A stretch of DNA of 64,000 bases from Chitinophagaceae bacterium. GTDB taxonomy: Bacteria > Bacteroidota > Bacteroidia > Chitinophagales > Chitinophagaceae. The stretch is from contig JAULVY010000089.1 in assembly GCA_032110825.1 (NCBI GenBank), positions 140 to 64,139 on the forward strand. Direction: 5' to 3'. The number at the start of each line of letters is the position of its first letter. The stretch's first letter is position 1. The notes below the pieces were generated by a model. It searched no databases. It saw only the letters and a list, made by a program, of their open reading frames with translations, and was not told the origin of the DNA. This document shows positions 1 to 64,000 of this stretch, one piece after another. The position numbers and the translations under genes were made by a program.

Positions 1-982
1 CAAGAGGTCCTGTTTCCTTTTCTATAATAAGGTCGATTTCGTTACCCAAGTTTTCCCTGAAATAAAATATTTCGTCATTTTCACCCTGGTTGCGTTTATT
101 CTTCATAATCTCGGAGATGCACCAATTCTCAAAAATAGCGCCAGCCTGAGTGTGTTTTTTGAATCCAGCCTTTGACGATATCGTTAACAGCGTGCAAAGT
201 AAACCTGTGTCATAGAAATAGAGTTTCGGGCTCTTAACGATTCTTTTATTTAGGTTATTATGCCAGGGTTGTAACCGGAAAAGGATATAACTGCTCTCAA
301 GTAAACCCAGCCATGACTGAATGGTTTTGGTATCAACACCAACTTGCCGAGACAATTCATCTCTATTTAGTATTTGTCCGGCGTGATTAGCGCATAGAAA
401 TACAAAGCGATTAAATAAGGCGAGGTTAGAAATATTTTTAAGTTGACGAACATCTCGCTGTATATAGGTTTGTATGTAGCTATTCAACCATTTTTGCGGA
501 TGTAATTTCTCCGTCCAGATTTCCGGATATCCTCCAGAGAGCATGTTATTTAGAAGATCAGTCGCAGGCATTTTTGCCCCTTTTAATTCCTGAAAACTGA
601 AAGGCAATAATGTCAAATAGCCTGCTCTTCCGGCCAGGGACTGTGAGACTTGTTCTTGCAATAGAAAGTTATTGGATCCGGTAAGGATGAATTGCCCACG
701 AGATGTGTTTTTATCCAACAAAACTTGCAAGTGCCTGAACAGAGCAGGTACACGCTGCACTTCATCGAAAATGGCACCTGACTTATATTTTTGCATAAAG
801 GCACTTGGACTCTTTTGAAATAAATTCTGAATAACAGGATCTTCAAAATTGACATACGACTTGTCTTTAAAGAGCATTTTGCTAAGGGTTGTCTTTCCAC
901 TTTGCCGTGGCCCCGTTATGCAGAGTGCCCTAAATTGAGTCAAGGCAAACTTTGCTTCTTCAATAATTGCCCGTGATATCAT
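1..982 (-). CDS. AAA+ ATPase, AAA_14/DUF4143 family (partial, runs off left edge)
   Basis: Missing from the ORF track. 5' part translated by hand from ATG at 982: MISRAIIEEAKFALTQFRALCITGPRQSGKTT (Walker A). Downstream FDEVQ (Walker B), LTGS and KLYFYDTG motifs typical of this family. Confidence 0.85.
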   Translation of the reverse strand, partial: MISRAIIEEAKFALTQFRALCITGPRQSGKTTLSKMLFKDKSYVNFEDPVIQNLFQKSPSAFMQKYKSGAIFDEVQRVPALFRHLQVLLDKNTSRGQFILTGSNNFLLQEQVSQSLAGRAGYLTLLPFSFQELKGAKMPATDLLNNMLSGGYPEIWTEKLHPQKWLNSYIQTYIQRDVRQLKNISNLALFNRFVFLCANHAGQILNRDELSRQVGVDTKTIQSWLGLLESSYILFRLQPWHNNLNKRIVKSPKLYFYDTGLLCTLLTISSKAGFKKHTQAGAIFENWCISEIMKNKRNQGENDEIFYFRENLGNEIDLIIEKETGPL

Positions 983-1158
983 AGATTCCATTTTTGTATA
1001 AATATACATAAATGGAATTTGATTCCATAATTTACATATTTTACAAAAATGGATTTTCTGTAAACCAGGTTTAGGAGTGAAATGAAAAAAAACTTAGGAA
1101 ATAACATATAGGGATGTAATTATCCCAAGAATAAAGAATTTGGAACGAAGGAGTCATA

Positions 1159-1192
1159 AAACAAAAAACCCCTCCGTTTCTGAAGGGGTTTC
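1159..1192 (-). terminator. Rho-independent terminator downstream of tRNA-Asp
   Basis: On - strand AAACCCCT...AGGGGTTT stem followed by a T-tract. Confidence 0.75.
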
Positions 1193-1268
1193 TGCGGACC
1201 GGACGGGACTCGAACCCGCGACCTCCGCCGTGACAGGGCGGCATTCTAACCAACTGAACTACCGATCC
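1193..1268 (-). tRNA. tRNA-Asp(GTC)
   Basis: Reverse complement GGATCGGTAGTTCAGTTGGTTAGAATGCCGCCCTGTCACGGCGGAGGTCGCGGGTTCGAGTCCCGTCCGGTCC folds as a cloverleaf with anticodon GTC. Confidence 0.97.
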
Positions 1269-1287
1269 TTGTGCTCAATTTGGGTGG

Positions 1288-1295
1288 CAAAGATA
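1288..1295 (-). promoter_or_regulatory. Bacteroidota sigma-ABfr -7 element (TATCTTTG) for tRNA-Asp
   Basis: Matches TAnnTTTG about 20 nt upstream of the tRNA. Confidence 0.65.
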
Positions 1296-1382
1296 TAAAT
1301 TTTTGGCATCGAGAAAACAATTTCCCCTAGAAAAAATAGGGATGATTTTATTTACCTTTACCGCCCGAGACAAAACCAATCC

Positions 1383-2366
1383 ATGGGAGAAAATAACCCT
1401 AGACAGTTTTTAGACTTCGAAAAACCGATCAAAGACTTGTTCGACCAAATTGATCAGTTGAAAGCTACTGCCGAAAAAAATAAAATCGACTTAACCGATT
1501 CTATTCGGCAATTAGAAGAAAAAATTCAAGAGAAGAAAAGAGAAATCACAGCCCATTTATCCAGTTGGCAAAAAGTTCAGCTCAGCAGGCACCCAGAAAG
1601 GCCCTATACCCTTTCTTATATTGAAAAAATGTGCACAGATTTTGTGGAATTGCATGGCGATCGAAACTTCAAAGACGATAAGGCTATTGTTGGAGGTTTT
1701 GGTAAACTTGATGGCCAAACTGTAATGATTTTAGGGCAACAAAAAGGCGTAAACACCAAAATGCGTCAATTGCGAAATTTTGGTATGGCCAATCCCGAGG
1801 GATACAGAAAAGCTCTCCGTCTCATGAAATTAGCTGAGAAATTCAATAAGCCAGTCATTACACTGGTTGACACTCCAGGAGCATTCCCGGGAATTGAAGC
1901 CGAAGAAAGAGGACAAGGGGAAGCCATTGCCAGGAATATATATGAAATGCTTCAGCTAAAGGTCCCGGTGATCTGCGTTATTATAGGAGAAGGGGCAAGT
2001 GGCGGTGCCATGGGAATTGGCGTAGGTGATAAAGTGTACATGATGGCCAATACATGGTATACAGTCATTTCTCCTGAAAGTTGCAGTTCTATTTTATGGA
2101 GAAGCTGGGATCATAAAGAAAAAGCTGCTGAAGAACTAAAGCTCACGGCTGAGCACATGCTTAGCTTTGGTTTAGTGGATGGTATCATTGATGAACCGCT
2201 AGGCGGTGCTCATTGGGATCACAACGAGGCCGCAGTACTTTTGAAAAATCAACTTCGTAAAGCACTCGCAGAATTAAAATCTCTAGACCCACACTCCCGA
2301 ATAGAAAACCGAATAGAAAAGTTTTCTAAAATGGGGCGTTGGGAAGAAACATCAACACATACGTAA
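1383..2366 (+). CDS. accA: Acetyl-CoA carboxylase carboxyltransferase alpha subunit
   Basis: [30 protein letters not shown] and VISPESC motifs. Confidence 0.97.
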
Positions 2367-2368
2367 AG

Positions 2369-3256
2369 ATGGCAGACATTAAACATCCATTTGCGGGTAC
2401 GGGAGTTGCAATTGCAACTCCATTTAAAAAAAATGGATCAATTGATAAAAAGGGATTACAAAAATTAATTGATCATTTGGTAGAGGGATATGTGGACTAC
2501 CTCGTGGTATTGGGAACAACAGGTGAAAATGCCACACTTAACACATCAGAAAAACAAGATGTTTTTTCTTCAGTACATAAATTCAACAAAGGAAGAGTCA
2601 AGCTGGTAGCCGGCTTAGGAGGAAACGATACCCAAGCAGTGATTAAATCGTTTAAGGATTTTGACTTAAAGGGGTATAGCGCAATTCTTTCGGTAAGTCC
2701 CTATTACAACAAACCGACAAGCGAAGGAATATTTCAACATTACAAAGCCTTAAGCAAGGCTACTCCCCTTCCCATCATCATGTACAATGTGCCCGGGAGA
2801 ACGGGGATGAATGTTAATGCTGCAACAACGTTACGCATTGCAAACGAGTGTAAAAATATCATTGCAACAAAAGAAGCTTCCGGAAACATGGAACAGATCA
2901 TGCAGATTTTAAGGGAAAAACCTGCAGGATTTGAAGTAATTAGTGGCGATGACGCATTAACGCTTCCTCTGATGGCTTGTGGAGCTATTGGTGCTATTTC
3001 TGTTGTAGCAAATGCGTATCCTAGAGAATTTTCACAATTGGTAGATAAATGCCTGGACTACAAATACGTTGCCGCAAGATCACATCACGAAAAACTCCTG
3101 CCCATCATTCAATCGCTGTTTACAGAGGGCAGTCCAAGTGGAGTCAAAGCATATCTTGCTGAAATGGGAATCATAGAAGAATACTTCAGACTCCCCGTAG
3201 TTCCGGTAAGTGAATCACACAAAAAAGTGATCAAAAAGCTATTGAAAGCTAAGTAA
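2369..3256 (+). CDS. dapA: 4-hydroxy-tetrahydrodipicolinate synthase
   Basis: GTTGE, YNVPGRTG, KEASG and SGDD motifs. Start moved to MADIKHP (ATG 2369), just after the accA stop. Confidence 0.95.
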   Translation: MADIKHPFAGTGVAIATPFKKNGSIDKKGLQKLIDHLVEGYVDYLVVLGTTGENATLNTSEKQDVFSSVHKFNKGRVKLVAGLGGNDTQAVIKSFKDFDLKGYSAILSVSPYYNKPTSEGIFQHYKALSKATPLPIIMYNVPGRTGMNVNAATTLRIANECKNIIATKEASGNMEQIMQILREKPAGFEVISGDDALTLPLMACGAIGAISVVANAYPREFSQLVDKCLDYKYVAARSHHEKLLPIIQSLFTEGSPSGVKAYLAEMGIIEEYFRLPVVPVSESHKKVIKKLLKAK

Positions 3257-3261
3257 TAGTA

Positions 3262-4455
3262 TTAGCCTTTTTTCAATACCCAATTTTTATAGCGATGCAT
3301 GGCTTCTAGGAAATAATAATCTCCATACGTCAGCGGAACATCCACTTCAGAGTTTGCCGGCAAATGACCAACTCCGTGATTGATGAGAAAGCCGCCAAGC
3401 TCTCCTTTCTTAGCTACGTATTCATCCGAAGCCAGTTTCACGATGATTTGTCGCGCTGTCTCAATATAATTTTCCCTTTCCTTCCCTCTGGTATACTGCG
3501 CCAATTCCAATAAACCAGAAGCCATAACAGAGGCAGCTGATGCATCGCGAAGTGCATTGGGGATATTAGGCGCATCAAAATCCCAATACGGAATTTTATC
3601 AGATGGCATGTTGGGATGATTCAATAAAAACTTTATCACATTGCGGGCATGGTTCAGATAACGCTCATCTTTTACAAATCGATACATCATGGTAAACCCA
3701 TAAAATCCCCAGGCGTTTCCACGCGACCATGTTGAAGCATCGCTATACCCCTGATGATTTTTACCGGCAATTAACTTACCGGTCTCCAAATCATAATCCA
3801 ATACATGGAAAGCGCTATAATCAGGGCGATAATGGTTCTCCAATGTGCTGTTGGCATGATTGATGGCGATCTCCCTGAATTTTGGGTCTCCCCCATTTTC
3901 AGACACCCATAGCAATAACTCCAAATTCATCATGTTATCAATGATAACGGGACAATTGAAATTTTTATTCTTATTCCAGCTTTGAATGGATTTGATTTGA
4001 GGCCTGTATCGAGTAATAAGCGACATGGCCGCCGTATCAATTGTCGTTCTATCCTTGGGATCCTTAAATAATCTGTAATTGTTTCCAAAGGGGCAATACA
4101 TCATAAAACCCAAATCGTGATTGCCTGTATAATGCTTTTCTTTTTCTTGAATAGCCAGTCGCTTTTTCGCAATTTTAAGAACATCCTGATCGCCAGTATG
4201 CTCATAGATATAGAGGAGGCTTGCAGGAAAAAACCCGCTACACCACCATTTGGTATTGCTCACTTCTACTTTACTAGAAGTTTTATTGAATGTTTTTGGC
4301 ATCATGGAATCCGGCACATTGCTTTCCAATATTTTATACTGCGAGGCTGCATGAGCAAACTGCTGCTCAATGAGTTTAGCCATATCCACTTGAGAAAAAG
4401 ATGCAAGTGAGAAAAGAGACGAAAATAAAAGACTAAAAAACGGTTTCATTGACAA
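3262..4455 (-). CDS. Glycoside hydrolase family 88 (unsaturated glucuronyl hydrolase), secreted
   Basis: NHDLGF, VIIDNMMNLELL, WSRGNAW and DASAA motifs; N-terminal signal peptide. Confidence 0.88.
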   Translation of the reverse strand: MSMKPFFSLLFSSLFSLASFSQVDMAKLIEQQFAHAASQYKILESNVPDSMMPKTFNKTSSKVEVSNTKWWCSGFFPASLLYIYEHTGDQDVLKIAKKRLAIQEKEKHYTGNHDLGFMMYCPFGNNYRLFKDPKDRTTIDTAAMSLITRYRPQIKSIQSWNKNKNFNCPVIIDNMMNLELLLWVSENGGDPKFREIAINHANSTLENHYRPDYSAFHVLDYDLETGKLIAGKNHQGYSDASTWSRGNAWGFYGFTMMYRFVKDERYLNHARNVIKFLLNHPNMPSDKIPYWDFDAPNIPNALRDASAASVMASGLLELAQYTRGKERENYIETARQIIVKLASDEYVAKKGELGGFLINHGVGHLPANSEVDVPLTYGDYYFLEAMHRYKNWVLKKG

Positions 4456-4529
4456 GTTGTTTCAATAAATATAAATCATTCAATAAAATGAACCGCTAAA
4501 TCCATAATATTGAACAGAAATTTTTTGCC

Positions 4530-5960
4530 TTGAAGATCGCATTGAATGAAGTAACCGTTTCCCTGGCCGGGAAAACTATTTTAAATAAACTTAGCTTTCA
4601 GATCCATGAAAAGCAACATTTGGGTATTTGCGGTCCAAGTGGCTCCGGAAAATCAATATTAGCAAAGGTTATCAGTGGGGATATTTTCTGTAGGGGCGAT
4701 TTGCTTTTTCTTGATTCAAATGAAAGTACAATCACGCCTAAAATCACACGTGTTGAACAACAACACCGATTCAAAAACAGAAGTAATGTCAGTAATTTTT
4801 ACTACCAACAGCGATACAATTCAACGGATAATGAAGACAGTCTAACTGTAGGAGAAGAATTGGACCAACATGGAATTTCCATGGACATGAGTTGGATACG
4901 TGTATTTAATATTGAAGAACTCGTTGCAAAACCCATGATTCAACTATCCAATGGGGAAAACAAAAGACTTCAATTGGTTAAAGCATTATCCTCCTCACCT
5001 GATATACTAATATTGGATAATCCTTTTTTAGGATTAGATGAAGAAGGAAGAAAAACCCTATCAGAAAGCATAAACAGTATTGCAGCGTCTGATATAAAAA
5101 TTATATTGATCGCTTCACCTGAAGATTTTCCCTCATGCATTAGTCACATGGTATGGCTAGAAAATAATCTTGCTCAATTTATCCCTGTGGATGAGTATTC
5201 TAGAATAAAAGAACATTCTAATGAAGAGATTCAAAATGAATTTCAAAATCTCCCCTTTTCGTTTGATTCAATTAGCAAAAGCCTTGATCCAATTATTGAA
5301 ATTAAAAATCTACATATTCAATATGGAGATCAAATTATTTTAAAAAATATCAACTGGACTGTTCTTCGAGGTGAACGGTGGTGCGTGACTGGACCCAACG
5401 GATCGGGAAAATCAACTCTGCTTAGTTTAATCACTGCTGACAATCCCCAAGGGTACGCAAATGAAATCTATTTGTTTGGGAAAAAAAGAGGCTCTGGAGA
5501 GAGTATTTGGGAAATCAAATCCAAAATTGGCTATGTATCGCCTGAATTGCATCTTTATTTTGAACAAGGATTCACATGCAAAGAGGTTGTGGCTTCAGGT
5601 TTGTTTGATACCATAGGTTTATTTAGAAAACTCAATAAAGAGCAGGAAGTTCAGGTTTTAAAATGGATGGATATCATGGGCATTTCAAACATCCAGGATA
5701 AGTATATACATCAATTGTCACTTGGTCAACAACGATGGATAATGCTTACACGAGCACTAATAAAAATTCCTGAATTATTGATTTTAGATGAGCCCTGTCA
5801 GGGTCTTGACCAAATTCAAACAAAACGTTTTGTAGCTCTAATAGATTCGCTATGCAGCAGAACCAATACCACTTTGATTTATGTAAGTCACTACAGTGAA
5901 GACATTCCAAAATGCATTACAAACAGCCTTAAATTAGAAAAAGGGGAAATTTACAAATAA
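4530..5960 (+). CDS. ModF-like ABC ATPase with two nucleotide-binding domains
   Basis: Two Walker A motifs (GPSGSGKS, GPNGSGKST), LSNGE and LSLGQ signatures, DNPQGYAN and SIWEIKSKIG segments typical of ModF. Confidence 0.8.
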   Translation: MKIALNEVTVSLAGKTILNKLSFQIHEKQHLGICGPSGSGKSILAKVISGDIFCRGDLLFLDSNESTITPKITRVEQQHRFKNRSNVSNFYYQQRYNSTDNEDSLTVGEELDQHGISMDMSWIRVFNIEELVAKPMIQLSNGENKRLQLVKALSSSPDILILDNPFLGLDEEGRKTLSESINSIAASDIKIILIASPEDFPSCISHMVWLENNLAQFIPVDEYSRIKEHSNEEIQNEFQNLPFSFDSISKSLDPIIEIKNLHIQYGDQIILKNINWTVLRGERWCVTGPNGSGKSTLLSLITADNPQGYANEIYLFGKKRGSGESIWEIKSKIGYVSPELHLYFEQGFTCKEVVASGLFDTIGLFRKLNKEQEVQVLKWMDIMGISNIQDKYIHQLSLGQQRWIMLTRALIKIPELLILDEPCQGLDQIQTKRFVALIDSLCSRTNTTLIYVSHYSEDIPKCITNSLKLEKGEIYK

Positions 5961-5961
5961 C

Positions 5962-6405
5962 TTATTTTACAGTTAGTGTAGTCCCGTTTACTTCAACTGT
6001 TTTTTTAGTTAACCCGCTATTGGCTGGACCTTGAGTTACGGAACCATTAATAGAAAAATTAGAACCATGTAATGGGCAATTGAAACTGGTTGTATTCTTT
6101 ATGAATGTAACGGCAGCTCCGGCATGGGGACAAACATTAGAAAAAGCAACAAAGCTGGTCACTGTATTTCCAGTTGCAGTTCTAACAACAATTACACCGT
6201 TATCACTGATAAAATCATTAACAGCCAATAATTGGCTATTGAGGTTTGCAGTAAGCAATACGGTGGTGCCCCCTGTATTTCCTCCTGAGTTATTGGATCC
6301 GGAACCTGAGCTGGTTTCATCTTTAGAACAGGCTTCCATCATGCAAGCTACACAGGTAAATGCGAGTCCTCCGGTAAGTTTGTTTAAAAAATCTTTACGT
6401 TCCAT
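5962..6405 (-). CDS. Rieske [2Fe-2S] lipoprotein
   Basis: CPHAG and CPLHGS Rieske ligands; ERKDFL Tat-like N-terminus; lipobox-like MEAC. Confidence 0.85.
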   Translation of the reverse strand: MERKDFLNKLTGGLAFTCVACMMEACSKDETSSGSGSNNSGGNTGGTTVLLTANLNSQLLAVNDFISDNGVIVVRTATGNTVTSFVAFSNVCPHAGAAVTFIKNTTSFNCPLHGSNFSINGSVTQGPANSGLTKKTVEVNGTTLTVK

Positions 6406-6489
6406 AATCTTAATATTAGATCATATGACAAAATAAGTGACGCTTTGTTTAAAAAAATCAATAAAAATGTAGAAATTCAAAAACAGAAT

Positions 6490-7173
6490 ATGAACCTACA
6501 CGAGATCATAGAACCCTTTACAATGGAGTGGTGGATAAGCATGGTTACTGTGCTCACCTTGATTTCTGTACTGATTATTTTACCTAAATATTATTGGTGG
6601 GCCCAGACAACCTACTACCCCAAAGCGATAGCTATGCTTCTGCTTTTGAACCTCCTGATTGAAAACGGCTATGCAATGTATTCTGGCAGTTGGAATATGC
6701 GTCAAAATTTACCACTTCACCTTTGTGGTTTTAGTTCGATTTTGGGGATTGTTTTGTTGTTCCGTTTTAATTTATTCTGGGCGGAAATGTATTTCTTCTT
6801 TGGGCTTACTGGAGGTATACATTCGCTGATAACCCCGGAATTTGATTTAGGCAAAGAAGGATTTTTCTACTACTCGTATTTCATCAGTCACGGTGGATTG
6901 TTATTGGTCGCTTTTTACCTATCCATTCACCAAAATCTTACCCTTAGAAAAAACTCCTGGCTTCGAGCATTTTTAGCCATTCAAGTTTTGGCCCTGGTGG
7001 TTGGACTCTTTAACTATTTCACGGGGTCGAATTACATGTATTTAAGCAGCCCCCCTATTGTTGAAAATCCGCTTATCATTGGACCGTGGCCTTGGTATAT
7101 CCTTGTTTTTGAGGCTTTGGCCTTATTGCACTTTTTTGTCTTTTACAAGGCACATAGACTTATCAATCCGTAG
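6490..7173 (+). CDS. TIGR02206/YwaF-family integral membrane protein
   Basis: LPLHLC, SHGG and SNYMYL motifs, PWPWY C-terminal signature, multiple TM helices. Start probably ATG 6490 (track start 6445). Confidence 0.8.
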   Translation: MNLHEIIEPFTMEWWISMVTVLTLISVLIILPKYYWWAQTTYYPKAIAMLLLLNLLIENGYAMYSGSWNMRQNLPLHLCGFSSILGIVLLFRFNLFWAEMYFFFGLTGGIHSLITPEFDLGKEGFFYYSYFISHGGLLLVAFYLSIHQNLTLRKNSWLRAFLAIQVLALVVGLFNYFTGSNYMYLSSPPIVENPLIIGPWPWYILVFEALALLHFFVFYKAHRLINP

Positions 7174-7364
7174 TGTAGTACTCTTGAACTCTTTCATTCT
7201 GAATGGGTTAAGAAATAAAATACTTTATTCACATTAGAATAACACTTGCACCCTATCCTTAACAATTTGGTAATGTTAAAAAAAGACTCTTCAAAAAGAG
7301 AAGGTACATCTTTGTCGCGCAATTAAAAGATAAGCCCTTGACAATTAAACTATTCTAAGCCATA

Positions 7365-8549
7365 GTGCTTTGTTCGTTTACAGGTCTCTTCAATCCTGCA
7401 CATGGACAGGTACAAGTACCAAAAATGGATACGAAAAAGTGGTATGAAACCATCTCTCTTAGAGGATATATGCAAGTTCGATACAATCGACTTCTAGAAA
7501 CCAACCCATTGCTCAAATGTGAGCAATGTGATCGCTCTTGGGGTGATGGTGGCTCATTTTCGATCCGCAGAGGCCGTTTGATTTTCAGCGGCAACTTAAC
7601 TGATCGTATTTATTTTTATATACAACCAGATTTCGGCAGTTCCGCCGGTACAACAGGCAATGTATTTCAATTGAGGGATGCCTATTTTGATGTGGGTTTT
7701 GATAAAAAAAATGAATTCAGAATCAGATTTGGTCAAAGTAAAGTCCCCTTCGGTTTTGAAAATATGCAATCGAGTCAGAACCGACTGCCGTTAGATCGTT
7801 CCGATGCATTAAACTCTGAAGTTGCCAATGAGCGAGATCTAGGTGTATTTTTTTACTGGGCACCAGAAAAAGCAAGAAAACTTTTTGCTGATTTTGTTCG
7901 CAACAACGAAAAAGGATCTGGAGATTACGGTGTTTTTGGAATTGGCCTTTACAACGGGCAAACTGCGAACCGGCCAGAACAGAATAACAATCTCCACCTT
8001 GTTTCTCGGTTAAGCATCCCCATAAAGATTGGCAACCAATACATAGAACCAGGTGTACAAGGTTATGTAGGCAGATATGTTGTTGCATCCGACACCAGAA
8101 GCAGTTCTGTGAAATCTCCTAACAACTTTGATTTTAAGGAAAGGCGGCTTGCTGGAACGTTCATTTTATACCCCAGACCTCTAGGCATTCAAGCAGAGTA
8201 CAATGTTGGAAGAGGCCCGAAATACACTGCTAATGGAGACTCCATCCTAACCCGACCCCTTTCAGGCGGATATGCTACAATTAGTTATAAAATTCAAGGG
8301 AAGCGAAAAGATGAAGTCTTTTATCCGTTCACCCGAATACATTCGTACACGGGTGGCAAAAAGCATGAATTGGATGCCAGATCATACAATGTAAAAGAAT
8401 TAGAATTGGGTTTAGAGTGGCAATTCAATAAATATTTTGAACTTACAGCAATGTATGTCATTTCCCATCGGAATACGGATGACAGTAGAATAAAGAACAA
8501 CGATCAAAAAGGAAGACTACTGCGACTACAAACACAAATAAACTTTTAA
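7365..8549 (+). CDS. Phosphate-selective porin (OprO/OprP-like)
   Basis: RRGRLIFSG, LRDAYFD and GQSKVPFGFE porin motifs, C-terminal Phe, upstream of DUF47 and PiT. Start uncertain (see finding on the in-frame TAA). Confidence 0.8.
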   Translation: MLCSFTGLFNPAHGQVQVPKMDTKKWYETISLRGYMQVRYNRLLETNPLLKCEQCDRSWGDGGSFSIRRGRLIFSGNLTDRIYFYIQPDFGSSAGTTGNVFQLRDAYFDVGFDKKNEFRIRFGQSKVPFGFENMQSSQNRLPLDRSDALNSEVANERDLGVFFYWAPEKARKLFADFVRNNEKGSGDYGVFGIGLYNGQTANRPEQNNNLHLVSRLSIPIKIGNQYIEPGVQGYVGRYVVASDTRSSSVKSPNNFDFKERRLAGTFILYPRPLGIQAEYNVGRGPKYTANGDSILTRPLSGGYATISYKIQGKRKDEVFYPFTRIHSYTGGKKHELDARSYNVKELELGLEWQFNKYFELTAMYVISHRNTDDSRIKNNDQKGRLLRLQTQINF

Positions 8550-8567
8550 ATCTTTAAATAAACACAC

Positions 8568-9215
8568 ATGGCAGTTAATTCATTCTTCAAGATTTTTCTA
8601 CCTAAAGACAGGATATTCTATAGCTTATTTGAAACTGTTGCAGACACGGTTCACAAAATGAGTATCACGCTTCAGGAAATGGTATACGAATCTGATGAAG
8701 ATAAGCGCGCCTCCATACTCGCTCAAATTGAAAATTTAGAACACAAGAATGATGATTTAACCCATAATATATTTACTGAATTGGGGAGGAATTTTATAAC
8801 ACCATTCGATAGAGAGGATATACATCAATTGGCAACAGCCTTAGATGATATTGCAGACTATATTTATGCATCAGCTAAGAAAATCAATTTTTATAAAATC
8901 AATCCAAATGATACAGGTATTCACAAAATGACAGAGATGATTTTGCAGGGAAGTATAGAAGTGAAAAAAGCTGTTCATGGGTTAAGAGACATGAAAAATC
9001 TAAGAGAAATGACCGAGGCATTGGTAAAAATAAATAGCATTGAAAATCAGGCTGACGATGTATTTGACATGAGCATTGAAATGTTATTTAATAATGAAAA
9101 TGACTTTAAAGAAGTAATTAAAAAAAGAGAAATCTATCAAGTGTTGGAGATTGCTACCGACAAGTGCGAGGATGCGGCCAATGTGATTGAGTCGATTATC
9201 ATTAAGTACGCGTAA
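8568..9215 (+). CDS. DUF47/PhoU-like phosphate transport regulator
   Basis: FITPFDREDI and DKCED motifs; directly upstream of pit. Confidence 0.9.
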   Translation: MAVNSFFKIFLPKDRIFYSLFETVADTVHKMSITLQEMVYESDEDKRASILAQIENLEHKNDDLTHNIFTELGRNFITPFDREDIHQLATALDDIADYIYASAKKINFYKINPNDTGIHKMTEMILQGSIEVKKAVHGLRDMKNLREMTEALVKINSIENQADDVFDMSIEMLFNNENDFKEVIKKREIYQVLEIATDKCEDAANVIESIIIKYA

Positions 9216-9241
9216 CCCAGAGTGACCTTCAACCGATTATC

Positions 9242-10948
9242 ATGACCCTACTCATCATCATTATTGCCTTGGCCTTGATTTTTGACTACATCAACGGTTT
9301 CCACGATGCAGCCAATTCTATTGCAACGGTGGTATCGACAAAAGTACTCACTCCTTTTCAAGCGGTATTGTGGGCAGCTTTTTTCAATATCATTGCCTAC
9401 TGGATTTTTCAAGACCACGCAGTTGCCAATACCATCAGCAAAACGGTGAATAAAGAATTCATAACACTCCATGTAATCTTAGCAGGATTGATTGCTGCAA
9501 TATTTTGGAATTTGCTTACTTGGTGGTATGGGATACCTTCTTCGTCCTCCCATACGCTAATCGGCGGATTTGCAGGTGCCGCCATTGCACATGCATTTAT
9601 CGATGAAGGCGGAGTGGTTGCTTTTGATAAAATTGTAGAGAGCAGCACGATAACCAAAACCGTATTGTTTATCTTTTTTGCCCCGATGATTGGAATGATC
9701 ATCTCTATTTTTATCACCATAGTCACGGTGATGAGAAATATTTGGCTTCGAATAGCCATCATCTCGTTGGTAACCGCCATCACGATCCTCTTGTTTGATG
9801 CATTTGAGGAAAGTAAAATGCAAGAAGGCCTAAAAAAGTTTATAAAATTAGATAAATACGAGGCAGATTTTGAAAAAGCAAATACCGGATTTGATTTAAG
9901 TTCAGCGTCAGATGAACAAAAAGAAAAATGGAATCAGGCAAAGAAAAAAGTAAACGATGCTAAATTGATTTTTCAAAAAATTTCGCCTTTAGTAGATAAC
10001 TACGACGAATTGGGCTCTGATTCAATTGCTTCTTTTGCATATTCAATTGGCTTACTCAAAGACATAGAAATTAGTAAACTAAAAGATGAAGTCAGGAATG
10101 CAAACAACTACCTAGTGCTTGAAGCACTTTCAGTGGAAACACCTGTAAAAAAACCAGAGTTTGATATTGCAAAAGTTGAAACCGAAAAATACAAAGTCCC
10201 GGTTAAAGCATACATCAACGGAGAGCTGAGCATCGATAGCACTTTGGTAGCACTGAATGCCATTTACCCCATCGACCCTAAAAATGCTGATAAGGTAAAA
10301 ATCAAACTACAAAAGTTCAACATCAAGAACTCCTTTAAAAATGATTTAGAGAAATCAGACAATTCAATCATTGTTTGGGGAATTTTTTGGGCTTCTCTGA
10401 TGTTCTCGTTGGTGTATTTATATGTTGAAAAAATCAGAACTCCAACAGCGTACACCGTTGCGAACATGTTTAAAAAACTACAGCTGTTTAGCTCCGCTGC
10501 TTTCAGTATTGGTCATGGTGGAAACGATGCTCAAAAAGTTATGGGTATTATTGGTGCTGCACTGATTGCGAATGGTGATATTCAGGATTTTGCGCAGCTG
10601 CCAGGCTGGGTGCCTATTTCCTGCTATTTAGCCATTGGATTGGGTACCATGAGTGGGGGTTGGAAAATTGTGAAAACCATGGGGACCAAGATTACCAAGG
10701 TTACTCCATTGGAAGGAGTATCGGCAGAGACAGCGGGTGCATTTACCCTATTTTTTACCGGACAAATGGGGATACCCGTTTCAACTACACATACCATCAC
10801 AGGATCAATAATCGGAGTTGGTGCCACCAAACGCTTAAGTGCAGTCCGTTGGGGCGTAACGTCCTCCCTATTGGTAGCCTGGATACTTACCATTCCAGTC
10901 AGTGGCCTATTGGCCGCGCTAGTTTATTGGTTAATGGGACTGTTTTAA
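9242..10948 (+). CDS. pit: Inorganic phosphate transporter (PiT family) with large internal insertion
   Basis: Both PiT signatures present (GFHDAANSIAT and GHGGNDAQK), plus SSSHTLIGG and PVSTTHTITG. Confidence 0.92.
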   Translation: MTLLIIIIALALIFDYINGFHDAANSIATVVSTKVLTPFQAVLWAAFFNIIAYWIFQDHAVANTISKTVNKEFITLHVILAGLIAAIFWNLLTWWYGIPSSSSHTLIGGFAGAAIAHAFIDEGGVVAFDKIVESSTITKTVLFIFFAPMIGMIISIFITIVTVMRNIWLRIAIISLVTAITILLFDAFEESKMQEGLKKFIKLDKYEADFEKANTGFDLSSASDEQKEKWNQAKKKVNDAKLIFQKISPLVDNYDELGSDSIASFAYSIGLLKDIEISKLKDEVRNANNYLVLEALSVETPVKKPEFDIAKVETEKYKVPVKAYINGELSIDSTLVALNAIYPIDPKNADKVKIKLQKFNIKNSFKNDLEKSDNSIIVWGIFWASLMFSLVYLYVEKIRTPTAYTVANMFKKLQLFSSAAFSIGHGGNDAQKVMGIIGAALIANGDIQDFAQLPGWVPISCYLAIGLGTMSGGWKIVKTMGTKITKVTPLEGVSAETAGAFTLFFTGQMGIPVSTTHTITGSIIGVGATKRLSAVRWGVTSSLLVAWILTIPVSGLLAALVYWLMGLF

Positions 10949-10997
10949 AATATTATTGGTTATTTATATATATATTCGTTGTCGAAACCTCCCTTTT

Positions 10998-12023
10998 ATG
11001 AAACGTTTAGCCATTCTTCCCATTTTCATTGTTTTACTCATTGCCTCCTGCTCCAAAATGGCCCAAGAGCCAGGTGGCGGGATTCCGGATCTTTCTGAGA
11101 ATTTGTCAAGCATGCCCGTTGATCCGAATGGCATGCCATTTAATAGAACATGTGCATCATATGAAGTGCTACAAATGCAATTGAAAGAAAATCCAGGATT
11201 TGCAAGAAGATTTAAAGAAATAGAAGACTTAACTCAAAGATTAGTATCTGAAGTTGGAATAAATGCAATTTCTTCTTCTACTGTTATAGAAATACCTGTA
11301 CATGTTAATGTGCTACACAGGACTAGTACAGAAAATGTTTCTAATGCGCAAATTCAATCACAAATTGACGTACTCAATGAAGATTTTGCAGCCTTGAATA
11401 CAGATTATAGCAACACCCCCTCTACATTTCAACCTGTTAGATCGGGTAACATTAACATAAAATTCGTATGGTCATCAACTACAGGTCTGACAAGGAAAGC
11501 TACTAAAAAAACAAGCTGGCAAACGAATAACGATATGAAGCGTACTTCTAGAGGTGGAATTGATCCTACATCTCCAACAACCAATCTTAATATCTGGGTT
11601 TGCAATTTATCAAATAGCATATTAGGTTACGCTCAATTCCCTGGAGGAAGCAGTGCGACAGACGGAATAGTCATAGATAATAATGCATTTGGAAGAGGAA
11701 ACTATAATTTGTTCAGTGCATTCAATAAAGGTCGAACCGCTACACATGAAGTTGGTCATTGGTTAAACCTAAGACATATTTGGGGTGACGCAACTTGTGG
11801 AAATGATTTTGTTAGTGATACACCAATACATAATACATCAAATGGAGGATGCCCGCCAACTGGACATAGAAGCACATGCACCGGCACTCCATTGGAAATG
11901 ACTATGAATTATATGGATTATACTTATGATGCTTGTATGTATATGTTTTCGGCAGGCCAAAGTTCAAGAATGAGGGCCACATTTGAGATAGGCGGAGGTA
12001 GAACCAGTTTTGCGCCTCAATAG
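10998..12023 (+). CDS. M43 (ulilysin/pappalysin-like) zinc metalloprotease, lipoprotein
   Basis: HEVGHWLNLRH zinc motif, MNYMDYT Met-turn, lipobox LIASC after MKRLAIL start (ATG 10998). Confidence 0.9.
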   Translation: MKRLAILPIFIVLLIASCSKMAQEPGGGIPDLSENLSSMPVDPNGMPFNRTCASYEVLQMQLKENPGFARRFKEIEDLTQRLVSEVGINAISSSTVIEIPVHVNVLHRTSTENVSNAQIQSQIDVLNEDFAALNTDYSNTPSTFQPVRSGNINIKFVWSSTTGLTRKATKKTSWQTNNDMKRTSRGGIDPTSPTTNLNIWVCNLSNSILGYAQFPGGSSATDGIVIDNNAFGRGNYNLFSAFNKGRTATHEVGHWLNLRHIWGDATCGNDFVSDTPIHNTSNGGCPPTGHRSTCTGTPLEMTMNYMDYTYDACMYMFSAGQSSRMRATFEIGGGRTSFAPQ

Positions 12024-12047
12024 AAAAATTTTTGCATAAAGATTTCT

Positions 12048-12080
12048 AAACCATCTTCAAATGAGATGGTTTTTTTATTT
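12048..12080 (+). terminator. Rho-independent terminator
   Basis: AAACCATCT-loop-AGATGGTTT followed by a T-tract. Confidence 0.8.
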
Positions 12081-12087
12081 TCAATAA

Positions 12088-12960
12088 ATGAAAAATACAT
12101 TACTTGCTATTACAATTCTAATTTCATTGAAAAATTTTTGTCAGAATAATTCATTTGACTCAATCAGAATTGAAGATCGTCATCGCTCTTTTCAATTTTA
12201 TAAACCCCAATATAAATCCAAGAACTATAGTTTATTATTTATCATGCACGGCTCCGGTGGTTCCGGACCACAAATGATGGAACGAGTAAAAACATTTGAA
12301 GGAAAAACCGATCAGGAAAAAGTGATTGTTGTTTTTCCTTCCGGGTATAAAAACTACTGGAACGAATGCCGAATGCTAGCTAAGTCCCAAGCCAACATTG
12401 AAAATATCAATGAAGAAGATTTTTTCAAAGGCATGATCAACTACTTCCATAAAAAATACAAGATCGATAAGAATAAGGTCTTTGCAATTGGTACATCCGG
12501 AGGCGGACATATGGCTTTTAAATTGGGACTCACCATGCCTTCGTATTTCAAGGGCCTTACTGCACTTATTGCCAATCTCCCTGATACCAACAACTTGGAT
12601 TGTCCGGAACTAAAACAACCCGTAAACATGATGATTGTGAATGGTACGGATGATAAAACCAATCCGTATAATGGAGGTGAAGTCATTCTCTCCGGAGGCA
12701 ACTTTGGTCACGTTAGATCAACGGATCGGACCTTTGCGTATTGGTCAAACCTGGCAGGCTACACAGGAACTCCCGCTTATACAAAACTGCCTGATACCAA
12801 CCCCAATGACGGCAAGACCATAGAAGAATTTAGATACAGCGGAAGGGACAAAGAAATTGTTCTCTTAAAAGTTAACGGAGGTAAACACGATTATCCGGGA
12901 GATATTGATGTGCATGGGTATGCTTGGGAGTTTTTCAAATCTCTAGTAGTCAAGAAATAA
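12088..12960 (+). CDS. Secreted alpha/beta hydrolase (LpqC/PHB-depolymerase-like esterase)
   Basis: MHGSGGSG oxyanion region, GTSGG nucleophile elbow, NGTDD acid, GGKH His; signal peptide. Confidence 0.8.
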   Translation: MKNTLLAITILISLKNFCQNNSFDSIRIEDRHRSFQFYKPQYKSKNYSLLFIMHGSGGSGPQMMERVKTFEGKTDQEKVIVVFPSGYKNYWNECRMLAKSQANIENINEEDFFKGMINYFHKKYKIDKNKVFAIGTSGGGHMAFKLGLTMPSYFKGLTALIANLPDTNNLDCPELKQPVNMMIVNGTDDKTNPYNGGEVILSGGNFGHVRSTDRTFAYWSNLAGYTGTPAYTKLPDTNPNDGKTIEEFRYSGRDKEIVLLKVNGGKHDYPGDIDVHGYAWEFFKSLVVKK

Positions 12961-12990
12961 AAAAAGCCGCTTTAAAAAAAGCGGCTTTAC
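12961..12990. terminator. Terminator hairpin between the esterase and rpoB (U-tract on - strand)
   Basis: Perfect AAAGCCGCTTT/AAAGCGGCTTT stem with a 4-nt loop. Confidence 0.85.
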
Positions 12991-13012
12991 AATTATGTTT
13001 GGTTGATAGAGA

Positions 13013-16000
13013 CTAGTTGTCGAACCTCAAATCCAATCCCAATCCCCTCAATTCATGAACCAATACATTGAATGATTCTGGAATACCAGGTTTAGGAACG
13101 TTATCACCTTTCACAATGGACTCGTAGGTCTTGGCTCTTCCGATGATATCATCCGACTTCAGGGTAAGCAATTCCTGAAGGATATTGGATGCTCCGTAGG
13201 CTTCCAATGCCCAAACTTCCATCTCACCAAAACGCTGACCACCAAACTGAGCTTTACCACCCAGCGGCTGTTGTGTAATGAGAGAGTATGGTCCAATAGA
13301 ACGCGCGTGCATCTTATCGTCAACCATGTGATGCAGTTTCAACATATAGATGATGCCCACGGTTGCTTTCTGATGGAAACGCTCTCCTGTTTCACCATCA
13401 TACAAGTATGTATGTCCGAAGCTAGGAAGCTCTGCTTTATCGATTAGATTTGTAATTTCATCTACAGTAGCACCATCAAAAATAGGAGTTGAAAATCTCA
13501 TTCCTAATTTCTCACCGGCCCAACCCAAGATGGTTTCATAAATCTGCCCCAGGTTCATACGAGAAGGTACACCCAACGGATTAAGAACGATATCAACAGG
13601 TGTTCCATCTTCCAAGAAAGGCATATCTTCTGAACGTACAATCTTGGCAACGATACCTTTGTTTCCGTGACGACCAGCCATTTTATCTCCCACTTTCAGC
13701 TTCCGCTTAACAGCGAGGTATACTTTAGCCAACTTCAACACACCTGCAGGCAATTCATCACCGATGGAGATGTTGAATTTCTCACGCTTGTATCTACCCA
13801 ACTCTTCGTTGTATCGAATGCTGTAGTTGTGCAACAAAGTATTGATCGCATGATCGGTCTTAGCATCACCTGTCCAACCCAATGGATTGATATTCTGGTA
13901 ATCGATACCGGCAAGTGCTTTTGGATTGAACTTTGCACCTTTACCAATGATCATTTCACCAAAATTATTGGATACACCAGATGAAGTTTTATCCTTCAAC
14001 AAGGTCTGAAGCTTGTTCACCAACAATTCAAGAATATCTTTTTCATTTTGAATGTGAACAGCTTCAAGCTTGTCCAATGCAGCTTTTTCTTTTGCCTTGG
14101 AGTTCTTGTCTTTCTTTGCACGCTGGAATAGTTTTTTACCAATCACAACACCTTCTGTTCCACTTGGTGCTTTTAAAGAAGCATCTTTAGCATCACCTGC
14201 TTTATCACCAAAGATGGCACGAAGAAGTTTTTCTTCTGGAGTAGGATCACTTTCTCCTTTGGGAGTAATCTTACCGATAAGAATATCACCTTCTTTCACT
14301 TGCGCACCAATGCGAATAATACCGTATTGATCCAAGTCTTTTGTAGCTTCTTCAGAAACGTTTGGAATATCTGGAGTCAATTCTTCCTCTCCCAATTTGG
14401 TATCGCGCACTTCCAATTCAAATTCTGAAATATGAATAGAAGTAAATAGATCTTCGCTAACTACTTTTTCGTTGATTACGATAGCATCCTCAAAGTTATA
14501 CCCCTTCCATGGCATGAATGCCACTTTGAGGTTTCTACCCAAGGCCAATTCACCGTTCTTAACTGCATAACCTTCCGTTAGGAAATCACCATTTTTCACA
14601 CGCTGACCTTTGGCAACTGCAGGACGTAAAGTGATTGATGTCTCTTGGTTTGTTTTGATGAATTTGGTGAGCCTATATACCTTAAGATCATCTTCAAAGC
14701 TTACCAATTTCTGAGCTTCATCACGCTCGTAACGTACATGAATTTCATTGGCATCTACAAATTCAACAACACCCTCTCCTTCTGCATGCAACTGAATGCG
14801 AGCATCACGAGCAGCTTTTGCTTCAAGTCCGGTTCCTACTATTGGAGCATCAGGCTTGATCAAAGGTACAGCCTGGCGTTGCATGTTGGACCCCATCAGC
14901 GCACGGTTGGCGTCATCGTGCTCCAAGAATGGAATCAACGATGCACTCAAGCCCACAATCTGATTAGGAGCAACGTCCATGAACTCAACGTCGTTGGGCT
15001 CAAGGATTGGGAAATCACCTGTTTGTCTAGCCTTCACCTTATCTTCTGCAAATTCGCCCTTTTCAGTCAAGGGAACATTCGCCTGGGCGATTTTCGCTGT
15101 ATCTTCTTCCTCAGCACTGAGGTAGGTTAATTTTTTGGTTTCTACTTTACCGTTGTTTACACGACGATACGGTGTTTCAATGAATCCCATTTCGTTGATC
15201 TTGGCATGCACACAGAGTGTGGAAATCAAACCAATGTTTGGTCCCTCTGGTGTTTCAATGGTACAAAGACGACCGTAGTGAGAATAGTGTACGTCGCGCA
15301 CCTCAAAACCTGCGCGCTCCCTGCTAAGACCACCGGGACCTAACGCTGAGATACGACGCTTGTGTGTAATCTCACTCAATGGATTGGTTTGATCCAAGAA
15401 TTGAGATAGCTGTGAAGTTCCAAAGAAAGAATTGATCACAGATGAAAGTGTACGTGCGTTGATCAAATCGACTGGTGTGAATACTTCATTGTCTCGAACG
15501 TTCATACGCTCACGAATGGTTCTAGCCATACGAGCAAGACCTACACCAAATTGGGCATACAATTGCTCACCCACTGTACGAACACGTCTGTTACTCAAGT
15601 GATCAATGTCATCAATCTCGGCTTTACCATTGGTGAGGCGAACGAGGTACTTGATGATTTCAATGATATCTTCTTTGGTCAGGGTTTTTTGTCCCAAACC
15701 GTAGTTGAGATTTAATTTCTTGTTGATTTTATAGCGACCAACTTCACCTAAATCATAACGCTTATCGCTAAAGAACAATTTGTCGATGATACCTCTTGCC
15801 GTCTCATTATCTGGAGCATCGGCACCACGAAGTTGTTTGTAGATGTGTTGAACGGCTTCCAATTCGGAGTTAGAAGTGTCTTTGTTCAACGTATTGTAAA
15901 TGATGGCATAGTCGCCGCTAACTTCTTCTTTCTGAATGAATACACTCTTCACTTCTGTATCCAAAATAGTTTGGATATCCTCTTGATTCAATACTTTATC

Positions 16001-16822
16001 GCGCTCAAGAACAACTTCATTTCTTTCAAGAGAAACAACTTCACCTGAATCTTCGTCAACAAAATCTTCAACCCATGTTTTCAATACACGAGCGGCTAAT
16101 CGTTTTCCAATCAATTTATCCAGCGTCTTTTTGTCGGCTTTCACTTCATCGGCCATGCCGAAAAGTTCAAGAATATCTTTATCGGTTTCAAAACCGATGG
16201 AACGCAACAAGGTAGTTACCGGGAATTTTTTCTTACGGTCGATGTACGCATACATCACGTTGTTGATGTCGGTAGCAAATTCCATCCATGCACCCTTGAA
16301 AGGAATTACACGGGCAGAATAAATTTTGGTTCCGTTGGGGTGAAGTGACTGTCCGAAGAACACACCAGGCGAACGGTGCAACTGTGAAACCACAACACGT
16401 TCAGCACCGTTGATTACAAAGGTACCGCGTGGTGTCATGTATGGGATGTTTCCAAGGAATACATCCTGAACAATGGTTTGGAAATCCACGTGCTCTTCGT
16501 CGTTACAGCTCAAGCGAAGCTTGGCCTTCAATGGAACAGCGTAGGTAAGACCACGCTCCATACACTCTTCAATGGTGTAACGGGGAGGATCAATGAAATA
16601 ATCCAAAAATTCCAACATGAAGATGTTGCGGGTATCGTTGATCGGAAAATTCTCTTTGAATACCTTGAAGAGACCTTCATTGTTTCGCTTGTCGGGAGTA
16701 GTTTCCAATTGGAAAAAATCCTTGAAGGATTGAATTTGTATTTCGAGAAGATCAGGAGTTTCTGCCAGGTGCTTTACTTTACCAAAGTTTACCCTGTTTG
16801 AAGCCACTTTTGCTGAAGACAT
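13013..16822 (-). CDS. rpoB: DNA-directed RNA polymerase subunit beta
   Basis: [28 protein letters not shown] and rifampicin-region [18 protein letters not shown] motifs. Confidence 0.99.
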
Positions 16823-16961
16823 AGAGCGATGTTCGTTTAAAGTGTTTAGTTCATGTCTACAAATGAGAAACCCAATCCGCTAAAAAATATAACAGATTGA
16901 AAATCAATTAACTGTAGTGATTAGGAGCGTCCAATTGTGACAAGTCCCATTTAAGGGATTG

Positions 16962-16969
16962 CGAAGTTA
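16962..16969 (-). promoter_or_regulatory. Putative -7 element (TAACTTCG) of a dedicated rpoB promoter
   Basis: One-mismatch TAnnTTTG variant. The same TAACTTCG occurs upstream of rplK (19357-19364) and the DegT gene (48933-48940). Confidence 0.55.
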
Positions 16970-17039
16970 GGAAAATTGGCTGAAACAGACAAATTAATTG
17001 ACTTGCTTTAGACCAATTATTGGGTCTTCCAAAAAACTA

Positions 17040-17067
17040 AAAAAGCCGGAGTAAGAACTCCGGCTTT
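17040..17067 (-). terminator. Terminator after rplL
   Basis: AAAGCCGGAGT/ACTCCGGCTTT 11-bp stem with a T-tract on the - strand. Confidence 0.85.
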
Positions 17068-17087
17068 GAATGAAGAATGTAAGCATC

Positions 17088-17462
17088 TTATTTGATCTCA
17101 ACTTCGGCACCTGCTTCCTTAAGCTTGGCAGCCAATTCGTCGGCTTCAGCTTTAGAAACACCTTCTTTAACGGGCTTAGGAGCACCATCAACAAGGTCTT
17201 TTGCTTCTTTCAGTCCAAGTCCAGTGAGGTCTTTAACTATTTTAACTACGCCGAGCTTGCTAGCTCCACCGCTTACAAGAATTACATCAAATGTTGATTT
17301 CTCTTCAGCTGCGGCTGCTCCGCCGCCGCCACCTGCTACTGCTACTACAGCTGCAGCTGCGGGTTCGATTCCATAATCAGCTTTTAAAATGTCAGCTAAT
17401 TCTTGAACTTCCTTTACGGTTAGGCCTACAAGTTGTTCGGCCAGTGCTTTAATATCTGCCAT
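17088..17462 (-). CDS. rplL: 50S ribosomal protein L7/L12
   Basis: [21 protein letters not shown] and EAGAEVEIK motifs. Confidence 0.99.
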
Positions 17463-17562
17463 GTTTTTACTTTTTAAACCGCTTTCACAGCTATTGCTCC
17501 AGCGGATGGTTTATAATATGCCACGTTTGAACCTCAGTGGCGTTGGGTTTTTTACTTTTTAA

Positions 17563-18072
17563 TTAAGCTGATGCTCCAGCTTGTTTTTCGTGATGATGCA
17601 ATAAACCAGCCAATACACGCTTAGCTGGTGATTGCAACAATCCGATTACTTCGCCGATCAACTCGTTCTTCGTCTTGATCTGAGTGAGTGCTTTTAGGTT
17701 ATTGTCGCCAGTATACACATCCCCATTAATAAACGCTGCTTTCAGAGAAGGCTTCTCTTTATTTCCTATACTCCTAAATGAGCTGATAATCAATGCAGGC
17801 TCTTTGGGATTGTCGGAGAACATCAAGGCCGTTACATGGTGCAGAGAATCCAATACGCCTGCGTATTTTTCTGCATCGATTGATTCCAGCGCTTTGCGAA
17901 TGAGCGTATTTTTAGCCACTTTCATTTCTACATTCTTATCGAAACAGGCTCTGCGCAAGCTTGTAACCTGCTCAACGGAAAGTGATTCTGTATCGGTAAT
18001 GTAAAAATTATTGTATTGCGAGAATTTCTCTTTCAACAACCCAATCACTTCATTTTTTTCTTTCTTATTCAT
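17563..18072 (-). CDS. rplJ: 50S ribosomal protein L10
   Basis: VAKNTLIRKAL motif; lies between rplA and rplL. Confidence 0.97.
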   Translation of the reverse strand: MNKKEKNEVIGLLKEKFSQYNNFYITDTESLSVEQVTSLRRACFDKNVEMKVAKNTLIRKALESIDAEKYAGVLDSLHHVTALMFSDNPKEPALIISSFRSIGNKEKPSLKAAFINGDVYTGDNNLKALTQIKTKNELIGEVIGLLQSPAKRVLAGLLHHHEKQAGASA

Positions 18073-18108
18073 TGGTAGTCTTTTTAGTATTTAATGTAGA
18101 ATGAAGGA

Positions 18109-18807
18109 TCAATGAACGAATACTTTAGTGTCTATGGCGATAGCTGGACTCATGGTGCTGGCCATAAAAACGCTTTTCAGGTAGGTCCCCTTTGCAGACG
18201 AAGGCTTGGCCTTGATGATTGCATTCATGAGTTCCATGCTGTTTTCAGCAATTTTATCTGGAGAAAAACTCACTCTTCCAATGGAAGCGTGAATGATACC
18301 AGCCTTATCAACCTTGAAGGCTACTTTACCTGCCTTAACGTCTTGTATTGCGGCAGCAACATCGTTTGTAACGGTTCCTGTTTTGGGGTTGGGCATGAGG
18401 TTACGCGGACCCAAAACTTTACCCAGTTTACCAATTTTTGGCATAACAGAAGGGGTAGCAATAATAACATCGATGTCTGTCCACCCCGATTCTATCTTTT
18501 TAATGTATTCATCAAGCCCAACAAAATCAGCACCTGCATTGGTAGCTTCTGTTTCTTTATCCGGTGTACAAAGGACCAATACCTTTTTTGTTTTACCCGT
18601 TCCGTGAGGAAGTGTAACTGTTCCCCTGATGGCCTGATCGGCTTTTTTGGGATCAACACCCAAGCGAACATGCAGATCGACAGAACTATCGAATTTTGTA
18701 CAATTGATTTCTTTAACCAAGCCAGATGCCTCGGCAAGTGAATATATTTTTTTGTCATCCACTTTTCCGGCAATAGCTTTTCTTTTTTTAGTGATTCCCA
18801 TCTTCAT
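18109..18807 (-). CDS. rplA: 50S ribosomal protein L1
   Basis: [12 protein letters not shown] and [14 protein letters not shown] motifs (alternative start 18801). Confidence 0.99.
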
Positions 18808-18827
18808 TCGGTTTTAAACGTGATGAA

Positions 18828-19271
18828 TTAATTTTCCCAGGGGGCTTTGCCTTCTACAGTCAACCCCATGCTGCGTGCTGTACCCGCAACCATGCTCATG
18901 GCGCTTTCGAGGGTAAAGCAATTCAGATCGGACATCTTGTCTTTGGCAATGGCCTCAACCTGAGCCCAGGTAACCTTTCCAACTTTGGAACGGTTGGGTT
19001 CTTTGGAACCACTTTGAAGCTTTGCTGCCTCCAGCAACTGAACAGCAGCCGGGGGAGTTTTGATGATAAAATCAAATGATTTGTCTGAGTAGACAGTAAT
19101 CAAAACTGGTAACACCTTACCTGTTTTGTCTTGAGTTCTAGCATTGAATTGCTTACAGAACTCCATGATGTTAATGCCTTTGGAACCCAGTGCTGGTCCA
19201 ACCGGCGGTGCAGGATTGGCTTGTCCTCCTTTAACCTGCAACTTTACATAGCCAGAAATTTCCTTAGCCAT
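18828..19271 (-). CDS. rplK: 50S ribosomal protein L11
   Basis: [12 protein letters not shown] and [10 protein letters not shown] motifs; start MAKEI at 19271. Confidence 0.99.
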
Positions 19272-19356
19272 AAAAATTTGTTTTTTGGTGATAGCGTTCC
19301 GGAATTGTTCCGAAACTCCCAAATCCATTCAAAAAAAGAACTTTCGATTGGGGCTG

Positions 19357-19364
19357 CGAAGTTA
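19357..19364 (-). promoter_or_regulatory. Putative -7 element (TAACTTCG) for rplKAJL
   Basis: TAnnTTTG variant about 85 nt upstream of rplK. Confidence 0.55.
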
Positions 19365-19493
19365 AGTGAGATTTGGGATATTTTTAAATTTTAGGTTCAA
19401 AAAATTAATTTGAATGCCGTGAATGGTTTTCTTTATTTATTCGCTACATTCAAAAGCAATAGGGAAAAAATTAAAAAATCTAAAAATCAATTT

Positions 19494-20003
19494 ATGGCTT
19501 CTGCAAAAAAATCATCTAAAAAGGTTGTTAGGAAAGCTATTTCCAAAAAAACATCAAAAAAACCGGTAAAAAAAGCAGCTAAAAAGACTGCTCCCAAGAA
19601 AAAAGTAGTTAAAAAAGCACCTCAAAAAAAAGCTTCAAAAAAGCCAGTTCCTAAAAAAGCCGTGAAAAAAACTGCCCCTAAAAAAGCTTCAAAAAAGCCC
19701 GTTGCTAAAAAAGCAGTGAAAAAAGCTGCTCCTAAAAAAGCTGCAAAAAAACCCGTTGCTAAAAAAATCGTTAAAAAAGCTGCTCCTAAAAAAGCTGCAA
19801 AAAAACCAGTTGCTAAAAAAATCGTTAAAAAAGCTGCCCCTAAAAAAGCTGCAAAAAAACCAGTTGCTAAAAAAGCTGTTGCAAAAAAGCCAGCACCTGT
19901 TGTTGCTGCAACTCCCCCTCCTCCGGTAGTTCAAGCCACTCCGGTTGCTGCTGAACTGCCGTTTACTGATATTGGATCTCCCGAAAATACTTCTGAAGCT
20001 TAA
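19494..20003 (+). CDS. Histone H1-like Lys/Ala/Pro-rich basic repeat protein
   Basis: 169 aa from MASAKK; KKAAPKKAAKKPVAKK repeats; own terminator downstream. Confidence 0.8.
   Translation: MASAKKSSKKVVRKAISKKTSKKPVKKAAKKTAPKKKVVKKAPQKKASKKPVPKKAVKKTAPKKASKKPVAKKAVKKAAPKKAAKKPVAKKIVKKAAPKKAAKKPVAKKIVKKAAPKKAAKKPVAKKAVAKKPAPVVAATPPPPVVQATPVAAELPFTDIGSPENTSEA
19611..19880 (+). repeat. Five tandem imperfect 54-bp (18-aa) repeats
   Basis: Units KKAPQKKASKKPVPKKAV, KKTAPKKASKKPVAKKAV, KKAAPKKAAKKPVAKKIV (x2), KKAAPKKAAKKPVAKKAV; 5 x 54 = 270 bp fits the coordinates. Confidence 0.92.
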
Positions 20004-20034
20004 AAAAAAGACAGCCAAATGGCTGTCTTTTTTT
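20003..20034. terminator. Bidirectional terminator between the histone-like gene and nusG
   Basis: AAAAAAAGACAGCC-AAAT-GGCTGTCTTTTTTT. Confidence 0.9.
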
Positions 20035-20050
20035 ATTCGTTTGAACAATC

Positions 20051-20614
20051 CTAAGAGATCTTTTCCACTTGCATGTAGTTTAATTCTACAGGAGTTGAGC
20101 GACCAAAAATCTTTACTGTTACTTTCAACTTTTTCTTCTCTTCGTTTACTTCTTCAATCACACCGTTAAAATCATTGAAAGGTCCATCAACAATCTTAAT
20201 GATTTCACCAATGATGAAAGGCTCGCTCATGGTTACTCCACCTGCATCGCTCATTTCATCAATCTTGCCCAACATTTTATTTACTTCAGCCTTTCTCAAG
20301 GCAATGGGATTTTCTTTACCCAAAAAGTGAATTACATTGGTGGTATTCTTGATAGCAGCTATAATGTCGTCGTGTAATTTCCCACCTACGCATTCAATCA
20401 TCACATAACCGGGATAAAAATTTCTTTCGCGCATTACTTTCTTTCCGTTTTGAACCTTATACACTTTTTCAACGGGTAAAAAGATTTGTTTGATGGCGCT
20501 GTCCCATCCGTTGCGAACAATATCCTTATCGAGGTATTCCTTTACTTTTTTCTCCTTGCCACTGATCACGCGAAGGACATACCATTTGGTTTCTTGTTGT
20601 GTAGTTGTTTCCAT
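20051..20614 (-). CDS. nusG: Transcription termination/antitermination factor NusG
   Basis: KWYVLRVISGKE, FYPGYV, KOW motif IVDGPFNDFNG, and VKIFGRSTPVEL. Confidence 0.98.
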   Translation of the reverse strand: METTTQQETKWYVLRVISGKEKKVKEYLDKDIVRNGWDSAIKQIFLPVEKVYKVQNGKKVMRERNFYPGYVMIECVGGKLHDDIIAAIKNTTNVIHFLGKENPIALRKAEVNKMLGKIDEMSDAGGVTMSEPFIIGEIIKIVDGPFNDFNGVIEEVNEEKKKLKVTVKIFGRSTPVELNYMQVEKIS

Positions 20615-20808
20615 TACTTGAACAATGAATAAATGAATTTAAGAACAGCATTGCTCCCCAAGTCGAGCACCCAAACAATAGCGGTTATCACCAAGGTGGC
20701 AACCAAAACAATCATGGTAGATTGTTGCAATTGCATCCAATTGGGCCAGGTGACCTTTTCCAATAATTCCCTATAGGAATCGCGTAAATAGGTTTGAATT
20801 TTATTCAT
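20614..20808 (-). CDS. secE: Preprotein translocase subunit SecE
   Basis: ELLEKVTWP motif and a single TM helix, between tRNA-Trp and nusG; start MNKIQ at 20808. Confidence 0.95.
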   Translation of the reverse strand: MNKIQTYLRDSYRELLEKVTWPNWMQLQQSTMIVLVATLVITAIVWVLDLGSNAVLKFIYSLFK

Positions 20809-20843
20809 TTCCTTTTGTTCAAAGTTAATCAATCGTTCTCTAG

Positions 20844-20914
20844 CACGGGCACCTGGATTCGAACCAAGATCAAAGGTTTTGGAGACCTCTATTCTACCAT
20901 TGAACTATGCCCGT
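20844..20914 (-). tRNA. tRNA-Trp(CCA)
   Basis: ACGGGCATAGTTCAATGGTAGAATAGAGGTCTCCAAAACCTTTGATCTTGGTTCGAATCCAGGTGCCCGT; anticodon CCA. Confidence 0.96.
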
Positions 20915-20920
20915 TCTTTA

Positions 20921-20958
20921 AGAAACAAAGTACCCGGACGTGCATCCAGGTACTTTGT
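20921..20958 (-). terminator. Terminator-like hairpin after tuf
   Basis: ACAAAGTACC...GGTACTTTGT stem followed by TTCTT on the - strand. Confidence 0.6.
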
Positions 20959-20984
20959 TGGGAATGTTTATATGCCTTTAGGGC

Positions 20985-22172
20985 TTACTTCAAAATCTCG
21001 GTAACCTGACCAGCACCTACGGTACGTCCGCCTTCGCGAATCGCGAACTTCAGACCTTTTTCCATGGCGATGGGTTGGATCAACTTCACCTTTAGGTTGA
21101 TGTTGTCACCAGGCATAACCATTTCAGTTCCTGCAGGAAGTTCACACTCACCTGTTACGTCTGTAGTACGGAAGTAGAACTGAGGACGGTATTTGTTGAA
21201 GAATGGAGTATGACGTCCACCTTCATCCTTGCTCAATACGTATACTTCACCGTTAAATTCAGTATGCGGAGTGATTGAACCGGGCTTACAGATAACCATA
21301 CCACGACGGATTTGGCTTTTCTCAATACCACGGAGAAGTAAACCAGCATTGTCACCAGCTTCACCTTCATCGAGGAGCTTGCGGAACATCTCAACACCTG
21401 TAACGGTTGAAGTGAGTTTATCTTCCTGCATACCTACGATCTCAACACCTTCACCTACTTTAATTTTACCGCGCTCGATACGACCTGTAGCAACTGTACC
21501 ACGACCAGTGATGGTGAATACGTCTTCTACAGACATCAAGAAAGCAAGATCGACGGGTCTTGGAGGTAGAGGGATGTACTCGTCAACAGCATTCATCAAG
21601 TCGTTAACAGTGGCAACCCACTTTTCTTCACCAGCAAGAGCGCCAGTTGCAGAACCTTTGATGATTGGAGTATTGTCGCCATCGAAACCACGCTTTGTAA
21701 GTTCCTCACGGATTTCCATTTCAACAAGATCAAGCAATTCAGGATCATCAACAAGATCAACCTTGTTCATGAAAACTACAATACGGGGAACACCTACCTG
21801 ACGAGCCAACAAGATGTGCTCTTTGGTTTGAGGCATAGGACCGTCGGTTGCAGCAACCACGAGAATAGCACCATCCATCTGGGCAGCACCTGTAATCATG
21901 TTTTTAACGTAGTCAGCGTGACCTGGACAGTCCACGTGAGCATAGTGACGAGAATCCGTCTCGTATTCTACGTGTGCTGTGTTGATTGTAATACCCCTTT
22001 CTTTTTCTTCAGGAGCACCATCAATCTCATCATACTTCTTTGCCTGAGCAAGACCTCTCTTAGAAAGAATCTCGGTAATGGCAGCAGTCAATGTGGTTTT
22101 ACCATGGTCTACGTGGCCAATGGTACCAATGTTTACGTGGGGTTTGACCCGCTTAAAAGTCTCTTTAGACAT
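20985..22172 (-). CDS. tuf: Elongation factor Tu
   Basis: [27 protein letters not shown] and FMNKVD motifs. Confidence 0.99.
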
Positions 22173-22276
22173 TGTTATCCGTTTTTGTTTGTTTTAACTT
22201 GATTTACCTATTGAAACGGCCGCAAAATTATTGATTTTGGGTCGATTTTCAAAAGTTTTTTCCCTGAAAGGAGTTG

Positions 22277-22348
<72 letters not shown>

Positions 22349-22431
22349 ATGAAGCATGCTCCACCATCCTATCCTGCCCGTTTAGCCACCTGGTTAAAAT
22401 GGTTAGACATGATGCCGTGCAGCGGTAATTG

Positions 22432-22504
22432 AGCGGGAGACGAGGCTCGAACCCGCGACCTATAGCTTGGAAGGCTATCGCTCTACCAACTGAGCTACTC
22501 CCGC
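22432..22504 (-). tRNA. tRNA-Gly(TCC)
   Basis: GCGGGAGTAGCTCAGTTGGTAGAGCGATAGCCTTCCAAGCTATAGGTCGCGGGTTCGAGCCTCGTCTCCCGC. Confidence 0.96.
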
Positions 22505-22549
22505 AAAATACAATCGATAAAAAAGTTCAGACCCATTCCTTTCGAAATG

Positions 22550-22632
22550 TGGGCAGGAGTGGATTCGAACCACTGAAGTCGAAAGACAGCGGATTTACAG
22601 TCCGCCCCATTTGGCCGCTCTGGAACCTGCCC
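22550..22632 (-). tRNA. tRNA-Tyr(GTA)
   Basis: GGGCAGGTTCCAGAGCGGCCAAATGGGGCGGACTGTAAATCCGCTGTCTTTCGACTTCAGTGGTTCGAATCCACTCCTGCCCA; long variable arm. Confidence 0.96.
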
Positions 22633-22651
22633 CTCATGTTTGTCTTCGTTG

Positions 22652-22724
22652 AGCCAGAGAAGGGACTCGAACCCCCGACCAGCTGATTACAAATCAGCTG
22701 CTCTACCAGCTGAGCTACTCTGGC
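22652..22724 (-). tRNA. tRNA-Thr(TGT)
   Basis: GCCAGAGTAGCTCAGCTGGTAGAGCAGCTGATTTGTAATCAGCTGGTCGGGGGTTCGAGTCCCTTCTCTGGC. Confidence 0.96.
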
Positions 22725-22810
22725 AATTAAAACACAAGAATCTTGACTTTGACTCCCTTATCGATTTACCTTAGAAAATAAAAGATCTACCCCAGTATTT
22801 TTGGGGAATG

Positions 22811-22818
22811 CAAAGGTA
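22811..22818 (-). promoter_or_regulatory. -7 element (TACCTTTG) for the tRNA-tuf operon
   Basis: Exact TAnnTTTG with a TTTG 18 nt upstream. Confidence 0.65.
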
Positions 22819-22881
22819 ATGTAATTTGTCAAATGCCAAAATTTTGGAATTCAAATTTTTGGAATTATTTCCACCCAAAGA

Positions 22882-23181
22882 TCAAGCCAATTGCTTCTCC
22901 TTAACTTTCTTCATTTGAATGAGAATGGAATCCATGGCCTGATCAAAAGACTCCTCAAAAGATTTGGTGGTCTGCTTTACAAAAAGCTCGTGTTTCGGGA
23001 CCTTCACACGAATTTCAGCAACTTTATCTTTGATTTGATGCATTACGTTGTCGAGCTTCAGAAAAACATCCACTTTCATTATTTTATCGTGGTGTTGTGA
23101 CAACTTGGAAATTTTCTTGTTTACATGTTCAACCAATTTGCTGTCGGCGTCAAAATGTACGGCGTGAATGTTTACAGTCAT
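22882..23181 (-). CDS. hpf: Ribosome hibernation factor HPF/RaiA
   Basis: IHAVHFDADSKL, VDVFLKLD and SFEESFD motifs; usual position after xerC in Bacteroidota. Confidence 0.9.
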   Translation of the reverse strand: MTVNIHAVHFDADSKLVEHVNKKISKLSQHHDKIMKVDVFLKLDNVMHQIKDKVAEIRVKVPKHELFVKQTTKSFEESFDQAMDSILIQMKKVKEKQLA

Positions 23182-23277
23182 AGTCCAGGTGTTTAAATTA
23201 ACAAAATAGCAGCGAACTTTTAAGTTACCCCATTTGCCGCAAACCAGAAGAAAAAAATTGCTAAAAAGAACTAAAAA

Positions 23278-24177
23278 TCATCCTTTGGGATGTGCCTTCT
23301 TGTGAATATCGCGAAGGCGCTCAATGCTGTTGTGTGTATAGACTTGAGTTGCGGCCAAACTCGAGTGACCTAGTAGTTCTTTAACAGCATTCAATTCAGC
23401 TCCATTGCTAGTAAGGTGGGTGGCAAAACTGTGTCGCAATACGTGTGGACTTTTCTTCTCTGCTGTTGTTACTTGCGAGAGATAGTATTTCACGATTTGA
23501 TAGATTTGACGGGGGTTAAAAGCTTTTCCTTTTCCGGTGACAAGCAGTTCCGGTTGAGGTTCAAATCCATTTGATTTTTTCTCGTTGATGGATTCTTGGA
23601 TGAGTAATTTTAACTCGTCGGAAATGGGTATGATTCTTTCTTTATTGCCTTTCCCCAAGACTTTAATTTGATTTCGATTGAGTTCGATGTGAACTGTTTT
23701 TAATCCCACCAATTCACTCACACGCATCCCGGTATGGTAAAGCAAAGTCAATATCAAGCGATCCTGCTTTGTATTGTTTCCTTCATCAAAAAAATTGCCT
23801 TTAAAAAGTTTTTCCATCTGATCCGCTTCTACAAAGGAAGGCAGACGTTTGTTGGTTTTTAGTACACTGATGTTTTTTGCAGGATTTGTTTGCAATCGAC
23901 CTTGAATCATGCAAAATTTAAAGAATGACTTTAACGAAGATATTTTGCGGTTTACGCTTCTGGGTGAAAGTTTAATAAGCGTTAATGAAGCCATCCAGGA
24001 TCGAATGATCATGGGATTTAGTTGATTCAATTGATCCGTATCAAATTGGTCTTTTGAAAACTGGAAAAAACCCGTTAAGTCGTCGATATATGCCCGCGTT
24101 GTATGAACAGAAAAGCGTTTTTCAAATTTTAGAAAATCAGCAAAATCAGCTATATCAGGGTGTTGGTATTGGATCAT
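23278..24177 (-). CDS. xerC: Tyrosine recombinase XerC
   Basis: TGMRVSEL, GKGNKERIIP, SPHVLRHSFATHL and LLGHSSLAATQVYTH. Start placed at MIQYQ (24177) because a TAACTTTA -7-like box abuts the track start at 24192. Confidence 0.9.
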   Translation of the reverse strand: MIQYQHPDIADFADFLKFEKRFSVHTTRAYIDDLTGFFQFSKDQFDTDQLNQLNPMIIRSWMASLTLIKLSPRSVNRKISSLKSFFKFCMIQGRLQTNPAKNISVLKTNKRLPSFVEADQMEKLFKGNFFDEGNNTKQDRLILTLLYHTGMRVSELVGLKTVHIELNRNQIKVLGKGNKERIIPISDELKLLIQESINEKKSNGFEPQPELLVTGKGKAFNPRQIYQIVKYYLSQVTTAEKKSPHVLRHSFATHLTSNGAELNAVKELLGHSSLAATQVYTHNSIERLRDIHKKAHPKG

Positions 24178-24237
24178 AAAAAAAGTAGTCATAAAGTTAC
24201 AGAACCTTATGACTACCCATATAGATTTAACCTGGCT

Positions 24238-24435
24238 TTAAGCCTCGATCGATCCGTTGAATATTTGTTGGCGGTAGATTGCTTTGAGTACTTCTCCCCT
24301 TCTTTTGATTGAAGGCTTTATAAACGACTGACGCTCACGCAATTGCAACAAAACCTTCGCTTTTTCGAACTTCTTCTTGTACTTCTTCAGGGCTTTGTCG
24401 ATGTTTTCGCAATCTTTAGAATCGATGATAAGCAT
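24238..24435 (-). CDS. rpsU: 30S ribosomal protein S21
   Basis: IDKALKKYKKK and FIKPSIKRR motifs; TATCTTTG -7 box at 24462-24469. Confidence 0.95.
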   Translation of the reverse strand: MLIIDSKDCENIDKALKKYKKKFEKAKVLLQLRERQSFIKPSIKRRGEVLKAIYRQQIFNGSIEA

Positions 24436-24532
24436 AACGTATTCCTCTTTTTTTAGGAAGGCAAAGATAATACTTGTTCGGATTTCTCCAAAAGGATTCT
24501 AAAAATAGATTGGGAGATCCGAACTTTGTGTC

Positions 24533-25111
24533 ATGTTTACCGGAATAATTGAAGCGGTTGGAACCATTGAAAGTATTGAAAACAATGGGTCTAACAGGCA
24601 TTTTTGGCTTCGTTGTCCTTTTATTGATGAATTGAAAATCGACCAAAGTTTAGCCCATGATGGGGTCTGCTTAACGGTTGATGGGTTAAAAGAGAGCCAA
24701 TATCGAGTTACAGCAGTTGCTGAAACCCTAGAAAAAACGAATTTAATGGACTGGAAACCGGGAAAAAAGGTAAATCTGGAGCGTGGAATGATTTTGGGCT
24801 CTCGAATTGATGGACATTTGGTACAGGGGCATGTGGACTGCACGGGAACATGTATTGAGGTAATAGACCAGGATGGCAGTTGGAAATTCAGCTTTGAATA
24901 CCCCGAAAAATTCAGAAAGTTGATAATCGAAAAAGGATCTATTTGTGTGAACGGAACCAGCCTAACGGCCTTTGATTTGCGAAACAATCAATTCTCGGTT
25001 GCTATCATCCCCTACACGTATAACAACACGAATATCAATCAGTTACAAAAAAACTCCAAGGTGAACTTGGAGTTTGATATGGTGGGGAAGTATATTATGA
25101 GTAAATGTTAG
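24533..25111 (+). CDS. ribE: Riboflavin synthase
   Basis: MFTGII N-terminus, HDGVCLT, GHLVQGHVD, NGTSLT and VNLEFD motifs. Confidence 0.97.
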   Translation: MFTGIIEAVGTIESIENNGSNRHFWLRCPFIDELKIDQSLAHDGVCLTVDGLKESQYRVTAVAETLEKTNLMDWKPGKKVNLERGMILGSRIDGHLVQGHVDCTGTCIEVIDQDGSWKFSFEYPEKFRKLIIEKGSICVNGTSLTAFDLRNNQFSVAIIPYTYNNTNINQLQKNSKVNLEFDMVGKYIMSKC

Positions 25112-25239
25112 GAACAAGCTTCATCACCTGCCCCCGAGGAAGGTTCTCCTAAGGTTTCACATTGGGCGGAACCTTTTTCAGTTTTAGACACAGGGACTAT
25201 ATCTAAAATTGTCGGCTTTTGCCATTGTAACTTGCTCAT
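25108..25239 (-). CDS. Lasso peptide precursor (A), 43 aa: MSKLQWQKPTILDIVPVSKTEKGSAQCETLGEPSSGAGDEACS
   Basis: Translated by hand (ATG 25239, TAA 25110-25108); starts 19 bp after the cyclase stop on the same strand; WxxP leader motif, Thr before the predicted cleavage site, Gly/Ser/acid-rich core, C-terminal Ser. Confidence 0.88.
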   Translation of the reverse strand: MSKLQWQKPTILDIVPVSKTEKGSAQCETLGEPSSGAGDEACS

Positions 25240-25258
25240 AAACTGAATTTATGTAAAA

Positions 25259-27202
25259 CTAAAGAACTTTCCTGAGAAATCGAAATAATGAAAGATTTTC
25301 TATGAATTTATATCCTAATTCATACTTTTTTTCAATATCTGTTTCTGATTTCATTTTTTTATACATCTGAACTAGGTTAATGCCAATCTGACTATTATGA
25401 CTGGAATTAAAAACGTGTAGTGGTTTTGAAAATTCAGAAAGTAAAATACCAATACTTGAGTCATTTGAAATTAGAAATGGTAAATCTCTCATTTGATAAC
25501 GCTTTTCATTTTGATTAATTACCGAAAATTCAAATTTCATTTTTAGTATGCTACTAAGCATATATTTCAAATTCCCATTCTTAAAAAAATAGTACTCAGG
25601 AACTGAAAATGAAAATTTTTGAAATCGAATATCCGCAGTTGGATCAAGCATTAAAATAGCTGATTCCTTGCTTTTTTGGTACCATGACCCAGTTATTAAT
25701 ACTTGATTGTATTTACTATACTTCAATCTAAATTTTTTCGAACTTAAAAAAAAAGATATCCCAACAATAATATCCTCGCTTTTTATTCTTCGTTTTTCAA
25801 ATTTTTTAAAAACAAGTAAGTCTAGTGTTTTGTTGCCAGTTTTTTCATACAAGATATATAACGAGAAAAAAGAATAATAAATCATTCTCAACCAAGAAGC
25901 AAGAGGCCTCTTTATAAAATAGCTCAAGGTAAATCTGAGTGACTTAGAGTACTTTTCTTTGAATTGATTTAAATTATGAAAAGCTTTTTTCCACTTAAAG
26001 TGAATCAAATCATGTAAAACAATATTAGTTGGACAATAAGATAATGTTATGTTCCCAAGTTGTGCGTTTAGAATTATTTTCAAAGAATCATCTTTGGCTT
26101 GCTTAATCATCTTATCTAACCATAATTCATGTGCAGATATTTTAGGATTTAAAAAATCTAATCTCTCATGAGACCTAAACAATTGACCAAAACTATAATT
26201 TGAACAATTTATAGTATGATGAATAATATTTGTAAACTGCTTTGTAAATGAATTTGCAATTATGGATTCATCGTTTTTTTTAATGCCTGGAATTTCAGTA
26301 TCATAAGTATATATTGGAGCAAGTGTATATGCCCAAAGTGAATCTTTCTTATATTCAAGCTCTTTGGATAAATAATAAGTTATGCACGTTGAATCGCTTC
26401 CAGAACTCAAAAGAACTCCACTTTTTACACTAGCAGATAATTTAGAGCGAACTGACAGGTATAACGCAGACTCAAATTCAAAAAAAAGATCGTTCTCGTC
26501 TTTGAAATTCACTTCAGGTTGATCAAATATTTTTTCACTCCAATCAAATCTTTCATATTTTCCCAACGAATAAAATAAACATTCCCCCGCAATTAATTCG
26601 TTCACACTTTTAAACAACGTCTTTCCTATTTCTATTCTTAACTTATTTATCAGTAATCTTGACACTTGATATGAATCGATATCAATTTCTTTGCCTAAAA
26701 AAATTGAAAAAAGACTAATCTCATCCGAGAAATATAAACAACCGTTTAATTCGGTAAAAAATAGCCCACAATTTCCCGTTGCACTTCTATATAATGAAAC
26801 AGATACGACTTCTTTTGAATACACAATAAAAGCCCAATCTCCTTCCAAATGAAGAACGCATTTATCCTTCCATTTTTTATAGGCCATCATGGCCAACAGT
26901 GAGTCGGGAGTCACCTTAAGCTCAGCTTGTGTTAATCCTAATTTGTCCCCAAGCTCATCGCGATAATCCAAACGAAAATGGCCTGCCAATACATAATTTT
27001 TACAGTCGCTAAGTAATGGTTGTCTATCATACTCCGCCGCATTCCCAACTCTTAACATCAGATGTCCTACAGCAAAATGATCATCAACAAAAGTTTCCAG
27101 CCCATCATAGCCGTCTTGATGCACAGCATTTTTCATCTGCTCAAATTGATCTAAGTCAATTCCATCCCCACCCGGTTTGAATATTCCAAAAAAACCACTC
27201 AT
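25259..27202 (-). CDS. Lasso peptide cyclase (C protein; asparagine synthetase-like)
   Basis: Non-catalytic Ntn-like N-terminus (MSG, no Cys1; RLDYRDEL, LEGDWAF), PP-loop variant LSSGSDS and DPTADIR; coupled to B2 by an ATGA overlap. Confidence 0.88.
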   Translation of the reverse strand: MSGFFGIFKPGGDGIDLDQFEQMKNAVHQDGYDGLETFVDDHFAVGHLMLRVGNAAEYDRQPLLSDCKNYVLAGHFRLDYRDELGDKLGLTQAELKVTPDSLLAMMAYKKWKDKCVLHLEGDWAFIVYSKEVVSVSLYRSATGNCGLFFTELNGCLYFSDEISLFSIFLGKEIDIDSYQVSRLLINKLRIEIGKTLFKSVNELIAGECLFYSLGKYERFDWSEKIFDQPEVNFKDENDLFFEFESALYLSVRSKLSASVKSGVLLSSGSDSTCITYYLSKELEYKKDSLWAYTLAPIYTYDTEIPGIKKNDESIIANSFTKQFTNIIHHTINCSNYSFGQLFRSHERLDFLNPKISAHELWLDKMIKQAKDDSLKIILNAQLGNITLSYCPTNIVLHDLIHFKWKKAFHNLNQFKEKYSKSLRFTLSYFIKRPLASWLRMIYYSFFSLYILYEKTGNKTLDLLVFKKFEKRRIKSEDIIVGISFFLSSKKFRLKYSKYNQVLITGSWYQKSKESAILMLDPTADIRFQKFSFSVPEYYFFKNGNLKYMLSSILKMKFEFSVINQNEKRYQMRDLPFLISNDSSIGILLSEFSKPLHVFNSSHNSQIGINLVQMYKKMKSETDIEKKYELGYKFIENLSLFRFLRKVL

Positions 27203-27624
27203 CGTTTTAATGCTTGATGTGTAAATGATGCGACCACTGTAAAGTTATCCATACCGGGTTTACCAGTAACAATATAATTACCCGACTTTACCCATGCGTG
27301 AGCCGACAATCCATTTCCTTCCTTCGCTAATCCAAAATAAATGGTTGAAGGAATTGATCGATTTCCCAACATCCATCTAGCCGTCAATGCCTGATCATAA
27401 CATTTACTGGAATGAAAACTCAATTTAGCAGCTCGTTGTATAGCTACATAAATAGATTTTACCTTCTGCGTGTTAGAGGATGATTGAACTTGCAATTCAT
27501 TTAGCTTACCCAAGTTCGCAGCAATTTTTTTAAATGGGATAATAAGAATAATCAATTTGGAAGTATGAAGGAAGATGAAAGCTTCCACGAATAAAGCAAG
27601 ATCTTGGAATGTTCTGTATTTCAT
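27199..27624 (-). CDS. Lasso peptide leader peptidase (B2, transglutaminase-like)
   Basis: KCYDQALTA (Cys), YFGL and AHAWV (His) motifs; ATGA overlaps with RRE and C. Confidence 0.93.
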   Translation of the reverse strand: MKYRTFQDLALFVEAFIFLHTSKLIILIIPFKKIAANLGKLNELQVQSSSNTQKVKSIYVAIQRAAKLSFHSSKCYDQALTARWMLGNRSIPSTIYFGLAKEGNGLSAHAWVKSGNYIVTGKPGMDNFTVVASFTHQALKR

Positions 27625-27890
27625 TCGATTTGCGAAATAATACCTTTTTCAACCATTTGATTCAATAACTCCTTCGTATCATGCACGCATAATTCTCTAT
27701 CAACTTCAAATTGTTCCATTAATTTTTCAACCAATTGATTGAAATCCATACCATCTTTCAAATGATTCCAAATCACTGAAGCAACAGAATTTAATCCAAA
27801 ATAAAATCCAGAGTCCATGTCTAACATCACGACTTCATCTCCAATTTTGGACTGGATCACCTCTTTTTTATGAATATACCGTTCTGCCAC
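27621..27890 (-). CDS. PqqD-family RiPP recognition element (lasso B1/E)
   Basis: GDEVVMLDMDSGFYFGLNSVASVIWNHL and VDRELCVHDTKELLNQMVEKGII; 89 aa. Confidence 0.94.
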   Translation of the reverse strand: MAERYIHKKEVIQSKIGDEVVMLDMDSGFYFGLNSVASVIWNHLKDGMDFNQLVEKLMEQFEVDRELCVHDTKELLNQMVEKGIISQIE

Positions 27891-27944
27891 GATTTAAATT
27901 ATTGATTAAAATTACATTCTTTAAATCTTACCTGCAACCAATAG

Positions 27945-28847
27945 TTATGAATTTAATAATTCTGCAACTGCATCTACAACTTCTTGAACATGATCCCCTT
28001 CTGCTGGTCGTGAAACAACAAAAGCATTTACTTGCCCCGCAAGCAGACTTAAAACCTTAAAATGCTCTTCCTTTAGATTCATATGCCCCAAATTTTCACC
28101 TCGATACGCATTGGAATCTAATCGCTGGAACAGCTCAATACCCGTTAAAGAACTAACCGAAACTTCGCTGCATTCATCGGACTTTTGTAAAAAAATGGCT
28201 TGCCTTGGTATATTAGGTTCCATGGAAAATGTTTCGTGAAAATAAAGTCCATACTTCTCCATATCAGGACGAATTTTTCGATCTACACGATCCCAAATCT
28301 TAAACCGATCTATCGTTTCTTTCCAAAGTTTAATCATGGGATATGAGGAATCTATCCAGACCTCATCTGCGTGTATTCTGGGTACAACTACATCATCAGA
28401 AATGACTTCGAATCCCTGCTCAAGCAATCCAGCCAACGTTGTGGACTTCCCCGAACCAGAATGACCAAAGACTAAAATGGTCTTTTCAGATTTTCGAACT
28501 GCGGCACAATGCAATGGAATTTGCCCTTTTTGCTGCAATGCAGCTGCAAAAGCATTGGATAAACAAAAAAGTCTCACTGCATCATTCGATGCATTTTGAA
28601 ATGGTTTGATCACAATTGAGTTACCACCCTGTACCTCATACTGGGCAACATGGGGTACTATAAGTTTATAAGATACCTCCTCAACATGCACAAACGATTT
28701 TTCTCTCAATGAATCAAAATTAGAATCAGAATATCCATCTTGAACTGAAACCATTAATTCAAATGAATCTTCTGATGAGATGGGCATTAACTCAGGAAAG
28801 GAGATTTCCGATGCAAGCTTTAACCCATATGCCCAATAATGAAACAC
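27945..28847 (-). CDS. HPr-kinase-like lasso peptide kinase (PadeK/PsmK-type)
   Basis: PLHCAAV, Walker A GHSGSGKST, ISDD Walker B, and SSYPMIKLW. Confidence 0.88.
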   Translation of the reverse strand: MFHYWAYGLKLASEISFPELMPISSEDSFELMVSVQDGYSDSNFDSLREKSFVHVEEVSYKLIVPHVAQYEVQGGNSIVIKPFQNASNDAVRLFCLSNAFAAALQQKGQIPLHCAAVRKSEKTILVFGHSGSGKSTTLAGLLEQGFEVISDDVVVPRIHADEVWIDSSYPMIKLWKETIDRFKIWDRVDRKIRPDMEKYGLYFHETFSMEPNIPRQAIFLQKSDECSEVSVSSLTGIELFQRLDSNAYRGENLGHMNLKEEHFKVLSLLAGQVNAFVVSRPAEGDHVQEVVDAVAELLNS

Positions 28848-28853
28848 TTCATT

Positions 28854-28873
28854 TATCTTTAGGCATAAAGATA
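28854..28873. promoter_or_regulatory. Perfect inverted repeat TATCTTTA-GGCA-TAAAGATA in the 42-bp divergent intergenic region of the lasso cluster
   Basis: Each arm resembles a -7 box (TAnnTTTG) read outward. Confidence 0.55.
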
Positions 28874-28889
28874 CTAACTAAGTTTTCGA

Positions 28890-30662
28890 ATGCAACATCG
28901 ATCGGACGCAAAAAGATTCTTCCGTGAAATAAGAAGTATGACTACCGAAATACTTTCGGTTGATATGCCTGTTTCTATTGGTGTAATATTATCTAAACTA
29001 ATTGTTTCGATTCTACCCCTATCCATCCTGTGGTTGATAAAAACACTGGTTGATAAAATCAGTAGTCTCCAAATTGATTTTTACGAACTTCTATTCTACA
29101 TTATTCTTTTCTGTATTATCCAAATCGCCATCTTGGTAATGCAACAAGTCAGTTCATTTTGGGAATCTAGATTGCAAAACAAAACCCTAGACTATTTTTC
29201 AAATCGTATCATTGAAAAATCAGTTTCGATTGATTATACCTATTTTGAAAATCCTGCATTTCAGAATACATTGTTTTTGGCTCAAAATCAAGCTCGTTTT
29301 AGAATCAATCAATTGCTACCTGCCATTTATGGGAGCTTTGGCAATGGCATTTCTCTCATCTTCATCATTGCCTTTTTCATTGGAATCAAAGCTTACTTTT
29401 TTTTATTGATACTCATTCTTGCATTACCCATAACGCTTCAAAAATGGTACGAAGGAAAAAAAATGAATGACCTTGACTTTACATTATCCAGCAAGGAAAG
29501 AGAAAGCAATTACATCTTCCAATCTCTTACCGGATTGCAGTCAGCAAAAGAAGTGAGGCTGTATAATTTTGAAAAATCATTTCAAAACAAATACAACCAG
29601 ATTCGGACATTGATTGTAGGAGAAAAAATGAAAATTCAAAAAAGCTCAATTAAAAAAAACACAGTCATCGGTGTATTAGAAATTTTATTTGCCGGCGGCT
29701 TATTTGCTTATTTGGGTTATGATGTTTTGAGAGGCAGTATAAGTTTGGGTTTATTTATATTGTACCTACAGGGTACTCAACGCCTACAAACAATTTCAAA
29801 AGGCTTTTTCCAGTCCCTTTTGCAACTCTTTCAATTACGACTTTTTGTTAAGGATTTACATGCATTCCTAAATTTGAGTGAAAACAAAAACATAAATCCG
29901 AGTATACAAGAATTAGAAATTAACTCTTTATCTATTCGCAATCTTTCATTTCGCTATCCAGGTAATACCATACACACTCTAGAAAACATAAATTTAAATG
30001 CCCAAAAAGGTAAAATTATCGCTTTAGTCGGCGAAAATGGATCGGGCAAATCTACGCTTGTGAAATTACTCGCTGGCTTATATAACCCGGCCCCAGATTC
30101 AATCTTTGTTAATAACAATGATCTACTTTCCGTCCCCAAACCAGTTTGGTATAGGCAATCGGCTGTTTTATTTCAAGATTTTGAAAAGTATTTTTTTGAA
30201 GTGGACAAAAACATTCATTTTGACTTGAATGAAAGCAACAATTTAAGAAAGGAAAGTATTGCCGCAGCCTCACAATCCTTGGCCCACGAATTTATCCTGA
30301 ATTTGAGTAAACAATACGATACCCGTTTGGGAAATTTATACGAAGGTTCTGAACAGTTGAGCGGAGGACAGTGGCAAAAACTGGCTTTAGCTAGAATATT
30401 TTTTAAAGATCGGCCGGTTGTAATCTTAGATGAACCCAGTAGTGCTTTAGATGCATTTGCAGAGTTATCTCTTTATGAAAATATCAAGAATAGTTTTAGC
30501 AATAAGATCGTCATTATCGTTTCGCATCGATTGTACAACCTAAAAATAGCTGACTACATCTATGTGCTGTCGCATGGAAAAATTGCAGAAGAAGGAAATT
30601 TTAATGATTTGATTCAGCAAAACGGATTATTTTATTCGATGTACGAAAAACAAAAAATCTAA
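28890..30662 (+). CDS. ABC exporter (TMD+NBD), lasso D protein
   Basis: N-terminal TM helices, GENGSGKST, LSGGQWQKLALAR, ILDEPSSALD and VSHRL. Confidence 0.9.
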   Translation: MQHRSDAKRFFREIRSMTTEILSVDMPVSIGVILSKLIVSILPLSILWLIKTLVDKISSLQIDFYELLFYIILFCIIQIAILVMQQVSSFWESRLQNKTLDYFSNRIIEKSVSIDYTYFENPAFQNTLFLAQNQARFRINQLLPAIYGSFGNGISLIFIIAFFIGIKAYFFLLILILALPITLQKWYEGKKMNDLDFTLSSKERESNYIFQSLTGLQSAKEVRLYNFEKSFQNKYNQIRTLIVGEKMKIQKSSIKKNTVIGVLEILFAGGLFAYLGYDVLRGSISLGLFILYLQGTQRLQTISKGFFQSLLQLFQLRLFVKDLHAFLNLSENKNINPSIQELEINSLSIRNLSFRYPGNTIHTLENINLNAQKGKIIALVGENGSGKSTLVKLLAGLYNPAPDSIFVNNNDLLSVPKPVWYRQSAVLFQDFEKYFFEVDKNIHFDLNESNNLRKESIAAASQSLAHEFILNLSKQYDTRLGNLYEGSEQLSGGQWQKLALARIFFKDRPVVILDEPSSALDAFAELSLYENIKNSFSNKIVIIVSHRLYNLKIADYIYVLSHGKIAEEGNFNDLIQQNGLFYSMYEKQKI

Positions 30663-31762
30663 TTGCTTTTTATCCTTCGGAATACCCAAACAAATGGCTT
30701 GAGAGGGATGTAGAGAAAAAACAATGTATCCGGCAGAGGAATGATTTTCCAATCCAACGGAGATATCATGTATTTCAATAAAAGTCGAATATTCATTATT
30801 TGTTTAGATAAACTAAAAAGATACTGAAAGTGTTTCCATCGATTTGAATCATTGGCATTAAAACCATTCTCGTCGCTCATTAACGTAAAAATATAGTCTA
30901 ACTTTCTTCTGTGTAAAGTATTGTCATTAAGATATTGAAAGCCTATTGGCAATGGTTGAGAAAAAATAGCAAGTAAGACTTTTAAAGAAATTTCAAGATG
31001 TTCCAAACATTCTAATTCAATTGCCCTCTGCCGAACAGAAGTCCAGTTTAAAGTTGATTGTCGAATAATCATGAATAAATCGACCAACCACTTTAATCTA
31101 AACCACCCATGCTCGGTTCCATGTACTGATAAATACAATAGCAATTCTACCTCATCAAGCGAACGAACATCCTTTAGATTAAACCCTCCCAGTGCTCCCC
31201 TCCATTTCCAATGCAATTCTACAATTGCTGGAGATGTTGTGCCGTCCCCAAAAAAAGGCATGTCGTGATTCACGTAATGTAAAAATCTCTTCTGTGTAGG
31301 AGTATACAATTCATAGTCTTTCTCCCTTTTTAAGCCAAAATCAACCAACAAATCTGATACTAGTTCAATATCTCCCTCCGAAACCAATAGATCAACATCC
31401 AAAACATGCCGCAAAGCTAAATCAGTGTAATAACGTTCTGACAAAGACACCCCTTTCAAAAAAACATGTTTGATTTTTCTTTCATTTAGGCGTTGTCCAA
31501 ACTGCAATTGAAATCGCTTAGCGATTAAAGCTGTTTTTTGATTTTGCAGTACTTCCTGCGTCCATTTCAAATGAAATGATTCACTGAACTGCTTTGAATC
31601 TGAAAGTTTAGAATACACAAGAGAACCTACTCGATGCCTATGCATCAAATTACTTAAGTTGGTTTCATCGATTTGCGAATCAACTTCAGAAAGTTTAGTC
31701 GAACTGCATTGAATTGTTTCAAGAATGAGTTTAAATTCGGGTGATGCCAATGCTGAATACAT
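30659..31762 (-). CDS. Nucleotidyltransferase family protein (NTP_transf_5; PadeN/PsmN-like)
   Basis: FLKGVSL...YY...RHVLDVDLLV, VELHW, and HGTEHGWFRLKWLVD. Confidence 0.85.
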   Translation of the reverse strand: MYSALASPEFKLILETIQCSSTKLSEVDSQIDETNLSNLMHRHRVGSLVYSKLSDSKQFSESFHLKWTQEVLQNQKTALIAKRFQLQFGQRLNERKIKHVFLKGVSLSERYYTDLALRHVLDVDLLVSEGDIELVSDLLVDFGLKREKDYELYTPTQKRFLHYVNHDMPFFGDGTTSPAIVELHWKWRGALGGFNLKDVRSLDEVELLLYLSVHGTEHGWFRLKWLVDLFMIIRQSTLNWTSVRQRAIELECLEHLEISLKVLLAIFSQPLPIGFQYLNDNTLHRRKLDYIFTLMSDENGFNANDSNRWKHFQYLFSLSKQIMNIRLLLKYMISPLDWKIIPLPDTLFFLYIPLKPFVWVFRRIKSN

Positions 31763-31771
31763 AAGAATTCA

Positions 31772-34700
31772 TTATCGCATCAGGTACATTTTCCCATAAC
31801 CGCTTTTGAAATAGCTATCGGTATTGTAACTGCCTGCTCGCAATTTATCAATTTGCTTTCCGTTAATATTGGCCATCACTCGATACAGATAAACACCATT
31901 GCCTACTGGCTGTCCATATTGATCTCTGCCGTCCCATTTGTACTCAGTTATGTTATTGCCAATACGAATCGGACCAAGTTCCTCCTTTGTTATTTCTCGG
32001 ATAATCTTACCGGTAACGGTGAGAATTTGAATCCTAAAATGTGTGGGGAGTTCAGAGCCTGTAAGTGTAAATACAAAAGCAGTTGAAGTTGTAAAGGGAT
32101 TTGGATAATTCAGAAGATTGGTGATCATGGACTTGGTGTACACCTGAAACAGGACACTATAAACAATAGCCCCAGACAAATTTCCACTTCTGTCTTTTGC
32201 TGTAACAATCAGTTCATACTCTCCGTCTTCTGTCAAAAAGGGTTTAAACAATATCGAAGCCTCGTTATTATTGCCTCCAAGCGGATTGGTAGACGGATTA
32301 AATTGAAGGGTATCGTTATCAAATCGAATAGTTCGTAATGAGCCATCCGGATAACGTAGCTGGACTTTAAATAAACTAGTATCATTTAGTGCTAGATACT
32401 TAGAATCATCTTTAAGTTTAATTAAAATCGTTGGCTTGGGACTAACGATGTCCTTATTCAAAATATGAACGCCATCAAACGTTACATCCAAGTTAGGTGC
32501 GTAGGTATCGGCACGGACATGTACTACCTTGGTAAGGTAATTGTTAAAAAGATTTTGTTCAGGCTGATGATAATTGGGATTAAAATTGATGAAAATGGTG
32601 TTATCACCTGCCAGTGTTTTCGTGTCAACAGTAAAATCAATTAAAATCGTATCTCCCTTTATAATAGGCTTTCGCAATTCATTCAAAACAATCCGCGTAT
32701 TGTTTTTAGGATCTGTTAAGGTCATATAAACCATCACACTATCAAAAGGAAGATCGCTAATATTCTTAAATGCAATTGAAAACCGCATCGGCTCGCCTAT
32801 TTCTAAAGTATCTTTTACCATCGTTATGACTCCGGAAGTCAACGAGCCTTCAGGAACAGGACTATATTTCACTTGAAGGTATCTAGGTTGCCATGGGGAA
32901 TAGTTTAACGTGTCAGAACTCTCATGCTGTATTCTTAAAAATGGGAACTGTTGAGCATCAATAAAAGTCAAACTTGTATCCTTTATTAAGTCCTCACTTT
33001 GATAGAGCAAAGTTTCAACGGAAGAACCAGATAAACCAAAAACCTTATAAGCAATTTTATCTTTTGAATTTTTTTCTTGGGAAGAGCCCTTCCAATGGAT
33101 AGACCCCCAGGACTTAGCTGGCCCCACTAATTGATGACTGTTACGACCACTACTAATAATAGACTCATATGTTATTTCACTATTTAAAACATCAGTAGCA
33201 CTTTCACCTATTTTTTGATCTAACACCTTCCATTCCCCATTTGATAACTTCTCAGCGACAAATAAAAAGGGCACACTTTTCGTAAACGAATCAACAAGTG
33301 TAAAACCGATTGATTTTAGTCTATGATAAATAGAATTATTCGAGCCATAAATTAATGTATCCTGCTGCCATTTATCTATAAATTCTGGACTACTATTATA
33401 CGATAATGATGCCCAATTATTTAAGACAAGCAAAGTTCCGGATGGTACTTTATCTAAAAACTCCATTGCAAATTTACGATAGGAGCTTTGATTGTAGTAA
33501 TACCAAAATTGATACAGTTTTACAGGCCTACACTGATTAGGCATAATACTATTGTAAAGTGTGCCGCTGGTATTGTATGGATTTTCAATTGGACTTGCCT
33601 TGGCCATATCAATTAAAGTAAATTCAAATGAATTAACTGCATTGAAACAGCTACTTGAATAGAGTAGATCTAAATTATTAGCTACAGTATTAAACCCATA
33701 AGGGTGCAGCCTTGAAGTAACCCTTAGATTTTGAACTTCAGTATCAAATGCTAGGAATCGATTTGTATTATACTTTAAGTCTGTATATGTGTTTTTTAAA
33801 TACTGATAATAATGCGACTGATTCCAACCCGTAGAACTATTGCTTAGGTAAACAAAAGAAGAGGTAGATGACCATTGGACAGGCATGGATGAACTTGTTG
33901 TTGCACGTGCCACTCTCCAATAAAAAACGAGACTATCTCGTAATTGCAACGATGGACTAAACTCAATTAATCCACCTAAGCTGGTCTGGTTTTGGGTAAC
34001 CTTCAATGGTGAATTGAATAGCTCCGTTGTATCTACTTCCAATATAAAATTGGTTGGTGTTTGAAAAAACAAACTTGTAGAAGCTATCAGTTTAACCGAA
34101 TTGGTATTTACAATAGCAAACTGCTGTGGGCTAACTGGTCTAACATCGTCTTCAGAAATCGAAAATACTTTTGAAGCCGAGTTGTTGATGTTGGTTATTT
34201 CTTTTATCAAATCGCTTCCATCCAAACTCACCAAAATCTTATTTTGACCTTTATCATTTAACGGGTTTATCGGGACAGAAAACTCAATGGAGTCCACATT
34301 GAATAGTGGCTTACGAATTGCATCGTAAAGTACAACTACAGTTCCATCCGGCAACTCACGCTTGATCGTTACCCGCAATGAATCCCGTGTAGCCTTACCG
34401 ATATTGTAAAACTTGACTTTTAAATCAAAGTTGCTGTTGGTGATGTTCAATGGGTTCGGACTAACTCGAATCAATGGCTCTTCAATGGCATAATCTGGAA
34501 GTGGCTGAGGATAAAGTGAAACAGCAGGGTCACCACCAAGTAAGATTTGTTCAACAGTAATTTGATTAAAGAAATCAAAACTACCCCCTTGAGTTAAGAC
34601 ATCATTCAACGTATTAAGCTGGAGTTCACCAATATTAGACATATAATCCTGCTGTGAAATTCTCCTATACAAATTATACGTATACAGATTCAAATAATTA

Positions 34701-36844
34701 ACAATCCCAAAATGGGTACTGGCTAAAAAACCAATACTACCGCGCTTAGGAGTTAATACATAGTTTTCTGTTATCGATTTTTTCCCAGTGGTAGAACGTA
34801 ATGTGTCGTAAATGAAAAAGTTACCAGAGTTACAACCATTTGCCAAGAACAAAGGGTATTTACCGGGGTTCTCAAAAATAGTTGGGTCATCTAAGTTAAA
34901 TTCCATCGAGTTGGCAGATGAATGCCCGAAATAGGTAATCATCCCCATCCCTTCATTGAATAGAGAGGATAAAGCCCCTGAATTTACAAGGTCTATACCC
35001 GCAGAAGTAACTTTCTCAAAATTATATACTTTGGCCCCATATGAAGTATCTTTTACCAAATTACCAGCGGTATTCATATAGCCCAGGATGGTAGCTTGCA
35101 AAAACGGATCGCCACCTCCAATTACATGGGCAAAGTTTTTCATCCATGCCTTGTCCTGAACCGTTTGATTGGCTGAATTTAGTACGAGATTATGCTCTTT
35201 AACTTTTTCCAGATATGCCATCAACTCATCTCCTGTAGTTACTGAAATCCTCCCAATAGGAGTTTCGGGTGTAGGATCCAAAGAGGTTGATGCTAATATA
35301 TTATCTGAACCCGGATTGCCAAAAGTAGGTATCAGGTTTATCGATTCTGTTACTCCTCGGTTTTCATTGTATCGATATTGGTCGTATGTAATCCCTTTAC
35401 CAACCAAAAGAATATACTTTATAGGCAGTGAATATTTGGTCCGCACAAACTCTAAAAAGTTTTTAATAGACAGCGGGTGCTTTTTAATTCCAAAAGCAAA
35501 TTGATCCACCAATTCATCTATATCATAAATCCCAACCTTATAAGACCCACCTTCTACACTTGATCGGTAGGTTTGATAATTTTGCAAGGCATCACCAGAA
35601 GAACTTTTTCGAATACTATTATGCGAAATAATCAAATAATCGCCCTGAGCTGCCGCAAGTGAATAGTCAACAAATTTCTTTCGCTGAAGTCCGGATACAT
35701 TTTTAAACTGCGCGGGCGATGTTGCTAAAAGCACAAAATTTCTTTGTAAACCAGCAGGTAAGGCAAAGCGAAATTTTCCTGCAACAGTCATATCCGCCTG
35801 ATACCGCTTGTTGTTGGTAAGATCATACAAAACAGGTGCCGCACTGTTACTATTGAAATTGGTTATTTCTAAAAAATTACCTGCTGTTGTTGCTGGTAGC
35901 GAAAATTCAAAGACCTGTGATCCCCCAAAATCAAATTGCCGGGGATAGGTTAACTCGTATTTACCCAATGTTATGCGATCATTGGATACGTCTGAACCAT
36001 TGATTATTCTTATGGTATCTACTGTTCGTCCAATCTGAGATTTTGTAAACCCAAAACTCCGAATTAAAGAAACGAAATAATTCATTGGATTATCAAAAAC
36101 AAAATTCCCGTTAATCATTACCTGCAGTCTTCTGGGATTTTGAGCATTACCAAAAGCTGTTATTCTAAAACTAGGGTCAGGGCCTAGGGGTGAAACTTTT
36201 AAATCACTGTATTGCTCAACCAAAGGATTTGATGGGTTGATATTTCTGCTGCTCCAGCCTTCTCCATTATCGTAACTAGATGAATACACATATACACCCA
36301 CTACGGCAGCCAGACCTGGATTGATCTGATCTTTAAAATTTCTAGAAAGGGTGTGCATGAAATAAGGCTCAACAGGAAGTGTATTTGAGCTAACGTTGTT
36401 TGCCGAAGCTGTAATTCGTGCATTGGGATTAGCCGAATTTACGGTAAGAAAATATGCAGCAGTATCCGTTTGCAAACTGAATTTATCGGAAAGTTGATGA
36501 GCTGGTACTTTATAAAGAGCTGCATCCACTTTTCCATCGTTCATTTTTCCATAAAACTCCAAATAATCTGCTGAACCCAATTGTCCGGATGAAACACTGG
36601 TATACAATGGAACTTCTACTCCGTTTCTCCACAATTGAAAATACTCGGCATTGGTTGTAGATAATCCCGCAGCTTGTAGCGTTAACATGGGAATACGATA
36701 CAATCCGTCTTCCCCTACTTTAAATTTATAATAGGTCTTGCTATAATCAATCCATGCGTTATTGAATTGAGCTTGCAACTGTGTTATACTGAACAGAAGA
36801 ACTGCCAGACCTAGAAAAAATTTATATGCTACTCCTCTAGTCAT
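31772..36844 (-). CDS. Large C25 (gingipain/PorU-like) cysteine peptidase with T9SS C-terminal domain
   Basis: Signal peptide; YFGHSS (His) and ANGCNSG (Cys) dyad; C-terminal NYPNPF...WDGRD...GVYLYR domain; coupled to porV. Confidence 0.85.
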   Translation of the reverse strand: MTRGVAYKFFLGLAVLLFSITQLQAQFNNAWIDYSKTYYKFKVGEDGLYRIPMLTLQAAGLSTTNAEYFQLWRNGVEVPLYTSVSSGQLGSADYLEFYGKMNDGKVDAALYKVPAHQLSDKFSLQTDTAAYFLTVNSANPNARITASANNVSSNTLPVEPYFMHTLSRNFKDQINPGLAAVVGVYVYSSSYDNGEGWSSRNINPSNPLVEQYSDLKVSPLGPDPSFRITAFGNAQNPRRLQVMINGNFVFDNPMNYFVSLIRSFGFTKSQIGRTVDTIRIINGSDVSNDRITLGKYELTYPRQFDFGGSQVFEFSLPATTAGNFLEITNFNSNSAAPVLYDLTNNKRYQADMTVAGKFRFALPAGLQRNFVLLATSPAQFKNVSGLQRKKFVDYSLAAAQGDYLIISHNSIRKSSSGDALQNYQTYRSSVEGGSYKVGIYDIDELVDQFAFGIKKHPLSIKNFLEFVRTKYSLPIKYILLVGKGITYDQYRYNENRGVTESINLIPTFGNPGSDNILASTSLDPTPETPIGRISVTTGDELMAYLEKVKEHNLVLNSANQTVQDKAWMKNFAHVIGGGDPFLQATILGYMNTAGNLVKDTSYGAKVYNFEKVTSAGIDLVNSGALSSLFNEGMGMITYFGHSSANSMEFNLDDPTIFENPGKYPLFLANGCNSGNFFIYDTLRSTTGKKSITENYVLTPKRGSIGFLASTHFGIVNYLNLYTYNLYRRISQQDYMSNIGELQLNTLNDVLTQGGSFDFFNQITVEQILLGGDPAVSLYPQPLPDYAIEEPLIRVSPNPLNITNSNFDLKVKFYNIGKATRDSLRVTIKRELPDGTVVVLYDAIRKPLFNVDSIEFSVPINPLNDKGQNKILVSLDGSDLIKEITNINNSASKVFSISEDDVRPVSPQQFAIVNTNSVKLIASTSLFFQTPTNFILEVDTTELFNSPLKVTQNQTSLGGLIEFSPSLQLRDSLVFYWRVARATTSSSMPVQWSSTSSFVYLSNSSTGWNQSHYYQYLKNTYTDLKYNTNRFLAFDTEVQNLRVTSRLHPYGFNTVANNLDLLYSSSCFNAVNSFEFTLIDMAKASPIENPYNTSGTLYNSIMPNQCRPVKLYQFWYYYNQSSYRKFAMEFLDKVPSGTLLVLNNWASLSYNSSPEFIDKWQQDTLIYGSNNSIYHRLKSIGFTLVDSFTKSVPFLFVAEKLSNGEWKVLDQKIGESATDVLNSEITYESIISSGRNSHQLVGPAKSWGSIHWKGSSQEKNSKDKIAYKVFGLSGSSVETLLYQSEDLIKDTSLTFIDAQQFPFLRIQHESSDTLNYSPWQPRYLQVKYSPVPEGSLTSGVITMVKDTLEIGEPMRFSIAFKNISDLPFDSVMVYMTLTDPKNNTRIVLNELRKPIIKGDTILIDFTVDTKTLAGDNTIFINFNPNYHQPEQNLFNNYLTKVVHVRADTYAPNLDVTFDGVHILNKDIVSPKPTILIKLKDDSKYLALNDTSLFKVQLRYPDGSLRTIRFDNDTLQFNPSTNPLGGNNNEASILFKPFLTEDGEYELIVTAKDRSGNLSGAIVYSVLFQVYTKSMITNLLNYPNPFTTSTAFVFTLTGSELPTHFRIQILTVTGKIIREITKEELGPIRIGNNITEYKWDGRDQYGQPVGNGVYLYRVMANINGKQIDKLRAGSYNTDSYFKSGYGKMYLMR

Positions 36845-37977
36845 TAATATGCAAATTCATTTTTAGGGAACACAAATTTCAGAGAAAATAAATGCGTATA
36901 CAAAGGATTTGATTGGTTAGCCAAATTGGTAAAGGCATAATCAATTTCAACATTCTTCACTTTAAAACCTACTCCCATTCCAGGTTGATATATCCAAACT
37001 TTTTGTTGGTTCGTTACATCACCATCTTTCAAGCCTCGTTGAAAATTATAGATCCCTGCCCGACCAAATACCGATTTCTTATACCCAAATTCAATCCCTA
37101 ATTTAGGATCCATATTTACCAAGGATGAACTCAACAGAACATTTCTTCGACCATCAAAGGTAAGATCGAAGTTCATTTCAGCCATAAAATGTGTAGTTAG
37201 CGATATATCAGTATAATAAAACCCTCCCAACGTCAATCGAGGTGCCGTTAATTCAATGGAACGAATCGGTATATCATTTTGTGCTAAATAGAGAGCCTCT
37301 TTTTCTTTCTCTGTAAATCTAAAATTCCATGCATTAAAGGTAGTAGTGACATCTTTAGCAACAACTCCTACCCCAAATTTTTTAGTCCGGTATTGCAACC
37401 CTGCATCCAAACCAAATCCCCAAGCTTTGGCAAAACTCCCCACGCTTCGATGGATGATTTTTGCATTGGTTCCAAAAGAAAAGGTTTTTTCATCATCACC
37501 ATAAATTACTTGAGCATACGAGAGCAAGAGCGCGTAGTCGGCCGAAGAAAAAGATTTGATGTTGTTGTAATTGATGGTGCCATCGGGTTCTACTAAAAAA
37601 AGCGTATTGGGTATATCATCAACTGCAAATCGCATAAGAGATACCCCCAGGGTTCTTGTTACGTATTTTGGATCTCCGATAGGAAGTGCTACTGCAGCAA
37701 AATCATATTTCCCAATTCCTGCGAAGTATTCGGCATGCATGAGAGAACCTGTAGAAAAATCTTTGACTTCGGTTAATCCAGCTGGATTCCAATAACCGGA
37801 TGTAGCATCTCCGGTACCAGCTACCTGAGCACCACCTAAGGACAAACCCTTGGCACCTGCACCAATATTCAGGAATTCATTGGAATACTTCCTGAACTGG
37901 GCATTAGCCTCCACAAAAGCCATTCCCAAAAATAAAATGGCCAGAAGCCTGATTCTATTTTTCATCTGATTTGACAA
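36844..37977 (-). CDS. porV: PorV/PorQ-family outer-membrane beta-barrel (T9SS shuttle-like)
   Basis: KYSNEFLNIGAGAKGLSLG, YWNPAGL and IDYAFT motifs. Confidence 0.75.
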   Translation of the reverse strand: MSNQMKNRIRLLAILFLGMAFVEANAQFRKYSNEFLNIGAGAKGLSLGGAQVAGTGDATSGYWNPAGLTEVKDFSTGSLMHAEYFAGIGKYDFAAVALPIGDPKYVTRTLGVSLMRFAVDDIPNTLFLVEPDGTINYNNIKSFSSADYALLLSYAQVIYGDDEKTFSFGTNAKIIHRSVGSFAKAWGFGLDAGLQYRTKKFGVGVVAKDVTTTFNAWNFRFTEKEKEALYLAQNDIPIRSIELTAPRLTLGGFYYTDISLTTHFMAEMNFDLTFDGRRNVLLSSSLVNMDPKLGIEFGYKKSVFGRAGIYNFQRGLKDGDVTNQQKVWIYQPGMGVGFKVKNVEIDYAFTNLANQSNPLYTHLFSLKFVFPKNEFAY

Positions 37978-38109
37978 AGTTAGGCTCGGGTTCTGTTAAA
38001 ATTGTATAAAATGCATGAATTCAACGAGTAATAACGATTTTTAGCCCCTTTGTATTGCCCCAGTTGGGCAGGAATGGTTTCTACGTTACTTTTGTCCAAA
38101 TATCTAGCA

Positions 38110-39396
38110 ATGAACCTGATAGAAGAACTGAAATGGAGGGGGATGCTCCAGGATATCATGCCTGGAACCGAAGATCAGCTTAAAAAAGAGCCTACTACTG
38201 CCTATATCGGCTTTGATCCAACGGCAGATAGCCTCCATATTGGGAGTTTGGTACCAATTCTTTTGCTGTATCATTTGCAGCAAGCGGGACATAAACCCAT
38301 TGCCCTGATTGGTGGAGCAACCGGTATGGTTGGCGACCCCAGCGGTAAGAGTGAAGAAAGAAATCTTTTGGATGAAGAAACGTTACAGAAGAATATCGCC
38401 GGAGTTAAAAAACAACTCGAAAGATACTTGGATTTCAGTGAGACCAGGACCAATCGTGCTGAATTAGTCAACAACTACGACTGGTTCAAGAGTCTTGGCT
38501 TTATTGAGTTTTTGAGAGATGTTGGCAAGCACATTACAGTCAATTATATGATGTCGAAAGACAGTGTGCGCAAGCGCATCGAAGGTGAAACCGGAATCAG
38601 TTATACCGAATTTGCATATCAATTGATGCAGGGCTACGACTTTTATTGGCTTTACCAAAACAAAAAATGTAAACTCCAAATGGGAGGAAGCGACCAATGG
38701 GGAAATATTACAACGGGAACAGAACTTGTTAGAAGAAAAGCTGGTGGGGAAGCATTTGCATTTACCTGTCCCTTGATTACAAAAACCGATGGAGGAAAAT
38801 TTGGAAAAACCGAGAAGGGCAATGTATGGCTGGATTCTGAAAAGACATCTCCGTTTCAATTCTATCAATTTTGGTTAAATGCCGCTGATGCGGATGCTGA
38901 AAAATGGATAAAAATTTTTACGCTACTCCCCAAGCAAGAAATTGAATCACTCATTGAAGAACACCAGAAAACTCCCGAATTTCGCATACTTCAAAAAAAG
39001 CTTGCAGAATCTGTTACTGAATTTGTACACGGAATTGAAGAGGCTAAAACAGCTATTCAAACCTCTGAAAAGTTATTTGGAGGCAAAGAGGAGTTGAATT
39101 TGTCTGAATTAAATGAAGCTGATTTGCTTATGGCGATGGATGGAGTACCTGTGCATGAAATTGAAAAAGATGCATTGGAAACAGGGATGGATCTTGTGAC
39201 TTTCTTGTTTCAAACAGGCATTTTTCCAAGTAAAGGAGAAGCCAGAAAGATGGTTATGGGAGGAGGAATTAGCATCAACCGACAAAAATGGAGCGATCCA
39301 CTTCAGCTTATCCAAAATCAAGATTTATTAATCGGAACATATATCGTTGTTCAAAAAGGTAAGAAAAATCACTACCTCGTCAAACTCAAAAGCTAG
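38110..39396 (+). CDS. tyrS: Tyrosine--tRNA ligase
   Basis: GFDPTADSLHIG (HIGH), QMGGSDQWGNI and KFGKT (KMSKS) motifs; start MNLIEEL at 38110. Confidence 0.98.
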   Translation: MNLIEELKWRGMLQDIMPGTEDQLKKEPTTAYIGFDPTADSLHIGSLVPILLLYHLQQAGHKPIALIGGATGMVGDPSGKSEERNLLDEETLQKNIAGVKKQLERYLDFSETRTNRAELVNNYDWFKSLGFIEFLRDVGKHITVNYMMSKDSVRKRIEGETGISYTEFAYQLMQGYDFYWLYQNKKCKLQMGGSDQWGNITTGTELVRRKAGGEAFAFTCPLITKTDGGKFGKTEKGNVWLDSEKTSPFQFYQFWLNAADADAEKWIKIFTLLPKQEIESLIEEHQKTPEFRILQKKLAESVTEFVHGIEEAKTAIQTSEKLFGGKEELNLSELNEADLLMAMDGVPVHEIEKDALETGMDLVTFLFQTGIFPSKGEARKMVMGGGISINRQKWSDPLQLIQNQDLLIGTYIVVQKGKKNHYLVKLKS

Positions 39397-39440
39397 CTAT
39401 CAGGTAATTGGATTTTTTTTGCGCAAAAACTGAAATTGCA

Positions 39441-39448
39441 TACTTTTG
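39441..39448 (+). promoter_or_regulatory. -7 element (TACTTTTG) for tRNA-Gln
   Basis: Exact TAnnTTTG 15 nt before the tRNA, with a TTTG upstream. Confidence 0.7.
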
Positions 39449-39463
39449 CACTCCCTATAAGGC

Positions 39464-39534
39464 TGCCCGATAGTATAATGGTAGTACGACAGATTTTGGT
39501 TCTGTTTGTCTTGGTTCGAATCCAGGTCGGGCAA
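39464..39534 (+). tRNA. tRNA-Gln(TTG)
   Basis: TGCCCGATAGTATAATGGTAGTACGACAGATTTTGGTTCTGTTTGTCTTGGTTCGAATCCAGGTCGGGCAA. Confidence 0.96.
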
Positions 39535-39535
39535 C

Positions 39536-39570
39536 AAAAAAGTGATTGATTACAATCACTTTTTTTATTT
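39536..39570. terminator. Bidirectional terminator
   Basis: AAAAAAGTGATTG-ATTA-CAATCACTTTTTT. Confidence 0.88.
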
Positions 39571-39578
39571 AACATTTC

Positions 39579-40301
39579 TTATTCTGTAAACTTACCAGAC
39601 TTCTTCAAATACCTCACCACAATATACCCTACCGCAAGAAAAGGCAATACAATGGTTAGTAACTGATTGCGGTGTTCACTATCACTTTGCACAATTTGAG
39701 GATATTCAAAAAGCAACAAAAGAGCAATACCTGTTAACCATACAAACTGAGTATTGTATTCTTTCAAAACCCAGCGCCTCCAATTGAATTTCATTGAAGA
39801 AAATGTAGTTGAAAGTCCACGCAAGGAAGGAACCCATCGGTTTACAGTCGCGCAATACTCATCAAACTTCAATCCAAATTTACTGCGCAAAAAGTTTTCT
39901 TCTGCCAATACAATCGCCTGATAAATAAAAAGAAAAAGTGGCATAACAATTAAAACATAATATGCCGAATTAGACAAAATCCCTACACCCAATAACATCA
40001 AAATATTTCCAACATAAAGCGGGTTTCTGCAATGCGCAAAAATACCCGTAGACACCAAGTCTTCAGCATACACTTTTTTATCCTTTCCGCCTCTAACAAT
40101 ATAAGCCAACCCAATGGTTGCACCACGTACAGCCTGGCCCAATACGGTTATCAATAAGCCACCATAGAGAGGAAAATACCAATAATGCTCGCCTAATGCT
40201 TTTTCTGTAAACAACTCTGGGGATGGGAAAAAAAGTAATGCGTACAGAAAGATGAACAAGGTGTTTCTGTAGCGGAAAAAGAAATTACCAATTTCGATCA
40301 T
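39579..40301 (-). CDS. Isoprenylcysteine carboxyl methyltransferase (ICMT/PEMT) family membrane protein
   Basis: LVSTGIFAHCRNPLYVGN and EENFL motifs; TM helices. Confidence 0.85.
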   Translation of the reverse strand: MIEIGNFFFRYRNTLFIFLYALLFFPSPELFTEKALGEHYWYFPLYGGLLITVLGQAVRGATIGLAYIVRGGKDKKVYAEDLVSTGIFAHCRNPLYVGNILMLLGVGILSNSAYYVLIVMPLFLFIYQAIVLAEENFLRSKFGLKFDEYCATVNRWVPSLRGLSTTFSSMKFNWRRWVLKEYNTQFVWLTGIALLLLFEYPQIVQSDSEHRNQLLTIVLPFLAVGYIVVRYLKKSGKFTE

Positions 40302-41026
40302 GATTGCTTTTTTGCGATGAAGCCTGAAAAATTATACCATTTAAAAAACACTTCAACCGTTCTGAAACCAACTTCTTTTAGCAACGTAATATTTTCGCTG
40401 AGCTTGTAAGGAATCAACACATTCTCCAATGCCTCCCTTTTTTGGGAAATCTCCAACTCGCTGTATTGATTTCTACGTTTGAAGTTGTAATAGTATTTAA
40501 TAAAATCACGATTGAAATCTGACTCCTCAGCTAAAATTTTTTCAATTATAATTAAAACTCCTCCTGGCAGAAGCTGCTCCTGTATAGACCTGAGCAACCG
40601 CTCTCTTGCAATGGGTCGAATGAACTGAAGGGTTAAACACAAAATAACAACGGAAGCGCCTTTCAATGAAACGTGACCAGAATTTAAATCAGCAACTTCC
40701 AAATCAAACGGTCTTTTCATTCCATGCTCTTCCAATTTGGATTTACATTTCTCCAACATGGGAGCTGAATCATCAATTCCAACAAACTTAATATGTTGAG
40801 GCACGGTTTGATCCATCATCAGCATGGTAGCGCCCGTTGAACAACCTAAATCATATATGATGCCGGCTTCACCACAATGATCAGCAGCCAATTCAGACAT
40901 CATGCGTTGCATCTCAACATAAAAAGGTACTGAACGTGTAACCATATCGTCGAATACACCGGCAACTTTATTGTTGAATGAAAAGTCGTATGCTTGCTTA
41001 AACGGTTCGTCGAATATTTTATCCAT
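40298..41026 (-). CDS. cmoA: Carboxy-S-adenosyl-L-methionine synthase
   Basis: FSFNNKVAGVFDDMVTRSVPFY, DLGCSTG, TLQFIR and QKREALENVL are CmoA-typical segments. Confidence 0.85.
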   Translation of the reverse strand: MDKIFDEPFKQAYDFSFNNKVAGVFDDMVTRSVPFYVEMQRMMSELAADHCGEAGIIYDLGCSTGATMLMMDQTVPQHIKFVGIDDSAPMLEKCKSKLEEHGMKRPFDLEVADLNSGHVSLKGASVVILCLTLQFIRPIARERLLRSIQEQLLPGGVLIIIEKILAEESDFNRDFIKYYYNFKRRNQYSELEISQKREALENVLIPYKLSENITLLKEVGFRTVEVFFKWYNFSGFIAKKQS

Positions 41027-41049
41027 TGCTCTACATATTTGTTCTACTG

Positions 41050-42219
41050 TTATGAAGATTTTTTAAGTGCTTGGGTGATTTCCTCTAAAATATCTTCGGG
41101 GTGCTCTAGTCCCACGGAGAGTCTTATCAATCCCGGAGTAATTCCAACCGACTGTCTTTCTTCTTCAGAAAGTTTTGAATGGGTAGTACTAGCAGGATGA
41201 GAAGCAATGGTTCTGGAATCACCCAAGTTATTGGTCATGGACAGCCACTCCAAATTATTTAAAAATTTTCTGCCGCCTTCTAAACCCGACTTCAATTCAA
41301 AAGTAAGGATGCCTCCTCCATTCTTCATTTGCTGCTTAGCCACTTGATATCGAGGGTGAGAAGGAAGAAATGGATACTTCACTTTACTCAATGCAGGGTT
41401 ACCCTCCAATGCCTGTGCTATGAACAAGGCATTTTCGGCGTGTTTATCCATACGCACAAATAAGGTTTCTACACTCTTGGATAAAACCCATGCATTAAAT
41501 GGACTCAGCGAAGGGCCTGTGTTGCGAATAAACAGATACATCTGCTTGATCAATTCTTTTTTACCAACCACAACGCCTCCCAACACACGACCTTGTCCAT
41601 CAATGAATTTGGTTGCTGAATGCAAAACAAGATCGGCTCCAAAATGAATCGGTGTTTGTACTGCGGGTGTAGCAAAACAATTATCGACCAATAAAATAAT
41701 GTTATGCTTTTTGCAAATAGTAGAGACCAGTTTCAAATCAATGATGTCTAAACCGGGATTGGATGGTGTTTCCAAATAGAGCATCTTGGTATTGGGTTTA
41801 ATCAAACCTTCAATGGTTTCAGGTTGATTCATATCAAAATAAGAACTCTCTATTCCCCATTTTGGCAGATACTTAGTCAAGATAGTATGCGTTGAACCAA
41901 ATACAGCAGATGCAGAAAGAATATGATCTCCTGCTGAAAGGAAGGTCATGAATGAAGCATAAACAGCCGACATTCCAGTTGCGGTTGCAACTCCATCCTC
42001 AGCACCTTCCAGTAAGCATATTTTTTGAATGAACTCATCAACCGATGGATTGGAAAATCGGGTATATATGTTTACATCAAGATCATCATTTGAGAAAGCT
42101 TCAGCCATGTCTTCGGCACTGTCGTAGACAAAGCTGCTGGTCAGGAACAAAGGTGTAGAATGCTCCTTTTCACCAGTTCTCGGTGTTTGTGTTCGTATGG
42201 CTAAAGTTTCAGGACGCAT
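41050..42219 (-). CDS. metZ: O-succinylhomoserine sulfhydrylase (trans-sulfuration PLP enzyme)
   Basis: YTRFSNP, TGMSAV, ETPSNP, HSATKFIDGQGR (PLP Lys) and NLGDSRT; likely start MRPETL at 42219. Confidence 0.85.
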   Translation of the reverse strand: MRPETLAIRTQTPRTGEKEHSTPLFLTSSFVYDSAEDMAEAFSNDDLDVNIYTRFSNPSVDEFIQKICLLEGAEDGVATATGMSAVYASFMTFLSAGDHILSASAVFGSTHTILTKYLPKWGIESSYFDMNQPETIEGLIKPNTKMLYLETPSNPGLDIIDLKLVSTICKKHNIILLVDNCFATPAVQTPIHFGADLVLHSATKFIDGQGRVLGGVVVGKKELIKQMYLFIRNTGPSLSPFNAWVLSKSVETLFVRMDKHAENALFIAQALEGNPALSKVKYPFLPSHPRYQVAKQQMKNGGGILTFELKSGLEGGRKFLNNLEWLSMTNNLGDSRTIASHPASTTHSKLSEEERQSVGITPGLIRLSVGLEHPEDILEEITQALKKSS

Positions 42220-42229
42220 GATGACGTAT

Positions 42230-42673
42230 TTAAGATTGGGGTTCAACTTTTTCTCCATTCAGAAAAACACGATACTCAATTGCTGCACCTCCAGCTCTTA
42301 ATGTTTCTGCAACGGAACAATATTTTTGAATAGAAAGATCAACGGCTCGATACGCTTTTGAAGGCTCGATTTGTCCAGTCAACTTAAAATCAACCTGAAC
42401 ATGCTTCCACAAAGCTGGCTCTTTTCCGCTTTCACGTTCTCCATCCACTTCAATTTCCAGTGATAGTAGATCCTGCTTTTGCTTTTTCAAAATAGCGATC
42501 ACATCTACAGCGCTGCATCCCGTTAATGCTGCCAACAGGGTTTGCATTGGCCTAAAACCAGAACCCTCTCCACCCTGCTCAACAGGAATATCCATTCGCA
42601 TGGTATGGCCAGATGCATCTGTAATATCCATGCCGTATTTCCCATCCGCTAATATTGCTTTAATTAGTGCCAT
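42230..42673 (-). CDS. OsmC/YhfA-family protein
   Basis: GFRPMQ...GCSAVDV and KYCSV two-Cys pattern; start MALIKA at 42673. Confidence 0.88.
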   Translation of the reverse strand: MALIKAILADGKYGMDITDASGHTMRMDIPVEQGGEGSGFRPMQTLLAALTGCSAVDVIAILKKQKQDLLSLEIEVDGERESGKEPALWKHVQVDFKLTGQIEPSKAYRAVDLSIQKYCSVAETLRAGGAAIEYRVFLNGEKVEPQS

Positions 42674-42753
42674 ATTGAATAAAATGCAAATATAAGCTAA
42701 CCTCCACAAAGGCCGGGAGTAGCCAAAGTCGGCAATCTTAATTAAATTTGTGC

Positions 42754-43008
42754 ATGTCAAATGAAACCGCCATTATACTTCAAGAAAAAATAGCTGAGCT
42801 CCAGGCCGTTTTACGGACATTAAACACAGAAAAAATTCAATTGCATTCCGAAATTGATCTATTAAAAAAAGAAAAAGACATCTTACTGAAAGCGTTAGAA
42901 GATCTCACCCAAATGGAATCTACCATTCATGAATTGAAAGCTCGAAATGTAGAGCTAGAAAGCCAATTGCAGGCGATGCTCAAAGCAGTGGAACACTTAG
43001 AAAAATAA
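42754..43008 (+). CDS. Small coiled-coil protein (ZapB-like appearance, function unknown)
   Basis: Continuous heptad L/E/K pattern over about 84 aa. Confidence 0.55.
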   Translation: MSNETAIILQEKIAELQAVLRTLNTEKIQLHSEIDLLKKEKDILLKALEDLTQMESTIHELKARNVELESQLQAMLKAVEHLEK

Positions 43009-43010
43009 GG

Positions 43011-43871
43011 CTATTTATTTTTCATACCCTGGATGCAAGCAGAAAGACTTTCTTTCCAGTTAGCTACCACATATTCAAAATCTTGAGTCAATTTTTTCTT
43101 ATCCATAACACTATAGGCTGGTCTTTTAGCCGGTGTAGGATAGGATGAGGTAGGGATTGGTTTTACCGTACACTTGCTATTGACCTGTGCCTTAATTTCT
43201 ACAGCAAAATCATACCAGGAAATTACACCTGCATTGGAAAAATTATAAATACCCGAATGCCATGTTGGATAGGAAATGGCGTACATGATGAATTTTGCCA
43301 AATCGGCTGCCCAAGTTGGACTTCCAATTTGATCGTTGACAACTGAAATTTCTGGTCGCTCATTCATCAGTCGCAACATCGTCTTCACAAAATTATTACC
43401 GTAAGTCGAATACACCCAGGATGTACGGATTACCAAGGCATCAGGAGCAAATTTCAATGCTTGCAACTCCCCCTCAAGCTTGGATTGTCCATATACGGAA
43501 ACAGGACCTGTAACATCGTTTTCGGTATAGGGTTTATCCCCCGTTCCCGGATAAACATAATCAGTAGAAACATGAATAAACTTACACCCATGTGCGTGAG
43601 ATACAGCAGCCAATATGCCAACGGATTCCGCATTGATCAAATAGGCCATTTCTTTTTCTTGCTCGGCTTTATCTACCGCCGTGTATGCAGCACAATTGAT
43701 GCAATAGTCTGGCTTAACGGTAGCGAAGATATTTCGGACTAACTCAAAATGATGTATGGGCAGATCTTCCCTGGAAAAGAAATGAAATTCATAATTAGGG
43801 AATGAATGGGACAAATCTCGAATCTCCTTCCCCAATTGTCCGTTTGCACCCGTGATTAAAATTTTCTTCAT
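43011..43871 (-). CDS. rfbD: dTDP-4-dehydrorhamnose reductase
   Basis: GANGQLG, AAYTAVDKAE, STDYVY and YGQSK motifs. Confidence 0.96.
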   Translation of the reverse strand: MKKILITGANGQLGKEIRDLSHSFPNYEFHFFSREDLPIHHFELVRNIFATVKPDYCINCAAYTAVDKAEQEKEMAYLINAESVGILAAVSHAHGCKFIHVSTDYVYPGTGDKPYTENDVTGPVSVYGQSKLEGELQALKFAPDALVIRTSWVYSTYGNNFVKTMLRLMNERPEISVVNDQIGSPTWAADLAKFIMYAISYPTWHSGIYNFSNAGVISWYDFAVEIKAQVNSKCTVKPIPTSSYPTPAKRPAYSVMDKKKLTQDFEYVVANWKESLSACIQGMKNK

Positions 43872-43878
43872 GATTCAA

Positions 43879-44427
43879 TTAAAAATTGAAACTCATTTCA
43901 TTGAATCTAGGCAAAATCAGATCTTTCTCAGAAACAATTTGATTTGCTTCAGGAATTTTCCAATCAATGGATAAATCCGAATCATTGTAAACGATGCCGG
44001 ATTCAGCCGACTTATTGTAAAGCGCATCACATTTATACATCACATCTGCCGATTCACTCAAAACAGAAAAACCATGTGCGAAACCTTTTGGTACTAGCAA
44101 CTGCAGTTTATTCTCCTCTGAGATTTCAAGCGCAAAAGATTTACCAAAAGTCGGCAACCCTTTACGTAAATCTACCACCACATCCAAGATGCTCCCTTGT
44201 AAAACACGAATTAATTTGGTTTGTGCATGTGGAGCATTTTGAAAATGCAAACCTCTGATTACACCGTATTTGGAATGCGATTGATTATCTTGAACCCATT
44301 CGAAGTGCAATGCAGCATTCAAATGCGTTTGCTTATTGTAGCTTTCAAAAAAATAGCCGCGATCATCAGCAAATACCGAGGGAGTAAGAATGATTAACCC
44401 TTCAAATCCTGTTTGTTCTATTTTCAT
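43879..44427 (-). CDS. rfbC: dTDP-4-dehydrorhamnose 3,5-epimerase
   Basis: DDRGYFFE, RGLHFQ and VPKGFAHGF motifs. Confidence 0.97.
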   Translation of the reverse strand: MKIEQTGFEGLIILTPSVFADDRGYFFESYNKQTHLNAALHFEWVQDNQSHSKYGVIRGLHFQNAPHAQTKLIRVLQGSILDVVVDLRKGLPTFGKSFALEISEENKLQLLVPKGFAHGFSVLSESADVMYKCDALYNKSAESGIVYNDSDLSIDWKIPEANQIVSEKDLILPRFNEMSFNF

Positions 44428-44429
44428 GT

Positions 44430-45482
44430 TTAGCGACTCACGTATTGATTTTGATAGAATTGTTGATACGCTCCAGAAGTTACATTTTTAATCCATTGCT
44501 CATTAGCTAAGTACCAATCAACTGTTTTTTCTAGTCCTTCTTCAAATTGCAAAGAAGGTTTCCAGCCCAACTCATCGTTCAGTTTAGTTGCGTCAATTGC
44601 GTAGCGCTTATCATGTCCCGCCCTGTCTTTTACAAAGGTGATCAATTTAGAACTGTCACCTTCACTGCGGTTTAATTTTTGATCCATGATCTTACAGAGC
44701 AAATGAACAATATCTAGATTTTTCCATTCGTTAAACCCTCCAATATTGTAGGTTTCACCCAATCTCCCTTTATGGAAAATAACATCTATAGCGCGGGCAT
44801 GGTCCTCAACCCAAAGCCAATCACGTACATTATCGCCTTTGCCATAAACCGGAAGTGGCTTCGAATGAACAATATTATTGATCATGAGAGGCAATAGTTT
44901 TTCAGGAAACTGATGAGAACCGTAATTATTGGAACAATTTGAAATCACAACCGGCAAATTATAAGTATGATGATAGGCACTTACCAGATGATCAGAAGAA
45001 GCTTTTGAGGCAGAATAAGGCGACCGTGGATCATAAGGGGTCTCTTCCGTAAAAAATCCAGTCTCCCCCAATGAGCCATACACTTCATCGGTTGACACAT
45101 GATAAAACAATTTACTCTCTTTTTCTTTCCAGTTTTGCTTGGCTGCGTTGAGCAATACAGCCGTGCCGATCACATTGGTTTTTACAAAAGACAAGGGGTC
45201 CATGATCGAACGATCCACGTGACTTTCGGCTGCCAAATGAATTACAGCATCTACATTTTCGTTTGCAAATAAATCATTGATGAATACCTCGTCTGTGATA
45301 TCTCCTTTTATAAACCGATAATTGGGATGATCTTCAACATCCCGTAAATTTTCTAAGTTCCCCGCATAGGTTAATGCATCCAGATTTATAATTTCATAAT
45401 CTGAATAGGTATTTAAAAACAAGCGAACCACATGCGAGCCAATAAATCCGGCACCTCCGGTAATTACTATTTTTTTTCTCAT
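44430..45482 (-). CDS. rfbB: dTDP-glucose 4,6-dehydratase
   Basis: GGAGFIG, AAESHVDRS, STDEVYG and YSASK motifs. Confidence 0.97.
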   Translation of the reverse strand: MRKKIVITGGAGFIGSHVVRLFLNTYSDYEIINLDALTYAGNLENLRDVEDHPNYRFIKGDITDEVFINDLFANENVDAVIHLAAESHVDRSIMDPLSFVKTNVIGTAVLLNAAKQNWKEKESKLFYHVSTDEVYGSLGETGFFTEETPYDPRSPYSASKASSDHLVSAYHHTYNLPVVISNCSNNYGSHQFPEKLLPLMINNIVHSKPLPVYGKGDNVRDWLWVEDHARAIDVIFHKGRLGETYNIGGFNEWKNLDIVHLLCKIMDQKLNRSEGDSSKLITFVKDRAGHDKRYAIDATKLNDELGWKPSLQFEEGLEKTVDWYLANEQWIKNVTSGAYQQFYQNQYVSR

Positions 45483-45485
45483 GTT

Positions 45486-46466
45486 TTAATTTGAAGTGAA
45501 TTCCTTTGGTTGTTTTGTCAACTCCTCTTGGGGTAGCGACTTAAAATACTCGTAGGTCTTTTTTAACCCTTCTTCGCGAGAAACTTTAGGCTCCCAATTT
45601 AAAATCGATTTGGCTTTGGTGATATCGGGTCGTCTTTGCTTGGGATCATCAACCGGTAGAGGCTTGAAAATAATTTTAGATTGAGCCCCAGTAAGCTTGA
45701 GGATTTCTTCGGCAAATTCCAACAACGAAATTTCAACAGGATTTCCGATATTAACAGGATTAGCATAATCGCTCATTAACAATCTATAAATTCCTTCAAC
45801 CAGATCATCTACGTAACAAAATGAACGGGTTTGTGATCCATTTCCAAAAACGGTCAGATCTTCTCCCCTCAAAGCTTGTCCAATGAAAGCTGGAAGAGCT
45901 CTGCCATCGTTTAAACGCATTCTAGGCCCGTAAGTATTAAAAATTCGAACAATGCGTGTTTCAACGTGATGATAGGTGTGATACGCCATGGTGATAGACT
46001 CCATGAACCGCTTGGCTTCATCGTAAACACCGCGTGGACCAACCGGATTCACATTGCCCCAATATTCTTCTGTTTGAGGATGAACTTGAGGATCACCATA
46101 TACTTCCGAAGTTGATGCCACCAGAATTCTAGATCCTTTTGATTTTGCAAGTCCCAAACAGTTGTGCGTTCCCAAGGCACCTACCTTGAGTGTTTGAATT
46201 GGAATTTTAAGATAATCGATTGGACTTGCCGGTGATGCAAAATGAAGGATATAGTCCAGCGGACCTGGAACATGAATGAATTTGGTTACATCATGGTGGT
46301 AAAACTCAAATGACTTGAGTTTAAAGAGATGCTCTATATTCTTAAGATCACCAGTTATCAAATTATCCATCCCCACCACATCAAATCCTTCTCGAATAAA
46401 ACGGTCGCAGAGATGAGACCCTAAGAAACCGGCAGCACCGGTAATAAGTACTCGTTTGTTAGACAT
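45486..46466 (-). CDS. UDP-glucuronate decarboxylase (UDP-xylose synthase)
   Basis: [21 protein letters not shown] and [10 protein letters not shown] motifs. Confidence 0.92.
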
Positions 46467-46471
46467 GATAA

Positions 46472-47782
46472 TTAATTTACAATATGTCTTCCTACACTTT
46501 CATAATGGAAGCCTAATTCACGAATGCTATCAACATCAAAAAGATTTCTTCCATCAAAAATGACCTTGTGTTTCAAATTCTTCACAATCTTCAGAAAATC
46601 GGGAGTCCTGAATTCATTCCACTCCGTAGCAATCACCAAAGCATCTGCCCCAGACAATGTATCGTATTGATTTTCGGAATAGTTAATTTTTGAGCCCAAA
46701 AGAGCTTTCACATTGGGCATGGCTTCTGGATCGAATGCTGTAACAGTTGCTCCTTCAGCTATCAATGCATCGATCATGTACAAGGCTGGTGCCTCGCGGA
46801 TATCGTCTGTATTGGGTTTAAAAGCAAGTCCCCACAACGCAAAATGTTTTCCCTTGAGATCTCCTTTGAAATAGTTTTTGATCTTTGGTATCAGATGAAG
46901 TTTTTGTTTTTCATTGACATCCATTACCGCATTCAATATTTTAAAATCGTAGGCAACTTCATTTGAGCTCTTCACCAACGCTTGAACATCTTTAGGAAAG
47001 CAGCTTCCACCATATCCAATGCCGGGAAATAAAAACCGTTTTCCGATGCGTGCATCGCTTCCAATTCCTAAACGAACCATGTCAACATCTGCTCCAAGTT
47101 TTTCACAGAGTTGTGCGATCTCATTCATGAATGAAATCTTTGTCGCCAAGAAAGAATTCGCTGCATATTTGGTTAACTCTGCCGAGCGAAGATCCATGTA
47201 GATAAGTGGATTTCCGGAGCGAACAAACGGCGCATAGAGTTCTGCCATCCACTTTTTAGCTCGCTCAGATGAAGTTCCTATCACCACACGATCGGGTTTC
47301 ATAAAATCTTCTACTGCAACACCTTCACGCAAAAACTCTGGATTGGAAACCACATCAAATTCCACAGAAGCATTCTCAGCCATGGCGGTATGAACACGTT
47401 CTGCTGTTCCAACCGGAACGGTACTCTTGTCCACCACTACTACATAGTCGGTTATGAGCTTACCTAAATCCTTGGCTACACCCAATACGTATTTGAGATC
47501 TGCAGAACCATCTTCTCCCGGAGGCGTTGGTAAGGCAAGGAATAAAATTTTAGCTCCCTCAATACCCGACTTCAAATCGGATGTAAACTTTAAACGCTCT
47601 TCGCGCAAGTTTCGCAAGAATATTTTTTCTAGTCCCGGTTCGTAAATCGTGATTTGCCCGGAGCTCAGTTTCTCTACTTTAGATTTATCGATATCAATAC
47701 AGGTAACTTCATTGCCAGTTTCTGCAAAGCAAGTCCCTGTTACCAATCCCACATAACCAGTTCCAATAACGGCGATTTTCAT
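46472..47782 (-). CDS. ugd: UDP-glucose 6-dehydrogenase
   Basis: [22 protein letters not shown] and [10 protein letters not shown] motifs. Confidence 0.96.
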
Positions 47783-47787
47783 ATTGT

Positions 47788-48915
47788 TTATTTTACAAAT
47801 TCATTTACATGGTGTGTAATATACTCCATTTGGTCTCTATCCATTTCGGTGTGGATGGGCAGAGATACTACCCGTTGCGTTAACCAATCGGTGACAGGCA
47901 GGTCAAATTCGGATAGACCCAAAAATGAAAACATTTTCTGTCTATGTGCAGGCACCGGGTAGTAAATCATGGCAGGGATTTGTTTGGAAGCTACGTATTC
48001 AACAAGCTCATCCCTATTGGTATCTTCAAGCACCATCGTGTATTGATGAAATACATGTGTATTTCCTTGTGCAATGGAAGGAGTAATAATTTTAGAATTG
48101 GATGCAAATGAGTTGTTGTAAAACTGCGCTACTGAGTTGCGTTTTTGGTTGTATACATCCAACTGCTTTAGCTTGATATTTAAAACGGCAGCTTGAATGG
48201 TATCTAGTCTGGAGTTGCACCCTACCACATCATGATAGTAACGCTTACTCTGACCGTGATTGGCAATCATGCTCATTTTGTGTGCCAATTCATCATCGTT
48301 GGTCGTGATAGCTCCGCCATCGCCATAACATCCTAAATTTTTTGAAGGGAAAAACGATGTACAGCCTATATGTCCAATGCCTCCTGTTTTTATTACTCCT
48401 TGTGTATGCAAATCAATTGTTGCTCCTATGGCTTGAGCATTGTCTTCTACAACAAATAAATTGAACTCTTTGGCAATTTCCATGATTTCATTCATGGGCG
48501 CAGATTGACCATACAAATGAACAGGGACGATAGCCTTGGTCTGGGGGGTGATTGCTTTTCGAATGGAGGCTGGATCAATACAAAACGTAATTGGATCCAC
48601 ATCTACAAACACAGGCTTGAGTTTTAGCAAGGTAATTACCTCTGTTGTAGCGATGTACGTAAATGAGGGTGTAATGATTTCATCACCTGGCTTCAGATCT
48701 AAGGACATCAATGCAATTTGCAATGCATCGGTGCCGTTTGCGCAGGGGATAACATGCTTTACGCCTAGGTATGAAGCTAAATTTTCTGCAAATGCGTTGA
48801 CTGCTTTTCCATTAATGAAAGCAGCGTTGTTCAGGACATCGGAAATGGCTTCGTCTACCTCATTTTTGATATGGAGGTATTGCCGTTTTAAATCCACCAT
48901 TTGTATTGGAACCAT
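47788..48915 (-). CDS. DegT/DnrJ/EryC1/StrS sugar aminotransferase
   Basis: ANGTDAL, EDNAQA and SFFPSKNLGCYGDGG (PLP Lys) motifs. Confidence 0.93.
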   Translation of the reverse strand: MVPIQMVDLKRQYLHIKNEVDEAISDVLNNAAFINGKAVNAFAENLASYLGVKHVIPCANGTDALQIALMSLDLKPGDEIITPSFTYIATTEVITLLKLKPVFVDVDPITFCIDPASIRKAITPQTKAIVPVHLYGQSAPMNEIMEIAKEFNLFVVEDNAQAIGATIDLHTQGVIKTGGIGHIGCTSFFPSKNLGCYGDGGAITTNDDELAHKMSMIANHGQSKRYYHDVVGCNSRLDTIQAAVLNIKLKQLDVYNQKRNSVAQFYNNSFASNSKIITPSIAQGNTHVFHQYTMVLEDTNRDELVEYVASKQIPAMIYYPVPAHRQKMFSFLGLSEFDLPVTDWLTQRVVSLPIHTEMDRDQMEYITHHVNEFVK

Positions 48916-48993
48916 CTACTAGATTTGTGCCGCGAAGTTAATAAAATTGGGGGTGATAACCGAAGAAGGTCGTAGCTTTACCCGTCCTGATTT

Positions 48994-50241
48994 ATGCAGA
49001 TTTTTTATGATATTTTTCTTGTTTTCTACAAATGGGCGATGTCCCTTGCGTCTCTGTGGAGTACCAAGGCCCAAAAATGGGTAGCTGGAAGAAAAAACTT
49101 GGAAAAGGAGCTTCTAAAAATCGATTTTAGACCCCACAAGAACATGGTTTGGTTTCACGCCGCCTCTTTAGGAGAATTTGAGCAAGGTCGGCCTCTGATG
49201 GAATTGATTAAAAAAAGGAACCCTGATTTCAAGATTCTGCTCAGTTTTTTTTCTCCATCGGGGTATGAGGTGAGAAAAAATACGGAATGTGCGGACTGGG
49301 TTTTTTATTTACCACTCGACCACAAAGAAGATTCAAGAAAATGGGTTGAACACATTCATCCCAAAATGGTTTTTTTTATTAAATATGATTCCTGGTATTA
49401 CTATCTAAGCTATCTCAAAGAAAAAAACATCCCCGTGTTTTTGATTTCAGCCAATTTTAGAGAAGAGCAAAACTTTTTTGGTCCATTTGGCAGCTTCCTC
49501 CGAAAAATGCTGGATATGTATACCCATATTTTCGTTCAAAATAAAAACTCACTTGAGGTCTTAAAAAAATACAAGATCAATGCCGGTGTCAGTATTTCAG
49601 GTGATACACGATTTGATCGGGTACTGGAGGTTAGCAGGGCTGAATTTCAAAATGAAATAATTGAATCCTTTTGCAAAGGAGGATTGACGCTGGTTGCAGG
49701 TAGTACATGGCTGGAAGACGAGCAATTGATTTCAGAAGCATTGAAAAAAACGAGCACAATAGGGCTGGTTTTGGCTCCACATGAAATAGACGAAGATCAT
49801 TTGGCAGATATCGAGAAGATGTTTGAAAATACAGTGCGACTAAGCAGCATCAACAGCGCGCAGGATCTTGATCACCACCGGGTTTTGATTGTAGACAGTT
49901 TCGGAATGTTATCCAAATTGTATCGATTTGGCCATATTGCATACATTGGCGGTGGATTCAATAAAAGTGGAATCCATAATATTTTAGAAGCTGCTGTTTA
50001 CGGGGTACCTGTTCTTTGGGGACCTAATTATGAAAGAGCTTTCGAGGCAAAGGAGTTGATAGATGTCGGTGGTGGAGTTTCTATTCAGGATGGAAATGGA
50101 CTGTACAAATGGCTGTACAAATTCAATGAGAATGAATCCATTCGCAAAAAAATGTCTGCTATTTGTACCCAATATGTATCAGATCGTTTAGGTGCAACAG
50201 AGAAGATCTATCATCAAACTGTGGATACTTCAGCCGATTAA
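48994..50241 (+). CDS. waaA: 3-deoxy-D-manno-octulosonic acid transferase
   Basis: WFHAASLGEFEQ, FFSPSGYE, GDTRFDRV and HNILEAA motifs. Confidence 0.93.
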   Translation: MQIFYDIFLVFYKWAMSLASLWSTKAQKWVAGRKNLEKELLKIDFRPHKNMVWFHAASLGEFEQGRPLMELIKKRNPDFKILLSFFSPSGYEVRKNTECADWVFYLPLDHKEDSRKWVEHIHPKMVFFIKYDSWYYYLSYLKEKNIPVFLISANFREEQNFFGPFGSFLRKMLDMYTHIFVQNKNSLEVLKKYKINAGVSISGDTRFDRVLEVSRAEFQNEIIESFCKGGLTLVAGSTWLEDEQLISEALKKTSTIGLVLAPHEIDEDHLADIEKMFENTVRLSSINSAQDLDHHRVLIVDSFGMLSKLYRFGHIAYIGGGFNKSGIHNILEAAVYGVPVLWGPNYERAFEAKELIDVGGGVSIQDGNGLYKWLYKFNENESIRKKMSAICTQYVSDRLGATEKIYHQTVDTSAD

Positions 50242-50261
50242 GGTATTTTTGAGCTTGCTAT

Positions 50262-50834
50262 ATGTTGACAGAACCTAATCATAAGAACCCCGCTTCGGGA
50301 TGGATAGAAGTCGTTTGCGGATCGATGTTTTCTGGAAAAACTGAGGAGTTGATTCGGAGATTAAAAAGAGCGAGAATAGCTAACCTCAGTGTTGGGATTT
50401 TCAAACCCTCGTTGGACGTAAGGTACGATGCTGCCAAAATTGTATCTCATGATGAAAACACCATCGAATCTATCCCCCTTACACAGGCGTCTCACATTTT
50501 AAATCATGCAAAAGCCTATGAAGTGATTGGAATTGATGAGGCCCAATTTTTTGATGAAAAAATTGTAGACGTTTGTGATCAATTGGCCAACAATGGGAAA
50601 CGAGTTATTGTAGCGGGACTGGATATGGATTATACAGGCGAGCCGTTTGGACCTATGCCCAAACTGTTATCGATTGCAAACTATGTTACCAAGCTGCATG
50701 CCATTTGCATGAAGTGTGGTAGTATTGCTAGTTATTCCTATCGCATAATAGACAATACAGATCAAGTGGTATTGGGAGAGAAAGATCATTACGAAGCGAG
50801 ATGCAGAAATTGTTTTAATCTACAATCCGTTTAA
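50262..50834 (+). CDS. tdk: Thymidine kinase
   Basis: GSMFSGKTEEL, IDEAQFF and CxxC zinc motifs. Confidence 0.97.
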   Translation: MLTEPNHKNPASGWIEVVCGSMFSGKTEELIRRLKRARIANLSVGIFKPSLDVRYDAAKIVSHDENTIESIPLTQASHILNHAKAYEVIGIDEAQFFDEKIVDVCDQLANNGKRVIVAGLDMDYTGEPFGPMPKLLSIANYVTKLHAICMKCGSIASYSYRIIDNTDQVVLGEKDHYEARCRNCFNLQSV

Positions 50835-51497
50835 TTGAAAGCGATTGTACAAATTAGATCGTTACTTTACAAGGACTTCCTTCTGGAAACCAGGCAGCAG
50901 CATACGTTGTATGGAATTCTTCTCTACATCGCTTCTACTATTTTTGTCATTTACCTTACACTACCCGAACCGGATGCAGAGACCTGGAACACCCTTTTTT
51001 GGGTGATGCAGCTATTTATTTGCATCAATGCAGTAGCTAAAAGTTTTTTGCAGGAAGCGAAAGGCAGAATGCTATACTACTATTCGCTTACCTCTCCTTC
51101 AAACTTCATCTTAGCCAAGCTGGTATATAACTTTATTTTGATGCTGGTGATGAGTGCCGTTACGTTGCTCTTTTATTCTCTTTTTATGGGGAACCCCTCT
51201 ACAGCCGTATGGCAATTTGCCGGTATAGGGCTATTGGGCTCGGTCGGGCTTGGACTTACATTTACCATGTTGGCGGCTATTGCGTCTAAAGCTATGCAAC
51301 AAGCCTCTTTAATGGCCATTTTAGGATTTCCATTGATTATACCTCAGCTTTTGCTTTTGATTCGATTATCCAAAACTGCTTTTGCAGAAGTGTTTAAAGC
51401 TGGCGCACCCACTCAACTCGTACTATTATTAATTGGTTTAGACATCTTGATTATTCTACTTGCGGTTATTTTATATCCCTTTTTATGGAAAGATTAA
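50835..51497 (+). CDS. ccmB: Heme exporter protein B
   Basis: Six-TM profile, LGFPLIIPQL, upstream of ccmC. Confidence 0.8.
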   Translation: MKAIVQIRSLLYKDFLLETRQQHTLYGILLYIASTIFVIYLTLPEPDAETWNTLFWVMQLFICINAVAKSFLQEAKGRMLYYYSLTSPSNFILAKLVYNFILMLVMSAVTLLFYSLFMGNPSTAVWQFAGIGLLGSVGLGLTFTMLAAIASKAMQQASLMAILGFPLIIPQLLLLIRLSKTAFAEVFKAGAPTQLVLLLIGLDILIILLAVILYPFLWKD

Positions 51498-51540
51498 CCG
51501 AAGGGACTAATTTTGTGCATTGATCAACAAAACCCCTTAC

Positions 51541-52239
51541 ATGCGTTTGAGCTGGTGGAAATGGATAGCGATGATCTTAGTTGGATATGCCGTTATTGGG
51601 GGACTGCTGTTGCCCGTTCCGGAATTGACCCAATTGGGTGAAACCATTCGAAACCTCTACTATCATGTTTGCATGTGGTTTTCAATGATGATCTTGTATA
51701 CGCTTTCCATCATCCACAGCATCAAGTATTTGAATAACGCAAATGTTCTTCACGATAACAAAGCCAAATCCTATGCTGGTATTGGAACGTTTATGGGGAT
51801 ACTGGGTTATGCAACAGGAGCAATTTGGGCAAGTTTTACGTGGGCAGATCCAAACAATCCTGCATTTGCTTCTTTTGGATCCATCATGCGTGAGCCTAAA
51901 TTGATTGGAGCTGCTATTGCGTTGTTGATTTATGGCGCCTATTTCATTTTAAGAAATTCTATTCTGGATGAAGATCAACGCGCAAGAGTTAGCGCAGTAT
52001 ACAACATCTTCGCTTATGCTATGCTGTTCCCATCCATCTGGATTATTCCTCGATTACTCCCAAGCCTGCATCCTGGACAAGAAGGAAATCCAGCATTGAA
52101 TTTCAACGACATCGATTCAAGAATGAGAATGATTTTTTACCCCGCCGTAATCGGATGGACTTTATTAGGGGTATGGATTGGGCAACTCAATATTCGCTTG
52201 AATATCATCAACGAAAAAAAAGGGCAATATGAAAAATAA
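51541..52239 (+). CDS. ccmC: Heme exporter protein C (cytochrome c assembly)
   Basis: YYHV (His), TGAIWASFTW...REPKL tryptophan-rich motif, and LHP; start MRLSWW at 51541 (track start 51520). Confidence 0.88.
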   Translation: MRLSWWKWIAMILVGYAVIGGLLLPVPELTQLGETIRNLYYHVCMWFSMMILYTLSIIHSIKYLNNANVLHDNKAKSYAGIGTFMGILGYATGAIWASFTWADPNNPAFASFGSIMREPKLIGAAIALLIYGAYFILRNSILDEDQRARVSAVYNIFAYAMLFPSIWIIPRLLPSLHPGQEGNPALNFNDIDSRMRMIFYPAVIGWTLLGVWIGQLNIRLNIINEKKGQYEK

Positions 52240-52438
52240 AATTTGGACTACCCTTCTTTCCTGCATAGGATTATTCCATGATGCAAGAAGTCAATCAACA
52301 GAAACAATGGCGAGTGCGATGCGTAGCAACGGAAAGATTTATGTAGTTGTAGCCGTATTGGCAACCATTGTTGCAGGGCTTTTTTTGTACTTAATTCGAA
52401 TCGATAGAAAAGTTTCTAAATTAGAAAGGGATCTCTAA
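52229..52438 (+). CDS. ccmD: CcmD-family small membrane protein
   Basis: MRSNGKIYVVVAVL...YLIRIDRKVSKLE; overlaps the ccmC stop. Confidence 0.75.
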   Translation: MKNKIWTTLLSCIGLFHDARSQSTETMASAMRSNGKIYVVVAVLATIVAGLFLYLIRIDRKVSKLERDL

Positions 52439-52482
52439 ACCAAGAGTCCCTCGTATACGTTTTACTTAATAAATAGCTTGCC

Positions 52483-53895
52483 ATGAATCCCGAATACAGT
52501 TTTTTTGATGCTGTTTGCAAAAGTTTTGACAAAGCAGCAGGTTTCACATCCTTTGACGAAGGAATTTTAGAACAAATTAAGCAGTGTAACACTGTTTTGA
52601 GAATGCATTTCCCTGTTAAGATTGGCGATAAGATTGAAGTCATCAAAGCCTATCGCGTGCAGCATTCCCATCACAAACAACCCTGCAAAGGAGGTATCCG
52701 TTTTAGCGAAATGGTGAACCTGGATGAGGTGATGGCATTGGCTGCTCTCATGACGTATAAATGCGCTATTGTAGATGTTCCATTTGGAGGTGCAAAAGGT
52801 GGAATTTCTATCAATCCAAAAAAATACTCTGCCTATGATTTAGAAAAAATCACAAGGCGCTACACCAGCGAGCTGATCAAAAAGAAATTCATTGGTCCGG
52901 GCGAAGACGTTCCCGCACCCGATTACGGAACAGGTGAGCGTGAAATGTCTTGGATTTTGGATACCTATATCGCCATGCATCCAGGAGAAATTGATTCGTT
53001 GGCTTGCGTAACAGGGAAACCAGTTACACAAGGTGGAGTTCGCGGAAGAAAAGAGGCAACGGGATTGGGGGTATTTTATGGGATCAGAGAGGTTTGTAAT
53101 AATGATGATGTTATGAACCGGCTAGGCCTATCCAAAGGTATTGCAGGTAAAAAGGTTATTGTTCAAGGATTAGGAAACGTTGGCTATCATGCTGCTAAGT
53201 TTTTTCAAGAAGGAGGAGCCATCATTACAGGTTTAGCAGAACACGAAGGGTCTATATATGATGAAAACGGATTAGACGTAGACGCTGTAGTTGAACATAG
53301 AAAAAATACAGGTTCGATTTTGAATTTTCCTGGTGCCAAAAATTTCAATAAAAACACTGACGCTCTAGAAGCAGCTTGTGATATATTGATTCCTGCTGCA
53401 CTTGAAAATGTAATCAATGGGAGTAATGCAGATCGAGTAAAAGCTAAAATCATTGGAGAGGCTGCAAACGGTCCGCTCACTCCTGAAGCTGATGAAATCA
53501 TGGCATCTAAAGGGATCTTGGTTGTACCAGACATGTACCTCAATGCCGGTGGTGTTACAGTATCGTATTTTGAATGGGTAAAGAACCTTAGTCACGTTCG
53601 GTACGGTCGTGTAGAAAAGCGCTTCATGGAAAATCAAAACGCCAACCTGGTTGCACAAATTGAAGAAATGACTGGGAAAAAAGTAACAGACATTCAAAAG
53701 GATCTTCTTGTTCATGGTCCAGATGAAATCGACCTCGTTCGAAGTGGTTTAGAGGATACCATGATCAAGGCCACCAATGAAATCTTGGAGTGTTGGAAAA
53801 AGAACCCGAAGATCAAGGATATGAGAACAGCAGCTTTTGTGGTAGCCATCAACAAGGTGGGAACAAGTTACATGGAGCTGGGTATTTTCCCTTAA
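52483..53895 (+). CDS. gdhA: Glutamate dehydrogenase (Glu/Leu/Phe/Val family)
   Basis: CKGGIRF, GGAKGG, DVPAPD, QGLGNVG and [12 protein letters not shown] motifs. Confidence 0.95.
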
Positions 53896-53901
53896 TAAAA
53901 A

Positions 53902-54339
53902 TCATTCATAATTTGGAAAAGCGGAAAGCCAAATAGGCTCTTCCGCTTTTTTATCTGCCACATAGCAGGTTGTGCCATTGGTAATAACGAGGTATCGAAC
54001 TGGAATATGAAGATTATAGGATAGAATTTGCATCAATGTTTTTTCGCTAAGTACCACATGTTCAGCTTTGCACTCAATCATCATCCAGGGAGTATGGCTT
54101 GAGTTGTAAACCAAAATATCAAATCGTTTCAACCTGTCGGCCACTTGAATTTTTTTTTCAACAGCAATGGCTGACTTTGGAACAGAAAAGGATTGAATTA
54201 AAAGCTGAATTATATTTTGCCGCACCCATTCTTCGGGCTGCAGTTGAACCCATTTCTTTCTAATTTCATCAAAAATCAACGGAGCGTCTCCCTGCTTTTT
54301 CATACGAAACTTAAATTCCGGAAATTGCAGTTGAATCAT
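53902..54339 (-). CDS. Standalone HsdR N-terminal domain protein
   Basis: IFDEIRKKWV..PEEWVRQ, RFDILVY, ECKA and TNG; 145 aa only. Confidence 0.82.
   Translation of the reverse strand: MIQLQFPEFKFRMKKQGDAPLIFDEIRKKWVQLQPEEWVRQNIIQLLIQSFSVPKSAIAVEKKIQVADRLKRFDILVYNSSHTPWMMIECKAEHVVLSEKTLMQILSYNLHIPVRYLVITNGTTCYVADKKAEEPIWLSAFPNYE
53917..53952 (+). terminator. Terminator for gdhA, overlapping the 3' end of the convergent gene
   Basis: AAAAGCGGAA-AGCC-loop-GGCT-C-TTCCGCTTTTTT. Confidence 0.7.
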
Positions 54340-54378
54340 AGGTGCAAAGTAATCAGTAATTTCAATTAAATTTTAGAG

Positions 54379-55149
54379 ATGAACAGCAAAGAAGAAATCG
54401 TTAAAAACTGGTTACCGCGATACACGGGAGTTGAGTTGGATAAGTTTGGAGAATATATTTTGCTGACCAACTTTAATAAATATGTCGAATTATTTGCAGA
54501 ATGGAATGGTGTTGAGGTAGTTGGCAGAGATAAGCCTATGGAATCTGCCACCCATGACGGAATTACCATAATCAATTTTGGCATGGGTAGTCCCACAGCT
54601 GCAACAGTAATGGATCTACTCACAGCCATTAACCCCAAAGCAGTTTTATTCTTGGGCAAATGCGGAGGGTTGAAAAAACGCAATCAGATAGGCGACTTGA
54701 TTTTACCGATCGCTGCGATACGGGGAGAAGGAACTTCAAATGATTACTTCCCTCCGGAAGTTCCAGCACTTCCAGCATTTGCGCTCCAAAAAGCGATATC
54801 TACAACCATTAGGGAACACGAATTAGACTATTGGACAGGTACGGTTTATACCACTAACCGCAGGGTTTGGGAGCACGATGAACAATTCAAGGAATACTTG
54901 AAAAAGATTCGGGCTTACGCGATAGACATGGAAACTGCCAGTATTTTTTCTGTTGGATTTTACAATAAAATTCCCACAGGTGCTTTGTTGCTGGTTAGTG
55001 ATTCGCCTATGATTCCAGAAGGCATCAAAACCGAGGAAAGCGATAAACAAGTGACTGCTAAATTTGTGGAAACTCACCTCAAAATTGGCATAGACTCTCT
55101 TAATCAATTGATTAACAATGGCCAAACAGTTCGACACCTGAGGTTTTAA
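54379..55149 (+). CDS. amn: AMP nucleosidase (short Bacteroidota/Chlamydia type)
   Basis: NWLPRYTG, INFGMGSP, LGKCGGL and IDME motifs. Confidence 0.9.
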   Translation: MNSKEEIVKNWLPRYTGVELDKFGEYILLTNFNKYVELFAEWNGVEVVGRDKPMESATHDGITIINFGMGSPTAATVMDLLTAINPKAVLFLGKCGGLKKRNQIGDLILPIAAIRGEGTSNDYFPPEVPALPAFALQKAISTTIREHELDYWTGTVYTTNRRVWEHDEQFKEYLKKIRAYAIDMETASIFSVGFYNKIPTGALLLVSDSPMIPEGIKTEESDKQVTAKFVETHLKIGIDSLNQLINNGQTVRHLRF

Positions 55150-55301
55150 AGGTGGATTAATTCCTCAGTCAACCCCGTTTTTTTCATTAATTTTGCAATC
55201 TCAAAAGCCGAAACAAATCTGGTGCCGTAAGATCAGATTTTTTCAACAGAATCGAGGTATATATTGCATTGGGATTTGTAAGGCTGTTAAATAAAACACA
55301 C

Positions 55302-56351
55302 ATGAAATTATCCCAATTTAGATTTGACTTTCCGCTTAATTTAATTGCACAGACTCCAACCAAGAGAAGAGAGGACTCCCGCTTGATGGTGATACACAAA
55401 GACACCGGCTTGATTGAAAATAAAATGTTTAAAGATGTTCTTAACTATTTTGAAGAGAAGGACGTTTTTGTTGTTAATAATACCAAAGTATTTCCAGCCA
55501 GAATGTATGGCCGCAAAGAAAAGACAGGTGCAAAAATTGAAGTTTTTTTGTTGCGTGAATTGAATAAGCAAAATCGGTTGTGGGATGTTATCGTTGATCC
55601 CGCAAGAAAGATTAGAGTGGGAAACAAACTTTATTTTGGTGATGCAGAGGAGTTGGTGGCAGAGGTGATTGACAATACAACTTCTAGAGGAAGAACCATT
55701 CGCTTTTTATTTGAGGGAAGTGATGAAGAATTTAAACAAGTATTAAATTCATTGGGCGAAACTCCCCTACCCAAGTACATCAAACGCAAACCTGATGAAA
55801 CCGATCGCGAAAGGTATCAAACGGTGTATGCTAAGCACGAGGGTGCTGTTGCCGCGCCAACTGCTGGATTGCATTTCTCTATCGAACTCATTAAGCGCCT
55901 AGAAATACAAGGCATTCGGTTTGCAGAAATTACATTGCATACAGGTCTGGGAACGTTTAGAGCTATTGAAGTAGAAGACCTCAGTAAACACAAGATGGAA
56001 GCTGAATATTTCCGCGTAGATGAAACCGCATGTAAGATTGTGAATAAAGCAAAATCTGAGGGACATCGGATTTGTTCAGTTGGTACTACAACCATGCGAG
56101 GCTTGGAGAGCACCTTTACAGCAGATAAACTTTTGAAGCCGTCCGAAGGATGGACCAACATTTTTATACATCCGCCACATGAATTCTCGATATGCGACTC
56201 TCTGATCACTAATTTTCATTTGCCAAAAACTTCCTTATTGATCATGGCTTGTGCATTTGCAGGGTATGAATTGACTATGGAGGCTTATAAGAAAGCCATC
56301 AAAGACAAATACCGTTTCTTTAGCTATGGCGATGCCATGCTGATTATTTAA
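55302..56351 (+). CDS. queA: S-adenosylmethionine:tRNA ribosyltransferase-isomerase
   Basis: [30 protein letters not shown] and RFFSYGDAM; start MKLSQF at 55302; TAATTTTG box at 55188-55195. Confidence 0.97.
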
Positions 56352-56354
56352 GGA

Positions 56355-57677
56355 TTAATCCAGATTGAAGAGTCCCTTATTCAAGACTTTTAATGCCTCA
56401 TTTTTTTCTGAAGTCGGAATGAGAATGGACACATTATGTAAACTACCTCCATAGCTTACCATATTCACTGGCACATCGACTAAAGCATCAAACATTTTTG
56501 CCAAGATATTTTCCTTTTGTGTGAGCTTATGGCCAACCACAGAAACAATACTTTGATCTGAAACAATTTCAAGTTCACCTAAAGGCTGAAGCTCAGTAGA
56601 TATTTCTTTTAGATAGGATGTAGTATCGATTGTAACCGAAACGGCAACCTCTGAAGTTGTAATCATATCAATCGAAGTACGGTACTTCTCAAATACTTCA
56701 AAGATTTTTCTCAAAAATCCATAGGCAAGCAACATCCGGCTGCTCTTGATTTTAATCATCACAATACCATCCTTGGCTGCAATGGCCTTAACACCCTCTG
56801 AATCTGCTTCTTTTAAAATAATAGTGCCTTTAGCTTCAGGCTGCATGGTATTCAACAGTTTCACCGGTATGTTGAAATGTTGAGCAGGCCAAATAGATGC
56901 GGGGTGTAAAATTTTTGCGCCAAAATAGGCCAGCTCAGCAGCCTCATCAAAACTCAAATGTTCTACGGGTCTCGTTTTCTGAACAATGCGAGGATCGTTG
57001 TTGTGCATGCCGTCTATATCGGTCCATATTTCACATACACTGGCCTGAACTGCAGCTGCAATCAGTGATGCGGAATAATCGCTACCTCCTCGTTTAAGAT
57101 TATCTACTTCTCCACGGGCATTGCGGCAAATATATCCTTGTGTGATAAACAGTTTTTTGCCTTTGAAAGAATCTAACGTTTTATTGATTTTTGTTCTGAT
57201 GGTTAGCACCTGAGGTTCATCGTTAGCGTCAATCGACATAAAGTCAAGAGCAGGAAGCAACACATGGTCTACTCCAATTTCTTCTAGATAAATTGAAAAA
57301 AGTTTGGTGCTCATGAGTTCACCCTGTGCCAAGATGTCTTTGTTCAAGGCATCATTAAAAGAAATCTTCAGAATAATATTTAGAAAATCAAAATGCTCGT
57401 TAATGGTTTGAATTGCTTTTGATCGAGTATGCTCTTTGTCAAGAAGCTTTTCAATGAAAGTGCTATAGTGCGCATGGAGGGCATCTATTAAATCTTTTGC
57501 TTTCCCTTTATTGGAAGCAGCTAGTGCATCGCCGATTGCAACCAAGCTGTTGGTTGTGCCGCTTAACGCACTCAGCACAACAATTTTAGGCTCTTCATCT
57601 CTTGAGATGAGATCTTTCACTTGAAACATTCGCTCGGGCTTTCCTACTGAGGTGCCACCAAATTTCATGACTTTCAT
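56355..57677 (-). CDS. lysC: Aspartate kinase
   Basis: KFGGTSVG, RGGSDYSA, EAAELAYFGAKILHP and ACT domain ITTSEV; TAACTTTG box at 57699-57706. Confidence 0.95.
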   Translation of the reverse strand: MKVMKFGGTSVGKPERMFQVKDLISRDEEPKIVVLSALSGTTNSLVAIGDALAASNKGKAKDLIDALHAHYSTFIEKLLDKEHTRSKAIQTINEHFDFLNIILKISFNDALNKDILAQGELMSTKLFSIYLEEIGVDHVLLPALDFMSIDANDEPQVLTIRTKINKTLDSFKGKKLFITQGYICRNARGEVDNLKRGGSDYSASLIAAAVQASVCEIWTDIDGMHNNDPRIVQKTRPVEHLSFDEAAELAYFGAKILHPASIWPAQHFNIPVKLLNTMQPEAKGTIILKEADSEGVKAIAAKDGIVMIKIKSSRMLLAYGFLRKIFEVFEKYRTSIDMITTSEVAVSVTIDTTSYLKEISTELQPLGELEIVSDQSIVSVVGHKLTQKENILAKMFDALVDVPVNMVSYGGSLHNVSILIPTSEKNEALKVLNKGLFNLD

Positions 57678-57703
57678 ACCCTATTCCTTTGAAGTGGGCA
57701 AAG

Positions 57704-58780
57704 TTAAAGTTTGATACCGAATTTATCCCCTATTGACTCCAAGTCTTTCCATACGGGTTCCAGTAACGGAATACCTGATTGAAGGCGCTCATACTCTGAC
57801 TCTCTTTCGGGTGTTCCTGGAATAATTACAGGATCTGCTGGATCAATGGGAGTGGCAGAACGAAATCGTTGGATCCATAAGTCCATGTTAGAAGTAAAGT
57901 CTTCTTTTTTTCTAAATGCATCTATTCGCATTGCACCAAAGAAATGACCAATTCCCTTTCCCGGCTGGTTCTCCGGCATGGGAACATAAGCTGGGAAAGG
58001 CGGTACCCAGGGACCGAAATTAGCGCCACTGAGAATGGCAGAGAAGATATCGACGATAGAACCCAATGCATATCCCTTATGGCTTCCATGGTCTTTATCG
58101 CTCCCCAAGGGAAGTAAAGCCCCTCCTTGCTTTAGGGCATGTGCATTTTGAACAGGATGACCCTCTTGATCCTGTATCCAGCCGAAGGGAGCATCTTCGC
58201 CTTTGCGTTGAAGGATTTCAAGTTTTCCATTGGCTGCAGTAGTAGTAGCGAGATCGGCTACAAATGGAGGTTCAGCGCCTGCTGGAATTGCAACACAAAT
58301 CGGGTTGGTGCCGAGCATGCGTTCTTTAGAAAAAGTGGGGGCAACTAATGCGCTGGCATTGGTCATGGCAATTCCTATCATACCCTTTTCCAATGCTTTC
58401 ATAGCATGGAAAGCAGCAATTCCAAAATGATTGCTGTTGGATACAGCCACCCAGCCTGTTCCGACGGCATTTGCTTTTTGAATGGCGATGTCCATTGCTT
58501 TTGACCCGATCACCAATCCCAAGCCCCCATCACCATCTACAGTTCCTGTTGATGGTGTTTCATGAAGAAGTTGCATGTTCGCTTTTGCGTTTATGCGATT
58601 GGCCTCCCACAAACGAATGTATCCCGACAAACGAGCTACTCCATGAGAGTCAATCCCTCTGAGGTCTGCAGCCAGAAGTGCTTTTGCCCCCCATTCAGCA
58701 TCTTCGATGCTGAATCCCATTTTCAAAAAAACCTTTTGAGTGAAAGCGAGTAAGTGGGGGTAGGCATAGGTTTGTTCCAT
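57704..58780 (-). CDS. Ldh_2-family (malate/L-lactate/sulfolactate) oxidoreductase
   Basis: ADLRGIDSHG, NSNHFG, LGTNP and HKGYAL motifs. Confidence 0.88.
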   Translation of the reverse strand: MEQTYAYPHLLAFTQKVFLKMGFSIEDAEWGAKALLAADLRGIDSHGVARLSGYIRLWEANRINAKANMQLLHETPSTGTVDGDGGLGLVIGSKAMDIAIQKANAVGTGWVAVSNSNHFGIAAFHAMKALEKGMIGIAMTNASALVAPTFSKERMLGTNPICVAIPAGAEPPFVADLATTTAANGKLEILQRKGEDAPFGWIQDQEGHPVQNAHALKQGGALLPLGSDKDHGSHKGYALGSIVDIFSAILSGANFGPWVPPFPAYVPMPENQPGKGIGHFFGAMRIDAFRKKEDFTSNMDLWIQRFRSATPIDPADPVIIPGTPERESEYERLQSGIPLLEPVWKDLESIGDKFGIKL

Positions 58781-58937
58781 AAAACAAAAATATCCTCAAT
58801 CTTTGAAATCGGTTGGATTGTTTTTTAAGCGTTAAGAAAACGATCTGAAGCGTGGAAAACTCTCCGCCTTTATTGGGTATTTCCCCCTTGAATTGATTTT
58901 ACTTTGAATGAGATTTGAATTCTTAAAAAATAGGTAT

Positions 58938-59330
58938 ATGATAAAATTACAAGTGATTGGCCATCTTGGCAAGGACTGCACAACCAATGTTGTGAATGGA
59001 AAAAATGTAATCAATTTCAGTGTGGCACACAGCGAGCGCTACAAAGATGCTTCGGGAACACAGAAAGAGAAAACCACATGGGTTGAATGCGCGTATTGGA
59101 CAGACAGAACGGCAATAGCTCCTTACCTTAAAAAGGGACAGTTGGTTTTTGCGGAAGGAACACCAGATGTGAGAAGCTATACCAAAGGGGATGGTACTGC
59201 TGGCACCTCACTTACACTTCGTGTGCTCAGCGTACAATTACTGGGGGGCGGTAAAGGTGAAACGGGAGGCGAGCATTCATCAGAATCTCCTGCATCGGTT
59301 AGTGCAGAGGGCGATGATCTACCATTCTAA
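58938..59330 (+). CDS. ssb: Single-stranded DNA-binding protein
   Basis: IGHLGKD, YLKKG and C-terminal DDLPF; start MIKLQV at 58938. Confidence 0.95.
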   Translation: MIKLQVIGHLGKDCTTNVVNGKNVINFSVAHSERYKDASGTQKEKTTWVECAYWTDRTAIAPYLKKGQLVFAEGTPDVRSYTKGDGTAGTSLTLRVLSVQLLGGGKGETGGEHSSESPASVSAEGDDLPF

Positions 59331-59343
59331 ATACAAGTAGTGG

Positions 59344-60099
59344 TTAGGTAGAAGACCTGATTGATTGGATCAAAGTATCTAGATCAATCAGGTTTTTTTG
59401 TTTTTCCAAGCGTTCCGAGAGAATGGGATTTACCTTGGCTAGCACTTCAATGCTTTTGCTCAGCATGGAGTTGATTTCATGAATGCCTTGCTGATTTATA
59501 CCGGCATCAATCAATACATTTTCTTCTTGATTTTGTAAATCTTCTTTGATATCGGAAAGATCATCTAAGATTAAAAAATAGGTCATGAGTGCATACCAGG
59601 CATCTACTGCCACAGCCTCCTTCAACGAAGGCGACTGCAAGGCAGAAAGTAAAAAAAGATAGCTGTCGGCTCTATTCAAGGATGGGTAAGCAGTTCCCAG
59701 ATCCATGTTAGCCTGTTTTATCGGTTTCTCTTGAAATAAATATTGACTAACCGAATCATAAAAAGATTTGCGTTGAATATGGGACAGTAGATGGTTTTGG
59801 ATTTCTTCGATGTGCTCCTTCCAACGAATTTGCTTAGACTCCAATCGTGCGGCACTATTGAGAATAAATTCAGAAACTTCAGCAGAATGATTATTCAACA
59901 ATTCTGTTTTATCTGCTCCACTTCGTAATAACAAATCAAAATAAATAGGAATAAAAATATATCCTGGAGCGGAAGGCAGGTAGATGGTTCTATTTTTCCA
60001 ATATAGATTATGTGCGGGTACCCTTCGATCTACAAAATAGCGTGCAATATCACTATCAACATCATAATACGTATTAAAATTTTGCGCGGTTAGAAACAT
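59344..60099 (-). CDS. Hypothetical protein with isoprenoid-synthase-like DDxxD motif
   Basis: ILDDLSDIKED in a helical C-terminal region. Confidence 0.55.
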   Translation of the reverse strand: MFLTAQNFNTYYDVDSDIARYFVDRRVPAHNLYWKNRTIYLPSAPGYIFIPIYFDLLLRSGADKTELLNNHSAEVSEFILNSAARLESKQIRWKEHIEEIQNHLLSHIQRKSFYDSVSQYLFQEKPIKQANMDLGTAYPSLNRADSYLFLLSALQSPSLKEAVAVDAWYALMTYFLILDDLSDIKEDLQNQEENVLIDAGINQQGIHEINSMLSKSIEVLAKVNPILSERLEKQKNLIDLDTLIQSIRSST

Positions 60100-60108
60100 A
60101 GTGAACTG

Positions 60109-60477
60109 TTAAGAAGGATTAATTCTTCTTCGGGTGTAAATGGTTTCACGGTTTCGTATGGCTCGGTTATTTGCAGAGTCGGCCAACTCTTTAAATTTTG
60201 ATGGATTTTTTCTGTAATAATTGTAACTGGAAGTGAACTGCTTAGAATCCACTTTATGTATTTTAAGTACAATATCCATTTCACGCTGAAGCAATGAGTC
60301 TTTTTTGGCAAGGGAATCTTTCAGCTGATAGGACTCAACATATCCTTCGGCGAGAGCAACATCGAAAAGAATATCTGCCATTTTATTTTGATCAATTGCA
60401 GGAGTGGCCGAATCAGTTGAACACGAAAGCATGATAAAGCTTACCCCTATAAAAGAAAAAATAAATTTATATTTCAT
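60109..60477 (-). CDS. DUF4296-family lipoprotein
   Basis: Lipobox MLSC, KMADILFDVALAE and QFTSSYNYY. Confidence 0.75.
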   Translation of the reverse strand: MKYKFIFSFIGVSFIMLSCSTDSATPAIDQNKMADILFDVALAEGYVESYQLKDSLAKKDSLLQREMDIVLKIHKVDSKQFTSSYNYYRKNPSKFKELADSANNRAIRNRETIYTRRRINPS

Positions 60478-61403
60478 TTCAGTTCTTGCCTGTATTTATT
60501 TGCATTGCTGATGTCTATTTTACTGCAGAGGTCGATTACCCGTGCTTTATCCTGTACGTTTGCTTTCTTGAATACACGTATGATTTCATCTGATTTTCCT
60601 TGAAAGAAAAACGGAAGTACCATAAGGTTGGGAGTTTCCGAGTTGAGTGTGTTCATCATGTTGAGCGAGTTCAATACTTGCTCTCGAGCATCACCTTCGT
60701 TTTCAGTTAACTTATCCATACCTTGTCTGTAGTAGGTATACACAGCATCGTGAACCAGTGCATACCGACTGTTTTGCATATTTTCGGAAAGCCAATACCG
60801 GTTGCGTTGCCCATCAAAAGGTTTCCATCCAGATATATTTCTTCCTTCAGGAGATGTGTTCACAATAAGATTTGCTTTTTGAAAATACGAATCTCCTCCC
60901 CTCGGAGAAAAAGAATCGTAATCCAGTCCCATGATGATGTTTACGTAATAAGCAAACAATGCCGAGAGATTAGCTGCCAAAGGCTCAGTACCCGCAACTC
61001 TGTTTTCATTGAACTCGATGGGCTGAAATTCTACGTATCGAAAAACGACATCGTTGTCAATAAAGTTGATTAGAGGGGAAATATAATTTGTATTGTAAAC
61101 GGGCCTTGCGGCTTGTACCGTAAGGGTTCCTTTGTAAACATTTGGCTCTACAACGGATTGGAGATTGAGTAAAAAGCTACATTCAATTTTTTCATTGGGC
61201 TCAAAAACATCGCTTGTCCATTTTCTTTTGTTCAAAAAATTGACAAGTGAAGTCTGCAGTGTTTGAAATACTTTTCGATCGACGGTAGTGCCAATCTGTG
61301 CATAGACAACATTAACTTTTGCATTGAGTTCTTGTGCCTTTACTGAAGATAAAAACTCGGCTAAAATAAGAATACCTATGAATAGAAAGTTTCTCAGATT
61401 CAT
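60474..61403 (-). CDS. DUF4835-family protein (T9SS PorD-like)
   Basis: AQELNAKV, FLNKRKWT, GLDYDSFSPRGG and NRYWL motifs. Confidence 0.75.
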   Translation of the reverse strand: MNLRNFLFIGILILAEFLSSVKAQELNAKVNVVYAQIGTTVDRKVFQTLQTSLVNFLNKRKWTSDVFEPNEKIECSFLLNLQSVVEPNVYKGTLTVQAARPVYNTNYISPLINFIDNDVVFRYVEFQPIEFNENRVAGTEPLAANLSALFAYYVNIIMGLDYDSFSPRGGDSYFQKANLIVNTSPEGRNISGWKPFDGQRNRYWLSENMQNSRYALVHDAVYTYYRQGMDKLTENEGDAREQVLNSLNMMNTLNSETPNLMVLPFFFQGKSDEIIRVFKKANVQDKARVIDLCSKIDISNANKYRQELK

Positions 61404-61495
61404 ACAACTAAGTTAACTATAAATTTTACGTTGTAGGTTTGGCAAAAAAAAAGCGATGCATGCGCATCGCCTTGTATGGAATAATGTGAATGAAA

Positions 61496-61837
61496 CTAGC
61501 GAAAAAGGTCCTCTTCGTTTTTACGGAAATAGATTTTGTCTTCCATAAACTCTTGGGTTGCCAAAAGAGCCGGATTTGGCATTTTCTCGTAAGCCTTTGA
61601 AATTTCAATTTGCTCTTTGTTTTCGTGAATTTCTTCTAAGCTATCGGTATGGCTTGCAAACTCTTCAAGCTTATTATGAAGTTCTTCCTTGATAGCAATA
61701 TTGATTTGAGATGCTCTTTTACCGATGATAGAGATAGATTGATAAAGATTACCGGTTTTAGCCTTGATTTCATTCAAATCCTTGGTTTCTGCCACGTTGG
61801 TAAGGCTATTTCCCAGTTGTCTGCGTAGTCTGCTCAT
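61496..61837 (-). CDS. rpoZ: RNA polymerase omega subunit
   Basis: GNLYQSISIIGKRASQI and ENKEQIEISKAYEKMPNP (Bacteroidota type); follows bamD. Confidence 0.88.
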   Translation of the reverse strand: MSRLRRQLGNSLTNVAETKDLNEIKAKTGNLYQSISIIGKRASQINIAIKEELHNKLEEFASHTDSLEEIHENKEQIEISKAYEKMPNPALLATQEFMEDKIYFRKNEEDLFR

Positions 61838-62630
61838 TTTTTAATGTATTGATGTTGTTCTTTGACAAAGTTAAGTAACGTTCTGCTTCTTTGAGCAAAT
61901 TACTTTCAGGGAATCGATCCTGAAAATCTTCAACTTCTTGAATTACTTTGGTATAACGCTCCTCCTGTTTTTCAGTAACACTCATGGTTGCATAACGGTA
62001 GTATGCCTTGATTGCCATGAGTTTATACTCATCGCTTTTGGGAGAATCGGGGTAATTATTGATGAGGGTAGTATACGCTAATGCCGCTGCCCTGAACTGG
62101 CCTACATTGAAGTACAATTGAGCAGAAAGATACTCTTTCACTTCTAGCTTAGCCTGACAGGTTGTAATAATTTGCTCGGCCTCTTTGGATCTAGGGGATT
62201 CTGGGTGCGTATTCATGAATACCTGAAACATTCCAATTGCCTTTTGGGTATTGGACTGCTCAAGTTCGGGTTTTGGGGATTGTTTATAAAAGCAATAGGC
62301 TTGAATATATTCTACTTCTTCTGCACGGTTGCTGTTCGCAAAAATCTCCAAATATCCTTTGAAAAGGTTTTCAGCCGTTAAGTAATCTTTTAGATTGTAA
62401 TGCGAATAGGCGAATTTGTAATAGAGGTCTTCGTGTTGAGCCGTGCCTTTGAATACAGGAAAAAGCTCTTCGTAGAGAACCTGTGACTGCCGGTACTGCT
62501 TTTTTTCAAAGTAGGTATTGGCCATTTTGAGCTTATACTCATAGTCTTTGCTTTTCAGCACTTTCCCGAATTTGGAACAGCTAGCTAAGAGCATTAGAGA
62601 CAGTAAACAAAGTGCTAATGGGGACTTCAT
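61806..62630 (-). CDS. bamD: Outer membrane protein assembly factor BamD
   Basis: Lipobox LASC, TPR repeats, and AQLYFNVGQFRAA; TAACTTTG box at 62641-62648. Confidence 0.92.
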   Translation of the reverse strand: MKSPLALCLLSLMLLASCSKFGKVLKSKDYEYKLKMANTYFEKKQYRQSQVLYEELFPVFKGTAQHEDLYYKFAYSHYNLKDYLTAENLFKGYLEIFANSNRAEEVEYIQAYCFYKQSPKPELEQSNTQKAIGMFQVFMNTHPESPRSKEAEQIITTCQAKLEVKEYLSAQLYFNVGQFRAAALAYTTLINNYPDSPKSDEYKLMAIKAYYRYATMSVTEKQEERYTKVIQEVEDFQDRFPESNLLKEAERYLTLSKNNINTLKNEQTTQTTGK

Positions 62631-62708
62631 AATTGGTCGGCAAAGTTAAGCTTTTGCAGCAAATGTGAAGATAATAAGCTGCGTCTATGAGATCGGTTAA
62701 ACAAGTCA

Positions 62709-62740
62709 TAAAAAATGCCCTTCGGAGTTCCGAAGGGCAT
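62709..62740 (-). terminator. Terminator after the OmpA-domain gene
   Basis: ATGCCCTTCGG-AACT-CCGAAGGGCAT followed by TTTTT on the - strand. Confidence 0.88.
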
Positions 62741-62763
62741 ATGTATGAAACAACTTGAAGTGT

Positions 62764-63540
62764 TTATTTCTTAGAGCGAAGGTTTGGGTGAGGAGCAGGC
62801 ACGTTATTGGGTGCATCAATCACTTCTCCTGTAGCACTGAAATCAACTGTATTTACATCTCCGTCTGCTTGGCCATATTTATTGATCAAGCGATCAGCAG
62901 CGATACCCTGCTTCTCGGTGAGGTAAGAAATAACAGCATTTACACGATCCCAGCTCAACTGTTGGCTTGCTTTTGAAGCTTCAGCATATCCTGTTATGAA
63001 CATCTTACATGCAGGGTTATTCTTCAGACGATCTGAAGTTGCTGCCAATAGTCCTTCTGCTTCCTTAGAAAGTTTTGCAGAACCCTTAGCAAATGACACG
63101 CTAGGAACATTTCCCATTTGGCAAATAGGTGCAGCTGGAGGTGCTATGTTTTTGCAGCACTCGGGTTCTGGACATTTACCAACACCATTTGCATCTACTG
63201 GTTGGCACTCTGTTGGAGTAATCAATTGCTTGTCCTTGTAATCAGGAACACCATCACCATCGGTATCTCTGCTAACACCACGTGTGTCTACTGGGGCACC
63301 AGCTGGGGTATTGGGTTCTAGATCAAATTGATCGGTAACGCCATCTCCATCGGTATCATCCAAAACAACTTTTGGCATTTTCATTCTTTTGGGCGAGTTC
63401 AATTCACCGTATGAGAATTCCAATGGATTTTTCCAATATAAAGGCTCTACTGATTTAGTCTTTTTTTGTGCGAAGGTGTCTATTCCGGCGAAGAGAAATG
63501 CTCCCAGGAAAAGAACCGTAATTAATTTATTCAGCTTCAT
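62764..63540 (-). CDS. Secreted protein with TSP3-like Ca-binding repeats and OmpA-like peptidoglycan-binding domain (no beta-barrel)
   Basis: Signal peptide ending TFA-Q; DTDGDGV repeats; C-terminal ITGYA...LSWDRVNAVISYL OmpA-like domain. Confidence 0.85.
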   Translation of the reverse strand: MKLNKLITVLFLGAFLFAGIDTFAQKKTKSVEPLYWKNPLEFSYGELNSPKRMKMPKVVLDDTDGDGVTDQFDLEPNTPAGAPVDTRGVSRDTDGDGVPDYKDKQLITPTECQPVDANGVGKCPEPECCKNIAPPAAPICQMGNVPSVSFAKGSAKLSKEAEGLLAATSDRLKNNPACKMFITGYAEASKASQQLSWDRVNAVISYLTEKQGIAADRLINKYGQADGDVNTVDFSATGEVIDAPNNVPAPHPNLRSKK

Positions 63541-63571
63541 ATTTCAAAGATTTGATTGAATTAAAAATGAA

Positions 63572-64000
63572 TTAGAAAATATTGATGTTCAATCCTACAG
63601 AAAGGAAGTTGAAAGTATCGTAGTGGCCTGTTTGAACAGCGTCTCCGATAGGAGCAGCAGCCCAACGTTGACCATCCAGAAGATCGTCTTTAACAAAAGT
63701 CACTCTATTTTCGAATGCAAGATTCACTTTCTTTGAAATCTTGAATGCTGCACCCATTCCAAAAGTTGCAGAAACTCTGGCATTCTGACCTAAGAACTTT
63801 GTAGTATAGGTAGAATTCATATCACCTGGTGTCTCATACGTTCCATCCAACAAAGCTTTGATTTGATCCTTTGTTTCTGTTCTTGTTTTCCAAGTACCAT
63901 TGGCTATACTGTTGAAATTATAACGAGCACCTGAAGCATTCTTTGCATCAATGTTCGTTTCATATAAAGTCATACCAATACCAATGATGCTATAAAGCCC
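63572..64000 (-). CDS. Outer-membrane beta-barrel, C-terminal part (partial, runs off right edge)
   Basis: Amphipathic strands (FGMGAAFKISKKVNLAFENRVTF, DDLLDG, FLSVGLNINIF) ending in Phe; the frame continues upstream of the track's Met at 63973. Confidence 0.75.
   Translation of the reverse strand, partial: GLYSIIGIGMTLYETNIDAKNASGARYNFNSIANGTWKTRTETKDQIKALLDGTYETPGDMNSTYTTKFLGQNARVSATFGMGAAFKISKKVNLAFENRVTFVKDDLLDGQRWAAAPIGDAVQTGHYDTFNFLSVGLNINIF

Follow-up and report, generated by a model that had tools for sequence, protein, structure and literature searches.

A 64,000-nucleotide stretch of DNA from a Chitinophagaceae bacterium (hereafter the window) is likely to carry, at positions 25108-31762, an intact lasso-peptide pathway of the paeninodin type, vertically inherited within a lineage of freshwater Chitinophagaceae, with every chemical step assigned by homology. 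The pathway is supported by its genes, conserved catalytic motifs, protein folds, synteny and the pattern of its precursors. The predicted precursors of the family depart from the canonical rule for lasso cores, sharing a Lys-x5/6-Asp/Glu unit whose distance from the cleavage site varies, a pattern that suggests either ring closure through the lysine side chain or a second cleavage. To our knowledge, experiments have established the phosphorylated, paeninodin-type subgroup of lasso peptides only in Bacillota and one proteobacterium, and a literature search found no characterised lasso peptide from the Bacteroidota. In full text, that search returned no paper on a lasso peptide from the Bacteroidota or on a lasso ring linked through Lys, and earlier lasso-mining papers might mention kinase-type clusters of Bacteroidota or the Lys pattern; the lasso cluster of Amoebophilus is different and unrelated.

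The precursor gene (A; 25108..25239, minus strand) is a small open reading frame with a predicted product of 43 aa, composed of the leader MSKLQWQKPTILDIVPVSKTE (residues 1-21; 25177..25239) and the core KGSAQCETLGEPSSGAGDEACS (residues 22-43; 25111..25176). The leader contains the putative RRE-binding motif W6-Q-K-P9 and Thr20, the presumed -2 residue, and the predicted core includes Lys1, Cys6, Glu7, Cys21 and a C-terminal Ser22. On the same strand lie the genes for the lasso cyclase (C; 25259..27202), an Asn-synthetase-like macrolactam synthetase of 647 aa; the leader peptidase B2 (27199..27624), a transglutaminase-like cysteine protease of 141 aa; the RRE or B1 protein (27621..27890), a PqqD-family leader-binding chaperone of 89 aa; and an HprK-like peptide kinase (K; 27945..28847) of 300 aa. 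Divergent from the kinase gene, on the plus strand, is that of an ABC exporter (D; 28890..30662), a fused MsbA-like permease-ATPase of 590 aa, which converges with a 4-nt overlap on the minus-strand gene for a PsmN-like enzyme of the PF14907 nucleotidyltransferase fold (N; 30659..31762; 367 aa), itself starting 9 nt beyond the stop codon of PorU2, which lies upstream. An earlier note on this DNA had described seven open reading frames between 25108 and 31762, with ATGA overlaps between RRE and B2 and between B2 and C, a divergent exporter and a convergent nucleotidyltransferase, and the list of open reading frames and the sequence agree with it in each respect. Downstream of the precursor stop by 33 nt, in the 3'-terminal part of the convergent ribE gene, is a terminator-like hairpin (25051..25075, minus strand; 10-bp stem and T-run), a consensus match of a kind that occurs in the region no more often than shuffled expectation; scans of the region for sigma-70 promoters and terminators likewise gave counts at or below that expectation. 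Two metatranscriptome contigs of at least 99% identity cross the C/B2 and B2/RRE junctions and hint weakly at co-transcription in situ, which DNA carry-over could also explain. The window sequence is also present in freshwater metagenome runs, and syntenic loci of related MAGs place its host in the Chitinophagaceae.

The cyclase, built of GATase_7 and Asn_synthase domains, matches the lasso cyclase model NF033535 (E 1e-40; 140 bits, with a curated cutoff of 525), and it, the RRE and the kinase all score under their curated NCBIfam cutoffs. Its N-terminus reads M-S-G, with Ser replacing the glutaminase Cys, and its PP-loop (S266-G-x-D-S271) is invariant across 23 homologues. The AF2 model of the cyclase, in which the N-terminal 120 residues are poorly modelled, resembles the folds of AsnB, beta-lactam synthetase and carbapenam synthetase; no lasso cyclase was detectable in the PDB by sequence or fold. 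B2 matches Transglut_core3 (PF13471, E 2e-18) and the model NF033537, 'lasso peptide biosynthesis B2 protein', at 75.9 bits (cutoff 33), with Cys75 and His109 invariant and an acidic residue at position 126 in 48 of 50 homologues. The RRE matches PqqD (PF05402, E 3e-18) and the lasso PqqD models NF033536/NF033530, and its best PDB matches are lasso RREs, namely TbiB1 (3e-11), 9x90_B (1e-8) and TfuB1. Matches of the kinase to HprK_rel_A, HprK_rel_B, ScmC and Hpr_kinase_C are weak, its AF2 model (pLDDT 88.5) fits the PEPCK and HprK/P folds, and its H113, P-loop (G128-x-S-G-x-G-K-S-T136, including K134) and D151-D152 are invariant in homologues, forming the His-Lys-Asp-Asp motif described for lasso kinases (PMC9266682). 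The exporter carries ABC_membrane and ABC_tran domains and is most similar in NCBIfam to MsbA and bacteriocin exporters. The nucleotidyltransferase matches NTP_transf_5 (PF14907, E 2e-36, 126 bits), and its D122-x-D124, invariant in 20 homologues, corresponds to the catalytic D134/D136 of PsmN (PMC6993621). Domain searches, conserved catalytic residues, fold comparison, the features of leader and C-terminal Ser and the literature together bear out the earlier note on gene content and order, on precursor, RRE, B2 peptidase and cyclase as a lasso set, and on kinase and nucleotidyltransferase as placing the cluster in the paeninodin/pseudomycoidin group. All the enzymes keep their catalytic motifs, as expected of the intact pathway that the note proposed, and its expectation of a probably uncharacterised product is consistent with our finding no near-identical characterised cluster, the closest cyclase relative being 37-39% identical.

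Taken in order, the proposed pathway would open with binding of the RRE to the WQKP motif in the leader of the 43-aa precursor, whose C-terminal Ser43 the HprK-like kinase would phosphorylate on the linear peptide, possibly more than once; to this phosphate the PF14907 enzyme may attach a further group, which in pseudomycoidin is a hexose. B2 is predicted to cleave after Thr20-Glu21 and so free the core, whereupon the Asn-synthetase-like cyclase would adenylate the Glu7 side chain and link it to an amine of Lys1, closing a macrolactam that encircles the C-terminal tail. A ring-to-tail disulfide between Cys6 and Cys21 probably forms once the peptide has been exported by the MsbA-like ABC transporter.

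The cluster is no rarity of one genome: freshwater Chitinophagaceae carry it across the lineage as a locus that is inherited vertically. The seven-gene arrangement recurs, far beyond chance, in more than 60 independent loci of these bacteria, at a shared core-genome site between PorU2 and ribE-rpsU-xerD-hpf-tRNAs-tuf, with cluster proteins 30-65% identical; retention of one unit at one site across such divergence indicates long-term purifying selection, and because of this synteny a horizontally acquired island is ruled out. The ABC exporter occupies the equivalent position in most related loci and is missing from 11, so export through it is not obligatory. The adjacent C25 peptidase, considered as the protease of the pathway, was set aside as a default reading, being a PorU2-type sortase of the T9SS that is conserved more strongly than the cluster; a gingipain-like cut after Lys would moreover leave no sensible N-terminus. 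A decaying or silent relic that yields no product in the window organism might be read from the GC content of the cluster (0.34-0.36, with flanks at 0.39-0.42), the fast divergence of the cyclase (31-39% identity) and the minimal RNA evidence. We regard such decay as very improbable, given that all seven reading frames are intact with catalytic residues conserved, that the translational coupling through ATGA overlaps is preserved and that more than 60 diverged genomes have kept the unit in place.

That the 43-aa frame is a real precursor rather than a chance ORF follows from the homologous small ORF that succeeds the cyclase gene elsewhere: one with the same leader and C-terminal Ser lies 3' of the cyclase in every related locus that reaches far enough. 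Precursor searches gave 11 matches when word-indexed and 18 with an exhaustive profile, and the family profile recovers the window peptide itself (P0128). The comparison comprised 48 related precursors, mostly taken from locus DNA because such small ORFs are rarely called. Their leaders carry W-x-x-P followed 13-14 residues on by Thr, and the W, P and T (W6, P9 and T20 in the window) are invariant in the alignment; WxxP with W at -15 is a hallmark of paeninodin-like leaders (PMC13381572). The Thr falls at W+14 in the subclade of the window and at W+13 in the rest of the family, which makes the cleavage site uncertain. C-terminal Ser is found in 45 of the 48 (38 of the first 39), the others ending in Thr or a frameshifted tail, and all but one (47/48) have either no Cys or two, with one Cys in the spacer and one in the tail in 32 of the 39 two-Cys precursors. 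Residue 1 of a lasso core is mostly G, A, S or C, and Lys there is unusual; the window and its closest relatives (L066-L069, n=4) nonetheless share K1-x-G-x-x-C6-[E/D]7 ... C-S.

Across the family, an acid at core position 7-9 occurs in 22 of the 48 precursors. The window peptide has one (Glu7), as do the four relatives nearest to it, but the frequency of the rule is at chance level: it held for 15 of the first 39 precursors, with 14.5 +/- 3.0 in shuffled cores. A different regularity is far more widespread. Nearly all 48 precursors contain exactly one Lys, which stands 6-7 residues ahead of an Asp or Glu in 45 and lies anywhere from 0 to 12 residues past the predicted Thr(-2) cleavage site; L004 (core ADCSSVGKVNGLNDALSPTTCQS) is an example of a long-form relative. 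Each of the 26 that break the acid-at-7-9 rule has the Lys-acid pair (26/26), and the three that are without the pair all have Asp9. This points to closure by the Lys side chain or to a second cleavage, and the window peptide, with its Lys at core residue 1 and its Glu at residue 7, fits either reading.

As to which amine closes the ring, comparison of the family sequences tentatively favours the side-chain (epsilon) amine of Lys1 in the window peptide; that lasso cyclases throughout the family would use the epsilon-amine of the conserved Lys, and not the N-terminal alpha-amine, we put forward a shade more tentatively. A lactam between Lys(i) N-epsilon and Asp(i+6) has 26 ring atoms and is compatible in size with canonical 8-9-residue rings of 25-28. 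Large alpha-linked rings of 10-20 residues were discarded as implausible both for homologous cyclases and for threading. For the window peptide and the four nearest to it, the Thr(-2) rule does yield K1...E/D7, a legal ring size, the short-form relatives all carry Asp at exactly position 9, and the alpha-amine is used by all characterised lasso cyclases (PMC9576775), so that a canonical, class-III-like lasso is a plausible if doubtful alternative; here Glu7 would be joined to the Lys1 alpha-amine in a 7-residue ring, Cys6 and Cys21 would form a disulfide, the family Lys would serve recognition or activity, and the long forms would be made otherwise. Such a lasso would leave 26 of the 48 members with no acid at positions 7-9 and the Lys 6-7 residues before their acid unexplained, and its 23-atom ring would contrast with the 28-atom (9-mer) rings of short forms made by homologous cyclases.

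Were there instead a second or alternative cleavage, the ring would begin at the small residue before Lys ([G/A]-K-x5-D) as an alpha-linked ring of 8 or 9 residues, and the stretch from Thr-x to the ring would be removed as an extended leader or spacer. We judge this unlikely for the family, and equally so for the window, where the cut would fall after Thr20 to give an 8-residue E1...E8 ring. Gly or Ala does precede Lys in 26 of 45 precursors against a background of about 20%, in keeping with the usual preference at lasso position 1; all ring sizes so obtained (7-9) are canonical, and mining tools that seek an acid at 7-9 would call exactly such cores. Yet the -2 residue of the alternative site is not conserved, in contrast to the invariant Thr at W+13; the scissile bond would lie at distances from the RRE-binding motif that span a range of 12 residues; and Pro, Phe, Thr, Gln or Asn precedes Lys in several members. 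The matching of one spacer Cys by one tail Cys further argues that the spacer is retained in the exported product. A product that is unthreaded or uncyclised, whether branched-cyclic or a linear polyphosphorylated peptide, has precedents in pseudomycoidin made without tailoring genes and in the LPP family, whose clusters also have kinase, nucleotidyltransferase, RRE and ABC genes and whose products are linear. We consider it improbable here, as every locus keeps the cyclase and B2, their catalytic motifs intact, the leader has WxxP and not the YxxP of LPPs, and no SpI-type signal peptidase is encoded in or beside the cluster.

If epsilon closure is correct, the N-terminus would be free to become an arm of 0-12 residues, whose Cys in most members would be stapled to one at the tip of the threaded tail, and the product would be a two-tailed lasso or else a rotaxane-like peptide locked by a disulfide. 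In the window peptide the arm would have zero length: Lys1 would be bonded through N-epsilon to Glu7 and keep its alpha-amine free, Cys6 would pair with Cys21 in a disulfide, and Ser22 would carry a modified phosphate. Lasso peptides are currently defined by an isopeptide bond between the N-terminal alpha-amine and an acid at position 7-9, a rule that is built into mining tools; a ring closed by the conserved Lys would mean that lasso cyclase chemistry is wider than assumed, that a new peptide topology exists and that current tools would mis-call the precursors of this Chitinophagaceae family. Independently of how the ring closes, the locus shows the paeninodin-type subgroup to be ancient and conserved in the core genome of abundant freshwater Chitinophagaceae, while the core of the peptide is hypervariable; this combination suggests a function in the ecology of the bacteria, antagonism or signalling for instance, and not accidental acquisition.

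Among known systems the closest are the clusters of two phosphorylated lasso peptides of Bacillota, pseudomycoidin (psmCAKB1B2ND, Bacillus pseudomycoides) and paeninodin (Paenibacillus dendritiformis). The window shares with both A, C, a split B1/B2, an HprK-like kinase and an ABC exporter, a W/YxxP leader with Thr near the cleavage site, and the kinase H-K-D-D and nucleotidyltransferase DxD motifs of these systems; the PF14907 nucleotidyltransferase is common to the window and pseudomycoidin only, and not paeninodin. The C-terminal Ser that is phosphorylated in both is conserved in the window family as the predicted phosphorylation site. The window differs in its host, a Gram-negative freshwater Chitinophagaceae of the Bacteroidota; in the position of N, which lies apart from the operon, downstream of PorU2 and converging on the divergent ABC gene; in having Lys at core residue 1 and a Cys pair, where pseudomycoidin and paeninodin have Ala at residue 1; and in a family whose Lys-x5/6-acid unit is kept while its distance from the cleavage site varies. 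Likeness at the protein level is remote, with an E of 1e-8 between the RRE and the solved paeninodin-like RRE 9x90_B and a cyclase far below the NCBIfam lasso-cyclase cutoff. LPP clusters (Popov et al. 2026, PMC13381572) lack a cyclase, and their YxxP leader is served by a signal peptidase of the SpI type (SipW-like). The window has in common with them the HprK-like kinase, PF14907 nucleotidyltransferase, discrete RRE and MsbA-like transporter, and differs in its B2, cyclase and WxxP leader and in lacking the signal peptidase. The class III lasso peptide BI-32169, of actinobacterial origin and unphosphorylated, has a Gly1-Asp9 ring and a disulfide from ring Cys6 to C-terminal Cys19; the window peptide resembles it in a ring Cys at position 6 and a Cys next to the C-terminus (C6 and C21, the disulfide being predicted) and differs from it in its predicted ring and phosphorylation and in its origin. 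Graspetides, such as the microviridins, contain Lys-Asp/Glu side-chain lactams made by ATP-grasp ligases. The window peptide would resemble them solely in the case of closure by the Lys side chain, through a side-chain-to-side-chain omega-amide; a domain search detected no ATP-grasp domain in any of the seven cluster proteins, and activation would instead proceed by adenylation on an enzyme of the Asn-synthetase fold.

An ORF check of the window bears out the seven open reading frames, with their coordinates, that the earlier note had read as a complete lasso-peptide cluster. Besides the precursor gene (A), the minus strand carries a cyclase gene (C, 25259-27202) with glutamine-amidotransferase-like and Asn-synthase domains, for which the top NCBIfam hit is NF033535, the lasso isopeptide cyclase model (E 1e-40; its 140 bits lie under the strict cutoff of 525 bits), a leader peptidase gene (B2, 27199-27624) with a Transglut_core3 domain, scoring above the curated threshold for 'lasso peptide biosynthesis B2 protein', a PqqD-domain RRE gene (B1, 27621-27890) whose nearest models are two lasso PqqD chaperone models, and a kinase gene (K, 27945-28847) with weak matches to HprK-related, ScmC and PEPCK P-loop models. 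The ATGA overlaps claimed for the RRE/B2 and B2/cyclase junctions are both present in the window DNA, and the nucleotidyltransferase gene (N, PF14907, 126 bits; 30659-31762, minus) is indeed convergent with that of a fused, MsbA-like ABC exporter (D, 28890-30662, plus), the two sharing 4 nt at their converging ends. At its 3' end the precursor gene likewise shares 4 nt (25108-25111) with ribE, which converges on it, and the sole terminator-like hairpin past the precursor (25051-25075) falls in the coding sequence of ribE, within its final 60 nt. On the other side, 9 nt separate the start of N from the stop of a 1690-aa PorU2-type T9SS sortase gene (31772-36844, minus; NF052324, 845 bits), which is treated as a neighbour rather than a pathway gene. 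Given this short gap, and since porU2 and N are neighbours in every related locus, N may share a transcript with porU2 rather than with the other cluster genes. The window sequence is present in freshwater metagenomes, and one metatranscriptome (run X7), produced by the study that also gave the DNA runs, yielded two short contigs of at least 99% identity (27136-27396 and 27468-27733) that cross the C/B2 and B2/RRE junctions, with nothing seen in that run across the precursor, kinase, ABC or nucleotidyltransferase genes. These contigs are weak evidence for co-transcription in situ, since DNA carry-over is possible.

The cyclase begins M-S-G, Ser replacing the glutaminase Cys, and its PP-loop S266-G-x-D270-S271 is invariant across 23 homologues; its AF2 model (pLDDT 77) matches asparagine synthetase B, beta-lactam synthetase, carbapenam synthetase and TsnB9 (E 1e-14 to 1e-9). 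Residues 1-120 are its most conserved region, with dozens of invariant positions, yet the worst modelled (pLDDT 35-55), and its C-terminal 200 residues have no Pfam or NCBIfam model coverage. In the kinase, whose model (pLDDT 88.5) matches PEPCK and HprK/P folds, H113, D151-D152 and the P-loop GxSGxGKST, which includes K134, show no variation among 26-41 homologues; they make up the His-Lys-Asp-Asp motif described in lasso-peptide kinases (PMC9266682). Homologue comparison further shows that B2 retains Cys75, His109 and an acidic residue at 126, and that the nucleotidyltransferase retains D122-x-D124, like the catalytic D134/D136 of PsmN (PMC6993621). The nearest solved structures to the RRE are the lasso RREs TbiB1, 9x90_B and TfuB1 (E 1e-8 to 3e-11).

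A scan of species-representative genomes found 17 related loci, nearly all titled freshwater Chitinophagaceae MAGs, and a metagenome scan a further 48, chiefly from lakes. Wherever a locus was long enough for comparison, gene order matched that of the window: PorU2, N, (D), K, B1, B2, C, A, ribE, rpsU, xerD-like, hpf, tRNAs, tuf, secE, nusG, rplK. Identity to the window is 57-66% for PorU2 and 67-79% for ribE, and within the cluster 48-66% for B1, 41-57% for B2, 42-52% for D, 38-49% for K, 31-46% for N and 25-39% for C. This common order and these identities show the cluster to be an old, vertically inherited piece of a core-genome region. Just past its xerD-like and hpf-like genes the window has a tRNA-Thr/Gly/Tyr/Thr array together with genes for EF-Tu and tRNA-Trp (20843-22724; 20985-22172), corresponding to the tRNA-tuf-secE-nusG-rplK region of the relatives and confirming the core-genome setting. 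A horizontally acquired island is ruled out by the shared site and order in related loci; the slightly lower GC of the cluster (0.34-0.36 against 0.39-0.42 in the flanks) is more easily explained by relaxed codon constraint than by transfer. Eleven loci have no ABC gene (L010, L015-17, L024, L027, L050, L054, L059, L064 and L072); in these, N, K, B1, B2, C and A form a single co-directional block after porU2; with the exporter gene missing, the peptide must there leave by another route or be kept intracellular.

Downstream of every related cyclase gene lies an ORF of 34-57 aa, and these, with extra peptides from two profile searches, gave 48 different precursors (some counts below cover the first 39). 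The W and P of the leader motif WxxP are invariant, and so is a leader Thr, which stands at W+13 except in the window subclade and locus L060, where it stands at W+14. Because W stands at -15 in the paeninodin-like precursors characterised to date (PMC13381572), this Thr should be the classical -2 residue, with the cut expected one residue after it; a Thr at the penultimate leader position is the known element by which the leader is recognised for removal (PMC10368454).

Past the leader the core is hypervariable (that of the long-form relative L004/L070 is ADCSSVGKVNGLNDALSPTTCQS), and what persists is a small set of features. Of the first 39 precursors, 38 end in Ser and 37 have a single Lys; the Cys count is two or zero in 47/48. 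In 45/48 a Lys is followed by Asp or Glu 6 or 7 residues on; of the first 39 cores 38 have this pair, whereas 20,000 within-core shuffles gave 7.8 such cores on average and never more than 18. The Lys lies anywhere from core position 1 to 13 and the acid thus at 7 to 20, so that 12 offsets are represented. The acid at core 7-9 that textbooks lead one to expect is found in only 22/48, and among the first 39 its 15 occurrences are at the shuffled-core level (14.5 +/- 3.0). The two features complement each other: every one of the 26 cores that violate the 7-9 rule carries the Lys-acid pair, and each of the three that lack it has Asp precisely at position 9. Peptides P0139 and P0141, two of those three, contain no Lys, and P0141 comes immediately after a distant homologue of the cyclase on a contig from Bacteroidota. 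Being related by descent, the precursors behind these counts are not independent events; despite this kinship the Lys-acid pattern survives 12 arm lengths and near-complete turnover of the remaining core residues. Two-Cys peptides place the first Cys ahead of the Lys and the second near the C-terminus in 32 of 39 cases; the window subclade has its first Cys inside the ring (position 6).

One distant cluster, on 620-680 kb contigs (L060/L063, 2174-8662), has a cyclase of 26% identity and contains two HprK-like genes, a PF00685 sulfotransferase and, close by, another sulfotransferase, while its RRE gene lies on the opposite strand; its core, NVAFKTASAPDGGPSFADYNS, has no acid at 7-9, pairs Lys5 with Asp11 (+6) and ends in Ser. 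The 462-aa P0135 has eight tandem copies of a unit with 'WWFKPELSVLSSS', a mimic of the leader motif, and P0137 (110 aa) looks like a fusion of two precursor-like peptides in a single ORF, its first core breaking the 7-9 rule and also lacking the Lys-acid spacing. The L009 precursor (9951-10064) ends ...DGVGLGT, without C-terminal Ser and with a Lys-Asp spacing of +5, and may be a truncated or frameshifted copy.

The earlier interpretation of an intact lasso cluster is supported by domains, catalytic motifs, folds and synteny. Within the proposed mechanism a paeninodin-type pathway is the robust part, each step being modelled on characterised homologues. The RRE would guide leader recognition, the kinase would phosphorylate the Ser hydroxyl on the linear precursor and the PsmN homologue would decorate the phosphate further; B2 would remove the leader, and the cyclase would adenylate the acid side chain and then close the lactam. 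The ABC transporter would export the peptide, and the Cys pair would become oxidised.

Less firm is the identity of the amine that closes the ring. Canonical closure by the alpha-amine of core residue 1 works in the window (K1-E7, a 23-atom ring) and in all short forms (x1-D9, 28 atoms), and for the window peptide is possible though less likely than not; it is impossible for 26/48 family members. Closure by the epsilon-amine of the conserved Lys, for which we would tentatively allow a little short of an even chance, gives rings of 26 atoms in 33 cores, 27 in 5 (the window included) and 29 in 7, all within the range of known 8-9-residue rings, and requires no additional enzyme. It would explain why Lys is dispensable only where the alpha-amine is at the right distance, and why an N-terminal arm is retained whose Cys pairs with the tail Cys; the arm Cys would then play the role that ring Cys6 has in the window subclade. 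A cut just ahead of the residue preceding Lys would yield [G/A]-K-x5/6-D rings of 8-9 residues and fits the enrichment of Gly or Ala before Lys (26/45). It is nonetheless unlikely: the protease would have to disregard the invariant Thr, with its cut site lying at any of 12 distances from the motif bound by the RRE, the Cys parity is left unexplained, and the first ring residue of some members would be Pro or Phe.

A literature search found no characterised lasso peptide from Bacteroidota. The window cluster is one of many predicted lasso clusters, and it belongs to a large, conserved family whose precursors disobey the canonical core rule; it is this anomaly, rather than the kinase and nucleotidyltransferase decoration, that merits experiment.

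Among known systems, a linear polyphosphorylated peptide cluster is ruled out (there is no SpI peptidase, the leader has W not Y, and a cyclase is present), as is a graspetide cluster (no ATP-grasp enzyme is among the seven proteins). With Cys6 and a penultimate Cys, the window core resembles class III lasso peptides. Near-identity to a characterised cluster, which the earlier note held would refute novelty, was not found, since similarity to any characterised protein is remote, as the RRE and cyclase matches illustrate. The same note's placement of the kinase and nucleotidyltransferase with the paeninodin/pseudomycoidin group holds: the kinase motif, C-terminal Ser, WxxP leader and PF14907 protein with DxD are all present. 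The window pathway would work much as those of pseudomycoidin and paeninodin do, but it differs from them in phylum, in operon layout, in a core that begins with Lys and holds a Cys pair, and in the Lys-acid unit found throughout the family.

Follow-up and report, generated by a model that had tools for sequence, protein, structure and literature searches.

A candidate kinase-associated lasso peptide precursor with a conserved lysine in the predicted ring from a freshwater Chitinophagaceae-like bacterium

Introduction

Among described systems, those nearest to the locus examined here are the lasso peptide clusters of the paeninodin type, in which the terminal Ser of the precursor is phosphorylated by a kinase before the leader is removed. 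Paeninodin itself reportedly starts with Ala, closes a nine-residue ring, and contains no Cys. The cluster of pseudomycoidin from Bacillus pseudomycoides encodes PsmK, a kinase, and PsmN, annotated as a nucleotidyltransferase; the terminal Ser of this peptide is (poly)phosphorylated and subsequently carries hexoses. Class III lasso peptides are represented by BI-32169, an actinomycete product that is said to possess a Gly1-Asp9 ring and one disulfide that ties Cys6 of the ring to a Cys located at the C-terminus or adjacent to it, and that reportedly has neither a kinase nor a terminal Ser.

In general, lasso precursors are recognized by a leader with a Y/WxxP motif, in which Thr at position -2 is a processing determinant. 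Variation on this theme has been described for BsfA from Bradymonas sediminis and for other precursors with Ile or Val at -2, where the residue at this position is altered but conserved, the core starts with Gly1, and the ring acceptor is Asp8. A Lys side chain takes part in an isopeptide bond in the class V peptides lariocidin B and gelatinamin A, in which it is joined to the C-terminal carboxylate by the clostripain-like transpeptidase GelP. That bond forms a second ring, which is added after the canonical ring that links the N-terminus to Asp8. In the literature that we searched, which is incomplete in coverage, no characterized lasso peptide from Bacteroidota was found.

Here we describe a 43-codon open reading frame (ORF) that is probably the precursor gene (A) of a kinase-associated lasso peptide pathway in a freshwater Chitinophagaceae-like bacterium, with the processing steps that are proposed below. 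The family to which it belongs departs from the rule that underlies both genome mining and mechanistic interpretation, namely a cut two residues past Thr and a ring that joins residue 1 with an acid at positions 7-9.

Materials and methods

The DNA analyzed, referred to as the window, is a 64,000-nt stretch of contig JAULVY010000089.1 (positions 140 to 64,139 of the forward strand) from the Chitinophagaceae assembly GCA_032110825.1, and all coordinates are those of the window. A word-indexed homology search with the 43-aa peptide alone returned only the self-match, and relatives were reached through cyclase homologues and their flanks. These loci comprised 20 from genomes (almost all Chitinophagaceae MAGs), 52 from metagenomes, and five further contigs. 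A profile search with 38 sequences recovered mostly precursors that were already known, while an exhaustive profile search supplied approximately 30 more representatives. The resulting set contained 72 distinct precursor sequences, consisting of the window peptide and 71 relatives, and the precursors of the relatives are annotated as 'hypothetical protein' in the databases.

Results

The initial annotation had proposed a hidden 43-aa precursor gene, and both its exact position and its translation were reproduced; the strand, which had not been stated, is minus. The ORF starts with ATG and no longer ORF is possible in its frame. Its full translation, MSKLQWQKPTILDIVPVSKTEKGSAQCETLGEPSSGAGDEACS, is identical to the annotated sequence and is predicted to divide into the leader MSKLQWQKPTILDIVPVSKTE and the core KGSAQCETLGEPSSGAGDEACS. 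Only 19 nt separate the stop of the cyclase gene (C) from the start of A. Some 45 related loci, the majority of them in Chitinophagaceae MAGs, contain a small ORF at the same place and in the same orientation after C, and such an ORF is found immediately 3' of C wherever the contig of a relative extends far enough. The short distance from C, the syntenic ORFs, and their conserved W-x-x-P...T leader and core architecture argue that the hidden gene is genuine and did not arise by chance.

Signals of expression around A were also considered. A terminator-like hairpin lies 33 nt past the stop of A, within the 3' end of a convergent ribE-like gene (Table 1). A scan for sigma-70 promoters was uninformative, as the sites were no more numerous than in shuffled sequences, and Bacteroidota promoters differ in any case. 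An Rfam scan of the window returned tRNAs only. The sequence is present in freshwater metagenomes. Two short metatranscriptome contigs with at least 99% identity fall on the B1/B2/C junction and none lies over A, so that the evidence for transcription is weak.

Table 1. Positions of the precursor gene, its predicted elements, and the neighboring cluster genes in the window
Feature	Position	Strand	Basis
Precursor gene A, 43 codons and TAA	25108..25239	-	conserved syntenic ORF in relatives
Leader, residues 1-21 (predicted)	25177-25239	-	
Core, residues 22-43 (predicted)	25111-25176	-	
Stop codon of A	25108-25110	-	
Leader motif W6-Q-K-P9, RRE-binding type Y/WxxP	25213..25224	-	W and P invariant in alignments
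Thr20, position -2 of the predicted cleavage T-E/K	25180..25182	-	invariant, 72/72
Predicted ring segment K1-G-S-A-Q-C6-E7 (precursor Lys22-Glu28)	25156..25176	-	K-x5-[D/E] in 62/72
Cys21-Ser22, predicted Cys6 partner and predicted phosphorylation site	25111..25116	-	two Cys 66/72, terminal Ser 71/72, kinase in cluster
Terminator-like hairpin, 10-bp stem then T run	25051..25075	-	consensus scan; site count not above shuffles
C, Asn-synthase-like lasso cyclase, 647 aa	25259..27202	-	Pfam GATase_7/Asn_synthase
B2, leader peptidase, 141 aa	27199..27624	-	Transglut_core3; NCBIfam lasso_biosyn_B2 75.9 bits, cut-off 33
B1, PqqD-like RRE, 89 aa, GTG start	27621..27890	-	PqqD; lasso_PqqD_Bac 63 bits, below cut-off 80
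K, HPr-kinase-like peptide kinase, 300 aa	27945..28847	-	weak Hpr_kinase_C and HprK_rel_A matches
D, ABC exporter, 590 aa	28890..30662	+	ABC_tran and ABC_membrane; divergent from operon
NTP_transf_5 nucleotidyltransferase-like protein, 367 aa	30659..31762	-	PF14907, E = 1.8e-36; syntenic in relatives

The genes for the kinase, B1, B2, C, and A follow one another in this order on the minus strand as a tightly packed operon with A as the last gene, and the B1/B2 and B2/C overlaps measure 4 nt each. Pfam and NCBIfam are concordant in their assignments of these genes and of the neighboring NTP_transf_5 and ABC exporter genes. The ORF therefore stands in the gene context of lasso precursors, beside B1, B2, and an Asn-synthase-like C, with B2 scoring above its model cut-off and B1 and C below theirs. 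Among NCBIfam models C matches best that of the lasso peptide isopeptide bond-forming cyclase, at 140 bits where the cut-off is 525; the match covers only residues 1-440 and leaves approximately 200 C-terminal residues unmatched. Of 62 B2 sequences, at least 97% retain Cys75 and His109. As in clusters of the paeninodin type, the HPr-kinase-like gene encodes the catalytic His, Lys, Asp, and Asp, although its matches to HprK families are weak. His113, the P-loop GxSGxGKST (G128-T136, with Lys134), and Asp151-Asp152 are at least 97% conserved in 45 sequences. These residues are of the types that make up the His-Lys-Asp-Asp motif described for lasso kinases in a review of the field, with the mapping to PadeK made by inspection. 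No peptidase domain was detected in the ABC exporter by the Pfam and NCBIfam scans. A clostripain-like transpeptidase domain, the hallmark of class V, was not found among the nine cluster and flanking proteins scanned, and no ATP-grasp domain was found among the cluster proteins, which argues that the product of A is not a graspetide.

In about 50 loci the gene order is shared and consists of a PorU2-like sortase gene, the nucleotidyltransferase gene, the ABC gene (missing from some loci), K, B1, B2, C, the small ORF, ribE and/or rpsU, and xerC. Identity to the window is 55-80% for the flanking housekeeping genes, about 60% for B1, and only 30-39% for C, no cyclase homologue exceeding 39%; for B2 it is about 50% across the family. 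Given this synteny and the difference between the housekeeping flanks and C, the cluster is chromosomal and appears to be vertically inherited, with C and A evolving fast.

Conservation among the 72 distinct precursors extends from the leader to the last residue. The W-x-x-P motif is invariant, as is the Thr that follows it; the window peptide (W6-x-x-P9, Thr20) displays the leader features of lasso precursors with Thr at -2 of the predicted cleavage site. This Thr lies 10 residues past Pro, or 11 in the subclade of the window; in the paeninodin leader the distance is reportedly also 10. Exactly one Lys follows Thr-x in 69 of the 72 precursors. An acid is found six residues after the Lys in 62 precursors, seven residues after it in nine, and five residues after it in one. 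K-x5-[D/E] therefore occurs in 62 of 72 precursors, whereas its count averaged 7.9 and never exceeded 17 when the sequences were shuffled 3000 times. Two Cys are present in 66 precursors, none in five, and one in a single relative (P0164), while Ser is the terminal residue in 71. The predicted ring partners, Lys and an acid six residues downstream, are the best-supported part of the mechanism that we propose.

The closest relatives of the window peptide (L073-L076) have cyclases with 35-39% identity and peptides with 34-49% identity to those of the window. All four follow the pattern T-x/K-x-G-x-x-C-[D/E]...C-S, where the slash marks the predicted cut: TQ/KIGTNCDSIG...NPCS, TA/KLGSQCEAVG...NPCS, TL/KVGTACETIG...NPCS, and TE/KVGSACESLG...EPCS. 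All five members of this subclade have Lys1, Cys6, an acid at position 7, a penultimate Cys, and a Ser as the last residue, and Gly10 is also conserved. Cleavage at TE/K with Thr at -2, a ring between Lys1 and Glu7, a Cys6-Cys21 pair, and a terminal Ser22 had all been predicted from the window alone, and the residues on which these predictions depend recur in the relatives: the Thr is universal, Lys directly follows Thr-x in all five, and the predicted ring, Cys, and Ser positions are shared. Counted from Lys1, Glu7 falls within the 7-9 range for a lasso acceptor, and the two Cys are laid out as in class III, with Cys6 in the predicted ring and Cys21 in the tail. The initial annotation had proposed to examine homologues for conservation of T-x-K-G, both Cys, and the terminal Ser. 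Within the subclade conservation holds for T-x-K, the Cys, and the Ser, but not for a Gly adjoining Lys, as the Gly at position 2 in the window corresponds to Gly3 in the other four. At the level of sequence, the earlier interpretation of the window peptide is therefore supported, while we infer its ring, disulfide, phosphate, and threading from these patterns.

The core might start elsewhere. A start at Gly2 leaves no acid at positions 7-9. Ser3 and Glu11, which the initial annotation had named as an alternative, have a legal nine-residue spacing; moreover, a MAFFT alignment placed Cys6 in the column of the spacer Cys of other relatives and Glu11 in the column of the invariant Lys, and we estimate that about 14% of core permutations would contain K-x5-acid by chance, so that K1...E7 could in principle be a coincidence. 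However, each of the four closest relatives retains K-x-G-x-x-C-[D/E] immediately past Thr-x, lacks an acid equivalent to Glu11 in a register starting at Ser or Gly, and has no Lys at position 11. On this basis we reject both the alignment of Glu11 with the family Lys and the Ser3-Glu11 ring, and we consider a displaced core start, in either form, to be very improbable.

A second question is whether the Cys residues lock a threaded structure. It is possible that the product is a branched-cyclic, unthreaded peptide, or that the Cys are reduced or used otherwise, for example in metal binding or intermolecular bonds, such that no lock of the class III kind exists. The tails are rich in small residues, with F, W, Y, R, H, or K in only 31 of 72; the tails of the five relatives that are devoid of Cys comprise just 5-6 residues; and the cluster contains no thiol oxidoreductase gene. 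In contrast, Cys are paired in 66 of 72 precursors and one member of each pair is always near the C-terminus. In addition, the four Cys-free relatives that were located occupy loci of the same type: L009, L033, and L034 beside K, B1, and B2, and L032 on a short contig with C only (P0134 was not located). We regard the absence of threading or of a disulfide lock as unlikely.

Lys directly after Thr-x is confined to the subclade of the window. The remaining 67 precursors carry 1-12 spacer residues, mostly 6-10, between Thr-x and Lys, and the residue that comes next after Thr-x varies widely (D, A, T, G, N, S, V, or E). No acid is present at positions 7-9 counted from the residue after Thr-x in 46 of these 67 peptides, which excludes the textbook ring from that residue in them; counted from Lys, the acid is present in all. 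The residue preceding Lys is Gly in 37 of 67, followed in frequency by Asn, Ala, and Ser, and the position at -2 from Lys shows no conserved residue. In 59 precursors the first Cys lies within the spacer, 2-6 residues past Thr-x, and the second is near the C-terminus. When the length of the arm from Cys to Lys was compared by eye with that of the tail from acid to Cys, as a possible indication that the two are structurally coupled, no clear trend was seen. It follows that in the spacer-type relatives either B2 cuts elsewhere or the cyclase uses the side-chain amine of Lys. The initial annotation had asked whether the alpha- or the epsilon-amine of Lys1 closes the ring of the window peptide. 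The displacement of Lys from Thr-x in 67 relatives makes this a real question.

In a neighbor-joining tree of the cyclases, which was not bootstrapped, the zero-spacer clade is monophyletic and nested among spacer-type lineages, with L002, which has a spacer of one residue, as its sister. The zero-spacer architecture of the window thus looks derived. Precursors of the Sulfurovum outgroup are canonical (TL/GGSG...E8).

Discussion

Two explanations of the ring-closing chemistry deserve the most weight. In the first, B2 cuts after Thr-x throughout the family and the cyclase joins the N-epsilon of Lys to the Asp or Glu six residues downstream. The alpha-amine would remain free at the end of an arm of 0-12 residues, whose Cys would usually be disulfide-bonded to the tail, and the window peptide would be the case with no arm, its N-terminus being free on Lys1. 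Several observations favor this explanation, which we hold tentatively. The 46 spacer-type peptides that lack a suitable acid from the residue after Thr-x nevertheless all contain Lys-x(4-6)-acid, and the Lys is invariant whereas the residue following Thr-x varies (D, A, T, G, N, S, K, V, E). The distance of Thr from W-x-x-P is fixed whatever the length of the spacer, and the position two residues before Lys has no conserved residue. Cys number two or zero in 71 of 72 peptides only if the spacer is counted, since in 59 peptides the two Cys are divided between spacer and tail, a parity that suggests that the spacer is kept in the product. Ring size is also compatible. By our count, epsilon-linked rings of 6, 7, and 8 residues would contain 23, 26-27, and 29 atoms, and the known rings of 7-9 residues contain 22-29, whereas alpha-linked rings here would contain 19, 22-23, and 25. 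Finally, the nesting of the zero-spacer clade among spacer-type lineages suggests that the window peptide would inherit the chemistry of the spacer type. However, the parity argument is indirect and the tree carries no support values. In the literature searched, the coverage of which is incomplete, we found no lasso cyclase that uses a side-chain amine and no lasso peptide with Lys1 or a primary ring closed by a Lys side chain, and the only reported isopeptide of a Lys side chain in lasso peptides is that of class V, which a separate clostripain-like transpeptidase forms. The view of the initial annotation that Lys1 is unusual agrees with the same search, in which no characterized lasso peptide with Lys as residue 1 was found.

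In the second explanation, the window precursor is cut at TE/K and the alpha-amine of Lys1 attacks Glu7, and the spacer-type relatives either are cut directly before Lys or form much larger alpha-linked rings. Seven-residue rings are rare among known lasso peptides. According to reviews, all characterized lasso peptides use the N-terminal alpha-amine, and core position 1 is where an invariant residue would be anticipated. Lys is mostly preceded by a small residue, as in the Gly of 37 of the 67 spacer-type peptides, and the window peptide and its four closest relatives depart from the canonical model in Lys1 alone. Contrarily, a cut before Lys would require B2 to act 2-14 residues past the invariant Thr with no conserved residue at -2, despite approximately 50% B2 identity. 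It would also reduce 59 of 72 peptides to cores with a single Cys and leave the pairing of Cys unexplained, and the ring would have seven residues in most peptides and six in one, which is no larger than the known minimum. Rings of 8-20 residues linked through the alpha-amine would be equally unprecedented. On balance, we consider this explanation possible but doubtful.

For the window peptide taken by itself, a link through the Lys1 side chain (N-epsilon) seems credible though insecure, and the canonical link through the Lys1 alpha-amine seems conceivable, with reservations. With respect to the whole family, an epsilon link with a cut after Thr-x everywhere comes close to an even chance. A B2 cut immediately before Lys, which would make the spacer part of the leader, is unlikely; large alpha-linked rings from the residue after Thr-x to the conserved acid (8-20 residues) are highly improbable; and all other readings together are distinctly unlikely. 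The epsilon link explains the most with a single mechanism, but without precedent, and the cut before Lys and the large ring each need a different unprecedented property.

We infer the following pathway from homology, conservation, and characterized kinase-type lasso systems. B1 would bind the leader at W6-x-x-P9, and the HPr-kinase-like enzyme would phosphorylate the C-terminal Ser43 of the precursor; that the kinase acts first, on the C-terminal Ser, and that PsmN offers a precedent follow a review of lasso peptides. B2, with Cys75 and His109, would then cut after Thr20-Glu21 to release a 22-residue core, KGSAQCETLGEPSSGAGDEACS. The Asn-synthase-like C would activate (adenylate) the side chain of Glu7, which would be joined to a Lys1 amine to form a seven-residue ring. 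Cys6 in the ring would pair with Cys21 in the tail as a lock resembling that of class III for a tail without a bulky plug. The NTP_transf_5 protein may further decorate the phospho-Ser, as PsmN does in pseudomycoidin, and the ABC transporter would export the product.

Three predicted features of this family have not been reported together: a Lys ring anchor, a Cys pair that joins ring or arm to tail, and a terminal Ser targeted by a kinase. We tentatively propose that the cyclases of this Chitinophagaceae family close the ring through the N-epsilon of the invariant Lys and leave an N-terminal arm of 0-12 residues whose Cys is bonded to the tail. If ring closure through the side chain is true, it would constitute a lasso topology and a cyclase chemistry that have not been described so far, and a cyclase that uses a side-chain amine would give access to lasso scaffolds with free, extendable N-termini that are useful for engineering. 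The cluster occupies a fixed chromosomal site across a freshwater Chitinophagaceae lineage while its core is hypervariable, which suggests an ecological role under diversifying selection.

When compared with known systems, the locus shares the most with the clusters of paeninodin (Paenibacillus dendritiformis), ThcoA, and SyanA. Split B1 and B2, C, an HPr-kinase-like gene, and an ABC exporter are common to all, a nucleotidyltransferase occurs in related clusters and corresponds to the NTP_transf_5 gene of the window, and the precursors likewise have a short leader, Thr at -2, and a terminal Ser. The family of the window differs from paeninodin in having Lys as residue 1 or as anchor, a spacing of seven, two Cys, and a host phylum of Bacteroidota. 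In addition, A follows C here rather than leading the cluster, and the kinase matches HprK-related models weakly. The pseudomycoidin cluster likewise combines a kinase with a nucleotidyltransferase, and the NTP_transf_5 protein is the putative counterpart of PsmN, but neither a Lys anchor nor a Cys pair has been reported for pseudomycoidin.

The other classes share single features with the locus. BI-32169 has the same Cys layout as the window peptide, in which the Cys6-Cys21 bond is predicted, whereas most relatives of the window peptide carry the first Cys before the ring-forming Lys and not within the ring. Class V peptides likewise contain a Lys side-chain amine in an isopeptide bond, but in the window peptide the Lys is the putative nucleophile that would close the primary ring, and no GelP-like gene is present in the cluster. 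The BsfA type resembles the family in that a kinase-associated cluster bends the canonical leader rule. There the residue at -2 is replaced, whereas the family of the window keeps the Thr and, in most members, has the ring-forming residue moved away from it.

Genomic context and transcription of the lasso operon

In approximately 50 Chitinophagaceae-type loci, reached through homologues of the cyclase C, the lasso cluster (within window 22882-37977) occupies the same fixed chromosomal position, bordered by a PorU2/PorV2-like T9SS pair on one side and by ribE/rpsU/xerC/hpf on the other. Flanking genes in the related loci (L001-L077) share 55%-80% identity with those of the window, whereas their cyclases share just 30%-39% and their core peptides are hypervariable. 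The ABC exporter is absent from some of these loci, among them L014, L015, L027, L030, and L048.

At the 3' end of the operon, the stop codons of the precursor gene A and a ribE-like gene overlap (window 25108-25111, TTAG), and the terminator-like hairpin that follows the lasso genes falls within the ribE coding sequence. Two metatranscriptome contigs from one freshwater study match the B1/B2/C junction (window 27136-27733) at 99% or higher, hinting at transcription of the operon in situ, with DNA carry-over being a possible alternative source of these contigs. The window also carries several tRNA genes, which are listed with the ribE-like gene below.

Positions of the ribE-like gene and of tRNA-associated features in the window
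Feature	Position	Orientation or remark
ribE-like gene (Lum_binding)	24533-25111	convergent with precursor
Cluster of five tRNA genes	within 20844-22724	minus strand; four of five in 22277-22724
395-aa ORF adjoining tRNA cluster	20985-22172	
Further tRNA	1195-1268	
Further tRNA	39464-39534	

Precursors and cyclases of related loci

The precursor of L015 (approximately 9940-10076; MNNNLETWSKPTLVELNTNETATLCVGKSATNDDAEVGSTCSES) shares the frame of the cyclase ORF with no intervening stop codon, and the same arrangement was observed in L053 and L054. Judging from these reading frames, C and A in the three loci could be translated as a single fusion protein, or A could be produced via an internal start.

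A Lys-type precursor was likewise found in a distant cluster with a 26% identical cyclase (L064/L067, 6784-6954, on contigs of >600 kb). It reads ...AWSTPEIVDLNIGEATQ up to the predicted cleavage site, followed by NVAF-KTASAPD-GGPSFADYNS, and thus combines a spacer of four residues before the Lys, an Asp six residues beyond it (K-x5-D), and a terminal Ser, without Cys. Therefore, the conserved Lys predicted to form the ring may extend outside Chitinophagaceae.

The glutaminase-like N-terminal part of C (residues 1-125, window 26828-27202) is conserved far above the remainder of the protein; all 26 sequences compared carry the MSGFFGIF run, HFRLDYRDEL, and GDW without change, and incomplete cyclases in other loci match the N-terminal part of the window's protein at 60%-70%. 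In C, the N-terminal nucleophile Cys of Asn synthase B is replaced by Ser, and, in a comparison with E. coli AsnB, the Asn-Gly-Glu oxyanion motif is not retained.

Follow-up and report, generated by a model that had tools for sequence, protein, structure and literature searches.

The window, a 64,000-nucleotide stretch of DNA from the metagenome-assembled genome of an uncultured freshwater Chitinophagaceae bacterium (Bacteroidota), carries a complete lasso-peptide gene cluster. Judged from sequence comparison, it is probably a kinase-plus-nucleotidyltransferase cluster, in which the kinase K would phosphorylate the terminal Ser43 of the precursor and the nucleotidyltransferase N would then modify that phosphate. 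We infer each chemical step of this pathway from the genes, their motifs and folds, and their co-conservation across the family.

In the proposed sequence of events, B1 would bind the W-x-x-P leader, and K would use an NTP to phosphorylate the C-terminal residue, Ser43 (core Ser22), on its hydroxyl while the precursor is still linear. N, with its Pol-beta-type nucleotidyltransferase fold, would modify the Ser43 phosphate, giving either a phosphodiester-linked hexose, as with PsmN, or a nucleotidylated intermediate. B2 would cut after Thr20-Glu21, C would close Lys1 onto Glu7, and D would export the peptide. Once outside the cytoplasm, Cys6 and Cys21 would be joined in a ring-to-tail disulfide immediately next to the modified serine.

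Organization of the lasso locus

The genes by which a lasso cluster is recognized, for B1 (a PqqD-type RRE), B2 (a transglutaminase-like peptidase) and C (an asparagine-synthetase-like cyclase), are encoded together (Table 1). B2 scores 75.9 bits against NF033537 (lasso_biosyn_B2), which exceeds the model cutoff, and C matches the NF033535 lasso cyclase model at E 9.5e-41, under its cutoff. The gene order is N-(D)-K-B1-B2-C-A, of the split-B type, with all genes but D on the minus strand. All seven open reading frames are intact and, taken with their domain matches, far exceed chance expectation.

Table 1. Features of the lasso cluster in the window, listed by descending position
Feature	Coordinates	Strand	Length	Assignment and remarks
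N	30659..31762	-	367 aa	NTP_transf_5 (PF14907) nucleotidyltransferase-fold protein
D	28890..30662	+	590 aa	ABC exporter (permease + ATPase); ABC_tran E 3e-28; MsbA/HlyB-like
K	27945..28847	-	300 aa	HprK-like P-loop kinase; GTG start
B1	27621..27890	-	89 aa	PqqD-like leader-recognition protein (RRE); PF05402 E 3e-18; NF033536 lasso_PqqD
B2	27199..27624	-	141 aa	Transglutaminase-like leader peptidase; PF13471 E 2e-18
C	25259..27202	-	647 aa	Asparagine-synthetase-like lasso cyclase; GATase_7 and Asn_synthase domains
A	25108..25239	-	43 aa	Precursor; homologous precursors at the same position in 30 related loci
Cys42 codon	25114..25116	-
Ser43 codon	25111..25113	-		Core Ser22; predicted phosphorylation site
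Terminator-like hairpin	25051..25075	-		10-bp stem followed by a T run; consensus match only

The precursor ending in DEACS was noticed in a preliminary description of positions 27945-31762; its 43-residue reading frame is present, at 25108-25239 on the minus strand and so outside that interval. The same description had the NTP_transf_5-like gene close the cluster, which must be corrected, as N shares its strand with K and is located upstream of it. D runs divergently from K and converges on N, with a 4-nt overlap between the 3' ends of D and N, and the plus-strand D thereby separates N from K. Among related loci, D occupies this position in 25 and is missing there in 23, and in the latter N immediately precedes K. 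The start of N lies 10 nt past the stop of a PorU2-like gene; given this spacing and the intervening opposite-strand gene, N could form a transcription unit separate from K in the window.

Downstream, the terminator-like hairpin stands 33 nt 3' of the precursor stop, within the 3' end of the convergent ribE, and since such sites are not above chance number in the region it is to be read as a consensus match. A sigma-70 promoter scan returned 26 sites against 27.5 expected, an uninformative result because Bacteroidota use other promoters. Weak transcript traces were found in metatranscriptome data, where two contigs of about 260 nt, at a depth of about 2, cover B1, B2 and C.

The kinase and the nucleotidyltransferase

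K is only weakly HprK-like by sequence. It matches Pfam Hpr_kinase_C at E 3.8e-5 (23.7 bits against a gathering score of 33.3) and TIGR04352 at E 1.6e-9 (37 bits against a cutoff of 200), and it reaches the Pfam or NCBIfam cutoff of none of the named HprK families; its homologues are annotated as PF27840 'ScmC' in precomputed tables. The motif residues are nevertheless those of a lasso kinase: K contains H113, G128-H-S-G131-S-G133-K134-S135 and D151-D152, and H113, G128, G131, G133, K134, S135, D151 and D152 are invariant in an alignment of 19 K sequences. These eight positions match, at identical spacing, the BsfK motif H148-G163-G166-G168-K169-S170-D186-D187, which is common to characterized lasso kinases (PMC10368454). 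An AlphaFold2 model of K (pLDDT 89) has its best Foldseek matches in PEPCK (E 2e-8) and the HprK/P of L. casei (E 3e-6), and on this model K is an HprK/PEPCK-type P-loop fold. The gene, described beforehand as an intact HPr-kinase-like gene, is indeed a 300-residue frame that is full length against 18 homologues and complete in its catalytic motif.

As a stand-in for the characterized kinases PadeK, PsmK and ThcoK we used K of a paeninodin-type cluster from Paenibacillus cellulosilyticus, which is 27% identical to the window protein over 97% of its length (pairwise E 1e-34). A K profile gave only local P-loop matches in the PDB. Searched against 1.84 billion proteins, it retrieved 1,873 representatives at E<=1e-30, the best 150 of which include no characterized kinase. 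Among ten representatives examined, one comes from a Chitinophagaceae isolate.

N matches PF14907, a family to which we take PsmN of the pseudomycoidin cluster to belong as well, at E 1.8e-36 (126.5 bits against a gathering score of 31.2), and the 367-residue frame bears out its earlier designation as NTP_transf_5-like. Its motifs are K103, G104-V-S106, D122-V-D124 (DxD) and E182-L-H-W185; in a 25-sequence alignment the G-S...DxD...ELHW core is invariant, with D122 and D124 kept. The AlphaFold2 model (pLDDT 90.5) yields weak nucleotidyltransferase-fold matches only, namely MenT1, CCA-adding enzymes, LnuA, ANT(2'') and FKRP, and the sequence has no match in the PDB. A literature search on PF14907 returned nothing relevant. 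One PF14907 homologue sits in a polysaccharide cluster with Wzz, Poly_export and glycosyltransferase genes. N was found in 46 of the 46 related Chitinophagaceae loci in which its position is covered.

The closest guide to what N may do is the cluster psmCAKB1B2ND of Bacillus pseudomycoides, where the kinase (poly)phosphorylates the terminal Ser of the precursor and the attachment of one or two hexoses to that phosphate depends on PsmN and its Asp pair (PMC6993621). Mutation of PsmN D134/D136 abolishes hexose addition (PMC6993621), and by motif these residues appear to correspond to D122/D124 of N. PsmN was named an 'uncharacterised NTP transferase' in that work (PMC6993621); its activity in vitro was never demonstrated, and it may merely supply a host glycosyltransferase (PMC6993621, PMC11912497). 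Of the earlier suggestion that the peptide is possibly glycosylated, the part that finds support is a second, N-dependent modification, which is plausible given the 46 loci and the retained Asp pair; that the added group would be a hexose is suggested by analogy with PsmN.

It is possible, though we do not favour it, that N is a true nucleotidyltransferase which places an NMP onto phospho-Ser or Ser, as a final product or an activated intermediate, and that a hexose is not the native decoration. Both its fold and its G-S...DxD motif are typical of Pol-beta nucleotidyltransferases, and the authors of the PsmN study kept this option open (PMC6993621). Two distant K+N lasso clusters have glycosyltransferase genes next to N and a third has them nearby; the window cluster contains none. 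Against this, the only genetic data, for PsmN in E. coli, gave mass shifts of +162 and +324 Da without nucleotide adducts (PMC6993621).

We found no support for the operon at 43-49 kb as a source of sugar donors, which had been proposed speculatively. It comprises an ordinary set of rmlBCD, UDP-glucose dehydrogenase and DegT genes, 11 kb distant and set apart by six unrelated genes, beyond PorU2, PorV2, tyrS and four metabolic genes, and by annotation its products should be dTDP-rhamnose, UDP-glucuronate or UDP-xylose, and an amino sugar rather than a plain hexose. We therefore reject it as a dedicated donor supply, on distance and expected products.

The precursor family and the predicted target serine

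The window precursor reads MSKLQWQKPTILDIVPVSKTEKGSAQCETLGEPSSGAGDEACS. Its leader, M1-E21, conforms to the lasso pattern of aromatic-x-x-P-x-L with Thr at -2, here W6-Q-K-P9-T-I11 ... T20-E21 with its W-x-x-P motif, and the predicted core, K22-S43, is KGSAQCETLGEPSSGAGDEACS; Ser43 becomes core Ser22 if cleavage follows Thr20-Glu21. In 27 relatives the leader Thr is found at W+13, one residue earlier than the W+14 of the window, and Paenibacillus (L078) shares this spacing. For comparison we used 72 related Chitinophagaceae loci, with 28 distinct cores; cluster order and motifs are kept across the 72 at kinase identities of 36-48%. Searching the literature for lasso peptides from Chitinophaga or from Bacteroidota brought up nothing relevant.

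The C-terminal residue is Ser in 27 of the 28 distinct cores and Thr in the remaining one, against a background Ser frequency of 8%. This, with the full kinase motif, lends comparative support, short of proof, to the proposal that Ser22 is phosphorylated. Cysteines number exactly zero or two per core, and exactly two in 25/28, which supports a pairing of the two cysteines and with it the putative disulfide at Cys21 noted earlier; the predicted disulfide Cys stands 1-7 residues from the serine predicted to be modified.

We consider it quite improbable that K phosphorylates an internal residue instead, whether core Ser3 or Ser13/Ser14. The regiochemistry of lasso kinases is not fixed, as BsfK of Bradymonas modifies core Ser3 (PMC10368454), the window core likewise begins K-G-S3, and a related kinase encoded on the B. 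thuringiensis plasmid pBT62A pairs with Cys-terminal precursors. However, BsfA is Asp-terminal, unlike the Chitinophagaceae precursors, and Ser3, Ser13 and Ser14 (precursor Ser24, Ser34 and Ser35) are all without conservation in the family; at position 3 the 27 cores other than that of the window carry Cys, Gly, Asp or some other residue. All three were rejected as a conserved target.

The terminal serine also accompanies K and N beyond this family. Both proteins are homologous end to end with their counterparts in a Paenibacillus N-C-A-K-B1-B2-D cluster (28% identity for N) whose precursor is Ser-terminal, and an alphaproteobacterium and a second genome of the Bacteroidota likewise pair a K+N lasso cluster with a precursor ending in Ser; a haloarchaeal plasmid carries a further K+N lasso-type cluster. 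In the sampled lasso clusters of other lineages N is found only alongside K (7/7), while lasso clusters with K but without N exist. Action of N on the phosphate is consistent with its never occurring without K in this sample.

The same distribution bears on the idea that N does not tailor the peptide but serves the PorV2-PorU2 operon or a cell-surface glycan, and is merely syntenic with the lasso genes. The 10-nt distance to PorU2, the opposite-strand exporter that cuts N off from K, and the homologue in the polysaccharide cluster would fit such a role, but we hold it to be very doubtful: N occurs with K and lasso genes and without PorU2 in Paenibacillus, Stellaceae, Halopiger and other contigs, another Bacteroidota locus has its lasso genes between N and PorU/PorV, and N abuts K in 23 loci of the family. 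N as a PorU2-operon gene was rejected, since in other lineages it tracks K rather than PorU2. We regard it as extremely improbable that the cluster is cryptic or decaying and yields no product; although no product is known and the source is an uncultured organism, none of the seven frames is broken, 72 loci retain the gene order and motifs, the cores vary while leader, Lys, Asp, Cys pair and terminal Ser persist, and there are the transcript traces.

Ring motif and relation to known lasso peptides

Each of the cores has a single Lys followed six residues on by Asp or Glu (Lys-x5-Asp/Glu), and between the conserved Thr-x site and this Lys lies a spacer of 0-11 residues, which in the window is 0 (Lys1), so that E7 is the acid at the predicted ring-closing position. 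The acid is fixed relative to the Lys and not to the Thr-x site, and stands 7-9 residues from that site, where a canonical 7-9-residue ring is possible, in only 9/28 cores. In about two-thirds of the members the motif and its variable spacer thus cannot be reconciled with a canonical ring, which points to a second proteolytic step or a new ring chemistry. One such chemistry, which we think unlikely, is a macrolactam closed by the epsilon-amine of the invariant Lys, rather than the N-terminal alpha-amine, onto the downstream Asp/Glu, leaving the spacer as a free N-terminal 'head'; this ring would have 26 atoms, within the 22-29 spanned by canonical 7-9-residue rings. If true, a Cys in the head would bond with the tail Cys that adjoins the (glyco)phosphorylated terminal Ser, the topology would be two-tailed, lasso-like and, as far as we know, undescribed, and the window peptide would be its minimal member.

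The window cluster resembles psm in being a split-B lasso cluster with an HprK-type kinase, an NTP transferase and a Ser-terminal precursor, a likeness drawn from the published description. It differs in its bacteroidotal host, in having N upstream of K and of the opposite-strand D rather than between B2 and D, in having the precursor last, and in a core with two Cys and a Lys start. In the paeninodin cluster padeCAKB1B2D of Paenibacillus dendritiformis, and for ThcoK and SyanK, the kinase modifies a conserved C-terminal Ser while the precursor is linear, and paeninodin is a class II lasso peptide, a class without disulfide bonds (PMC9266682). The pade cluster has no N, unlike that of the window. 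The ring of paeninodin comprises nine residues, Ala1-Asp9. Class III BI-32169 and the xanthomonins can be likened to the window peptide for a ring Cys-to-tail Cys disulfide and a seven-residue macrolactam, respectively; neither is known to be phosphorylated, and neither has Lys as its first residue. The Bsf cluster of Bradymonas sediminis shares K and N as well as the kinase motif spacing, and phosphorylation there is sped up by B1 (PMC10368454), but BsfK targets a Ser3 in the ring, the precursor ends in Asp and its leader has Ile at -2.

By sequence, then, the cluster would be of a known kind, the phospho-tailored lasso cluster of Bacillus and Paenibacillus, and the Lys-x5-Asp/Glu motif with its variable spacer would be new. 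A disulfide and phospho tailoring combined in one lasso peptide would be the first such case. To our knowledge, few phosphorylated lasso peptides and a single glyco-phosphorylated one have been characterized, all from Bacillota or Proteobacteria; the present family supplies, within the Bacteroidota, 72 naturally occurring versions of one K+N system, and a testable order of action follows from N being strictly confined to clusters that also contain K. Finally, the chromosomal position of the cluster is fixed beside PorV2/PorU2 across the family, and this suggests that it is inherited vertically and serves a physiological function rather than that of a sporadic antibiotic.

Organisation of the lasso gene cluster

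Six lasso genes run on the minus strand at 25.1-31.8 kb in the order N, K, B1, B2, C, A (nucleotidyltransferase, HprK-like kinase, leader-binding protein, peptidase, cyclase and precursor), with the exporter gene D on the opposite strand. The starts of D and K lie 42 nt apart, and the ends of D and N share 4 nt. N begins 10 nt downstream of a 1690-aa PorU2-like gene, which itself follows a PorV2-like gene. The kinase, the NTP_transf_5 gene and the DEACS-ending precursor of the preliminary description are all borne out by ORFs, domain matches and sequence. Its account of their arrangement has to be corrected: N, said to close the cluster, is instead its upstream flank, and the precursor lies outside the stated interval 27945-31762.

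A terminator-like hairpin is found 33 nt 3' of the precursor stop. This stop overlaps that of ribE, which runs convergently and encodes riboflavin synthase, at 25108-25111, and the hairpin, a candidate terminator for the lasso operon, falls within ribE.

Features of the window in and around the lasso gene cluster
Feature	Positions	Strand	Remarks
ribE	24533-25111	+	riboflavin synthase
A	25239-25108	-	43-codon precursor, MSKLQWQKPTILDIVPVSKTEKGSAQCETLGEPSSGAGDEACS
Predicted core	25111-25176	-	
C	27202-25259	-	Asn-synthetase-like cyclase
B2	27624-27199	-	lasso B2
B1	27890-27621	-	PqqD
K	28847-27945	-	300 aa
D	28890-30662	+	ABC exporter, between N and K
N	31762-30659	-	PF14907 NTP_transf_5, E 1.8e-36
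PorV2-PorU2	31772-37977	-	putative type IX sorting proteins
Sugar operon	43011-48915		rmlD, rmlC, rmlB, epimerase/decarboxylase-like SDR, UDP-glucose dehydrogenase, DegT aminotransferase

Two scans of sequence collections yielded 72 related loci, every one of them in a MAG or metagenome of freshwater Chitinophagaceae, with kinases 36-48% identical to K; the window, too, comes from a freshwater metagenome. Their gene order is PorV2-PorU2-N-(D, opposite strand)-K-B1-B2-C-A-(ribE)-rpsU-xerC. Of these loci, 25 have D at this place and 23 lack it; in the latter, N abuts K. N itself is found in 46 of the 46 loci in which its position is covered, a count that leaves aside six apparently N-less loci whose sequence ends inside D. 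Over the whole range of kinase identities, the lasso genes are invariably flanked by PorV2-PorU2 immediately upstream and by rpsU-xerC downstream, and a different Bacteroidota K+N cluster (L082) is also near PorU-PorV; this constant position suggests vertical inheritance. PorU2 varies in length within the population: at 32107-32186, one metagenome contig from run X1 lacks 78 nt, a difference of 26 codons that keeps the reading frame. At the three loci with the highest best-segment kinase identity to K (48%; L017 10460-12568, L044 7544-9682 and L047 1799-3937), the precursor (MNNNLETWSKPTLVELN[TA]NETATLCVGKSATNDDAEVGSTCSES) shares the reading frame of the cyclase ORF with no intervening stop, representing either a C-A fusion or a precursor translated from an internal start.

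Assignment of the kinase and the nucleotidyltransferase

Sequence models give only sub-threshold HprK matches for K, and its HprK-like assignment is supported by three independent tests. In an alignment of 19 homologues, H113, G128, G131, G133, K134, S135, D151 and D152 are invariant, the same eight positions, at identical spacing, as the motif H148-G163-G166-G168-K169-S170-D186-D187 of BsfK and other characterised lasso kinases (PMC10368454). The AlphaFold2 model of K (pLDDT 89) finds its best structural matches in PEP carboxykinases and L. casei HprK/P. Lastly, K and its counterpart in a Paenibacillus cellulosilyticus cluster align at 27% identity over 97% of the length of K (pairwise E 1e-34). 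That cluster has the order N-C-A-K-B1-B2-D, which is the paeninodin order plus N, and its N is 28% identical to the window's, end to end. The kinase family is large, with 1,873 representatives (50% clustering) matching at E<=1e-30.

For N, K103-G104-x-S, D122-x-D124 and E182-L-H-W185 are invariant among 25 homologues with identities as low as 19%, a motif set that is the signature of Pol-beta NTases. Foldseek returned no close solved relative of the N model (pLDDT 90.5), only weak NTase-core matches to MenT1, CCA-adding enzymes, LnuA, ANT(2'')-Ia and FKRP. The D122/D124 pair probably corresponds to D134/D136 of the pseudomycoidin enzyme PsmN, mutation of which abolishes hexose addition (PMC6993621).

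Precursor cores, terminal serine and ring

In all, 31 precursors were recovered, giving 28 distinct cores. The terminal residue is Ser in 27 and Thr in one, against 8% Ser among the other core residues, and Ser3, Ser13 and Ser14 of the window peptide are not conserved. Exactly two Cys occur in 25 cores and none in the other three, the last Cys standing 1-7 residues from the terminal Ser. Among the evidence for the earlier proposal, in which the terminal Ser next to a putative disulfide Cys is the residue tailored, this pattern of core conservation is the strongest.

The ring is less straightforward. The leader Thr lies exactly 13 residues after Trp (14 in the window and in L082), and the 13-residue spacing recurs in the Paenibacillus precursor, where a canonical Ala1-Asp9 core comes directly after it. 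In the Chitinophagaceae family (the window core and loci L001-L071), the Thr-x site is followed by a spacer of 0-11 residues and then the Lys of the core, as in the spacer-bearing L018-type precursor (...SQTL, then ATCNVAGKVEGIDD...CAATS). Exactly one Lys is present in 27 of the 28 cores, and an Asp or Glu lies at Lys+6 in 23, the other five having it at Lys+5 or Lys+7; shuffled cores show the spacing in 3.0 of 28 on average and in 9 of 28 at most. An acid at position 7-9 from the Thr-x site, as a canonical 7-9-residue ring would have it, occurs in only nine cores. Where the spacer has 4 or more residues, one of the two Cys always falls within it. The canonical mechanism does not account for the ring motif of this family.

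Closure of the ring through the Lys side chain is possible; it would give a 26-atom ring, which is within the canonical size, and could accommodate an N-terminal extension of any kind. A second trimming step is also possible. If the peptidase instead cut directly before Lys, which is possible too, residues -1 and -2 would be without conservation and there would be no explanation for the strict 0-or-2 Cys parity. The window peptide, which lacks a spacer, fits all three readings.

Wider distribution and proposed maturation

In several lineages, lasso clusters that include an HprK-like gene also contain an N homologue, at 22-28% identity. They are found in a Stellaceae genome (precursor ending ...DKDHS, canonical D1-D9 ring), in two other metagenomic contigs, in L082, whose precursor reads ...NTL and then AGASVGGDGSSQS, in a further contig (L083) and on the haloarchaeal Halopiger xanaduensis plasmid pHALXA01 (L084). 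At L083 (7001-9841), K, B2, B1 (PqqD) and N lie together, with no Asn-synthetase-like cyclase within 7 kb on either side. The plasmid pHALXA01 carries N, a K-like gene (annotated as two short ORFs), an asnB-like C, B2, PqqD and an ABC transporter, and its lasso genes adjoin flippase and sulfatase-like genes. None of seven sampled clusters from other lineages, Paenibacillus included, has N without K. K without N is paired with a sulfotransferase (PF00685) in Sediminibacterium ginsengisoli (L080, FUWH01000002.1) and in another contig (L081), and stands alone in B. thuringiensis pBT62A and the pade cluster. N is thus nested within K-containing clusters, which fits its acting on the K product.

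S. ginsengisoli is a cultured relative; its precursor (...TWSEPVVTLISKDAVKSGAVTISEGAATKGSS) lacks Thr at the usual position, has Glu eight residues after Lys and ends Ser-Ser. Besides a K homologue at 23% identity, the pBT62A locus (L079, NZ_CP044979.1 538499-547348) encodes a membrane protein of the MauE/DoxX family and three precursors of 54 aa, which have four or five Cys after the leader motif. Since these precursors end in Cys, not Ser, the target of their kinase must differ. A polysaccharide cluster contains one of the N homologues. Given these two cases, the association of either protein family with a C-terminal Ser is not absolute.

For PadeK, ThcoK, SyanK and PsmK, the substrate is the linear precursor and the residue phosphorylated is its C-terminal Ser (PMC9266682), and in the Bsf system the kinase is accelerated by B1 (PMC10368454). 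In E. coli, the phosphate gains +162 and +324 Da only if PsmN is present, and these products are phosphatase-resistant (PMC6993621); no in vitro activity of PsmN is on record, and its true substrate is still in question (PMC11912497). In the window, B1 would bind the leader, K would phosphorylate Ser43 and N would modify that phosphate, either by direct sugar transfer or by nucleotidylating it for a second enzyme. The precursor would then be cleaved after T20-E21, the Lys1-Glu7 lactam formed, the peptide exported by D and a Cys6-Cys21 disulfide made. The monoisotopic masses calculated for such products are 2062.821 for the macrolactam with its disulfide, 2142.787 with a phosphate added, 2304.840 with phosphate and one hexose, and 2466.893 with two hexoses; AMP, as an example of a nucleotidyl adduct, would add 329. 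Two distant clusters encode glycosyltransferases immediately beside N, and a third does so close by; no such gene is present in the window cluster. The suggested supply of donors by the sugar operon is unsupported: nothing links that operon to the lasso genes, and PorU2, PorV2, tyrS, two methyltransferase-like genes, a Cys/Met PLP enzyme and OsmC intervene between it and N.

The original observation is confirmed and its interpretation partly supported: phosphorylation of the terminal Ser is likely, a second, N-dependent modification is plausible and slightly favoured, and hexose as its identity is uncertain. The window system is a K+N lasso type in a new phylum and with a new gene order, one that keeps its conserved position beside PorV2/PorU2 and whose peptide would have both two paired Cys and a tailored Ser at its end.
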